Shown here in pieces: positions 1 through 36,049 of a stretch of 36,049 bases of DNA. The stretch spans positions 1 to 36,049 of the forward strand of contig CALGBT010000425.1 of the NCBI GenBank assembly GCA_937884235.1. The letters are read 5' to 3'. Under the pieces are notes generated by a model. It was given only the letters and a program-made list of their open reading frames with translations. It ran no database searches and was not told the origin of the DNA. The translations under genes and the position numbers were made by a program. Every line of letters begins with the position of its first letter. The first letter of the stretch is position 1. The stretch comes from an uncultured Pseudomonadota bacterium. Lineage in GTDB: Bacteria; Myxococcota_A; UBA9042; CAIXZC01.

Positions 1-2429
1 CCAAGCAGAGCCACGGTGTGCATGTCCTTGACCACCGAGATGGTCTCGGCACCATCCGCCCCCGGGTAGAGCAATTGGCCACCGCCGGAGATGAACTGAT
101 GGCCTGCAGCAAGGTCGAAGTCCCCGGGACGCAACACCGGCACCGTCTGCACGCCGAAACCACCGTCAAGAACGCCTGGAAACGGGAGCGATGCCAGGTC
201 GCTACCACCGGCCAGCGCCGCCCCGGGAAGCACCGCTACCACCAGCAACAGCCCGAAAGTGATACTTGAGCGACGCCAGCAGAGCAGGGACAACAGCAAC
301 ACCAGAAGCAGCCAGAGCCCAGCCATACCGGAGCCGTTCGCAACTCCACATCCGGCCACATACTCTGCGTCCGCCGGTCGCCTGTGACCCGGGTAGTCGG
401 AAGCACCGAGAGGCGAGGTGCCAGCCTCAACTTCCTCCAGGTCGTCATATCCGTCACCATCCGAATCGGCCGCATTGGGGTCAGTACCCAACGCCCCTTC
501 TTCCGCGTCGCTCAGTCCGTCACCGTCTCCATCATCGTCACAGGCATCACCCGGCCCCTCACCGTCACTATCTTCCTGGCCCGCATTGACCACGTCCGGA
601 CAGTTATCCTCACCATCGGCGATGCCATCACCGTCGTCATCGTCATCACAAACATCACCCAGGCCATCCTTGTCGAGGTCCGCCTGCCCCAGATTGGCCA
701 CATCAGGGCAGTTATCGAGGAAATCCTGAACCAGATCGCCATCACGGTCGGGGTCGCAAATGTCGCCCGCCCCGTCTTCGTCCAGGTCCTCCTGGCCGGC
801 ATTGGCGACGGCCTGACAGTTGTCATCGACATCCTCGATGTCATCTCCGTCCACGTCCTCATCGCAGGCGTCACCAAGGCCATCGCCGTCCTGATCTTCC
901 TGCCCCGGGTTGTAAAGGTCCAGGCACACGTCCACGCCGTCATCTACTTCGTCCCCATCGAGGTCCTTCTCGACGTCGCAGTAGTCCCCAACCCCATCAT
1001 CGTCCCAATCCTCTTGCACAACGTTCTGTACCAGCGGGCAGTTGTCTTCCAGATCGGCAATGGAGTCATTGTCGTCATCAGGGTCACATGCATCGCCCAA
1101 GCCATCGAAGTCGGTGTCAGTCTGACTCCCATTGGGCGCCAGGGGGCAGTTGTCCGCTTCATTGAGCGTACCGTCACCGTCCTCATCAGGATCGCAGACA
1201 TTCCCCTGCCCGTCGCCATCGGCATCCTGCTGCACCGGGTTATATGCCGTCGGGCAATTGTCGTTTCCGTCTGTGATTTCGTCGTTATCGTCATCGACGT
1301 CACAGAGGTCTCCTATGCCATCCTGATCAAGATCCTCCTGCTCAGGATTGCCCACGGTCTTGCAATTGTCTTCGCCATCCAAAAGACCATCGGCGTCATC
1401 ATCATCGTCTACACAATCGGCAATGCCATCTTCGTCGGTGTCCAACTTGCCGTCGTCCACCAGACCATCGCAGTCGTTGTCGATGCCATCACACTTCTCA
1501 ATGGCAAAGGGGAAGATGCTGGGGTCAAAGGGTTCGCAATCATCCCCGTCGTCAGACCCATCATTATCATCGTCAAAGTCGCAAGCATCACCCGCACCGT
1601 CCTGTTCGAAATCCTCCTGACCGGGGTTCTTCAAGAAGGGGCAATTGTCCTCGGAATCGACCACCCCGTCACCATCGATGTCCGTCACCAGGTCACAGGC
1701 ATCACCAACATCGTCGCCGTCCGCATCCTGCTGCCCGGGATTGGGTACGGCCGGGCAATTGTCCAGAGCATCGACAACTCCGTCAGCATCGTCATCTGTA
1801 TCGCAAGCATCACCGAGGCCGTCCTTGTCGATATCTTCCTGGAGGGGATTACTCGTTTTAGGGCAGTTATCAACGCCATCAGAGAGCCCATCGCCATCGT
1901 CGTCCGGGTCGCAGACGTTGCCCAGTCCATCATTGTCGGTATCGAGCTGATCGGCGTTCTTCTTCAGCGGGCAGTTATCCAACTCGTCGATGATGCCGTC
2001 GCCATCATCGTCAGCGGCACAAGCATCGCCAACGCCATCGCCGTTGGTATCCTTCTGGTCGGCATTCTGATGAAAGGGGCAGTTATCAAGCACATTGGCC
2101 ACCAGATCGCCGTCTAGATCGCCGTCGCAGTCATTGCCCACGCCATCACCATCCAGGTCGGCCTGGTTGGGATTGAACAGCTGCGGACAATTGTCCTTGG
2201 TATCGGCCAGACCATCATCATCATCATCGGGGTCGCAAGCATCACCCACGGAATCATCATCCAGATCGTCCTGCCCGGGATTGAAGAGCAGGGGGCAGTT
2301 GTCAGCATCGAGACAGATGCCATCACCATCCAGGTCAGTACCGGGGAGACATGCCGCCAGCGCCGGCAGCGGGAGAGCCAGCAGCAACAGCAGCATCAGG
2401 AAGTATCGCAACCTCAGAGCAAGTACCAT
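1..2429 (-). CDS. Thrombospondin type-3 (TSP3) calcium-binding repeat lipoprotein; 3' end runs off the window
   Basis: Absent from the ORF track because this minus frame has no stop before the window edge. ATG at 2429-2427. N-terminus MVLALRLRYFLMLLLLLALPLPALAAC has lipobox LAAC. My translation shows many DNCPxxxNxxQxDxDxDGxGDxCDxDxDxDG units, e.g. around 1000-1160: EADNCPLAPNGSQTDTDFDGLGDACDPDDDNDSIADLEDNCP. The listed + ORF 384..2117 is its antisense shadow. Confidence 0.85.
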   Translation of the reverse strand, partial: MVLALRLRYFLMLLLLLALPLPALAACLPGTDLDGDGICLDADNCPLLFNPGQDDLDDDSVGDACDPDDDDDGLADTKDNCPQLFNPNQADLDGDGVGNDCDGDLDGDLVANVLDNCPFHQNADQKDTNGDGVGDACAADDDGDGIIDELDNCPLKKNADQLDTDNDGLGNVCDPDDDGDGLSDGVDNCPKTSNPLQEDIDKDGLGDACDTDDDADGVVDALDNCPAVPNPGQQDADGDDVGDACDLVTDIDGDGVVDSEDNCPFLKNPGQEDFEQDGAGDACDFDDDNDGSDDGDDCEPFDPSIFPFAIEKCDGIDNDCDGLVDDGKLDTDEDGIADCVDDDDDADGLLDGEDNCKTVGNPEQEDLDQDGIGDLCDVDDDNDEITDGNDNCPTAYNPVQQDADGDGQGNVCDPDEDGDGTLNEADNCPLAPNGSQTDTDFDGLGDACDPDDDNDSIADLEDNCPLVQNVVQEDWDDDGVGDYCDVEKDLDGDEVDDGVDVCLDLYNPGQEDQDGDGLGDACDEDVDGDDIEDVDDNCQAVANAGQEDLDEDGAGDICDPDRDGDLVQDFLDNCPDVANLGQADLDKDGLGDVCDDDDDGDGIADGEDNCPDVVNAGQEDSDGEGPGDACDDDGDGDGLSDAEEGALGTDPNAADSDGDGYDDLEEVEAGTSPLGASDYPGHRRPADAEYVAGCGVANGSGMAGLWLLLVLLLSLLCWRRSSITFGLLLVVAVLPGAALAGGSDLASLPFPGVLDGGFGVQTVPVLRPGDFDLAAGHQFISGGGQLLYPGADGAETISVVKDMHTVALL

Positions 2430-2647
2430 CGTAACTTCCGGCGTTATGGTCCAGTTCCTCAACCAGAGAGTTTGTCACCACAAACGTTAGGCACTCACCA
2501 CAGTTCGGCAAGACGCGAGGTCCCCACTCTTGTCATGTGTGAGGACCTCCAGTACCCTCACGGTGAGCCGGCATCTCTGCCGGGCAAAGATGACTTTGTT
2601 TCTTGGGAAACGCTGCGCAGAGAAGCCGCGGGGGGAAGTCGGAATCG

Positions 2648-3718
2648 ATGCTCGTCCTCCATGTAAATGACCGACTGAGCGCCCGGGGCGGAGCCGACCT
2701 CCACCTGCTGGCCGCCCTCGACCATCTCCAGGGTACCGGCTATGAGGTGGCCTTGGCCGTGGGCGAAGAGGATGGCTCAGCCTGCGCACCTTGCCCGGTC
2801 CACGTCGTCCCGGGTCTGGCGGCTCGGGATACCGAACCCACCGGTCTCGACGAACTGTGGCAACGACTCAGGCCCGATATCGTCCACCTGCACAACACCA
2901 TGAATCCCGAGGTCATCAGGTGGGCCGGTGGCCGCAGCGCGCTCATGACAATCCACGATCACCGGCTCTTCTGCCCAGGGCGAGGCAAGGTGACTGCCAA
3001 CCACCATCTCTGTACCACACCCTGGTCACCAGAGGTCTGCTCCCCCTGCTTCGACGATGATGTCTATTTCGCGCGCATCGCCCGGACAACCTCAGAGCGA
3101 CAAGCAGCAGCCAGGCTTCTCCCAGCCATTGTGCTGTCGGAATATATGCGCCAGGAGTTGCTAGCGGTCAGATTCGACCCGGCCATGGTCCATGTGCTCC
3201 CCGCCTTTGTTCACGATCTGCCGCCGCAGCCTCCGGACGGTCCACCTTGCGTGCTGTTCTGCGGCCGACTGGTCGCAGCCAAGGGAATCGACGAAGCCAT
3301 CGCCGCGTGGCGCGCCAGCGGCATTGACCTGCCCCTGGTCTTCGCCGGCACCGGGTCGGCTCGTAACCGGCTGGAAAAGGCAGGGTTTGAAGTGCTGGGA
3401 TGGCAGGGGCGCACCCGGTTGGCGGCGACGCTGGCCCGGGCACGGGCATTGCTCTTTCCGCCGCGCTGGCAAGAGCCATTCGGCATCGTCGGCCTGGAAG
3501 CGCTAGCCCTGGGGATCCCCGTGGTAGCCTGGCGATCGGGGGGCATCGAAGAGTGGCACCCCGGCGGCGAGTTGCTGGTCGAATACGGCAACATTGAGGC
3601 CCTCGGGCAAGCCCTGCGAGCCGCCCTGACCATGCCCGCCAAATCAGTTTACGCCGCCCCCATCACGCCACAGGAACGCACCGCCCGACTCATCGACATC
3701 TACCAAGGAGTTGCCTAA
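2648..3718 (+). CDS. Glycosyltransferase, GT-B fold, family 4-like
   Basis: ORF 2603..3718. I prefer the internal ATG at 2648 (MLVLHVNDRLSARGGADLHLL), a typical GT4 N-terminus. The C-terminal EPFGIVGLEALALGIPVVAWRSGGIEEW is the group-1 glycosyltransferase EX7E region. The stop overlaps the next start (TAATG). Confidence 0.85.
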   Translation: MLVLHVNDRLSARGGADLHLLAALDHLQGTGYEVALAVGEEDGSACAPCPVHVVPGLAARDTEPTGLDELWQRLRPDIVHLHNTMNPEVIRWAGGRSALMTIHDHRLFCPGRGKVTANHHLCTTPWSPEVCSPCFDDDVYFARIARTTSERQAAARLLPAIVLSEYMRQELLAVRFDPAMVHVLPAFVHDLPPQPPDGPPCVLFCGRLVAAKGIDEAIAAWRASGIDLPLVFAGTGSARNRLEKAGFEVLGWQGRTRLAATLARARALLFPPRWQEPFGIVGLEALALGIPVVAWRSGGIEEWHPGGELLVEYGNIEALGQALRAALTMPAKSVYAAPITPQERTARLIDIYQGVA

Positions 3719-4155
3719 TGAGAGCCGAGATCTTCGCCGCCCTCACCGCCATCTGCTGGGGAGTTGGTTCATTACTTGAGAAGAAAGGAGTGAAACTTGG
3801 CGGCCTGAGCCCCGTCATGGGCACCGCCATTCGCACCGCCTTCTCGCTCCTCTTCCTCACCTTCGTCTCCTACCCGTACTGGGGCCAGCTTCGCAAGGCC
3901 GGCGCACCCTCCATCACGCTCATCGCCGTCGGTGGCGGCGTGATTGCAGGAGGACTGGGCATTATCTTCCTCTACACCGGCTTGAAATCAGGTTCCCTCT
4001 CCACCGTCATGACCGTCGCCTTCTGCCTCGCCCCCGTGGTCGGAGCACTGCTGGGGTATTTCGTCCTCCACGAACGACTCTCTGCCATTCAACTGCTCGG
4101 TATCGCCCTCTGTATTACCGGTGCCTCGCTCGTCACCTGGTTCCGCTCCGCTTGA
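3718..4155 (+). CDS. Small single-EamA-domain (DMT superfamily) membrane protein
   Basis: 145 aa, very hydrophobic, about 4-5 TM segments (ALTAICWGVGSLLEKKG..., GGGVIAGGLGIIFLYTGL, LGIALCITGASLV). Its size and pairing with a GT resemble ArnE/ArnF-type small flippase subunits; that comparison is inference only. Confidence 0.7.
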   Translation: MRAEIFAALTAICWGVGSLLEKKGVKLGGLSPVMGTAIRTAFSLLFLTFVSYPYWGQLRKAGAPSITLIAVGGGVIAGGLGIIFLYTGLKSGSLSTVMTVAFCLAPVVGALLGYFVLHERLSAIQLLGIALCITGASLVTWFRSA

Positions 4156-4162
4156 GGACGCA

Positions 4163-4415
4163 GACGGCGGTTGACGCGGTGTTCGTATTCGGAATGGGAT
4201 GGGACGGGACCGAGACGACGGGGGACGCAGTGTTCGTATTCGGAATGGGATCAATTAATCCGGCCCTAAGGACCGGGCTGGGTACTTAGCCCCCTGGCGG
4301 GGGCTGCAGCCGACATGGCGAATCTGCCTCAACATGCTCGAGGAGAACTCCGCCCCACCCACAGGACCACAATTAATCCCACTCCGAATACGAACACAAC
4401 GTCAACCGCCATCCC
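4163..4415. repeat. Composite repeat: two direct copies and one inverted copy of a ~35-45 nt unit, enclosing a GC hairpin
   Basis: Unit GGCGGTTGACGCGGTGTTCGTATTCGGAATGGGAT lies at 4166-4200, with a second direct copy (GTGTTCGTATTCGGAATGGGATCAATTAATCC) at 4230-4261. The inverted copy ATCCCACTCCGAATACGAACACAACGTCAACCGCC lies at 4376-4410. A perfect hairpin AGCCCCC-TGGC-GGGGGCT sits at 4288-4305. Confidence 0.8.
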
Positions 4416-4480
4416 ACAATCCCATTGACAGAACGCCCCGCAAGGTTAACCTCAGTCCGTACTGCTGCCCGGAGATCCCT

Positions 4481-5464
4481 TTGTCTACCAGAGTTTTGGC
4501 CGTCGCCTTGGTTGTTGTTGCCTGGAGTTGCGCACCGCCTTCCGATTCCCTTGGGCCGCGGGACGACAGCGGCACACTGGGACGTTGGGGAGAAGATACT
4601 TCGCAACCCGGTGAAGATGCGGCTGCGGCTGACCTGGCCCACGCCCTGGATACTTCAGCGCCCGACACGGCCCCCGAAGACACCGCCGTCTGGTACGAAC
4701 CGCCCGAGCACTTCACTGTCGTCTTCCTCGACATCGGCCAGGGCGATGCCATCCTCGTGCAATTCCCCGGGGGCTCGACCATGCTCGTTGATGGCGGCAA
4801 CAAAAGCTCGGGATGGAGCACCATCCTGCCCTATCTCGACGATCTCCACCTGACCCGCCTGGACTACGTCGTGGTGACCCACCCCGATGCCGACCACTGC
4901 GGTGGATTGGACGATGTGGTGCTCGGAGTAGACGTGGGGCAGGTCTGGGAAAATGGCCAGGTCGCCGATACCTGGGCCTGGTGGGACTTCTCTGATGCCG
5001 TGGACGACCAGGGAATCCAACGCATCACGGTTCATCGCGGCTATGAAGAACACATCGACGGCTGCTATGTCGAGGTGCTCAATGCTGACGAAGGATGGGA
5101 CGACACCAACGGCAATAGCGTCGTCATGGCCGTCGAATGCGAAGGTATCCGAGTACTCCTCACCGGTGACGCCCACTCTGGCACCCAGGAGGACCTCGTC
5201 GACGTCTTCGGCACCGACCTGGAATCGGACGTCGTCAAGATCCCCCACCACGGCAGCTGGGACCGCTTCAGCGAATTCCCCACCTACGTCACCCCCGCCG
5301 TCGCCGCTTGCAGCGTCGGCGCCGGCAACGGCTACGGCCACCCGGACCCCGACGTAGTCGGCGAATGGCAGGATGTCGGAGCGAAGTTCCTGCGCACCGA
5401 CCAGTCCGGCAATATCACCGTCACCATTCGTGAAGGCAACCTCGCGGTGCTGACGGAGTATTGA
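4481..5464 (+). CDS. Secreted lipoprotein, metallo-beta-lactamase fold, ComEC/Rec2 C-terminal-domain type
   Basis: ORF 4334..5464. The first 49 codons lie in the repeat element. An in-frame TTG at 4481 is preceded by GGAG (4471-4474) and gives MSTRVLAVALVVVAWSC, a lipoprotein signal. Motifs: FLDIGQGDAILV, VVVTHPDADHCGG, LLTGDA, KIPHHGS, GYGHPDPDV, LRTDQSGNITV. Confidence 0.85.
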   Translation: MSTRVLAVALVVVAWSCAPPSDSLGPRDDSGTLGRWGEDTSQPGEDAAAADLAHALDTSAPDTAPEDTAVWYEPPEHFTVVFLDIGQGDAILVQFPGGSTMLVDGGNKSSGWSTILPYLDDLHLTRLDYVVVTHPDADHCGGLDDVVLGVDVGQVWENGQVADTWAWWDFSDAVDDQGIQRITVHRGYEEHIDGCYVEVLNADEGWDDTNGNSVVMAVECEGIRVLLTGDAHSGTQEDLVDVFGTDLESDVVKIPHHGSWDRFSEFPTYVTPAVAACSVGAGNGYGHPDPDVVGEWQDVGAKFLRTDQSGNITVTIREGNLAVLTEY

Positions 5465-5545
5465 CCCGCGTGTCCCGGGGTTGACATCGGCCACATCAGA
5501 CATCATCTTGTTCCCCGAGAATGTGAACCTGAAGAGGGGAAAAAC

Positions 5546-6046
5546 GTGGCTGATCAGAAACTGCTGCAGGCGCTGACCGATGCCATTCGGGCAGAGGTGG
5601 AAGGACATTCATTTTACTTGATGGCCGCCCAAACCACGGCGGATAAGCAGGGGCAAGAGGTCTTTGAACGACTCGCCCAAGAGGAGCTGAAACACGCTGC
5701 CTTTCTGCGGAGCCAGTACGATTCACTGCTCTCCTCCGGCAAGGTCTCCGAAGCCAAACTGGGCGTGCCAGACTTCCCCGCCGGATCGATGATCTTCTCC
5801 CCCGAGTTGCGAAGCAGGGTCAAGGAAGCAAACTTCGAAGTCACCGCCCTCTCCATCGGCGCTCAACTGGAGCAATCAGCCATGGTTTTCTACGCCGACC
5901 AGGCCGCGGCCGCAGAGGACCCCGCAGTCGCCAGCTTCTTCACCGACCTATCAGAGTGGGAACGCGAGCACTATCGCTTACTCACAGGCCAGCTCGCGGA
6001 ACTGCAACATGATTTCTGGGGCGCCAACCGCTTCTCGCCTTTCTAG
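5546..6046 (+). CDS. Rubrerythrin/ferritin-like di-iron four-helix-bundle protein
   Basis: GTG start preceded by GAGGGG. Paired carboxylate/His motifs: AEVEGHSFY, QEELKHAAFL, LEQSAMVFY, EWEREHY. Confidence 0.85.
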   Translation: MADQKLLQALTDAIRAEVEGHSFYLMAAQTTADKQGQEVFERLAQEELKHAAFLRSQYDSLLSSGKVSEAKLGVPDFPAGSMIFSPELRSRVKEANFEVTALSIGAQLEQSAMVFYADQAAAAEDPAVASFFTDLSEWEREHYRLLTGQLAELQHDFWGANRFSPF

Positions 6047-6067
6047 CCACCGGGCTCGGAGAAGCCG

Positions 6068-6583
6068 ATGTTCAAACTGACAGCCATCCAGGCTGACATC
6101 ACAACGCTACAGGTCGACGCCATCGTCAACGCGGCCAACCGCACTCTGCTGGGCGGTGGCGGAGTCGACGGCGCCATCCATCGACGCGCCGGCCACGAAC
6201 TACTGACACATTGCCGACGCCTTGACGGTTGCGCCACTGGCGATGCGAAGATTACCCCCGGCTTCAATCTGCCGGCACGGTTCGTCATCCATACCGTCGG
6301 TCCCGTCTGGAGCGGCGGCGACTCGGGCGAACCGGAATTGCTGGCCAGTTGCTACCAGAGATCGCTCGAGTTGGCCGAAGAACACCGCCTCAAATCCATC
6401 GCCTTCCCGGCCATCAGCGCAGGCGTCTACGGCTATCCGCTGGAGCTTGCGACGCACATCGCAGTCACGACCGTCGGTAATCACCTGACCGGCAAAGACT
6501 CCGACCTTCAAGTCACCTTCTGCTGCTTCTCCGCCACTGCGTTGAAAATCTACGCCAGCGAACTTGAAGCACAATCGAACTGA
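6068..6583 (+). CDS. ymdB: Macro-domain O-acetyl-ADP-ribose deacetylase (YmdB family)
   Basis: GDITTLQVDAIVNAAN..LLGGGGVDGAIHRRAG...HTVGPVW...IAFPAISAGVYGYP closely follows E. coli YmdB as I remember it. SD GGAGAAG lies upstream. Confidence 0.9.
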   Translation: MFKLTAIQADITTLQVDAIVNAANRTLLGGGGVDGAIHRRAGHELLTHCRRLDGCATGDAKITPGFNLPARFVIHTVGPVWSGGDSGEPELLASCYQRSLELAEEHRLKSIAFPAISAGVYGYPLELATHIAVTTVGNHLTGKDSDLQVTFCCFSATALKIYASELEAQSN

Positions 6584-6955
6584 CCGAGGCAATGGCACTG
6601 TGAGCAATTCCCCACGGCAGGCTGATGAAATGTGTGTGCCAGAATTGCGTTCCCCCAATTGCAACGGTTGAATGCGGTCTTGCAGCTTGCACTAGAAACA
6701 TCAATGGCGTATTTCGGACTATATCGCCCTCATCCGTTGCCATATATAGGTCGCTGTTATGTGTCGCACTAGTCCCTGGCCCATGCGGTCCTCACATACC
6801 CCGCCCCGCTCATACCCAACCCCCGTCCACCCCAGTAATGACCAACACAGCGCCTGGCGTAAGCCTGGCGACGCCGTTAGTCTTGCGCCTGGCGATGCGT
6901 ATCACAGCCAGCGCTGCCCGGAAAGCATGGGTGGTGCGATAGAAGCGTCACCAGC

Positions 6956-6994
6956 CTGACGGCCGGTGCTGTGTTCGAGTTTGGGTAGGAGGGG
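6956..6994. repeat. Degenerate copy of the tail of the dispersed intergenic repeat
   Basis: CTGACGG...GTGTTCGAGTTTGGGTAGGAGGGG compared with CTGACGCGGTGTTTTGAGATGGGCGGG (35903-35929) and TTGACGCGGTGTTCGTATTCGGAATGGGATGGG (4171-4203). Aligned by eye, with an insertion. Confidence 0.3.
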
Positions 6995-7035
6995 CTAAGG
7001 GCACAGCGCAATTGCCTCAACTGACCAACCCGACC

Positions 7036-7065
7036 TTGGACCACACAAACAACCAGTGCTATACT
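7036..7065 (+). promoter_or_regulatory. Candidate sigma70-type promoter (TTGGAC-N18-TATACT)
   Basis: TTGGAC at 7036-7041 and TATACT at 7060-7065, about 25 nt upstream of the ATG at 7091. It closes a ~500 bp ORF-poor, lower-GC gap. Sequence match only. Confidence 0.25.
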
Positions 7066-7090
7066 GGCCCCTCATAGGGAAGGTCATGGC

Positions 7091-7339
7091 ATGAAGACGA
7101 TATTCGGTGCACGGATAGTGTTCGCTCCGGTCGCTTCCAGTAGTAGCGAAAAGGCGAAGTCAGAAGTCCAGGAGGAGGCCGACATCATATCCGCTGACGG
7201 GAGCCTCGCCGAGACCCTCACAGACCTAGCGAACGCGTCTGACCTGGTCCCCGAACTGACGGACGCCCCCCCCCTTGACACTGCGGAAGTATCCGCAACG
7301 GATACGGCCGGTACCCGTGTGGACGGCAGTGGTTTCTAA
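7091..7339 (+). CDS. 82-aa acidic low-complexity ORF upstream of the radical SAM gene (hypothetical)
   Basis: ATG preceded by GGGAAGG at 7 nt. GC3 is about 67% by my count, slightly below neighbouring genes. Sequence MKTIFGARIVFAPVASSSSEKAK then ...DLVPELTDAPPLDTAEVSATDTAGTRVDGSGF resembles the acidic linkers of nearby lipoproteins. Ends 27 nt before the rSAM start. Confidence 0.35.
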   Translation: MKTIFGARIVFAPVASSSSEKAKSEVQEEADIISADGSLAETLTDLANASDLVPELTDAPPLDTAEVSATDTAGTRVDGSGF

Positions 7340-7366
7340 CCTTCTTGTACATGCAGGAGAAAGCCC

Positions 7367-9757
7367 ATGAAGATCATCCTTATCGGAGCAGAACTCGAAG
7401 AAAACCTGGCCGTTCGCTATCTCGCCCCGCCCCTGCTTGATGCCGGACACGAGGTAGAGATCATTGCCTTTGACGACCCGTCGCAGCAGCTTCGGCTGGC
7501 CCGGGAGTTGGCCGAGAAGAAGCCGGACGTCATCGGTATGTCAGTCGCCTTCCAACACCGCTTGACCGACTTCCGCAATCTCGCTCGGACGCTGCGCAGC
7601 GCTGGCCTCGAGAGTGTCATCGTCTGGGGCGGGCATATTCCCACCGCCCGGGCCGGGCAGATTCTTGAAGCCTATCCCGAGGTGGACATCATCGTTCGCC
7701 ACGATGGCGAGGAGACCCTCCTTGAGTTGGTCGCCGCCCTGGACGGAAACTCGCTGGGAGTTGCAGAGGGTCCCAGAGAGGTGACCGGCCAACTGCTCCT
7801 GACACTCAAAGAGATCAAGGGACTGGCCTTCCGTCTGCCCGGCGGCAAGCCCGGCATGACCCCGGCGCGCCCCGCGCCGCGCAACCTCGATGAAATCGAT
7901 ACCCCCTGGCGGCAGGGCAAGCCCGCCCGCCACGGCGGCCTCGGCTTCTCGCCCATCCTCGGCAGCCGCGGCTGCTGGGGAAGCTGTACCTACTGCTCCA
8001 TCCAGACCTACCACCGCGGTCGGGGCGGCCCCCGGGTGCGCCTGCGAGAGCCCACCGCCATCGCCGCCGAAATGGCCGAAATGTACCATCACGACCAGAC
8101 CCGCATCTTCTGCTTCCACGACGAGAACTTCTTTCTGCCAAAGCCAGACCACACCCTCGCTCGCCTGCGGGAGATTCGCAGTGAACTCGACCGACGAGGG
8201 GTCGGCAAAATCGGCATGGTCGCCAAATGCCGACCCGACGAACTGAGCCCGAAGCTCCTTGGCGAAGCCCGCAAGATGGGGCTGATTCGCGTCTACGTGG
8301 GCATCGAAAACGGCTCCCAGGCCGGCCTCGACCACCTCGGCCGCAACACCAACGTCGAAACCTGCGGCCACGCCCTCCAGATGCTGCGCGACGCTGACGT
8401 TTACGCCTGCTACAACGTCCTGCTCTTCGAACCCGACACCACCCTCACCGACGTCTCCGAAAATCTTGCCTTCCTCAATGAGAACTCGGATTTCCCGTGG
8501 AACTTCTGCCGCACCGAAATCTATCCCGGGTCGTTCATGGAGCAGAGCCTCAAGGCGCAGGGCCGCCTGCGCGGTGGCCTCGAAGGCATGACCTACACCA
8601 TCGCCGACCCCCGGGCCGAACTGCTCTTCAGAATCAGCGCCATCGCCTTCTCGGGCCGCAACTTCGGCACGCAGTCCACTGCCAATGCCGCCAGCGGCGT
8701 CCGGTACCTGGCTGCTGTGCTCGACCACTTCTACGGTGGCCGCCAGGCCCGAGCCTTCTTGCGCAGTTCCAACGAAGTGACCCTGAGGCTGGGCCACGAT
8801 ACCCTGACCCGACTCACCCTCGCCCATGACTTCGTGGCCAGCGGCGAAACCAGACCCGGCGAAATCACCCGCTTCACCGCCGAACTGGCCCGCCAGGTTG
8901 CCATCGCCGATGCAGAGTTCTGGCCCGCCCTCGAAACCCTCCGAATCGAGATGAATCGCTATGGCTCCAGACACGCCCCTGCCCTGCTGGCACCTTCCAT
9001 GGGACGACAAGCTCTGGCGAAGACCGCAGCACTGCTGGCCGCCGCCGGGCTGGCCGGCGTCGCGTGCGACAGCAAGACGACGGTCATGGACCCGGTACCT
9101 GGCGACCTGCGGGACAACCAGGACATCATGGTCATGGATCCGCTGCCGGATGACGTCACCGGTCAGCAGGACGTCATGGTCTACGATCCCCTGCCGCCAG
9201 ACGTCATCGAGCAGGACTACATGGTCGTCGACCCCCTGCCCGAAGATGCCTTTGAGCAGCAGGACTACATGGTGGTCGACCCGCCGCCTCCCGACGTTGT
9301 TGAGCAGGACTACATGGTGGTCGACCCACCGCCCCCGGACGTCACCGACACCGTGGAACAGGAAGACATCATGGTCATGGACCCACTTCCTCCTGACATC
9401 AAAGAAGAGGACGCCGGGGAGAAGAAGGACGTGCCGCCCCCGGTAGACCCACCGCCACCAGACCAGTCCGCCTTCGAGCCCGCCCAGCCGGGGAGCCCCG
9501 CAGCACTGCCACTGGACCGCGGCTTCAGAGTCAAACTGACCACCGAAACCATCAATGGGGCCATCCACTTCACCACCCGCTGCACCGGCACCGCCGAACC
9601 AACCCTGCAGTGGACCTGCCGCGGCGGCACCATGGAGGCCACCGGCACCACCGCCATCTTCCGACCAACCGGCACCGGACCCGCCATGGTCCAGGTCCAC
9701 GCCCGCGCCGGCCAGCACCTCCTCGATGTTGCCACCTGGCTGCCTCACATCGCCTGA
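7367..9757 (+). CDS. B12-binding-domain (class B) radical SAM enzyme with a C-terminal membrane segment, tandem-repeat region and beta domain
   Basis: SD AGGAGA. N-terminal Rossmann/B12-binding module (MKIILIGAELEENLAVRYL, DVIGMSVAF, VIVWGGH). CWGSCTYC (CxxxCxxC) at nt 7973-7996. ENFF, VGIENGS. Hydrophobic ALAKTAALLAAAGLAGVAC at 9011-9067. Repeats at 9083-9466. Confidence 0.9.
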   Translation: MKIILIGAELEENLAVRYLAPPLLDAGHEVEIIAFDDPSQQLRLARELAEKKPDVIGMSVAFQHRLTDFRNLARTLRSAGLESVIVWGGHIPTARAGQILEAYPEVDIIVRHDGEETLLELVAALDGNSLGVAEGPREVTGQLLLTLKEIKGLAFRLPGGKPGMTPARPAPRNLDEIDTPWRQGKPARHGGLGFSPILGSRGCWGSCTYCSIQTYHRGRGGPRVRLREPTAIAAEMAEMYHHDQTRIFCFHDENFFLPKPDHTLARLREIRSELDRRGVGKIGMVAKCRPDELSPKLLGEARKMGLIRVYVGIENGSQAGLDHLGRNTNVETCGHALQMLRDADVYACYNVLLFEPDTTLTDVSENLAFLNENSDFPWNFCRTEIYPGSFMEQSLKAQGRLRGGLEGMTYTIADPRAELLFRISAIAFSGRNFGTQSTANAASGVRYLAAVLDHFYGGRQARAFLRSSNEVTLRLGHDTLTRLTLAHDFVASGETRPGEITRFTAELARQVAIADAEFWPALETLRIEMNRYGSRHAPALLAPSMGRQALAKTAALLAAAGLAGVACDSKTTVMDPVPGDLRDNQDIMVMDPLPDDVTGQQDVMVYDPLPPDVIEQDYMVVDPLPEDAFEQQDYMVVDPPPPDVVEQDYMVVDPPPPDVTDTVEQEDIMVMDPLPPDIKEEDAGEKKDVPPPVDPPPPDQSAFEPAQPGSPAALPLDRGFRVKLTTETINGAIHFTTRCTGTAEPTLQWTCRGGTMEATGTTAIFRPTGTGPAMVQVHARAGQHLLDVATWLPHIA
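9083..9466 (+). repeat. In-frame tandem coding repeats (7 units of 15-19 aa, 45-57 nt) within the rSAM ORF
   Basis: Units: VMDPVPGDLRDNQ / DIMVMDPLPDDVTGQQ / DVMVYDPLPPDVIEQ / DYMVVDPLPEDAFEQQ / DYMVVDPPPPDVVEQ / DYMVVDPPPPDVTDTVEQE / DIMVMDPLPPDIKEE, followed by DVPPPVDPPPPDQ. Confidence 0.9.
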
Positions 9758-9840
9758 AGTACCCCCTTATCGCAACCGCCCTTCACCTTGCGACCAGCAC
9801 GGCCATGGGTTAGACTCACTCACGCTACTTGGAGGACTGT

Positions 9841-14892
<5,052 letters not shown>

Positions 14893-14901
14893 AGTCCCCG
14901 C

Positions 14902-16698
14902 CTACAGTTGCTTCAAAGCAGTAGCGGGCATCAGCGTGAAATGAAAGGTCGACCCCTTGCCCGGCTTTGATTCGGCCCAGATCTTGCCGCCGTGACGCTC
15001 CACAACGCGCTGGCAGACGGCCAGACCGATTCCCGTTCCCTCAAACTCCCGAGGATTGCAGACACGCTGGAAGATCCGGAAGACCCGTTCACTGTCCCGC
15101 ATGTCAAAACCGATGCAGTTGTCCTCCACCGAAATCTGCCAGAAATCTCCGACTCTCTCAGCCCCAATTCGGACAACAGAAGGTAATTCGCTCCTGAACT
15201 TGATGGCATTGGCAATGAGATTCTGGAAGAGCTGACCGAGCAGCCCATTGTGCCCCAGCACCGAGGGCAACGCCGGCGAAAGCTCGACGGTGGCGCCCGC
15301 CTCATCAATGTTCGCGTGGAGACTTAGCCTGACCTGCTCAACGACCTCGCGCAGATCCACTGGCAGGAGGGTCGCAGCCCGGGTGCCGGCACGAGAGTAC
15401 TCGAGCAGATCGAGGATGAAGCGGTTCATGTGAGTCGTTCCATCAACGGCATGCCGGATGTATTTGTGCGCACCCTCGTCAAGTTGGTCCCCGTACTTGC
15501 GAACCAGCAAGCCCAGGAATCCACTGACGGTGCTGAGCGGCCCCTGAAGGTCATGCGAAACCGTGTGGGCAAACTGCGTCAGATCGGCGTTAGACCGCTC
15601 TAGCTCCTGTACCTTCTCAACCAACTCCCGCTCAGCCCGTCGGCGCGCGGTTTCGGTCCGGGCATTGGAGATGGCTAGACCGCAGAGATTAACGATGGCA
15701 AGCGCAAGATTAAGGTAATCGCCAACACGATCCGAGATGGGGAGTTCGCGCACCAGCAGAACCCCCAGATCCGCCTCACGAAAAGAAACCCTGACGGCAA
15801 AGCCGCCCGACAACATCGCATAGGCATCGCCAGGCCGTAGCGCCCGAAGGCACCCCGACACCTCGTCGTAGCGGACGGGGACCGAGCGAGTGGAACGAAT
15901 CTCACCATACCCCCCACCGTCAACGGGCACATAATCGACACAACCAGCTCCAGTCAACATCGAGAAAATCTCAAGGACCTTTTCCACGGCCTCATCCTCA
16001 CCCATGGTGCGGGTGAGTTCGGCGAGGAGATCGAAGGTCATCGCCTGCTGGGCAACCAGAGAATCGCTACGGCTACTCGCCGCCCGAAAATCCGCGGCAT
16101 GGCAGTTGAGCCGCCACTCAAGAATGGCCTTCTCCACGTGCAGACGCATTACCTCCAGGCCAACATCATGAGTCTCCCCTGGCAACCCGAGGTACTCGCA
16201 AAACTCCTTGAACTCGCCACCGCTCGGGCGCGCAACGCCAGTCTCCAAGAGGACAATGCGGGAGATACTCTCGCGAAAGAACTCCTGGGCGTGTTGCTGG
16301 TCAAAGCCCCATCCGTCGATGCGCTGGCGCCATTGGTCGAGCCAACCGGGCGTAAGCAGATAGGCCCCTTCTGCCTGGAGTTGCCGCACCCATTTCGAGT
16401 TGGCGAAGAGCGAAAAGCAGGAATCGACTGCATGGACGGCGGTGGGAGAAAGAGCATCGAGTACATCACCGGTCCTGCTGACACAACAGAATCCCAGGAC
16501 AATGAGGTCTTCGTCCTCCGGTCGGCGGGAGAAGCCTCGCAGAGCCTCAAGTTCTTCCGGGGTCAGGGTAGCGTTGGACTGGGTGCAACCCGCACGATAG
16601 CTGCCTACCCCGACATTGTCGTAACCCTCTGCCTCAAGGACCTCACGCACCTCCCTGAGATAGTGGTGACAGACGATGATCTGCAGTCGCCGAACCAT
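14902..16698 (-). CDS. Sensor histidine kinase with N-terminal DUF1638-like domain and GAF-like domain
   Basis: The ATG at 16698 overlaps the upstream stop (TGATG); the track starts at a GTG 3 nt upstream. N-terminus: LQIIVCHHYLREVREVL...LIVLGFCCVS...VDSCFSLF...AYLLTPGWLDQWRQ, DUF1638-like from memory. H-box HTVSHDLQGPLSTV, N-box LFQNLIANAIKF, G-boxes DNCIGF and GTGIGLAVCQRVVERHGGKIW. Confidence 0.9.
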   Translation of the reverse strand: MVRRLQIIVCHHYLREVREVLEAEGYDNVGVGSYRAGCTQSNATLTPEELEALRGFSRRPEDEDLIVLGFCCVSRTGDVLDALSPTAVHAVDSCFSLFANSKWVRQLQAEGAYLLTPGWLDQWRQRIDGWGFDQQHAQEFFRESISRIVLLETGVARPSGGEFKEFCEYLGLPGETHDVGLEVMRLHVEKAILEWRLNCHAADFRAASSRSDSLVAQQAMTFDLLAELTRTMGEDEAVEKVLEIFSMLTGAGCVDYVPVDGGGYGEIRSTRSVPVRYDEVSGCLRALRPGDAYAMLSGGFAVRVSFREADLGVLLVRELPISDRVGDYLNLALAIVNLCGLAISNARTETARRRAERELVEKVQELERSNADLTQFAHTVSHDLQGPLSTVSGFLGLLVRKYGDQLDEGAHKYIRHAVDGTTHMNRFILDLLEYSRAGTRAATLLPVDLREVVEQVRLSLHANIDEAGATVELSPALPSVLGHNGLLGQLFQNLIANAIKFRSELPSVVRIGAERVGDFWQISVEDNCIGFDMRDSERVFRIFQRVCNPREFEGTGIGLAVCQRVVERHGGKIWAESKPGKGSTFHFTLMPATALKQL

Positions 16699-17381
16699 CA
16701 CGCCTCTTGGGGGATCACGGGAGGCCGCACAAAAGCCTCATCTAACATCTGGCGCACGATATGAACTGCATCACTCGCAGCTACTCCGCAGGCATCGGCA
16801 CCAACTTCCCGCCAAAGCTGGTCGTCGATGCGAAATGGAGCGCCCCCCACAACCACCGCAGTATCCGGGCTCTCTTCACGTAAGCGAGCAATGACCTGCT
16901 TGACCCGGATGGCTGAGGGCAGCATGAGCACCGAGATGAGGAGCACCTTAATCTGCTCCTCACAGACCCGCTTGACCAATGTCTCCAGCGACACAGAGCC
17001 ATAACAACTGACTGCGAAACCGGCAACTCGCAACGCGGAACAGACAATACGCTGCCCCAACAGGTGCGAATCCTCGAATACCGCAACTGCGATCTGCGGC
17101 ATTGAAGCTCCACCTGCAGTCTCAGCAGCAGGACCGGGTAGTCCATTCAGGATCTCCTCGCAGAGACGACCGCTCATGTAGACCTGGGCTAGCGACACCC
17201 GGCCCGTCTCCCAGCCCTCCCCGATACGCTCGAGGACAGGAACCAGCAGGGCCTCCACATTCTCAAGGGAAAGCTCCTGTCCACCCCTCACGATCAACCC
17301 CTGTACAGACACCCGGTCGACCGCGAGCAGGGCCTGCTCCAGTTCATCCAGCAAAGACAGATTCTGCAGAATCCCAGTCAT
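16698..17381 (-). CDS. Stand-alone corrinoid (cobalamin)-binding protein: helical cap plus B12-binding Rossmann domain
   Basis: Cap region LVPVLERIGEGWETGRVSLAQVYMSG. DxHxxG present as D-S-H-L-L-G (nt 17055-17072). SxL (ISVL) and GG (VVVGGAPF) motifs present. 227 aa, the size of MtaC/MtbC-type corrinoid proteins. Confidence 0.85.
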   Translation of the reverse strand: MTGILQNLSLLDELEQALLAVDRVSVQGLIVRGGQELSLENVEALLVPVLERIGEGWETGRVSLAQVYMSGRLCEEILNGLPGPAAETAGGASMPQIAVAVFEDSHLLGQRIVCSALRVAGFAVSCYGSVSLETLVKRVCEEQIKVLLISVLMLPSAIRVKQVIARLREESPDTAVVVGGAPFRIDDQLWREVGADACGVAASDAVHIVRQMLDEAFVRPPVIPQEA

Positions 17382-17589
17382 GGCCCTTTCCCCCCACTCT
17401 CGGAAAACCTTCCTGGCAAATCGCCGGACTCAAATTGACCCAGGTTTCTGCCAGCTACAAAACAAAAGCACCAACCCTTAGTATTGGAACATCCAGGAGC
17501 ATAGTAACACAGAGATCGCGGCAGGCAACGCCCTAACTCCCCCCCCACAAACACCACCCAGCAATGCAACTGCGAAAAAGCCCAAAACA

Positions 17590-17631
17590 GCGGACGCGCC
17601 GCCAGATTTTCTTCTGATATCTGACACTTAG
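17590..17631. promoter_or_regulatory. Conserved 42-nt element, copy 1, 208 nt upstream of the corrinoid-protein/kinase operon
   Basis: GCGGACGCGCCGCCAGATTTTCTTCTGATATCTGACACTTAG matches 20248-20289 at 35/42 positions in the same orientation. Confidence 0.5.
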
Positions 17632-17677
17632 AAAACTGCAGTGCCGTCATGAAACAGGATTGAGAGGTCGCTGAATC

Positions 17678-18355
17678 CTATGGTCGCGGGAGCGGCCGCA
17701 GCATGCGTGAATCCAGCAGTCGCTTGAGCCGACGCCGCATCTTCCGCTGCTGCGCCTCTGTGAAGATGCGTTCCCTCGCAGGGACGGGGACTGGTGCCCC
17801 CTTGGTCATGATGCTGACGGCATCCTCGCTGTGGGGCAGGCCGAAGTAATGACCTAACTCGTGAACCAGAGTATGGGGCCAAGCGATGGCCGAGAGGATG
17901 ATCCACCGGTGACTCGTCTGCTGGCGGTCCCGCCAGTGCACCCCGTAGATCTCGCCAGGCTCGTCCACATTGTCGAGCCGCCCGGTGACAAAAACGTGGA
18001 TGGCGTTCTTTGACCAGCGGGTCCGTCCCAGACCATCCCGCGCCGCGCGATCCGCGACCCGTAGGCAATCGGTAGGCAACACCTCTGCAGCAACCACTTC
18101 AAAAGCGACCTCAAGGGGGGCAAAGAGCCGGTTGGCATTGCTCACCTGACTGGCAATCCAATCACTTTCCACCACCGGTACACCGTCCTTCACAGCAACG
18201 TACAGGTGAATGCCCAGGCACGTCTTCGCTGCGGCAGGACAACTGCCCGCCGCAGCCCCATAGTCCGGCAACCCGGATTCGCCAGCCAACAGTGGAACAG
18301 ATAGCATCAAGACCGCACAGAATGGCCCGAATCTGGCACCGGAAATCAATTGCAT
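17678..18355 (-). CDS. Secreted zinc metalloprotease, metzincin with matrixin (M10A)-like signature
   Basis: Signal peptide MQLISGARFGPFCAVLMLSVPLLAG. HELGHYFGLPHS matches HExGHxxGLxHS. A Met-turn candidate SIM lies downstream. The ATG at 18355 sits 10 nt inside the upstream gene and is preceded by GAGGGAAG. Confidence 0.85.
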   Translation of the reverse strand: MQLISGARFGPFCAVLMLSVPLLAGESGLPDYGAAAGSCPAAAKTCLGIHLYVAVKDGVPVVESDWIASQVSNANRLFAPLEVAFEVVAAEVLPTDCLRVADRAARDGLGRTRWSKNAIHVFVTGRLDNVDEPGEIYGVHWRDRQQTSHRWIILSAIAWPHTLVHELGHYFGLPHSEDAVSIMTKGAPVPVPARERIFTEAQQRKMRRRLKRLLDSRMLRPLPRP

Positions 18356-20010
18356 CTTCCCTCAAAGCAACTGCTCCCCAGTGGACAGTCTTCGGGGTCA
18401 GCCCAGATGGCCAGGCCGTCTGCAGGACTGCACTGAGCCTGCTTCAACTGCCCGGCGCTGTTGCAGAAGTCGGTGACGTGGACCCCGTCGATATCGTCAA
18501 CCACTCCCTGGACTGTCGGATCGTCCGACTTGTCGCTATCCTGGCAGGCGACACAGCGAGCCGCCTCAAAGGAGTCACGGCAGAAGTAGCCAGCAGGGCA
18601 TGGGATGATCACCTTGCTCAAGGACTCGCCATCGCAAAAGCGCTCTTTCACCACCTTGGGATCGTCGGTGCAATCGTCATGAAGGTTACTGGTATTGCCG
18701 CACACGTCACTGGTAGCGTAGACGGCCCCCCCGACGAGAACATTCTTGCCGCCGTCAGTATCGAAACAACCGAACTTGCACGTATCCTGGACAGTCGAGT
18801 CCTTCACGCAGGCCCCATCAATGCAGGCTTCGTCCTCGAAACAGTCGTACAGCTCCGAAGTCATCGCTTCGCCATTCGAGATGCACCGGTATTGCAGGAC
18901 CTTCTTCTCGATGAGCAGTTCGCCAGGGTTCGCCATGTTCTCGGCATAGAACCATGAACATTTGTCGGGATAGTATTGGGGCGGGCCACCTTCCGGAGTA
19001 AATATCAGCTGACCCGAGAGATAGATGTTGTCAGCGGGATCACTGTCTTTGCAAGTCTTGGCTTCCACATCGGGGCCAGGCCCTTCGGACTCCTCACAGA
19101 CCCCGAACTCACACTCATCGCCTTCGTCGCAGGGAACAAGAGTAGGATTGAGCTTCACGGTCTCCTTGAGTGGGGGCAGGGTCGTGCCCGTGTGCAAGGG
19201 ACAGACGAAGGAATTGACCTGCACATGGTCATAGCTGCACCCATCTGTGATCAACCAGGTTTCCCCGGTGGTTGGACTGTACAGGAAGATCTTGCCAGCG
19301 ACCTCATCATTCCGCTCAGCGGGAGGCTCGGTATCGGTGCAGATAAATCCCCCACACATTCCATCACCACACAGAACCTCTGGGTCACATACACTGGCAT
19401 CGGAATGAAAGGTGCCGTCCTCGTTGCAGTAGTAGTAGTCAACCGTGTAGGCATCCTTGCAGACGGAGATGTGAGTCTTGCCATCTTCGTTCGTCCACAC
19501 GCTCCCGCCAGGGTGCGGAGCCTCGGCCTCAGGTTCGGTGCACAACACCACGCTGTCTTCCACGCACTCGCCCATCTCGCAGTTGCACTTGATGTAAACC
19601 GGCTCCAACTCCGAAGGTTCGGTCTCCGGTCCGTGGTACCCCACGCACGTCACCTCCTTCAACATCCCATTTGGACCAGTTATCTTGCATTCGTCATAGA
19701 GCAAAACGAGCAGCCCGTTCTCGTCGGTATAGACCACATACCCGGCCTGGAGGTAGTTGTTGGCATCGTCCGTATCAACGCAGCCATTCTCAAACACCGG
19801 TGCGGGCCCGGAGTCTGCCGCACCACCCGCGTCGGAACTGCCCGTCGGCAGCTCCTCCACCAACTGGTCGAGATACTCCGCCTCCCATCCGTCAGGACTC
19901 TCACTTGCAACAGAATCCCCTGTCTGGTTTGCCGGGAGAATGCGCAGGCAGGAACCGGCCAGAAACACTGGCGCCAGCAGAACGGGCAGCAATCTGCCAA
20001 CTCTGTTCAT
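18346..20010 (-). CDS. Lipoprotein made of six Cys-rich ~70-95 aa modules (unnamed family)
   Basis: MNRVGRLLPVLLAPVFLAGSC has a lipobox, followed by an acidic linker. Six modules begin at CVDTDDANNY, CTEPEAEAPH, CTDTEPPAER, CKDSDPADNIY, CFDTDGGKNV and CQDSDKSDDP. Each ends in C..G..C..G.C. Confidence 0.85.
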   Translation of the reverse strand: MNRVGRLLPVLLAPVFLAGSCLRILPANQTGDSVASESPDGWEAEYLDQLVEELPTGSSDAGGAADSGPAPVFENGCVDTDDANNYLQAGYVVYTDENGLLVLLYDECKITGPNGMLKEVTCVGYHGPETEPSELEPVYIKCNCEMGECVEDSVVLCTEPEAEAPHPGGSVWTNEDGKTHISVCKDAYTVDYYYCNEDGTFHSDASVCDPEVLCGDGMCGGFICTDTEPPAERNDEVAGKIFLYSPTTGETWLITDGCSYDHVQVNSFVCPLHTGTTLPPLKETVKLNPTLVPCDEGDECEFGVCEESEGPGPDVEAKTCKDSDPADNIYLSGQLIFTPEGGPPQYYPDKCSWFYAENMANPGELLIEKKVLQYRCISNGEAMTSELYDCFEDEACIDGACVKDSTVQDTCKFGCFDTDGGKNVLVGGAVYATSDVCGNTSNLHDDCTDDPKVVKERFCDGESLSKVIIPCPAGYFCRDSFEAARCVACQDSDKSDDPTVQGVVDDIDGVHVTDFCNSAGQLKQAQCSPADGLAIWADPEDCPLGSSCFEGRCN

Positions 20011-20247
20011 TCATACTCCCCGGCTATTCGACAACAGGCAATTGTACTCTACACGCCCAACCGATGCAACCTGCCCTCGGGAAATCCAGGCTTCTGCGCT
20101 GTGCCCTTCCCGGAGTGTCTTCCTGAACACAGTGAAGGATCTCTACGCACGACCTGCCTTGCGCTTGCCGCCTCACCAGTCCCTTGCTCCGGACCTCTCG
20201 TCCCATCGGGGGGGCTCCCCCCGACGGGCTCGTTGCGGACGATCATT

Positions 20248-20289
20248 GCGGACGCGCCGCCAAATTCTCTTTATATATATGACAGTTAG
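20248..20289. promoter_or_regulatory. Conserved 42-nt element, copy 2, in the divergent intergenic region
   Basis: GCGGACGCGCCGCCAAATTCTCTTTATATATATGACAGTTAG lies 238 nt upstream of the minus-strand start at 20010 and 87 nt upstream of the plus-strand start at 20376. Preceded by the direct repeat TTGCGGACG at 20233-20241 and 20246-20254. Confidence 0.5.
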
Positions 20290-20375
20290 GAGACTCCCGT
20301 GCGACCAGACAAGAGCGCCCTTGACCATCGCCCGGGCACCAAAGTAGGCTAGGCGAAACGGGTTGAGAGGAAGAC

Positions 20376-21839
20376 ATGAAGATGAGGAAGAGACTAACTG
20401 CCCTCGCAGCATACTCATTGCTCGTCGCGACGCTGGTAGCAGTGACATGGCCGACAACTGGCCTGGCGCAGGAAGAGGCAACGAAGCGCCCGACGAATCT
20501 CATAGAGCTGCTACAGGCCTACGGCACGGATCTTCTGGTTGACCGGTGGCTCGACGGGCTCAAGGACTTCCACTATCTGCTCGCCGACGACCCGGCGTTC
20601 AACGGGCATAAGGGCGCTGCCCAGAGAGCAATAGAAGCCTACGAGAAGAAGGAGTACAAAGCGGCCGCTCTCCTCTTTCACGCCGCCTTCAAGGCCCTCC
20701 TCGCTCACCCCACGGGCAATGATTCAGATGGAGTCTGGGCGGCACTCCTCTGGCGCGCCTGCCACCGCTCCTGGAAGATGGCCGAGGAGAGTTGCCAGCG
20801 GGCAGGACTTCACGAAACACCTCGTGATGCCGACGCCTTTGACGAGGTCTTCCCGGACGCTGCGGCGGCCCATGAGAAAGAGCGGGAGCATTTCAAAGCC
20901 TACTGCTACTACTACGCCGGATTTCACTACCTCATCGAGAAAGGCAGGGACCTGACCTCGATTTTTTCGGAAGCTGAACAAGACGATCGGCTCGTCCGCA
21001 TGCTCTTGGGCGAGGCGCGCTCACTCGCTACCCTGGGGGGCATGGAAGCCCAACTCCTCAGTTCCCTCCAGAGCGTCCTCAACGGTCTGGAGAAAGTCAT
21101 CCCCAAAGATACCGGCTGGGTTCTGGAGAAGGAGTCTCGGAGCATTATCGGCGGACTTGACGAGGCCGTCGGGTATGCCGTCGCGGGATACGTTGTGCAG
21201 ACCAAGGTGGCATCATTTGTGGCGCAACTATCTCAGCAGAAAGGCGAAACCTCTGCGTATGGCGACGCCATTCACCAGGCCAAAACAATCGCCGATTCCG
21301 GGACTCGTCTGGAGTGGCTCTACTACGAGGTCGCTGCCAAATTGGGAAGCAAGACTGGTCGCAACCTCGAAATTCACCGTTTGGCAGCAAACCTGAATCA
21401 AGTGTACCTGCAACTGCTGCTGACTCGGGCTCGCCAGGAAGACCCCAGGAGCGAAGAGGGCATGCTGCTGTTGGTCGAACTGTCAATGGTCATCAAGGAA
21501 GCCCAGAAATCGCTGGCGTTGGTAGTGGACAACGACTCGAAGGACTGGGCCTCCCGACTTACGCTGGCAGAGTTGGTAATGACAGAGAAGGGCAACGATA
21601 CAGGCACCGGGCCGGTGGTCACCGGTGAGTCAGCCCAGATCATCCAGGCACTCATCACGAGCGCCCAGGATATCGGCAAAGACAGTGCCGATGCCCTGTA
21701 CAAGGCCGGCAGATTGCTGTTGATCTCCCGACTCGGTGGAGCTGAACAACCACTGCAGAGATTCCTCGAGCTATTCCCGGGAGACCCGAGGGCCGACGAG
21801 GTCAAGAAGGTGCTGGAAGGATTGGGCAACCAACAGTAG
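20376..21839 (+). CDS. Secreted all-alpha protein of unknown function
   Basis: SD GAGAGGAAG. Signal peptide MKMRKRLTALAAYSLLVATLVAVTWPTTGLAQE. The rest is helical in composition (A/L/E/K-rich). I recognise no motif. Confidence 0.75.
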   Translation: MKMRKRLTALAAYSLLVATLVAVTWPTTGLAQEEATKRPTNLIELLQAYGTDLLVDRWLDGLKDFHYLLADDPAFNGHKGAAQRAIEAYEKKEYKAAALLFHAAFKALLAHPTGNDSDGVWAALLWRACHRSWKMAEESCQRAGLHETPRDADAFDEVFPDAAAAHEKEREHFKAYCYYYAGFHYLIEKGRDLTSIFSEAEQDDRLVRMLLGEARSLATLGGMEAQLLSSLQSVLNGLEKVIPKDTGWVLEKESRSIIGGLDEAVGYAVAGYVVQTKVASFVAQLSQQKGETSAYGDAIHQAKTIADSGTRLEWLYYEVAAKLGSKTGRNLEIHRLAANLNQVYLQLLLTRARQEDPRSEEGMLLLVELSMVIKEAQKSLALVVDNDSKDWASRLTLAELVMTEKGNDTGTGPVVTGESAQIIQALITSAQDIGKDSADALYKAGRLLLISRLGGAEQPLQRFLELFPGDPRADEVKKVLEGLGNQQ

Positions 21840-21850
21840 GGACGACCTGA

Positions 21851-22237
21851 CTAGGGCTCCACCAGATCGAACTTCAGCTCCGGCGGGTGGGTTAGAGTAT
21901 TGTGCACCGTGCAGGCCTTGATAATCCGGGAGAGACTCGCCCGTTGGCGCTCCGTGAGCGGTACCGGCAGGTTCACCCGCACGTCAAAACTGCCGATGCG
22001 GTGCGGGTTTTGCGCCTGCGCCCAGTCCACGTCCACCACCAGGCCGTCAGTAACAAGCTCGTTGCGCTGCATGTAGTCGGCAACGAAGACTCCGACGCAA
22101 GAGCCCAACGATGCCGCCATGAAATCCACCGGAGCCAATCCCTCGTTGTTCCCAACGGGGCGAGGCTGGTCCGTTATCACCTTGATTCCGCGGTGCTCGA
22201 TTTCGAACTTGTATCCCTTCACATGTCGAATCTGCAT
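21851..22237 (-). CDS. OsmC/Ohr family protein
   Basis: 128 aa. APVDFMAASLGSCVGVF and IIKACTVHNTL carry the two conserved Cys regions of OsmC-like proteins. SD GGAGG. Confidence 0.88.
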   Translation of the reverse strand: MQIRHVKGYKFEIEHRGIKVITDQPRPVGNNEGLAPVDFMAASLGSCVGVFVADYMQRNELVTDGLVVDVDWAQAQNPHRIGSFDVRVNLPVPLTERQRASLSRIIKACTVHNTLTHPPELKFDLVEP

Positions 22238-22415
22238 GGCAAGTACCTCCGTTACCTACAACAATAGAGCCACCAGAGTGCCCAGAGGTTACCGGCGCCA
22301 GATATCCCTACCGCCTGCTCGTTGCTTTGCTTCGGCCTCCCGGGCCCCAATTGGTCTTGTTGAACTCGAAGGCCTATATTCTCCATTGGCAAACGCTTCA
22401 ACGAGGAGGCCACGC

Positions 22416-23252
22416 ATGAGAACAACCGGATTTGGGACGGTCTTCCTGGGGGCACTCGCAACCATAGCTCTAGCATGTTCTGCAGTGAGTTGCTCAAGCG
22501 GAGATGGCCCTTCACCATTTGACTTGAGCACAGCCGACGTTGCTTCGGACAGCGCGGATGAACCGCTCGAAATCGAGACCACAGCCGACATCACAGATGA
22601 CACAGGAGGTGACTCGGCGCAGGAAGAGCTGCAGACGGAGTCGCCCGATCAGACGACAGAGGATGGGTCATCTGACGTTCCGCTACAGCCCGAAGACGTC
22701 ATGGACGCGTCCGGGACCGACCTGGAACCGATGACCTGTATTCCCACGCAATCTGACGCCCAGGGACCATATTACCTTGCCGGGGCTCCCTTCAAGAATC
22801 CCATCGCAGACCCTGACGAGCCAGGCCCACGAATTGTCCTCGCCGGCCACGTCGGTGACACCACCTGTACGGGCATCGCCGGGGCCGTCGTGGACATCTG
22901 GCAGACTGATGCGCAGGGGCTCTATCCCACAGCAGAAGAGGGCTTCAGACTGAGGGGAAAGGTCACCGCAGATGAGGCGGGGAACTACTCCTTTGAAACG
23001 GTGCTTCCAGGGTTCTACGAGGGGCGCCCTCGACACGTGCATGCGAAAGTGTCCGGACCCGGATTCGGTACGCTGACGACCCAGATCTACTTCGCCGGAG
23101 ACCCCTACTTGTGGCCCAATGACTCCTGCGGACCCCCAACTTGCCATTCCGACGACTCCGACCGCATTATCGAATTGCACGAAGAGACCATCAACGGTGT
23201 CAAGAAGCAGATAGGGGCACTTGATTTCACGTTGTCTCCGGAGCTCCAGTAG
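22416..23252 (+). CDS. Lipoprotein with intradiol-dioxygenase-like (Dioxygenase_C fold) domain
   Basis: ATG at 22416 after AGGAGG. MRTTGFGTVFLGALATIALAC has a lipobox, followed by a ~90-aa acidic linker. AQGPYYL..., GAVVDIWQTDAQGLY, LRGKVTADEAGNYSFETVLPGFYEGRPRHVHAKV. Confidence 0.85.
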   Translation: MRTTGFGTVFLGALATIALACSAVSCSSGDGPSPFDLSTADVASDSADEPLEIETTADITDDTGGDSAQEELQTESPDQTTEDGSSDVPLQPEDVMDASGTDLEPMTCIPTQSDAQGPYYLAGAPFKNPIADPDEPGPRIVLAGHVGDTTCTGIAGAVVDIWQTDAQGLYPTAEEGFRLRGKVTADEAGNYSFETVLPGFYEGRPRHVHAKVSGPGFGTLTTQIYFAGDPYLWPNDSCGPPTCHSDDSDRIIELHEETINGVKKQIGALDFTLSPELQ

Positions 23253-23388
23253 CCCCGCAGCCGTACCTGCTTCCAAGGTCGTACCCAAGACCCTCTTGCG
23301 CTCTCGCCAACCAATCCGATATGCTCGCACTATGTTAAGGATCAGAACATAGACATTGGGGGGGCAAAAGCCCGACGGAGGTGGTGAC

Positions 23389-23475
23389 ATGACAGGGAAG
23401 ATTTCGTTGATTATTGCTGGATTGCTTCTCTTGCCGTCCATCGCAAGGCTCCTGCGGCGGGTTCTAGAAACATGA
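23389..23475 (+). CDS. Possible 28-aa hydrophobic peptide (very tentative)
   Basis: GGAGG lies 6 nt upstream of the ATG. MTGKISLIIAGLLLLPSIARLLRRVLET has one TM-like helix and a basic tail. It is too short to judge, and AT-rich codons are atypical for this window. Confidence 0.2.
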   Translation: MTGKISLIIAGLLLLPSIARLLRRVLET

Positions 23476-23610
23476 CACAGATCAGGTGTACCTTACAGCC
23501 TCCGGGCCGAGAGCGCCTGTGCCGGATGCGGTGCTCCGTCATTCACGGTTGAAAACCGTCATTGGCTGCCATAGCATCAAATCGGATGTTTTTTGCAAGA
23601 GGAGGAAGAT

Positions 23611-25983
23611 GTGAATCGCTTCGTATCTGTCATACTCGTTGTCGCTCTGACTGGCTGCTCAAGCTCTTCGTCCAAATCACCCGACGCGATTGACCTTGCC
23701 GGGACCAAGGATGCCAATGACGATGTCCCGTTTGTCCGCACCGATACTGGTGGCGACGATTCGGTCGTCGACCTGATCGTGTTGCCGGATGCTACTGACG
23801 TCCCGGCCCCCTTCGACACTGTTGAGATTGAGGACGCACACCCAGCGGACTTGCCTGACACCGCAACAACTGATCCTGGCGATACCGCCACCACAGAGCT
23901 GCTCGATGCCAGCAACGACGACTCAACATCCCAGGACCTCGCCCCCTTTGACCCGCAGCTTCCCAATCCCATTCCCCTCGACGACGACCCCCTGGTGCGG
24001 ATGCCCGGTACCCAGCATACCGATGGCCTGGAATTGGAGGAGTCGGCCAACTGCCTCCTTTGCCACGGCAAGTTCGCCAATGATGGCGTAGAGGTCGGTA
24101 GCCGCTGGGCCGGAAGCATGATGGCCCAGGCCTCCCGAGACCCCATCTTCCTGGCCTCCATGACCGTGGCCCTGCAGGATTCCAGGTGGGTGTTGGGCAA
24201 CTACAACGCCGGCGACCTCTGCCTCAGGTGCCACTTCCCGGGTGGCTGGGTAGCTGGGCGTTCCGAGCCCACCAACGGTACGGCCATGAAACTCGGAGAT
24301 ACGGATGGCGTGAGCTGCGACACCTGTCACCGCCAGTTTGATCCACACTTCGTGGCCACCTACGAGGGGGAGCGAGAAGGCAACGACTGGCTGAACATCT
24401 GGGACGAGACCAACACCTCCGAGACGCCCAGCCAGGCGGCGGCTGAGAGCACTCTCGATGCCGACAAGGTCGAGGCCGATGGCATCAAGCTCTTCAACGG
24501 TGAAGCCGCATTTGGCGCAGACCACCGCCCCGTCGAAGCCGGCTGGAATGAGGCTGGCGGTGGCCAGTATTTCATCGCTCAAAATGGTGCCAAGCGAGGG
24601 TCATTCGCCGATGCCAACGCTACCCATCCGGTCCAATACAGCCGCTTTCACAAGAGCCGGTACATGTGTGGTTCCTGCCACGATGTCTCAAATCCGGTCC
24701 TAGCGAACCTCGCCCAGGCCGAAACCTTGCCGGAGGATGGCGAAACCGTCCTCGTCAGTGAAGCAGAACCGGCATACGCATACGAACCGGTGGAGCGCAC
24801 TTTCAGCGAGTTCATGCTCTCGAAGTTCGGGCAGAACGGCGGCGCGGCCGGCAGCGGTGCCTTTGCTCCCGACACCTTCACCACGTCCCTGCCCGGCAAC
24901 AAGATCGGACGGTGCCAGGACTGCCACATGGCCGACCTCAGCGGCAAAGGGGCGATCCTCCCCGAGGCAGTGCTGAGACCCGACGAAAGCACTGAGCATC
25001 CGGGCAGCGGCATGCCAGGCCACGACATGGTGGGGGGCAACGTTCTCGTCCCTACTATCCTGGCCAGCACCGACCCAGCCTCCACAAACTTCGACCAGAC
25101 CAATGCTGATCTGTTGGGGAAGGGGCCCGAAGTCCTGATGCTGGACCTCAAAGCCGGCGTGGCCATCGAAGGCAAGTTGCTCCTGGCTGCAGCCGCCCGT
25201 GCCCAGGCTTTCCTGGAACAGGCCGCGACCATCGAAGAGGCCTCCTACGCACCCGACTCTGGCGACACCACCTTCAAGGTCGTCAATCATACCGGCCATA
25301 AGCTGATTACCGGATTTGCCGAGGGGCGGCGCATGTTCCTCAACATCAAGCTGTTTGCCGGCGAGGAGCTGCTCCACGAAATCAATCCCTACGCCGCCGC
25401 TGTCGGCACCCTCAAGGGGCTGCCCCACGAGGTCTCGCAGGATTCGCCAGATCTCGGACCCAACGAGAGCTACCATCCCGAGCTGGTCTACGAGATGCAC
25501 CACTCCAGCGCCCTGACCCAGGAAGACGAGACCTTCCATTTCGTGCTGGGCACGAGCGTCTGGAAGGACAATCGTATCCCGCCGGCTGGTTTCGACATTG
25601 TCCAGGCTGAAGTCCGCAAAGCCATTCCCCACTGGGAGGGCAAGGCCGAGCCAGATTATTTCACCGCCGAGGAGTATGCAGGTGGCTACGACCTGGTTCA
25701 GATCGAACTGCCGACCAACGGTTCGCTCCTCGAAATTCGCCTCTACTACCAAACCACCAGCAGGGAGTACGTCGAGTTTCTGCGTGACGAGATCAACGGA
25801 ACAGCCTCCACCCTCGCTTCACCTACACCCAGCGGCGCCGACCAGGCCTACGTCGCGCAACTCGATCCCTTCCTTGCCCCGCTCAAAACCTGGGGCGATA
25901 CCATCTGGCAACTCTGGCTGCACAACAAAGACATGCCCGGGGCCGCACCACTGCTGATGGCAGAAGAGATTGTGGCGTACTAG
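23611..25983 (+). CDS. Multiheme c-type cytochrome lipoprotein (5 CXXCH)
   Basis: GTG at 23611, 5 nt after AGGAGG. MNRFVSVILVVALTGC has a lipobox, followed by a ~110-aa acidic linker. CLLCH 24052-24066, CLRCH 24220-24234, CDTCH 24316-24330, CGSCH 24667-24681, CQDCH 24913-24927. The C-terminal ~340 aa has no heme motif. Confidence 0.9.
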   Translation: MNRFVSVILVVALTGCSSSSSKSPDAIDLAGTKDANDDVPFVRTDTGGDDSVVDLIVLPDATDVPAPFDTVEIEDAHPADLPDTATTDPGDTATTELLDASNDDSTSQDLAPFDPQLPNPIPLDDDPLVRMPGTQHTDGLELEESANCLLCHGKFANDGVEVGSRWAGSMMAQASRDPIFLASMTVALQDSRWVLGNYNAGDLCLRCHFPGGWVAGRSEPTNGTAMKLGDTDGVSCDTCHRQFDPHFVATYEGEREGNDWLNIWDETNTSETPSQAAAESTLDADKVEADGIKLFNGEAAFGADHRPVEAGWNEAGGGQYFIAQNGAKRGSFADANATHPVQYSRFHKSRYMCGSCHDVSNPVLANLAQAETLPEDGETVLVSEAEPAYAYEPVERTFSEFMLSKFGQNGGAAGSGAFAPDTFTTSLPGNKIGRCQDCHMADLSGKGAILPEAVLRPDESTEHPGSGMPGHDMVGGNVLVPTILASTDPASTNFDQTNADLLGKGPEVLMLDLKAGVAIEGKLLLAAAARAQAFLEQAATIEEASYAPDSGDTTFKVVNHTGHKLITGFAEGRRMFLNIKLFAGEELLHEINPYAAAVGTLKGLPHEVSQDSPDLGPNESYHPELVYEMHHSSALTQEDETFHFVLGTSVWKDNRIPPAGFDIVQAEVRKAIPHWEGKAEPDYFTAEEYAGGYDLVQIELPTNGSLLEIRLYYQTTSREYVEFLRDEINGTASTLASPTPSGADQAYVAQLDPFLAPLKTWGDTIWQLWLHNKDMPGAAPLLMAEEIVAY

Positions 25984-25990
25984 AAACAGG

Positions 25991-26024
25991 GGGACGGGGC
26001 GTCCGTAGGACGCTGGCGCGCGGG
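25991..26024. repeat. Dispersed intergenic repeat, copy A
   Basis: GGGACGGGGCGTCCGTAGGACGCTGGCGCGCGGG. 32/32 identical to copy C across GACGGGG...GCGGG. Lies between convergent genes. Confidence 0.85.
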
Positions 26025-26075
26025 AAGCGCGCTTTGCGTGCGCGAACAGCCTCCTGTACTGAGCGCCATAGTATC

Positions 26076-26753
26076 TCAGAAAATCGGGTCACCGCTTACG
26101 AAGCCCAGGCCAAGAAGAACAACGTGGGTGTCATCGAACTTGTAGAAGTCGCCCTCATCATTGAGCAGGGGCAACCAGTAGTTGTATTCGAGATAGAGCA
26201 GCACCGGGCCACCGAGGTTGAAGCGAACGCCGGCAGTGGAGCGCAAGACGCCGTCGCCATGACCTTTCGCCTCGACATAGTCCACAGTCTCGGCATCGTC
26301 CGGCTCACCACCCCAGAACCAGAAATGTGACCAGGTCAGATGAGCGTACGGAGTCACTCGTGGCCAATCGTAGCTGATGCCCAGCGCAAGCGGCACATGA
26401 ATGGCCATCCCGTTGCTCCCCGCTGACCCGCCAAAGCCCCCCCGCATGCTCAGCGCCAAAGGGCTCCTCTTGTCCAAGAAGTTGTAACGCAGGTCCAGGA
26501 GACCTCCGGGAAAGAACTGGAGCTTGCCGCCGATATCAAGATTGTCGGTGAGTCCCATGCGGGTGCCAATCTCTACGAAAGACCAGCCGTAGTCCTGATT
26601 GTTGCGCGCCTTGATCACGTCGTTGGCCATTACTCCTGTCCCCGCCGTGGCCTCAACCACGCCACGGGCCACTGGCCGGGCGGTCTGCAGGACTCCCAGG
26701 CCGCATCCACCAAGAAGCGCTGCCATCACTGCAATAATCCCTATCCTTGCCAT
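26076..26753 (-). CDS. Outer-membrane beta-barrel-like lipoprotein
   Basis: MARIGIIAVMAALLGGC has a lipobox. Alternating hydrophobic/aromatic strands (LLYLEYNYWL, VVLLGLGFV) and a C-terminal Phe. Overlaps the upstream gene by 13 nt. Confidence 0.7.
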   Translation of the reverse strand: MARIGIIAVMAALLGGCGLGVLQTARPVARGVVEATAGTGVMANDVIKARNNQDYGWSFVEIGTRMGLTDNLDIGGKLQFFPGGLLDLRYNFLDKRSPLALSMRGGFGGSAGSNGMAIHVPLALGISYDWPRVTPYAHLTWSHFWFWGGEPDDAETVDYVEAKGHGDGVLRSTAGVRFNLGGPVLLYLEYNYWLPLLNDEGDFYKFDDTHVVLLGLGFVSGDPIF

Positions 26754-28792
26754 GCCTGCAACGCCTCCACGATAGCTTCTTCGGTCTCGCTGTCGTCACA
26801 CAGAGTGCGCAATTCTTCCCGGCTGGGCGGATTCACTCCGGCGGGAATACGCACTTCAACCTGTTTCTCGGTGAGCAACCAGTAGTGCTTCTCAACATAT
26901 GAGCGAAACTCGCATTTGCTCACATCACCGCCAGTGGGAGCCAGCGCAATGATCTCCGGTTCATAACCCTCATGGAAATCGGCCTGAGCCTTGAGCACAC
27001 GGACACCAATCACGGCCCAGTAGATCGCCTTCCCCGAGGCACCGTCGAGAGCCACTGGTACAATCACCCGCGGGTCCATGAGCATATCCTCGTCCGTACG
27101 CCACGCAGTAAGCCAGCCATTGGCCTCGGCAATACTGTCGGCCTCCGGATATGCCAGCAGTTCATCCTCCAGCAACTCACGCTCCATCCCCAACGCATCG
27201 GCACTTAGCAGGTAGAGCCCGTAGAGCAGACGAGCCTTCGCCTGGAGCGCATCCAGTAGCGGCACGTCGTCCATGGATCCGTCGGCGCGATAGCGTCCCG
27301 TCAGGGAGAGGAAATCTGCTCTCAGCCGCTCCTCCAATGCTGCCGCGAGGAAGCGGTAGGCCCGGGCCGTACGCAGATAGAATGTTGGGAATGGCTCACT
27401 GACAAACCGGGGGTACACGTCGACCTGCTCCGTAATCATGGGGGCAGCAGCTCCCATGCCGATTGCGATATCAGCCTGTTTAATGTGGGTCTCCCGATTC
27501 TGCGTAAGAATCGACTTGAACGTATCGATCAGTTTCTTCTTGTATGCCGCGGTGAGCATCAGGTGGTCAGATTCGGGACCGTTCTCCGGCACCAACAGCG
27601 TCTCCAGTGCGTAGGTCTGGTAGTCGTACCAGCCACTGTCGGCATCGGGCGCCAGGTCGATTTCTCCGCTGCGAATCTGGTTGATGAAGACGTCGATGAT
27701 GGTGACATCAGACGGCGGCGAGGAATTGCAGTAGAGCTCCTCGTACATGACGGTCTCTTTGGTCTTCGATGACGGGAAGAGCGCAAACCGGGGCCCGCAG
27801 GGTGTACCCAGCTCCGGGTTGTCGGCTGCGAACGCGCTCCCGATGGAGTCCACTTCGTCTAGCGAGGCAACTCCCTCGACATAACTCATCAGGCCTCGGG
27901 GGGAGAAGTGGGCATAGGGATTGGTCAACACCTCGTAGAGCCCCATGATGTAACTGTAGCCACTGGCCAGGGAAACATCACTCTGCAGCGCCACGGTGAT
28001 GGCAACGAACTTGCCAAAACCAGTCGCTGCGGCCTCGGGGTCCAGCACCGAATCCTCCAGGTAATTCTGGAAGAAACGGTCCTGCATAAAGATCTGCTGC
28101 AAGTCCGATGACCAGTTGTAGAACCCCATGGGCCGGGCAAAGAGGGGATTGGACTGGAAGTTCGCAACGGTATCGACCACGGCCGCGGCCAGCTCAGCGG
28201 GCACCTCTACCTCGGCCCCGCCCAAAGTCAATCCACTGAGCACGTGCACCCGGGCGGCATCGATATGATCGCAGGCATCGCCAGCACACTCGCTGCGCAG
28301 CATGGCCAGGGCACCATCCAGTGCCTCCAGAAAGGACTGCTTACCGCCCCACTCACCCACCCCATACTGCATACTCATCTCGATGCCTGCGTAGAGCCCG
28401 TCATTGAATGGTTTGGTCGCCCCAAAAACGGTTTCCAGCGACGGAATCAGTTGGGCACCACCATAGCCGTCCAGTGCCTCCATGGCCTCGGCTCTCCCGC
28501 GAAAGAGGGCATCCTTGAGCGCCGCTTCGTTGCCCTCTAACTCGGGCAAGCTCAGCCGGGTGACCTGACCGGACTTGTTCATTGTTACCGCGCAGTTGCC
28601 GAACTGCTCCACCGTCTCCATCCCCGCAACGTAGACCGGGTTCTTATCCTCGATCTTGTCATCTTCAATAACTGCTTCCTTCTCGATGGTCGTCTGGTTC
28701 GAGATGAGCTGTTCCCACCCCAGGTACTCCCTGGCGCAGCCAATACCCAGCAAGAAGACCAGGGACACACAGATCAAGCCCGCACTTCGCAT
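26741..28792 (-). CDS. Large lipoprotein, possibly DUF3160-like
   Basis: I prefer the ATG at 28792 (GGAGG 8 nt upstream), giving MRSAGLICVSLVFLLGIGC. FARPMGFYNWSSDLQQIFMQDRFFQ and EPFPTFYLRTARAY remind me of DUF3160, but that family call is from memory only. Confidence 0.8.
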   Translation of the reverse strand: MRSAGLICVSLVFLLGIGCAREYLGWEQLISNQTTIEKEAVIEDDKIEDKNPVYVAGMETVEQFGNCAVTMNKSGQVTRLSLPELEGNEAALKDALFRGRAEAMEALDGYGGAQLIPSLETVFGATKPFNDGLYAGIEMSMQYGVGEWGGKQSFLEALDGALAMLRSECAGDACDHIDAARVHVLSGLTLGGAEVEVPAELAAAVVDTVANFQSNPLFARPMGFYNWSSDLQQIFMQDRFFQNYLEDSVLDPEAAATGFGKFVAITVALQSDVSLASGYSYIMGLYEVLTNPYAHFSPRGLMSYVEGVASLDEVDSIGSAFAADNPELGTPCGPRFALFPSSKTKETVMYEELYCNSSPPSDVTIIDVFINQIRSGEIDLAPDADSGWYDYQTYALETLLVPENGPESDHLMLTAAYKKKLIDTFKSILTQNRETHIKQADIAIGMGAAAPMITEQVDVYPRFVSEPFPTFYLRTARAYRFLAAALEERLRADFLSLTGRYRADGSMDDVPLLDALQAKARLLYGLYLLSADALGMERELLEDELLAYPEADSIAEANGWLTAWRTDEDMLMDPRVIVPVALDGASGKAIYWAVIGVRVLKAQADFHEGYEPEIIALAPTGGDVSKCEFRSYVEKHYWLLTEKQVEVRIPAGVNPPSREELRTLCDDSETEEAIVEALQAWQG

Positions 28793-29158
28793 CGCACATT
28801 CCTCCATGGCCAACTCACCATAGGGTCCGGATAAGTACGAGCGCTGTCAAACGTTTACGGCATAGACCTCGACGGCGAAGTCAACCCCGCCTTCGACCCC
28901 GGCCCCGACAACGGTTATGGCGCTGGCCCTACTTCGACGGCAGCAGAGTCAATAGCCGGGACGCAATGCGGCGGTCACTCGTTATGGCGTCCCCCTTCTC
29001 CTGGATTCAGTGGCAGGCTACTGGTTACCTGGTGCGCTATTAGGATGCAAATCGGCCCCCAAGACGCTGCTGTGATTCCCCAGTTGGCCGCCGCGCTCGC
29101 TTCTCTTGACCATACAATTCTGCTATTCTCGCGACCCAGCGAATTGGGAGGTGGCCTG

Positions 29159-30823
29159 ATGCGCAGAGTCTGGATGCTACTCGCTACAGGGTGTTGGCTC
29201 GTTGCGTGCGGGACCGCTACCCCGCGGGAAGACGAGGACCGGGCCGCACACCGGGGGGATCTCCTGACATTGCAGGAAATCGGTGGGGCTCGGGGCGATC
29301 TCCCCGGCGGGGATGGCAGGCCAGCCAACGAGGTGCGCTTCCCGGTGGACTCTCGCTTCCCCACCGAAGCAACCCCTGCCGACCACATGCCAGAGGACCT
29401 GGATACGGCCGATCCGACATTGGACATCGTCGAAATCTATGATCCCCCGGCTGATACCTGGTCCGACACGCTCGCCATCGATTCCGCCGACGTCAGCCTC
29501 GCCGATGCCAGCAACGACCAGGCCGGAACGCCCGACTCAGCAGCGACAGAGGTCACCTCGTGCCCCATCTGTGATGACCTCGACCCCTGCAACGGACTCG
29601 AGGGCTGCGACCCCGATACCGGGACCTGCGTAACCGAGAGTTTCCCCGCCTGCCCCAAGGCACCGCCCGAATGCAGCCAGCAAGGGGGAGATGGGGGCCC
29701 CGCAAGCGGGAAGATCGTCTCGACCACTGCCGGCGGCTTCCGGCTCTACGACGAGGACGAGTGGGCGACCAGCGCATCCGTGCTCGATCAATTGGAGCAG
29801 CACTGGAGTATCACCCCAACGACCCTGGACGACGTGCTCGATAACTTGAACCGGACGGCCATCAAGGTCTCCAAGGTCACCGGGACCGAATGCTTTCACA
29901 CCGGCTACACCTGGAACTCCGGAGACCAGGGCGTCACCTACTGGTACCCGCAAGGCATCACCGGTTCTGGCGATGCCACCAATGGAGGGGACTGGAACGG
30001 ACGCAAAGTGAACATCGTCAGCTGGTATCACAAACCGGAAAACGACTCTGCAGGCAGCCCCAACAAGGGCGTGAGGCTCTCAGTTGCGGACGTCACCTCC
30101 ATGGGCGACATCCACTACCGCCTCGTGCTGCTGGTCAAGCCGGTAATGAAGAACGGAATCCCCGACTTCGAGGCTGTCCCGGTGCACGCCGGGGGCATCG
30201 TTTGGTACGCCAACTACCTCTACGTCGCGGACACGAGCAAGGGGTTCCGGGTCTTTGACATGAACCGCATACTCAAAGTGCAAACCGGTGGCGACAAGGA
30301 CCTCATCGGCAAGGTCTCTGAGCAGACCGGATACGTGGCCCACAACTACCTCTACGTGATTCCCCAGGTTACCCGCTACCGGCTGTGCGCAAAGTCATGC
30401 TGCGCCCGCTTCTCTTACGTCTCGCTGGACCGGTCGACCTCACCCCATTCCCTGCTGGCCGGGGAGTACACCGCCGGTGCCCCCAGCGGGCGCGTCCACC
30501 GCTGGCCACTGGATGAAGCTACCGGACAGATGCTCCTTACCGGCGGGCGCGTCCAGGCGACCGAGGCCCACTACCCGGGCGTGGAGAATATGCAGGGCGG
30601 GTTCTCGTGGCAGGGCCACTACTTCCTCTCGTGCAGCGGCGGCGACCGAGGCCTCTACATTGGCAAGCCGGGGCAGGCAGTGCAAAAGAGAAGCTGGCCC
30701 AACGGCCCCGAAGACCTGACCTATGCTCCTGCCACCGACAACCTGTGGAGCCTCACCGAACACCCCGGCAGCCGCTACGTATTCGCCGTGAAGAAGACCC
30801 AGATCCAGACCGGCTGCAACTGA
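29159..30823 (+). CDS. Lipoprotein: acidic linker, one Cys repeat, ~400-aa domain of unknown family
   Basis: ATG at 29159 after GGAGG. MRRVWMLLATGCWLVAC has a lipobox. CPICDDLDPCNGLEGCDPDTGTC. HAGGIVWYANYLYVADTSKGFRVFD. I recognise no catalytic motif. Confidence 0.8.
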   Translation: MRRVWMLLATGCWLVACGTATPREDEDRAAHRGDLLTLQEIGGARGDLPGGDGRPANEVRFPVDSRFPTEATPADHMPEDLDTADPTLDIVEIYDPPADTWSDTLAIDSADVSLADASNDQAGTPDSAATEVTSCPICDDLDPCNGLEGCDPDTGTCVTESFPACPKAPPECSQQGGDGGPASGKIVSTTAGGFRLYDEDEWATSASVLDQLEQHWSITPTTLDDVLDNLNRTAIKVSKVTGTECFHTGYTWNSGDQGVTYWYPQGITGSGDATNGGDWNGRKVNIVSWYHKPENDSAGSPNKGVRLSVADVTSMGDIHYRLVLLVKPVMKNGIPDFEAVPVHAGGIVWYANYLYVADTSKGFRVFDMNRILKVQTGGDKDLIGKVSEQTGYVAHNYLYVIPQVTRYRLCAKSCCARFSYVSLDRSTSPHSLLAGEYTAGAPSGRVHRWPLDEATGQMLLTGGRVQATEAHYPGVENMQGGFSWQGHYFLSCSGGDRGLYIGKPGQAVQKRSWPNGPEDLTYAPATDNLWSLTEHPGSRYVFAVKKTQIQTGCN

Positions 30824-30854
30824 CTAGCCCGAGGACACAAGAGCATGGGACGGA

Positions 30855-30888
30855 GGGACGGGGCAACCGTAGGACGCTGGCACGCAGG
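30855..30888. repeat. Dispersed intergenic repeat, copy B
   Basis: GGGACGGGGCAACCGTAGGACGCTGGCACGCAGG, about 28/32 identical to the core. Lies between convergent genes. Confidence 0.8.
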
Positions 30889-30924
30889 TGCGATAGGTTG
30901 GCGATACGACGAATAGGACTCTGT

Positions 30925-33900
30925 TCACTTCAAGACCCTGAACAAGATGTCGTCACTCGTGTCTTCCTCCGGCAACGGTCCGCTCCAACCTACCGCCACC
31001 TTGCCGGTCCCCAACACCGTGGCAAACGGAGTCTTCTGGTCGCCTGCCTCGCGCAGGTTCAGCAGCCGTGGAAATCTCGTCTGCTCGCCGGTGGGCTTCA
31101 TTGTCACCCCTCGCACTGCCACACCTCCAGCATCCAGGCCGGACAACTCGTAGGTCAGCACCATCTTGTTGGGTCCGGCGAAAGTGAGGGCCGGGTGCGC
31201 CGGCGCACCTTCCGCTTCAACTACGATCTGTGGGCCGATCATGGTCACGTTGGAGTCCAGTCGTTGGCACAACAGCTTGGCTCCAGCGCGCCAGCACACC
31301 ATGACGGCTCCGTCCACGTGGCGTGCAAGGGCCGGTTGGTCCGGAGGGCCGAAGGTGTCAATGAGGACGTCCCCGGCTACAGATGGCTGACCGTCCATGT
31401 CGAATCTGCTGACGTAGATACCGTCTCCGACTCCGCCCTTGCCGGCCCAGGCCACCAGGAACCCCGGATCAGCGCCATCGACCACGACCAACGATGCCTG
31501 CCCCTGGTTGCCTTCCGAGGTAGCGCTCAGGGGCAACTCACCGGTAAGGGGCGACCCATCAGAATCAAAGACCCGTCCACGCAGGTCATTGCCGGTCTGC
31601 AAGGATCCGTAACTGGTCCACGCCAGTACGATCCGACCGTCGGCCAGCATTCCCAGATCGGGGTCGAACTGAGAGTCAGCCGTCGTTTCGTTGACCCTGA
31701 ACTCGTTGGTAAGAGGAACGCCCTCGCTGCTGAAGACACGGGCATAGACATCCTCTACCTCCTCCTGGCCAAACGAGGTCCAGGCAACGGCAATAGTCTT
31801 GGCTCCGGCGGCAAATCCCACGGTAGGGGCCTCCTGCATTTGGGGCACCCACTGGTTGACCTGGATCTCCGCCCCCTCTGGAGAGAGGTCCAAGCCAAAG
31901 AGCCGCAGAGCAACTCCGGTGTCAGATCCATCCACCCCTTCCGCTTCCCAGGCAATAGCCAGGCGGCCGCCGTCAAGACCAACGGCGTCAGGTGCGCTCT
32001 GGGAGCCTTCCGTATTCTGATTGGCCCGCCGTTCCGCCGCACCAGCGACGGGCTTGCCTTCCTTGTTGAACTTTCGGAATCTGATGTCCTGACTGGTGTC
32101 GTTCAACTCCTGGGCCCACAACACCAGCCACTCGTCATTTGATTCCACGGCCGAGGGCCAGTGCTGGTTGCCAGCAGTGACTTTGTTGATGGGGAATTCG
32201 CCACCAACGGGCGTCAGGCTCTTGGCGAAGAGCCTCGCCTTGACTCCCCACCCGGCACCGTCTCCGTTCTCGTCGTGCCAAACCGCTGCAAAAGCGCCGT
32301 TGCTGAATGTCAGCGGACTGTCGGTGGTCGCCTGACCACCGACAGTTGCCTGATTCGCCGCCAGCGTGGCCCCAAGGGGCGTGCCGTCCGCCTTGAACAC
32401 CTGGACAAACGCATCACATTCGCCCGCTCCGTGGCACGTACTGAAGGTGACCACCACCTTGCCGTCCGAGAAAGCCTGGCAATGAGGCTGGGTATGTTTG
32501 CCGGACTCAGTTTCCGAAACAAGAACAGGAACGCCGAGCGCAGCGCCATCCTTGCCGCGGAGGGATAGCATGGCATTCCTCTCGCCCTCGTCGTCCGCCA
32601 CGTAGACCAGGGCCACAGTATCATTGGGAAGGACACAGGCCGACGGACTGATAATGGTCTCCAGGCCCAAAGTGGCTCCGGGGTCCAGGCTCGGGGTGAT
32701 GAAACTATAGAAAGCATCTCCTCCGGGGAGCCTGGCCACTACCCCGAATGAACCGTCGGTGAAAGCCACCGCCGAAACATCTCCGAACGCGTTGTCGGCT
32801 ACCGGTAGGGTCGTGCAATTGCAGTTGTCACAACTCTCCATCCCCGAAGAGTAGTCGTGTGGCTTGCGCACCGGCCCTAGACTCTGCCATTCCGACAACT
32901 GGTCACCGGACTTGTCGAACACGGCGTACACAAGGGAGGTCCAGACCTCCCAGTGACAGGCCGAATTCCAACCACACCCCAGTACGGTGGTCTGACCGTA
33001 CGAATATCCTGCTACAACCAGCCACTCTCCTGTAGCCAATGCCACAGCATCAGCCTTGAAGACGGTGGGACCGCATTGCCACGGGTCGTGGTCCCAGGTG
33101 GCCAGCAGATCCATCTCCCGGCCCACCTTGGTCATCTCCGCATCCAGAAACTGACCGGTGAGGGCCGCGTTGCCGGACCGCCAGACAGTGACCGTATCGC
33201 CAAAGCCAAGGTCGGCTGCCTGCTGGTGGCCATTGTTGGAGAGCGTAGATACCTGTTTGGTCAGGGTATTGAGTACCCGCTCGAAACAACCGTCCATCTT
33301 GCCAACGCAAACCCCGTTGAGGCAGGAATCCTCCATCGTGCAAAGGTCTCCGTCATCACAGTTGTTGCCATCCTCTGCCGGTTCGGTAATGCAGGACTCG
33401 CTCAATTCGTCGCAGGTGGCAGAGATGCACCCCGACCCATATTGCGAGCAGTCTCTGGGAATACCTGCGCTGCACAGTCCGTTGCCGTCGCAAGCGTCGT
33501 CCTCCGTGCAATAAAGGCCGTCTTCACACGGAGTTCCCGGGTCCTTCGGTACAAGAACGCAACTATATGTCAGGGGATCGTCGCTCTCGCAAACTCCAGC
33601 TTTGCAATCGTCGTCGTCGGCCGAGCAATCGGCGACGGGGCCGGGCAGACATTGGCCGTCGGAACACTTGTCGCCCACGGTGCAGCCGTAGTCGTCAGCA
33701 TTGCACAGGGTCCCCGGAGCCTTGTTGCCGGCGACGACGCATTCATCCAGGTCCTCGTCGCAGACCGCAAGCTTGCACTGACCCACAAGGGAGCCACAAT
33801 CGATGGGGTCCCCCCCCAGACATGAACCGTCCCCATCGCACTGGTCGCCATCGGTGCAGAAGAGGCCATCCTCACACGAGAAGCCGACCGGTGCCGCAAT

Positions 33901-35532
33901 TGTAGTACACTCGTACTCAAGAATACCGAGTGACTTGCAAGACCCCACCTCGCACGGGGCGACGCCGGCGCTGCAGTCCGCCCCAACTCCGGCCTGGCAT
34001 ACTCCGCCCAGACAATAATCAAGGGTGCATCCGTCGCCATCCAGTTCGCACTCCAACCAATCAAGGCCGGTTCCGGAATGACCGCAGGTGTGCTCCACTT
34101 CGTCACAAATGTCGACGGTACATGCGTTGCCGTCGTCGCAATCAGCATCAAGCAGACAACAGCCCCCCACCAGGTCACCGACGCATTTGCCGCTGTCACA
34201 GTGGTCGCCGAAAGTGCACGCGATCCCGTCATCGCACTCCCCTTCCACGGGATTGTGCGAGCATCCACCGGCACCATCGCAGACATCTGCGGTGCACTCC
34301 TCTCCATCATCGCAGGAGTAAACCTCTCCCTGGCAGACGCCCTCTACACACTCGTCCCCCGCGGTACACGGGTTGCCGTCCTGGCAGATGCTGTCGGATG
34401 GCACGTGGAAACATCCCGATTCGGGGTCACAGCCGTCCGTCGTGCACTGGTTGTCATCGCCACAGAAGAGGGGGCTGCCAAGACACCAACCACCACTGCA
34501 CTGGTCGTCGGTTGTGCAGGCGTTGCCGTCATCACACGAATCAGCGACGGGCGAGAATACACACCCCGTCGCGGACTGACAGGAGTCGGCAGTGCAGACG
34601 TTACCATCATTACAGGCCAACACAGCCTCTCCCGCCACACACTCCCCTTCGTGACAGGTGTCACCCAGAGAACAAACATCGTTGTCATCACAAGGCAATC
34701 CGTCGTTGGCGGGCGTTGGTTTGCACTCGCCATCACCTGGATCGCAGATGTTCTTCAGGCAGGTTGTGTCCCCGGCCTGGGAACACTGCGAGATGGACGA
34801 TTCGTCAAAGTCGCAGATCCCGGCGGCACAAATGTACACACCGGTACAAGGGTTGCCATCGCCCAGACCCTCACAATCGTCATCCTCACCACAGGGCACG
34901 CCCTTCACGGAAACCGGCGTGCAAACACCGGACAGGCATTCGCCAGACACCCATGGGGCATCCGCGTATTCGCATGCCCCGGAGACGTTGGTGTGGACGC
35001 ACCCTGCAGCCGGTTCACACGTATCCAATGTGCACTGGTTCTGATCGTCGCACGCAAGGTCCGGCAACGCATCACCCTTACACGAGCCGGCGGCGCACTG
35101 GTCGTTCTCAGTGCAAAGATCACCATCGTCGCAGGGCTCCTCGTTCACTGGCTCATGTACGCACCCGCCCTCCAGAGAGCAGGTATCAACAGTGCAAGGG
35201 TCCTCGTCATCACAGGACGGGTCATTGAGGCAGAGATTGCCACAGCCATCGTCCTCACCGCACTCCTTGTCTTCACAGACTGCTACACATTCCGGGCTCA
35301 CCTCTGAGGGGAAGAAGGCCTCCAACTCCGCAATGTCGGCAACCATCGCGTCCCCCGGCGTCACGTGCACGCCATCGGCAATAACATCACCAGGCAGGTA
35401 GACGGCGGCATCCTCCGAAAGGGAGTCCCCAGGAGCAGGTTCCCGCTGATCGGGCCTCCACGCAACGGGGGAGGAAACACAGCCAACCACAAGCGGTGCA
35501 AGAATGAACACCAACACAGAGGTCTTAGTCAT
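30925..35532 (-). CDS. Giant surface lipoprotein: ~670 aa of Cys-rich repeats plus ~790 aa of propeller-like repeats
   Basis: ATG at 35532 after AGGAG. MTKTSVLVFILAPLVVGC has a lipobox. CxDGNxCTxDxC-type repeats span 33286-35292. The C-terminal part repeats [VA]W...G[VI]..R.F...G.P...EF.VN....G.Q..P, e.g. IAVAWTSFGQEEVEDVYARVFSSEGVPLTNEFRVNETTADSQFDP. Confidence 0.9.
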   Translation of the reverse strand: MTKTSVLVFILAPLVVGCVSSPVAWRPDQREPAPGDSLSEDAAVYLPGDVIADGVHVTPGDAMVADIAELEAFFPSEVSPECVAVCEDKECGEDDGCGNLCLNDPSCDDEDPCTVDTCSLEGGCVHEPVNEEPCDDGDLCTENDQCAAGSCKGDALPDLACDDQNQCTLDTCEPAAGCVHTNVSGACEYADAPWVSGECLSGVCTPVSVKGVPCGEDDDCEGLGDGNPCTGVYICAAGICDFDESSISQCSQAGDTTCLKNICDPGDGECKPTPANDGLPCDDNDVCSLGDTCHEGECVAGEAVLACNDGNVCTADSCQSATGCVFSPVADSCDDGNACTTDDQCSGGWCLGSPLFCGDDNQCTTDGCDPESGCFHVPSDSICQDGNPCTAGDECVEGVCQGEVYSCDDGEECTADVCDGAGGCSHNPVEGECDDGIACTFGDHCDSGKCVGDLVGGCCLLDADCDDGNACTVDICDEVEHTCGHSGTGLDWLECELDGDGCTLDYCLGGVCQAGVGADCSAGVAPCEVGSCKSLGILEYECTTIAAPVGFSCEDGLFCTDGDQCDGDGSCLGGDPIDCGSLVGQCKLAVCDEDLDECVVAGNKAPGTLCNADDYGCTVGDKCSDGQCLPGPVADCSADDDDCKAGVCESDDPLTYSCVLVPKDPGTPCEDGLYCTEDDACDGNGLCSAGIPRDCSQYGSGCISATCDELSESCITEPAEDGNNCDDGDLCTMEDSCLNGVCVGKMDGCFERVLNTLTKQVSTLSNNGHQQAADLGFGDTVTVWRSGNAALTGQFLDAEMTKVGREMDLLATWDHDPWQCGPTVFKADAVALATGEWLVVAGYSYGQTTVLGCGWNSACHWEVWTSLVYAVFDKSGDQLSEWQSLGPVRKPHDYSSGMESCDNCNCTTLPVADNAFGDVSAVAFTDGSFGVVARLPGGDAFYSFITPSLDPGATLGLETIISPSACVLPNDTVALVYVADDEGERNAMLSLRGKDGAALGVPVLVSETESGKHTQPHCQAFSDGKVVVTFSTCHGAGECDAFVQVFKADGTPLGATLAANQATVGGQATTDSPLTFSNGAFAAVWHDENGDGAGWGVKARLFAKSLTPVGGEFPINKVTAGNQHWPSAVESNDEWLVLWAQELNDTSQDIRFRKFNKEGKPVAGAAERRANQNTEGSQSAPDAVGLDGGRLAIAWEAEGVDGSDTGVALRLFGLDLSPEGAEIQVNQWVPQMQEAPTVGFAAGAKTIAVAWTSFGQEEVEDVYARVFSSEGVPLTNEFRVNETTADSQFDPDLGMLADGRIVLAWTSYGSLQTGNDLRGRVFDSDGSPLTGELPLSATSEGNQGQASLVVVDGADPGFLVAWAGKGGVGDGIYVSRFDMDGQPSVAGDVLIDTFGPPDQPALARHVDGAVMVCWRAGAKLLCQRLDSNVTMIGPQIVVEAEGAPAHPALTFAGPNKMVLTYELSGLDAGGVAVRGVTMKPTGEQTRFPRLLNLREAGDQKTPFATVLGTGKVAVGWSGPLPEEDTSDDILFRVLK

Positions 35533-35627
35533 AAAAGGCTCCTGACAACGGTCTTCTTCGGCCATTCTACAACGGCGAAATGAAAACTAAAAGGTCCATG
35601 GAGAGATCGGGGGACGGGGGGATAGCT

Positions 35628-35825
35628 TCAGTCGCCGAGCACAACGAATCGACCGACCGCGGAGAAGTCCGGGCTGAGCCCTTCGGACCAGGCTGCGAAC
35701 ACCACGTGGTCGTTGACCCGGGTGAGTGCGGGAGAGTACGGGGCCGCATAGGCATCGTTGAGCTTCTCGGCCGCCCCCACCGGTGCAAGATCCGGGGAGG
35801 CTGAGCAGCCCCGGAGGAGAAGAAC
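35628..35825 (-). pseudogene. Possible remnant of a small lipoprotein or propeller-blade gene
   Basis: Open frame VLLLRGCSASPDLAPVGAAEKLNDAYAAPYSPALTRVNDHVVFAAWSEGLSPDFSAVGRFVVLGD*. It has a lipobox-like LRGC but no start codon upstream: a TGA lies immediately 5', inside the tandem repeat. The blade resembles the repeats of 30925..35532. Confidence 0.3.
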
Positions 35826-35864
35826 TCAGTGACGGAGAACTCAGAGGGGAGAACTCAGTGACGG
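35821..35864. repeat. Three tandem ~15-nt units abutting repeat copy C
   Basis: AGAACTCAGTGACGG / AGAACTCAGAGGGG / AGAACTCAGTGACGG. Confidence 0.75.
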
Positions 35865-35943
35865 GGCGTCCGTAGGACGCTGGCGCGCGGGCATGCGAGG
35901 GGCTGACGCGGTGTTTTGAGATGGGCGGGCGACGTAGTGTTGG
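35859..35943. repeat. Dispersed intergenic repeat, copy C (core plus tail)
   Basis: The core GTGACGGGGCGTCCGTAGGACGCTGGCGCGCGGG is followed by GGCTGACGCGGTGTTTTGAGATGGGCGGGCGACGTAGTGTT. That tail is homologous to 4168-4235. Confidence 0.8.
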
Positions 35944-36049
35944 TCCGCCGTCGCCTGGGTGGTGCCCGGGTAGATCCTACGGTGGGCGGCGTTGCTGGGC
36001 GCGACATCAGTGCCCGCGTTGAGCGGGGCTATGGCGAGATTCCTTTCGG

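Follow-up and report, generated by a model that had tools for sequence, protein, structure and literature searches.

We found that a putative class B radical SAM enzyme and a lipoprotein-like module are obligate genetic partners: they are either joined in one polypeptide or encoded by neighbouring genes with little or no space between them. A single ORF in the 36,049-nucleotide stretch of DNA that was analysed (the window) represents the fused form, and its features are summarized in Table 1. Our leading interpretation, which we consider slightly short of an even chance, is a two-component system that pairs a cobalamin-dependent radical SAM enzyme with an exported lipoprotein cognate to it and that has become one polypeptide here by fusion.

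Table 1. Positions in the window of the fused ORF and of its component features.
Feature	Position (nt)	Strand	Evidence or remarks
Single ORF, putative class B radical SAM enzyme plus lipoprotein-like module	7367..9757	+	796 aa, ATG start
B12-binding Rossmann domain, aa 12-121	7400..7729	+	Pfam PF02310, E 2e-19; AF2 pLDDT >90
Radical SAM core, aa 200-354	7964..8428	+	Pfam PF04055, E 4.6e-12
Helical C-terminal part of the enzyme, aa 415-541	8609..8989	+	AF2 secondary structure, pLDDT >95
Internal lipoprotein-type signal segment, aa 545-567	8999..9067	+	PS51257-like match; AF2 helix 545-563
Eight acidic/proline repeats, aa 573-700	9083..9466	+	TRF; motif list; disordered
C-terminal Ig/PKD-like 7-strand beta-sandwich, aa 711-796	9497..9754	+	AF2 pLDDT about 95

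An earlier, sequence-only reading of this DNA had proposed that B12-binding and radical SAM modules continue in frame, at aa 545 and with no stop, into a lipoprotein-like module. This is confirmed here by the translation, which is open throughout without internal stops, by the detection of both Pfam domains (PF02310 with 70 bits against a cut-off of 32.1) and by the homologues, which share the unbroken architecture. The CWGSCTYC motif (aa 203-210, nt 7973-7996) lies inside the radical SAM core, and C203, C207 and C210 were invariant across 71 homologues. The helical region that follows was conserved in both fused and split homologues, and in the AF2 model its long helices 458-491 and 497-541 run toward the hydrophobic segment. 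We assign the N-terminal module, on its sequence and predicted fold, to the class B (cobalamin-dependent) radical SAM enzymes. Like the ORF described here, peptide- and protein-modifying members of this class (PoyB/C, the bottromycin RMTs, Mmp10, MgmA) have an N-terminal B12-binding Rossmann domain and a CxxxCxxC radical SAM core, but none of them is known to have a fused or paired lipoprotein. The nearest solved structures were OxsB, MgmA (PDB 9ccb), TokK, TsrM and CysS, with Foldseek E values of 1.7e-21 for OxsB, 3e-18 for MgmA and about 1e-16 to 4e-15 for the other three; OxsB was also matched by phmmer against the PDB (4e-7), and identity to the top-ranked structures was only 14-18%. In NCBIfam, the full ORF matched class B or other generic radical SAM models only, none of them near its cut-off: the best was BchE (107 bits against 481), and HpnR, HpnJ, KedN5, ApyD, PhpK, BzaD, the MCR Gln methylase and the ladderane-type model gave 12-67 bits against cut-offs of 57-775. 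No Pfam or NCBIfam family was found for the tail alone (aa 545-796) or for three split partner lipoproteins, with the NCBIfam search taken to E 0.1 or 0.01, and neither partner is covered by a curated family. The earlier statement that the architecture is not known from characterised class B enzymes holds as far as tested in NCBIfam, the PDB, Foldseek and the literature, and no prior description of a B12-radical SAM/lipoprotein pair was found in the literature searched.

The tail opens with the string MGRQALAKTAALLAAAGLAGVAC (aa 545-567, nt 8999-9067), composed of an n-region with R/K, a 14-aa uncharged h-region and the lipobox AGVA↓C, with Cys567 at nt 9065-9067. Its likeness to a lipoprotein signal, noted before, was borne out: AAAGLAGVA↓C satisfies a lipobox rule in the style of PROSITE PS51257, and so do about 9 ORFs of the window that are genuine lipoproteins with the signal at the N-terminus. 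The internal match is not due to chance, because the same rule matched only 1 of 88 homologues within the first 500 aa. The repeats that follow have the consensus [DE][IV][MP]VVDP[LP]PPDVx[ED], with a TRF period of 45-48 nt over 9119-9348 and eight DPxP motifs between aa 575 and 697; they were disordered in the AF2 model (pLDDT <50 for aa 565-704). A conserved LPLDRxFRV precedes the terminal domain of about 85 aa, which reached the same high pLDDT when folded alone as in the full-length protein. For this domain Foldseek gave generic Ig/PKD similarity only (E >= 0.017), and its profile partially matched tandem PKD/Ig repeats of giant surface proteins; full-length matches, wherever checked, were tails of radical SAM genes. 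In an index of 5.8 billion proteins the profile found short ORFs only, and the two checked as possible stand-alone proteins were frameshift-split tails of adjacent radical SAM genes in long-read MAGs. Matches of 283-413 aa from an exhaustive search were fused proteins truncated at the N-terminus. The two Cys residues that had been remarked upon in the domain are not conserved in homologues. A conserved disulfide was therefore rejected as an export marker, and none marks the domain as periplasmic.

The fused architecture of about 800 aa recurred in 22 homologues (P0001 to P0022; 49-99% identity, 100% coverage) from independent ENA, NCBI, JGI and Logan assemblies. Three of them were close to the window sequence (P0001, 99%; P0002, 82%; P0003, 79%) and the other 19, from different samples and assemblers, had 49-56% identity; several clades at a greater distance also had this architecture. 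The two modules are encoded as adjacent genes in other clades, which include Myxococcota and Gemmatimonadota; this arrangement was seen in loci L004, L005 and L006 as well as in 26 of the 76 genome loci. There, a radical SAM gene of about 540 aa is followed at -28 to +73 nt, often with a 4-nt ATGA overlap, by a lipoprotein gene that has its own Shine-Dalgarno sequence (SD), a complete N-terminal signal peptide and a "C..(A)VDPxPPP" motif. The lipoprotein genes of L006, L017 and L020 bear repeats of the window type, and that of L006 also an LPLSR-type C-terminal domain; the split pair of L006 occupies positions 6001-7632 and 7635-8228 of its locus. At least 36 loci were fused. In a neighbour-joining tree without bootstrap support, the fused state appeared in at least 3-4 clades, and the clade of the window was sister to a split clade. 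Altogether, the radical SAM/lipoprotein cassette was present in at least 318 species-level genomes. Comparison of the window with L001 to L007 showed no conserved gene neighbourhood beyond the pair itself, which thus gives no hint of a pathway.

The signal segment begins at residue 545 of the ORF, not at its N-terminus as in the split homologues, and its features are kept across the family. The uncharged stretch before the Cys had a median of 15 aa in fused and split forms alike. Residue -1 was A, G or S in 74 of 82 proteins, the Cys was retained in 43 of 46 fused loci, and two of the three loci without it carried an AxA↓Q signal peptidase I site in its place. The charge across the family was +2.8 before the segment and -1.65 after it, and the positive-inside rule was satisfied in 93%. 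A Tat-type signal was also considered, as some relatives have RR before the h-region; the window has GRQ. In length and cleavage-site features the segment resembles a signal peptide more than a stable anchor, and the data support a real fusion whose tail crosses the membrane. The strict lipobox rule was satisfied by 46 of 88 family members, many of the others having Pro at -2/-3 or T/N at -1; because only about 50% conform, we do not claim lipidation for all members.

All forms of the partner share a short acidic-proline motif just after the Cys, and this motif differs according to the clade of the enzyme. In 77 of 82 proteins its first copy followed the Cys at a median distance of 9 aa, and its type was VVDP[LP]PPD in the clade of the window and PPPDPLPPP or [ST]HxxEMAPP in others. 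A logo built from 166 instances in 22 proteins, with 6-10 copies per protein, showed D0, P3 and D5 at 96-100%. Polyangiaceae tails consist of the motif and nothing else. The motif thus behaves as a repeated core. Ribosome stalling at polyproline was considered as an alternative reason for its conservation, DPP, PPP and PPD being strong stallers.

On this basis we propose that the radical SAM enzyme matures its cognate lipoprotein before export. The co-variation of the repeated motif with the enzyme clade suggests that the C-terminal module could be the substrate of the N-terminal enzyme. In its most specific form, the fused protein would be a self-processing enzyme-substrate polyprotein, in which the radical SAM domain modifies VVDP[LP]PPD in its own tail, and Lgt and LspA cut at the internal signal and lipidate the product; we regard this as possible rather than probable. 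The tail would be modified by the cytoplasmic enzyme domain before or during export, with the repeated motif as the most likely site. C-methylation is the commonest class B chemistry on peptides, and C-methylation of Val, Pro or Asp would be the most likely reaction here, although both the chemistry and the target residue are guesses. The internal signal would then insert N-in/C-out and the tail be translocated, after which Lgt and LspA would lipidate Cys567 and cleave before it. The released product would be a modified lipoprotein of about 230 aa, with a Pro-rich acidic tether and an Ig-like head, and the enzyme would stay behind. We know of no demonstrated action of Lgt and LspA on a signal peptide preceded by some 540 residues; a literature search found no such case, nor did we find in the literature searched anything relevant on internal lipoprotein signal peptides in bacteria. 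Several other points speak against the proposal. A 1:1 fusion of both is costly, only about half of the family passes the strict lipobox rule, and neither Pfam nor NCBIfam revealed an RRE-like or other known peptide-recognition domain. Moreover, the repeats are disordered in the AF2 model, which places no motif in the active site. The full-length pTM, 0.82 despite 140 disordered residues, hints that the Ig-like domain may be packed against the enzyme, a cytoplasmic contact that, if real, the proposal could explain only as a pre-export complex.

The sequence-only reading had offered three explanations of its own: a membrane-tethered enzyme acting on lipid or envelope substrates, internal initiation, or an assembly error. 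As to the first, the fusion and its membrane-crossing tail, with positive-inside charge, withstood analysis; an anchor for lipid or envelope chemistry is disfavoured because the tail is an obligate genetic partner that other clades encode as a separate lipoprotein gene. In its general form, this explanation holds that the protein is permanently bitopic, the hydrophobic segment being an uncleaved signal-anchor that keeps the enzyme at the inner membrane face, with a lipid, an envelope precursor or another non-protein substrate. The Pro-rich tail and the Ig-like domain would then be a periplasm-spanning structural or regulatory arm, as in TonB or an anti-sigma factor, and the partner in split forms would dock to the enzyme while held in the membrane by its uncleaved N-terminus. 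Such an arrangement would avoid the cost of a single-use enzyme. It is also consistent with the N-in/C-out charge bias, with the many non-canonical lipoboxes, with the AF2 helix 545-563, which directly extends the last long helix of the enzyme, with the Pro-rich PPII spacers typical of periplasm-spanning proteins, and with the weak, sub-threshold NCBIfam similarity to the lipid-acting HpnR and HpnJ and to the ladderane-type protein. However, a stable transmembrane helix is usually longer than the uncharged stretch of about 15 aa, the length of which does not increase from split to fused proteins. If the segment were a plain anchor, there would be no reason for about 90% of members to keep a Cys preceded by a small residue, or for another clade to have a cleavage site in place of this Cys, and the strict conservation and clade-specific switching of the motif exceed the needs of a spacer. 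In addition, no lipid-pathway genes were conserved near the pair in the neighbourhoods compared. We therefore consider the bitopic arrangement unlikely, although it is the strongest competitor of the proposed maturation of a lipoprotein.

Internal initiation at ATG 8999 would yield a nested gene, that is, a free lipoprotein in addition to a read-through fusion, the latter being a by-product of a lost stop codon. The position of this ATG, exactly 22 codons before the Cys, is typical of signal-peptide length, and the ancestral state was probably two coupled genes. Nevertheless, the two closest relatives, at about 80% identity, have Thr or Ser in place of Met545 (codons ACC or TCT), although their next 20 residues are identical. 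The anti-SD duplex energy upstream of 8999 was only -1.5 kcal/mol, and median SD strength was -9.3 in split homologues versus -2.2 in fused ones. Among 43 fused junctions, 13 had no in-frame ATG, GTG or TTG and only 11 had an ATG, and several clades have kept the fusion despite deep divergence. These results show that fused proteins are encoded by one ORF in which no internal start is conserved, and make a nested gene improbable. More doubtful still is that the tail stays inside, the helix and the Ig-like domain being cytoplasmic parts of the enzyme (for instance, for oligomerisation or substrate capture) and the likeness to a lipoprotein signal only a relic. The pTM indirectly suggests a confident placement of the C-terminal domain relative to the enzyme, and the variable Cys pair would be compatible with a cytoplasmic location. 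Against this, the same module opens with a complete signal peptide in split forms, the signal features are under purifying selection in fused ones, PKD/Ig-like domains, like acidic Pro-rich tethers, are usually seen in extracytoplasmic proteins, and the other profile matches were giant surface proteins. An alignment of orthologues at the junction showed one ORF in the fused relatives: an in-frame 3-nt indel was the sole difference in length between the window and the two relatives at about 80%, 30 of 42 variable sites were at third codon positions, and in the 17 codons from K551 to C567 the figure was 13 of 14, with zero amino-acid changes. Frameshift artefacts do occur at these repeats in long-read MAGs, but they work in the opposite direction, by splitting fused genes. 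Although split homologues exist, an assembly or sequencing artefact that deleted a stop codon or frameshift between two genes can be practically dismissed, since the fused ORF is repeated in the independent, 99% identical contig P0001 and in P0002, P0003 and 19 others, and the junction substitutions respect codon positions.

The proposed maturation of an exported lipoprotein would find parallels in DAG-RiPPs and in the fused and split borosins. In the former, cytoplasmic RiPP enzymes act on precursors with lipoprotein signal peptides that are then processed by Lgt, Lsp and Lnt; MNIO-modified precursors carry an SPII signal, and some substrates are whole proteins of >30 kDa (PMC13056109). As proposed for the cassette described here, the gene of the modifying enzyme adjoins a precursor with a lipoprotein-signal leader and a conserved lipobox Cys, and some relatives use signal peptidase I signals, as does clade L074/L075. 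A putative precursor with an SPII signal is found here beside the enzyme in the 26 split loci and, in the fused ones, this putative precursor is joined C-terminally to the enzyme, which is why the signal peptide becomes internal. The two systems differ in the enzyme, which is an MNIO (DUF692) in DAG-RiPPs and shows only B12-binding and radical SAM domains in Pfam and NCBIfam here, and in the target, a Cys motif there and, as a candidate, the repeated acidic-proline motif here. Borosins include OphMA-type fused and split alpha-N-methyltransferase/precursor systems (PMC8429565; 10.1101/2021.12.24.474128). They resemble the cassette in that enzyme and substrate (a candidate substrate in the cassette) occur in one polypeptide or in adjacent genes depending on the lineage, with the substrate C-terminal; they differ in enzyme superfamily and chemistry, in having no export signal between enzyme and substrate, and in having short peptides as cores instead of lipoprotein-sized modules. 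MgmA, a protein-modifying class B enzyme among the closest structures, may be regarded as a precedent. Radical SAM maturases of exported proteins are represented by anSME/AtsB, which mature sulfatases, and QhpD, which matures QhpC. There, as would be the case here, the target of a cytoplasmic Fe-S radical enzyme is modified first and exported afterwards, but these enzymes are of the SPASM/twitch type without cobalamin, are not fused to their substrates and are not known to act on lipoproteins. Finally, in NCBIfam/TIGRFAMs, "rSAM/lipoprotein system" designates a radical SAM gene genomically paired with a lipoprotein gene. No such model was among the matches of the full ORF, the tail or the three split partners, and by these sequence searches the system described here is not a member of that pair.

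The minimal, well-supported result is an uncurated two-gene radical SAM/lipoprotein cassette that has been repeatedly fused, and it helps to annotate many entries now named "cobalamin-dependent protein" or "hypothetical protein". The family is present in hundreds of species of Myxococcota, Gemmatimonadota and other groups. If the proposal is true, this would be the first family of lipoproteins matured by a radical SAM enzyme, and cobalamin radical SAM enzymes would join the newly recognised modified peptides and proteins that depend on the lipoprotein pathway, with a modification, new and probably of novel chemistry, on an acidic-proline motif that is very conserved. In addition, an internal lipoprotein signal peptide would be seen to serve as a polyprotein cleavage site for the first time in a natural bacterial protein, which would imply that Lgt and LspA are able to use a signal peptide that lies 540 residues deep in a polypeptide. 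The natural fused and split versions, side by side, and a short repeated candidate target that is easy to follow by mass spectrometry offer an experimental handle on this biology.

The sequence-only reading had described a radical SAM ORF that continues into a lipoprotein-like module. The domains, CWGSCTYC, the in-frame signal-like segment, the repeats and the C-terminal domain were all found where it had placed them, and the description was therefore accurate, except that a Cys pair noted in the C-terminal domain was not conserved among homologues. Pfam recovered both the B12-binding and the radical SAM domains, and for the last 252 aa neither Pfam nor NCBIfam gave a match. The PROSITE-style lipobox rule that the internal segment satisfies was also passed by about nine ordinary N-terminal lipoprotein ORFs in the window; acidic linkers were present in many of these, DPxP repeats in none.

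Features of the radical SAM ORF and of other genes in the window
Feature	Residues	Nucleotides	Strand	Remarks
Radical SAM ORF		7367..9757	+	796 aa; ATG start; no internal stop
B12-binding domain	12-121			Pfam E 2e-19
Radical SAM core	200-354			Pfam E 4.6e-12
CWGSCTYC	203-210	7973-7996
Signal-like segment, MGRQALAKTAALLAAAGLAGVAC	545-567	8999-9067
Acidic/proline motif		9119-9348		Eight copies 3' of the Cys; the coordinates are those of the TRF period (45-48 nt)
C-terminal domain				About 85 aa, after the repeats
Lipoprotein ORF		3-2411	-	Starts at 2411, runs off window start; lipoprotein signal, 13 thrombospondin type 3 repeats (Pfam E 2e-114)
577-aa ORF		384-2117	+	Overlaps ORF 3-2411; no Pfam match; probably spurious
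82-aa acidic ORF		7091-7339	+	Ends 27 nt before the radical SAM gene with ..GTRVDGSGF
1687-aa lipoprotein		9829-14892	+	Directly downstream of the radical SAM gene, not conserved beside it in other loci; BACON/Ig-like N-terminal domains, long Cys-rich middle, NosD/right-handed beta-helix part
Histidine kinase		14902-16701	-	HisKA, HATPase_c; N-terminal DUF1638 domain
B12-binding_2/B12-binding protein		16698-17381	-	4-nt overlap with the kinase gene
1545-aa lipoprotein		30925-35565	-	Dictyostelium-type CTDC Cys-rich repeats (PF00526, E 1e-22), an unusual family in a bacterium

Among the neighbouring genes, the 82-aa ORF ends like the C-terminus (..GT[RK]VDGSSF) of an LTD-domain lipoprotein, the gene of which lies 25-26 nt upstream of the radical SAM gene in the loci of homologues P0002 and P0003 (L088, L089). 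By its sequence it looks like a truncated remnant that lost the LTD domain, and tblastn of full LTD-domain proteins against the window gave no match. The histidine kinase and the B12-binding protein, encoded 5 kb away from the cobalamin enzyme, may form a corrinoid-linked sensor pair.

A search of 5.8 billion proteins yielded one homologue 99% identical to the window protein (P0001, 796 aa, on an independent contig), two at 82% (P0002) and 79% (P0003), and 19 more at 49-56% identity, all with 100% query coverage and 767-828 aa long, plus more distant relatives of 620-890 aa. Their common layout runs from the enzyme through basic residues, an Ala/Leu-rich hydrophobic stretch and a small residue plus Cys to the repeats and a domain 'LPLDRxFRV...LDVARxxP'. 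Alignment of the junction DNA with the P0002 and P0003 loci, a check proposed by the sequence-only reading, disclosed one continuous ORF: the sole indel was of 3 nt and in frame, and third codon positions made up 30 of the 42 variable columns. The 17 codons that span K551 to C567 contained 14 variable sites, 13 of them third-position, and no amino acid changed. The recurrence of fused homologues and these codon-respecting substitutions exclude, on sequence grounds, that an assembly error produced the fusion, and the fused form is a single translation product. In two long-read MAGs the tail was called as a separate short ORF (L090, 4001-4360; L091, 4001-4483) overlapping the 3' end of the radical SAM gene by about 60 nt. 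These calls are most likely frameshift errors in GC/Pro-rich repeats, artefacts that split fused genes and do not create fusions.

Other homologues, of about 540 aa, end exactly where the hydrophobic segment of the window protein starts. In these split loci a small gene with its own GGAGG-type Shine-Dalgarno site lies directly 3' of the radical SAM gene, with a 4-nt ATGA overlap or a 2-nt gap. Its product is MIFFRLDRPAQLALIGAALVAPGC... in locus L004, ...LGLAAAGLTTC...PPPPPP in L005 and MGFWIFDDKTQLALIMAGLIGATGAAGCDD..VVADPLPVD..DPVPPD..IIADPLPPD..LPLSR.. in L006, the last of which is the module that forms the tail of the window protein. Relatives turned up in 318 genomes when GTDB species representatives were scanned, the best 80 being mostly from Myxococcota, with Gemmatimonadota, Acidobacteriota, Planctomycetota and Krumholzibacteriia also represented. 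The 3' end was complete in 76 loci. Of these, 36 scored as fused, with a hydrophobic stretch and a Cys inside the ORF, another three were fused and missed by the heuristic, and 26 were split, with the start of the lipoprotein gene at -28 to +73 nt relative to the radical SAM stop. The mature N-terminus of split lipoproteins was C-x(2-8)-(A)VDPxPPP, Gemmatimonadota included. In a neighbour-joining tree of the enzyme domain (no bootstrap), the fused state occurred in at least 3-4 clades and the sister of the window's clade was split. No gene other than the pair was conserved in the loci compared with the window. Enzyme and module are an obligate pair that was fused, or split, more than once. Several MAGs hold two paralogous systems (L033+L063, L034+L083, L025+L087, L079+L084), of which those of JADJRH01 are one fused (L033) and one split (L063). 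In Gemmatimonadota-type split loci (L021, L035, L037, L046-L081) the enzyme has an extra conserved C-terminal peptide, PPWAAE..RLG.S.G...STE.LP.P, right before the stop.

In the window's clade the tail motif was [DE][IV][MP]VVDP[LP]PPDVx[ED], with 166 instances in 22 proteins (6-10 copies each) and a D at +5 that was 96% conserved, though absent from the search pattern. The first acidic-Pro motif followed the Cys by a median of 9 aa (77 of 82 proteins). In Polyangiaceae the tail is nothing but 3-6 copies of PPPDPLPPP and a basic end, and another clade repeats [ST]HxxEM(A)PP. The motif is thus the universal tail element, varying with the enzyme clade, and the Ig-like domain is dispensable. In the AF2 model (71 sequences; pLDDT 83, pTM 0.82) the enzyme body was confident, residues 545-563 formed a helix, 565-704 were disordered, and the C-terminus was a 7-strand sandwich (pLDDT about 95), equally confident when modelled alone. 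Foldseek with this domain gave only generic Ig/PKD matches (E >= 0.017). In an exhaustive profile search, full-length matches were the C-terminal parts of fused or truncated-fused proteins, and partial ones came from giant surface proteins with PKD/Ig repeats in tandem. The pTM was reached despite 140 disordered residues, against an arithmetic expectation of about 0.70 if the 86-aa domain floated freely, which suggests that AF2 may pack the Ig-like domain on the enzyme, an unexplained point of the predicted model.

The segment between enzyme and motif behaves like a cleavable signal rather than an anchor. The 15 aa that precede the hydrophobic stretch have a net charge of +2.8 and the 15 aa that follow the Cys one of -1.65, and 93% of family members are positive-inside. 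Fused and split forms alike have a median of 15 uncharged aa ahead of the Cys, a length usual for signal peptides and on the short side for a stable helix. Of 82 proteins, 74 have A, G or S at residue -1. The Cys is present in 43 of the 46 fused loci; of the three without it, L074 and L075 carry ALA|QDD-type signal-peptidase-I sites, as does homologue P0106. Only 46 of the 88 fused members and 13 of the 24 split ones passed the strict lipobox rule (1 of 88 in a control on the first 500 aa), many having Pro at -2/-3 or T/N at -1. Both the segment and the clade-specific short motif are under selection. The main alternative, an enzyme that stays anchored in the membrane by an uncleaved segment and extends an arm into the periplasm, accounts for the topology but leaves unexplained the kept cleavage-site features, or their swap to an SPase I site, as well as the behaviour of the motif.

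Internal initiation at ATG 8999, also offered by the sequence-only reading, may give a minor extra product in this bacterium but cannot account for the family, as start and Shine-Dalgarno features are not kept in fused forms. Split lipoprotein genes have 75% ATG starts and a median anti-SD duplex energy of -9.3 kcal/mol (75% at or below -6), versus -2.2 (12% at or below -6) for the best in-frame ATG/GTG/TTG 13-35 codons before the Cys at fused junctions (Mann-Whitney p = 7e-8). Such a candidate start was absent from 13 of 43 fused junctions; ATG 8999 itself scored -1.5, and the two closest relatives have ACC and TCT at this codon. The existence of split forms makes a cytoplasmic tail unlikely.

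The enzyme is a bona fide class B member of an uncharacterised subfamily, labelled by NCBI just 'cobalamin-dependent protein'. No NCBIfam model came near its cut-off (best BchE, 107 bits vs 481), OxsB was the only PDB relative at sequence level (4e-7), and the nearest structures were OxsB, MgmA (the methyl-coenzyme M reductase glutamine methylase), TokK, TsrM, CysS and AprD4, at 14-18% identity. We infer that the enzyme would modify its partner at the acidic/proline motif before export, and that the lipoprotein pathway would then release and lipidate the modified partner. Since class B enzymes C-methylate Val or Pro in polytheonamide and bottromycin biosynthesis, methylation would be the most likely chemistry. 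In split Myxococcota partners the conserved n-region [FL][FW]x[LF]Dxxx-QLAL is weakly basic or even acidic and seems to resemble a recognition element more than a generic Sec n-region, which would fit a leader-like role. Seven split partners (L004, L006, L017, L020, L025, L034, L084) share M-x-[FL]-[FW]-x-[LF]-[DNS]-x-x-x-Q-L-A-[LA] with scant or zero net positive charge, unusual among Sec signal peptides.

The logic has precedents. DAG-RiPP precursors, some >30 kDa, carry lipoprotein signal peptides and are processed by Lgt/Lsp/Lnt, the modifying enzyme there being an MNIO; that mining covered MNIOs and does not mention radical SAM enzymes (PMC13056109). Borosins occur in both formats, enzyme and substrate being one polypeptide in certain lineages and separate in others (PMC8429565; 10.1101/2021.12.24.474128). 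Our literature search found no description of a B12-radical-SAM/lipoprotein pair or of an internal bacterial lipoprotein signal. Radical SAM maturases that act on their own exported substrate are a known theme, of which this family would be a lipoprotein-pathway-dependent variant in fused/split format, and there is a substantial chance that the chemistry and the processing of the internal signal are themselves new.

Follow-up and report, generated by a model that had tools for sequence, protein, structure and literature searches.

The stretch of DNA that we analyzed (referred to here as the window) comprises the 36,049 nt of contig CALGBT010000425.1 (assembly GCA_937884235.1), from an uncultured bacterium of the GTDB lineage Myxococcota_A. 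On its reverse strand lie two translationally coupled genes, the first of which encodes a 227-aa corrinoid protein with a B12 cap and a B12-binding domain, while the second encodes a 598-aa protein consisting of DUF1638, a predicted GAF-fold domain, HisKA and HATPase. A first-pass annotation made from the sequence alone had proposed this pair as a candidate cobalamin-linked sensor, and the observation on which that proposal rested is confirmed by our analysis. The features of the locus are as follows:

16698..17381 (-), corrinoid (cobalamin-binding) protein gene, 227 aa
17148..17354 (-), helical cap (B12-binding_2), aa 10-78, including G54-E-G-W57 and Q66-V-Y68
16788..17084 (-), Rossmann-type B12-binding domain, aa 100-198, with DxHxxG at 17055-17072, SxL at 16926-16934 and GG(AP) at 16836-16847
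16701..16742 (-), C-terminal tail of the corrinoid protein (DEAFVRPPVIPQEA), the retained 3' end of a deleted URO-D/MtaA-like gene
16696..16708 (-), translational-coupling junction, with AAGAGG (16703-16708), the TGA stop (16698-16700) and the ATG start (16696-16698)
14902..16698 (-), orphan sensor histidine kinase gene, 598 aa from the ATG (a GTG one codon upstream is also in frame)
16105..16698 (-), DUF1638 domain, aa 1-198, with conserved Cys10, Cys38, Cys71/72 and Cys94, T116-P-G-W-L, W123 and LL(D/E)TG 150-154
15658..16086 (-), long linker helix plus predicted GAF-fold domain, aa about 205-347, ending in the conserved AISNAR helix that leads into the kinase core
15385..15582 (-), HisKA dimerisation/phospho-acceptor domain, with His382 at 15553-15555
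14932..15243 (-), HATPase_c catalytic domain, with the N box at 15196-15225, the atypical G1 box D-N-C-I-G within 15106-15126 and the G2 box at 15016-15039
17382..17677, upstream intergenic region, the presumed promoter of the two-gene operon

The corrinoid protein

Profile searches against Pfam, which the first-pass annotation had named as a test of its domain calls, gave scores above the gathering cut-offs for both domains of the corrinoid protein, namely PF02607 (aa 10-78, 36 bits against 23, E=8.4e-9) and PF02310 (aa 100-198, 53.6 bits against 32.1, E=2.5e-14), and no other domain, such as a MerR-type DNA-binding domain, was found in the 227 aa. The cobalamin-binding motifs are present as D104-S-H106-L-L-G109, S150-V-L152 and G179-G180. 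As D104, H106, G109, S150, G179 and G180 are each present in 55 of 56 family sequences, and L152 in 53, the family is inferred from sequence to bind cobalamin His-on. In the cap, W57, Q66, Y68, M69 and E75 are conserved in at least 93% of the 56 family sequences, and W57 is followed by ETGRVSLAQ and then V67-Y68, with no E-H pair at that position. The protein keeps all 37 positions that are at least 90% conserved in 55 corrinoid proteins of the cassette described below.

Its nearest solved relatives are MttC (7xcn, E=9e-12) and MtmC (3ezx, E=5e-10), while AerR (7te2, E=2e-4) and CarH are far weaker matches. Among curated NCBIfam models, those of methyltransferase-cognate corrinoid proteins score best, although all remain far below their cut-offs (TIGR02370, 59.9 bits against 215.3, E=2e-16; MtbC, 49.9 against 350; MtgC, 45.6 against 310). 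The CarH model NF052513 gives 39.8 bits against a cut-off of 400.

The sensor kinase

The kinase matches PF07796 (DUF1638, aa 62-185, 46 bits against 27), PF00512 (HisKA, 39.4 bits against 26.9, E=6.3e-10) and PF02518 (HATPase_c, 86 bits against 26.4, E=3.1e-24), and contains the strings LIVLGFCCVS, VDSCFSLF and AYLLTPGWLDQW, from which DUF1638 had first been recognized. It is 70%, 60% and 58% identical to three related proteins that are also 598 aa long (P0002, P0003 and P0004). An AlphaFold2 model of the DUF1638 domain alone (pLDDT 88.7, pTM 0.84) shows an alpha/beta fold that spans aa 1-198, for which we found no significant match in the PDB either by fold or by sequence. The four Cys positions (10, 38, 71/72 and 94) are conserved in 143, 142, 120 and 142 of 148 sequences, respectively, and each sits at or just after the C-terminal end of beta-strands 1-4 of the model. 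In an alignment with 11 short, stand-alone DUF1638 proteins retrieved from metagenomes, C10, C72, C94, T116-P-G-W-L and W123 are invariant, and LLD-x-G is also shared, although the window has E152 where 142 of 148 sequences have D.

For the middle domain, no Pfam GAF model was detected at E<=0.1. An AlphaFold2 model (pLDDT 85.7, and 85-93 in this region) matches the solved GAF domains 3p01, 4y2f and 4g3k by Foldseek with target-normalised TM of 0.58-0.63 and probability 1.0, yet it should be noted that this rests on a prediction and not on a structure. Conserved residues in this region are E234, G299, F300, Y328, N345 and R347. In the kinase core, the H-box SHDLQGP (aa 381-387), the N box (QNLIANAIKF) and the G2 box (GTGIGL) are present. 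The G1 box, however, is D526-N-C528-I-G530 rather than the canonical DxGxG, with 85 of 89 family kinases having Gly where this one has Cys528.

The junction between the two genes reads ...AAGAGGCGTGATGG, such that the TGA stop and the ATG start share one base, with a Shine-Dalgarno-like AAGAGG upstream. In the upstream intergenic region, no Rfam family (cobalamin riboswitch included) and no sigma-70 consensus match was found, while a weak terminator-like hairpin at 17580-17595 (-) follows the preceding gene. No response regulator, or any other REC-domain ORF, and no URO-D/MtaA-like ORF occurs in any of the six frames of the window. The B12-dependent radical-SAM gene to which the first-pass annotation had drawn attention is real (7367..9757 (+)) and lies 5.1 kb away on the other strand, but it is not a conserved partner, as only 2 of 126 ORFs flanking related cassettes are of this kind.

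A three-gene cassette in related genomes

To place the pair in context, we examined the gene neighborhoods of related sensor genes. All five close or moderately close homologues first examined have a corrinoid-protein gene, then a gene for an MtaA/CmuA-like URO-D-fold protein, and then the sensor gene, with overlapping stops and starts. In GTDB genomes, 45 of 54 related sensor genes, from more than 10 phyla, show this order, and all 54 have a corrinoid-protein gene and/or a URO-D-like gene immediately upstream on the same strand. A corrinoid-protein gene of the same subfamily lies just upstream of the sensor gene in 49 of the 54, whereas in the other five only the URO-D-like gene is seen, and three of those are cut by a contig end. 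Four loci present a stand-alone DUF1638 protein, then the corrinoid protein, then the sensor, so that corrinoid protein plus DUF1638 sensor is the near-constant core. The window ORFs belong to this group, with the corrinoid protein scoring 374 bits against the cassette corrinoid-protein HMM and the sensor scoring 452 bits against the module profile and keeping 25 of 27 conserved module positions. Hosts are mostly anaerobes of sediments, groundwater and reactors (Desulfobacterota, Anaerolineae, Aminicenantes, Riflebacteria, Kiritimatiellia and Coprothermobacterota). We found no description of this cassette in the searchable literature.

The DUF1638-GAF module behaves as an N-terminal input domain with interchangeable outputs. 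A profile of its 344 positions finds 1039 cluster representatives at E<=1e-30, and nearly all of the best 150 carry the whole module at or within about 35 residues of the N-terminus. Among 73 of these, we counted 52 with HATPase_c (with HisKA, HisKA_2, HisKA_3 or HWE), 8 with GGDEF, 2 with HD-GYP, 18 with PAS and 9 with REC. The genes flanking the cassettes are variable and rich in other signalling proteins, with REC occurring in 17 of 126 flanking ORFs. No RamA/DUF4445 gene and no corrinoid-type methyltransferase (URO-D/MtaA, MtrH, MtaB) appear among the 25 commonest families of flanking genes, and the corrinoid and URO-D-like proteins are therefore not part of a catabolic operon.

The URO-D-like protein is the most conserved component, with 60.5% mean pairwise identity, as compared to 48.2% for the corrinoid protein and 32.3% for the sensor module. 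It matches TIGR01463 (E=1e-26 to 1e-30), although at 93-105 bits against a cut-off of 235. As it lacks the His-x-Cys...Cys zinc site of MtaA ('hiCG' is 'lASG', and the second Cys aligns with His316), its methyltransferase activity is uncertain.

Loss of the URO-D-like gene in the window

The first-pass annotation reported that the window holds no methyltransferase, yet it missed that the pair is a truncated form of this cassette, with the partner being present in all close relatives. Here, a deletion of about 1 kb removed the URO-D-like gene, leaving only its last 10-14 or so codons (about 42 nt), which are now read as the tail of the corrinoid protein. This tail resembles the C-termini of the URO-D-like proteins of relatives (in the relative L004, ...EAVHEYGRYPIVPREA*), whereas the corrinoid proteins of relatives are 215-217 aa and lack it. 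At the DNA level, the tail aligns with the last 15-40 or so nt of those genes, and about 1.03 kb is missing relative to L004. Relatives have the same GGGAGGnATGATG junction between the URO-D-like gene and the sensor gene, and the retained codons keep the ribosome-binding site and the TGATG coupling. The deletion appears in at least 8 contigs from at least four samples, and the operon is nucleotide-identical in the one that spans it (L007).

Interpretation

The interpretation offered by the first-pass annotation, that the corrinoid protein works with the DUF1638-GAF kinase as a cobalamin-linked sensor rather than as a CarH-type light switch, is partly supported, in that comparative data favor this core idea while other elements do not hold. 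Its statement that DUF1638 has no assigned function is partly outdated, as a DUF1638 gene directly downstream of a B12-cap/B12-binding gene is required for the split methionine synthase of Phaeobacter inhibens and co-occurs with a RamA-like activator (PMC5764234).

With moderate confidence, we consider the pair to be a derived two-gene version of a widespread three-gene corrinoid-based signalling cassette. In the ancestral form, this would encode a small corrinoid protein that binds cobalamin His-on, of the type that serves methyltransferases, a strongly conserved MtaA/CmuA-like URO-D-fold protein, and a signalling protein in which DUF1638, with a four-Cys site, is followed by a predicted GAF-fold domain and joined by a signalling helix to an output domain. 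In this view, DUF1638 would dock on the corrinoid protein and read the chemical state of its cobalt (Co(I), Co(II) or alkyl/methyl-Co(III), or holo versus apo), the change would pass through the GAF domain and the AISNAR helix to the kinase core, and the URO-D-like protein would set that state by adding or removing a methyl group in response to a small molecule. With the URO-D-like gene deleted, the remaining pair could only report what the corrinoid protein undergoes on its own (oxidation/reduction or cofactor loading), or what a partner encoded elsewhere does to it, and the signal would go to an unlinked response regulator. It should be considered that while the domain identities, the conserved cassette, the swapping of outputs and the deletion are established by our analysis, cobalamin binding, the physical contact between the proteins, the cobalt state that is sensed, the signal molecule, the metal site and every biochemical step of the mechanism are inferred. 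Indeed, gene adjacency would also fit a kinase that merely regulates or matures a corrinoid enzyme, the most conserved component of the cassette is the one missing here, the DUF1638 fold has no informative structural match, and this copy, which has evolved about twice as fast as its nearest relative and has an atypical ATP-lid motif, may be losing function.

Alternative explanations

A first alternative, which we consider unlikely but which cannot be excluded, is that in this particular genome the pair is a decaying remnant, with loss of the URO-D-like gene having inactivated the sensor and the two remaining genes drifting. In addition to this loss, the lineage evolved about twice as fast as its sister (67 unique changes against 35 in the kinase, p=0.0015, and 23 against 9 in the corrinoid protein, p=0.013), the substitution in the ATP-lid G1 box is unique, two deviations (D152E and P322S) occur at conserved sensor positions, and no partner response regulator is found in the 36 kb. 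However, both reading frames are intact over 2.5 kb, the deletion endpoints preserved the frame, the Shine-Dalgarno sequence and the coupling, and all 37 conserved corrinoid-protein positions, the four Cys, the TPGW motif, the phospho-acceptor His and the N and G2 boxes are kept. Furthermore, zero to two deviations is the normal range for family members, cassettes without a URO-D-like gene exist naturally in another clade, and the faster rate could be genome-wide in this lineage. The pair still looks constrained, although partial loss of function remains possible.

A second alternative, slightly less likely still, is that no sensing occurs through the corrinoid. DUF1638 would then be a maintenance or maturation domain for the corrinoid protein (for example, for cofactor loading or for electron delivery in reactivation, as proposed for stand-alone DUF1638 in split methionine synthase), the real signal would be bound by the GAF domain or by downstream PAS domains, and the corrinoid and URO-D-like proteins would be a small enzyme system that happens to share an operon with its regulator. 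In favor of this, stand-alone DUF1638 is genetically required for a B12 enzyme and co-occurs with RamA-like reductive activators (PMC5764234, PMC12478193), the four conserved Cys could hold an Fe-S cluster suited to electron transfer, and GAF and PAS domains are classic ligand binders. Against it, DUF1638 is the N-terminal domain directly in front of the GAF domain and the signalling helix, which is the position of an input domain, the outputs include GGDEF and HD-GYP, which do not regulate an adjacent operon transcriptionally, and the cassettes lack a second methyltransferase, an activator and any conserved metabolic neighbor. An enzyme-maintenance domain fused to more than 1000 different signalling proteins would, moreover, be without precedent.

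The least likely alternative is a B12-based light sensor, in which light would cleave the Co-C bond of a photolabile alkyl-cobalamin (MeCbl or AdoCbl) held by the corrinoid protein and so change its interaction with DUF1638-GAF and the kinase activity, with the MtaA-like protein of the full cassette re-alkylating the cofactor to reset the dark state in a neat photocycle; although domains with this cap-plus-Rossmann architecture are proven photoreceptors (CarH; AerR; photocobilins, PMC11796333) and predicted partners of signalling domains (photoglobin, PMC8717448), only one of the four elements of the published light signature (GxxW, EH, GxxH and GxxxP; PMC11796333) is present by our own reading of the motifs, namely GxxW (G54-E-G-W57), as the E-H pair is absent from the window's protein with the flanking Q66 and Y68 being conserved in the family, the His ligand sits in E-D-S-H and the GG region is G-G-A-P, while the CarH model scores far below its cut-off, the nearest solved relatives are methyltransferase corrinoid proteins, and none of the 53 record titles of the mostly anaerobic hosts names a phototroph.

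Comparison with known systems

The corrinoid protein has the same two-domain build, with helical cap, Rossmann domain and the DxHxxG...SxL...GG motifs, as methyltransferase-cognate corrinoid proteins with MtaA/CmuA-type partners (MtaC-MtaA, MtmC/MtbC/MttC-MtbA, CmuA, and bacterial O-demethylase corrinoid protein plus methyltransferase), which are its best sequence matches, and in relatives the next gene is likewise of the MtaA/CmuA family. In contrast to those systems, no substrate-specific MT1, second methyltransferase or RamA/RACo activator is found nearby, the URO-D-like protein lacks the HxC...C zinc ligands, the third gene encodes a signalling protein, and in the window the methyltransferase-like gene is deleted.

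In the split methionine synthase of P. inhibens and Ruegeria pomeroyi (PGA1_c13340, SPO2162), a DUF1638 gene likewise lies directly downstream of a B12-cap/B12-binding gene and is genetically tied to the function of that corrinoid protein (PMC5764234, PMC12478193). There, however, DUF1638 is a roughly 200-aa stand-alone protein in a biosynthetic enzyme system that co-occurs with a RamA-like activator, whereas here it is fused to a GAF domain and a kinase, with no MetH parts present. Of the four Cys positions, three (10, 72 and 94) are shared by all 11 short DUF1638 proteins in our alignment, which did not include the P. inhibens sequence itself, while in the three most distant of these, Cys38 is replaced by a Leu-His and a C-terminal Cys is added.

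AerR/PpaA-CrtJ/PpsR presents the same logic as that inferred here, namely a small stand-alone cap-plus-B12-binding protein whose cofactor state controls a separate signalling protein through protein-protein contact. The partner in our case is, however, a DUF1638-GAF kinase and not a PpsR/CrtJ repressor, and while AerR senses photolysed or hydroxy-cobalamin in phototrophs, this family lives mostly in non-phototrophic anaerobes and is paired with an MtaA-like protein. In CarH/LitR AdoCbl photoreceptor repressors, as well as in photoglobin and photocobilin B12 sensors, a cobalamin-binding domain is also used for signalling, being linked in the latter two to kinases and GGDEF domains (PMC8717448, PMC11796333), yet here there is no MerR DNA-binding domain and no photoglobin or bilin-binding domain, Wx9EH is not kept, and the B12 domain is a separate polypeptide. 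Finally, the kinase resembles in build the cofactor-based cytoplasmic sensor kinases (NreB and AirS with Fe-S, DosS/DosT with haem-GAF, and FixL), which are likewise soluble kinases with no membrane segment and in which an N-terminal cofactor-dependent input domain precedes a GAF/PAS domain and a HisKA-HATPase core. There is no sequence or fold relationship between DUF1638 and the PAS domain of NreB, and the cofactor proposed here sits on a separate protein, although the four-Cys site of DUF1638 could, by analogy only, act like the Fe-S sites of NreB and AirS.

The corrinoid-protein and kinase genes of the window

The two reading frames recognized in the first-pass annotation are present as described there, and its observation therefore holds. 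The features of the window to which we refer below are as follows.
16698..17381 (-): corrinoid-protein gene, 227 aa, with a B12-binding_2 cap (aa 10-78) and a B12-binding Rossmann domain (aa 100-198)
14902..16698 (-): sensor kinase gene, 598 aa from the ATG
15106-15126: G1 box of the kinase, with the Cys528 codon at 15115-15117
17378-17650 (-): 90-aa ORF, whose stop overlaps the start of the corrinoid-protein gene (ATGA)
7367..9757 (+): B12-binding radical-SAM protein gene, 796 aa
9829-14892 (+), 30925-35565 (-) and 18346-20010 (-): very large Cys-rich, presumably secreted proteins
23593-25983 (+), 22119-23252 (+) and 5546-6583 (+): other genes, unrelated to the finding as far as seen

Both domains of the 227-aa protein score above the Pfam gathering cut-offs. 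The protein carries D104-S-H106-L-L-G109, S150-V-L152 and G179-G180, while W57 is followed after nine residues by V-Y rather than by E-H. The kinase matches DUF1638 (PF07796, 46 bits against a cut-off of 27), HisKA and HATPase_c. The junction between the two genes reads AAGAGGCGTGATGG, such that stop and start share one base behind a Shine-Dalgarno-like hexamer. The stretch between DUF1638 and HisKA is not detected by any Pfam GAF model, although an AlphaFold2 model of aa 1-347 (mean pLDDT 85.7) places a predicted GAF fold there, which matches solved GAF domains (3p01, 4y2f and 4g3k) with a target-normalized TM of about 0.6.

As the first-pass annotation had stated, no response regulator and no methyltransferase-like (URO-D-like) ORF exists in any of the six frames of the window. 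The B12-radical-SAM gene that it mentioned is real, and about 440 aa at the C-terminus of the encoded protein have no Pfam match. Nonetheless, we reject this gene as a functional partner, as only 2 of the 126 ORFs flanking related cassettes are of this type. On a Nitrospirota contig (L002, 3855-6187), a B12-binding radical-SAM gene and a class I SAM methyltransferase gene lie just upstream of a GGDEF-type cassette, echoing the gene in the window, but the association is rare overall. The 90-aa ORF is called as a gene in one public assembly (L010) and is rich in Cys, Trp and Phe but, as relatives have no counterpart upstream of their corrinoid-protein genes, it is probably spurious. A search against Rfam found no cobalamin riboswitch, nor any other family, upstream of the operon or anywhere in the window, and a search for a sigma-70 promoter or a clear terminator around the operon gave nothing above chance. 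Of the three Cys-rich proteins, one has BACON_2 plus NosD/beta-helix domains, one has five Dicty_CTDC repeats and one has no Pfam hit. A Dicty_CTDC/CAP protein also flanks the cassette in L001, a Myxococcales relative, which fits a Myxococcota origin for the window. The other genes encode a 796-aa protein with weak multihaem cytochrome c7/c3 matches, an intradiol-dioxygenase-like protein, a rubrerythrin and a macro-domain protein.

Loss of a URO-D-like gene from a three-gene cassette

The N-terminal 370 aa of the kinase retrieved relatives at 70%, 60% and 58% identity, all of 598 aa, as well as more distant proteins in which the same N-terminal region is fused to GGDEF or HD-GYP domains or stands alone. 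We examined the contigs of five of these relatives, including a Nitrospirota GGDEF protein. In every one of these, the sensor gene is preceded by two genes with overlapping stops and starts, the first encoding a cap-plus-B12-binding protein of roughly 215 aa and the second a URO-D-family protein (PF01208) of roughly 350 aa. NCBIfam places this second protein nearest the MtaA/CmuA methyltransferase family, but far below the cut-off (93-105 bits against 235).

The window lacks this middle gene. When aligned with the locus of the 70% relative (L004), about 1.03 kb is missing. The corrinoid protein of the window is 10-12 residues longer than its relatives, and its extra tail, which ends in DEAFVRPPVIPQEA before the stop codon, resembles the C-terminus of the URO-D-like proteins (EAVHEYGRYPIVPREA before the stop codon in L004). 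At the DNA level, the last 15-40 or so nt before the kinase start align with the 3' end of the URO-D-like genes, including the GGGAGGnATGATG junction. The deletion thus fused the end of the corrinoid-protein gene to the last 10-14 or so codons of the URO-D-like gene, and this kept the ribosome-binding site and the translational coupling of the kinase.

The same 227-aa protein is on record in at least 8 contigs, of which we retrieved four, from four separate ENA assemblies. In each of these, it is followed directly by the kinase start. The one contig that spans the whole operon (L007) is nucleotide-identical over it, and the other three, which are partial, carry an identical corrinoid-protein gene and junction. 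The deletion is therefore not an assembly artefact, although this identity also means that the contigs offer no variation from which a within-population dN/dS could be derived. Two scans of JGI metagenome contigs for closer relatives, or for other lineages with the deletion, found none in the first case and in the second only re-found L005, a locus that had already been retrieved.

Distribution and organization of the cassette

To assess how general the cassette is, a profile of the 344-position DUF1638-GAF module was searched against 1.84 billion cluster representatives, yielding 1831 proteins at E<=1e-3 and 1039 at E<=1e-30. Nearly all of the best 150 carry the whole module, at or within about 35 residues of the N-terminus, in proteins of 359-1403 aa. 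The Pfam domains of 73 of 148 representatives are summarized below. An N-terminal module joined to interchangeable outputs is how an input (sensor) domain behaves.

Pfam domains found among 73 proteins carrying the DUF1638-GAF module (domain, number of proteins).
DUF1638, 72
HATPase_c, 52
HisKA, 40
PAS, 18
REC, 9
GGDEF, 8
HisKA_2, 6
HWE, 5
HisKA_3, 2
HD-GYP, 2

A DUF1638-GAF protein (P0012, 423 aa, from a contig of sample ERZ1426829) has no enzymatic output and ends in a Cys-rich tail (PICAYCKKVRDDKGYW...HGICPICF), which looks like a short zinc-binding output module. A REC gene and a hybrid kinase gene follow it.

A scan of one genome per GTDB species, based on an alignment of 6 sequences, gave 53 loci. 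These come from Desulfobacterota (including cable bacteria, Desulfobacter, Desulfatitalea and Dethiosulfatarculus), Geobacter/Geomonas, Myxococcota, Chloroflexota, Verrucomicrobiota/Kiritimatiellia, Actinomycetota, Riflebacteria, Spirochaetota, Acidobacteriota, Nitrospirota, Bacteroidota, Veillonellaceae and Coprothermobacterota, with the closest hit being an uncultured Myxococcales MAG. We then built HMMs from the proteins of the cassette itself and scanned the flanks of the 54 sensor genes.

Arrangement upstream of the sensor in 54 sensor genes (arrangement, count).
Corrinoid protein, then URO-D-like (same strand, contiguous), 45
Cut by a contig end, 4
Electrothrix order: URO-D-like, then corrinoid protein, 2
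Corrinoid protein only, or stand-alone DUF1638 then corrinoid protein, 2
URO-D-like only, no corrinoid protein detected (L015), 1

One of the four truncated loci, also from Electrothrix, shows a corrinoid protein only. The permuted order URO-D-like, corrinoid protein, sensor is that of cable bacteria (Candidatus Electrothrix; L041 4051-6981, L042 4074-6990 and L039). In L042, the corrinoid protein matches as two pieces, which suggests a frameshift or an assembly error. A second cassette type, in which a stand-alone DUF1638 protein (204-252 aa) is followed by the corrinoid protein and then the DUF1638-GAF kinase, without a URO-D-like gene, recurs in four loci (L006 4606-7779, L055 4585-7011, L071 3430-6716 and L072 211-3440), and in some cases is embedded among multi-PAS hybrid kinases. 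The near-constant core is therefore the corrinoid protein plus the DUF1638-GAF sensor, while the third partner varies. No GTDB representative shows the arrangement of the window in the clade that normally has the URO-D-like gene.

The 126 ORFs flanking the cassettes share no metabolic theme. The commonest families are HATPase_c (18), REC (17) and PAS, and neither a RamA/DUF4445 activator nor a corrinoid-type (second) methyltransferase appears among the 25 commonest families. The cassette looks self-contained and dedicated to signaling. The kinase of the mec (dichloromethane) cassette was also considered as a relative but was rejected, as it is a PocR-domain kinase.

Sequence features of the components

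In the corrinoid protein, six cobalamin-ligand motif residues are each present in 55 of 56 family sequences (L152 in 53), and W57, Q66, Y68, M69 and E75 of the cap in at least 54. The nearest solved relatives by sequence are MttC (7xcn) and MtmC (3ezx), a Moorella corrinoid protein (1y80) and the Desulfitobacterium O-demethylase corrinoid protein (4jgi), while AerR and CarH are marginal matches. This points to methyltransferase-type cobalt chemistry rather than to CarH-type photochemistry.

The URO-D-like protein (e.g., L004 4958-6001 and L002 6950-8011) is the most conserved component, with 60.5% mean pairwise identity across phyla, as compared to 48.2% for the corrinoid protein and 32.3% for the sensor module. 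It does not, however, keep the HxC...C zinc ligands of MtaA. 'HiCG' is replaced by a conserved A-S-G (present in at least 52 of 55 family sequences), and the second zinc cysteine aligns with His316 of a conserved D-N-H-G-E-I-P motif. It is thus a distinctive clade, probably still an enzyme or a specific ligand binder, and probably not a thiol methyltransferase.

DUF1638 on its own models well (pLDDT 88.7, pTM 0.84) as an alpha/beta domain but has no significant structural or sequence match in the PDB. The best structural matches were the PrpR N-terminal domain (TM 0.45, E=0.01) and arylmalonate decarboxylase (E=0.005), and a sequence-profile search of the PDB gave only spurious hits. Four cysteines are conserved, namely C10 in 143, C38 in 142, C71/72 in 120 and C94 in 142 of 148 sequences. 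In the model, each sits at or just after the C-terminal end of beta-strands 1-4 and, from this placement alone, we infer a metal or Fe-S site. A search with a DUF1638-only profile returned only 11 short stand-alone proteins and did not reach the alphaproteobacterial DUF1638 proteins of the literature. The three most distant short DUF1638 proteins in our alignment keep C10, C72 (as C-H-P) and C94, replace C38 with Leu-His and add a C-terminal Cys.

Previous reports on DUF1638

DUF1638 occurs in only a handful of papers in the literature that was searched. Price et al. (PMC5764234) showed that a DUF1638 gene directly downstream of the B12-cap/B12-binding gene is required for the three-part methionine synthase of Phaeobacter inhibens. 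It co-occurs with a RamA-like activator, and the authors offer no specific function. A 2025 paper (PMC12478193) refers to the Ruegeria homologue as 'predicted to enable reductive recharging of cobalamin'. The statement of the first-pass annotation that the domain has no assigned function is thus partly outdated, and the link between DUF1638 and small corrinoid proteins has independent genetic support.

Proposed mechanism and alternative readings

The interpretation offered by the first-pass annotation, a cobalamin-linked sensor that is unlikely to be a CarH-type light switch, is partly supported, being right in its core but incomplete, as the locus is a deletion derivative of a larger cassette. 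What the analysis itself establishes is a corrinoid protein of methyltransferase type with the His-on motifs, a conserved MtaA-like partner, an N-terminal DUF1638-GAF input module (its GAF fold being predicted) with swappable outputs, tight operon coupling and a host range that appears mostly anaerobic. From these, we infer, as the most likely mechanism, that the corrinoid protein binds cobalamin, that DUF1638 docks on it and reads the state of its cobalt (oxidation state, or presence of a methyl group), and that the URO-D-like protein sets that state in response to a small molecule. The change would be transmitted through the GAF domain and the conserved AISNAR helix to the output. In the window, the state-setting partner is gone, and the pair would then report only intrinsic changes of the corrinoid protein (oxidation/reduction, or cofactor loading), or depend on a partner encoded elsewhere. 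The clade that carries a stand-alone DUF1638 instead of the URO-D-like protein shows that the core can exist without the latter.

Whether the copy in the window is still functional should also be considered. Both frames are intact, the deletion preserved the coupling, and the corrinoid protein keeps 37 of 37 conserved positions and the sensor module 25 of 27 (the deviations being D152E and P322S), which is within the range of 0-2 deviations seen in other members. The H, N and G2 boxes are likewise intact. On the other hand, Tajima relative-rate tests show about twice as many unique changes in the window lineage as in its sister, with 67 against 35 for the kinase (p=0.0015) and 23 against 9 for the corrinoid protein (p=0.013), although the cause could be genome-wide rather than specific to these genes. 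Moreover, the G1 box of the ATP lid reads D-N-C-I-G instead of DxGxG. Of 89 kinases in the family, 85 have Gly at that position, 2 have Ala and this is the only Cys (the remaining one is a pattern mis-hit). We consider decay unlikely, yet possible.

A reading in which DUF1638 only maintains the corrinoid protein, while the GAF domain binds the real signal, cannot be excluded, although it fits poorly with the constant N-terminal position of DUF1638, the c-di-GMP outputs and the lack of any metabolic context. A light sensor is possible but disfavored, as the EH element is missing, the relatives are of methyltransferase type, and the hosts appear non-phototrophic and mostly anaerobic.

There is a substantial chance that the full cassette represents a new sensing principle. 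In a further-reaching reading, which we regard as less likely than not, it would be a new class of cytoplasmic chemoreceptor in which signal perception is a chemical reaction on a protein-bound cobalamin. In this view, the MtaA-like enzyme would methylate or demethylate the dedicated corrinoid protein in response to a small methyl donor or acceptor, or the cobalt would be oxidized or reduced, and DUF1638, as a metal-containing reader of the corrinoid state, would convert the resulting state into kinase, diguanylate-cyclase or phosphodiesterase output. The same reader function would explain why stand-alone DUF1638 is needed by split methionine synthases, and the window would be a natural variant that has lost the enzyme and senses only the intrinsic redox or loading state. 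If the reading is right, it would add a dark, chemistry-based mode of B12 signaling, would give DUF1638 its first mechanistic role and with it a testable explanation for its requirement in split methionine synthase, and would identify what may be a major redox or methyl-compound sensor in sulfate reducers, cable bacteria, Geobacter relatives and Anaerolineae. The copy in the window, which lacks the MtaA-like gene, and the clade that carries a stand-alone DUF1638 instead are natural dissections of the system.

Comparison with known cobalamin-based systems

Cobalamin is known as a signaling cofactor only in light sensing (CarH, AerR and photocobilins) and in riboswitches. In the literature that was searched, we found no paper describing DUF1638 fused to signaling domains, or describing this cassette. 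The nearest published ideas are the photoglobin-B12 and photocobilin sensors (PMC8717448, PMC11796333). The light signature published in the latter is GxxW, EH, GxxH, GxxxP, of which, by our reading of the sequence, only the GxxW element is found here. The cassette, with at least 1000 sensor-protein clusters across more than ten phyla and with hosts that nearly all appear to be anaerobes, pairs a methyltransferase-type corrinoid protein and an MtaA-like protein with a previously unrecognized input module that feeds two-component and c-di-GMP signaling. The locus in the window is a deletion derivative of a large, conserved and apparently undescribed corrinoid-linked sensor family, which combines two kinds of system that are already known, namely B12-protein signaling and corrinoid methyltransferase pairs.
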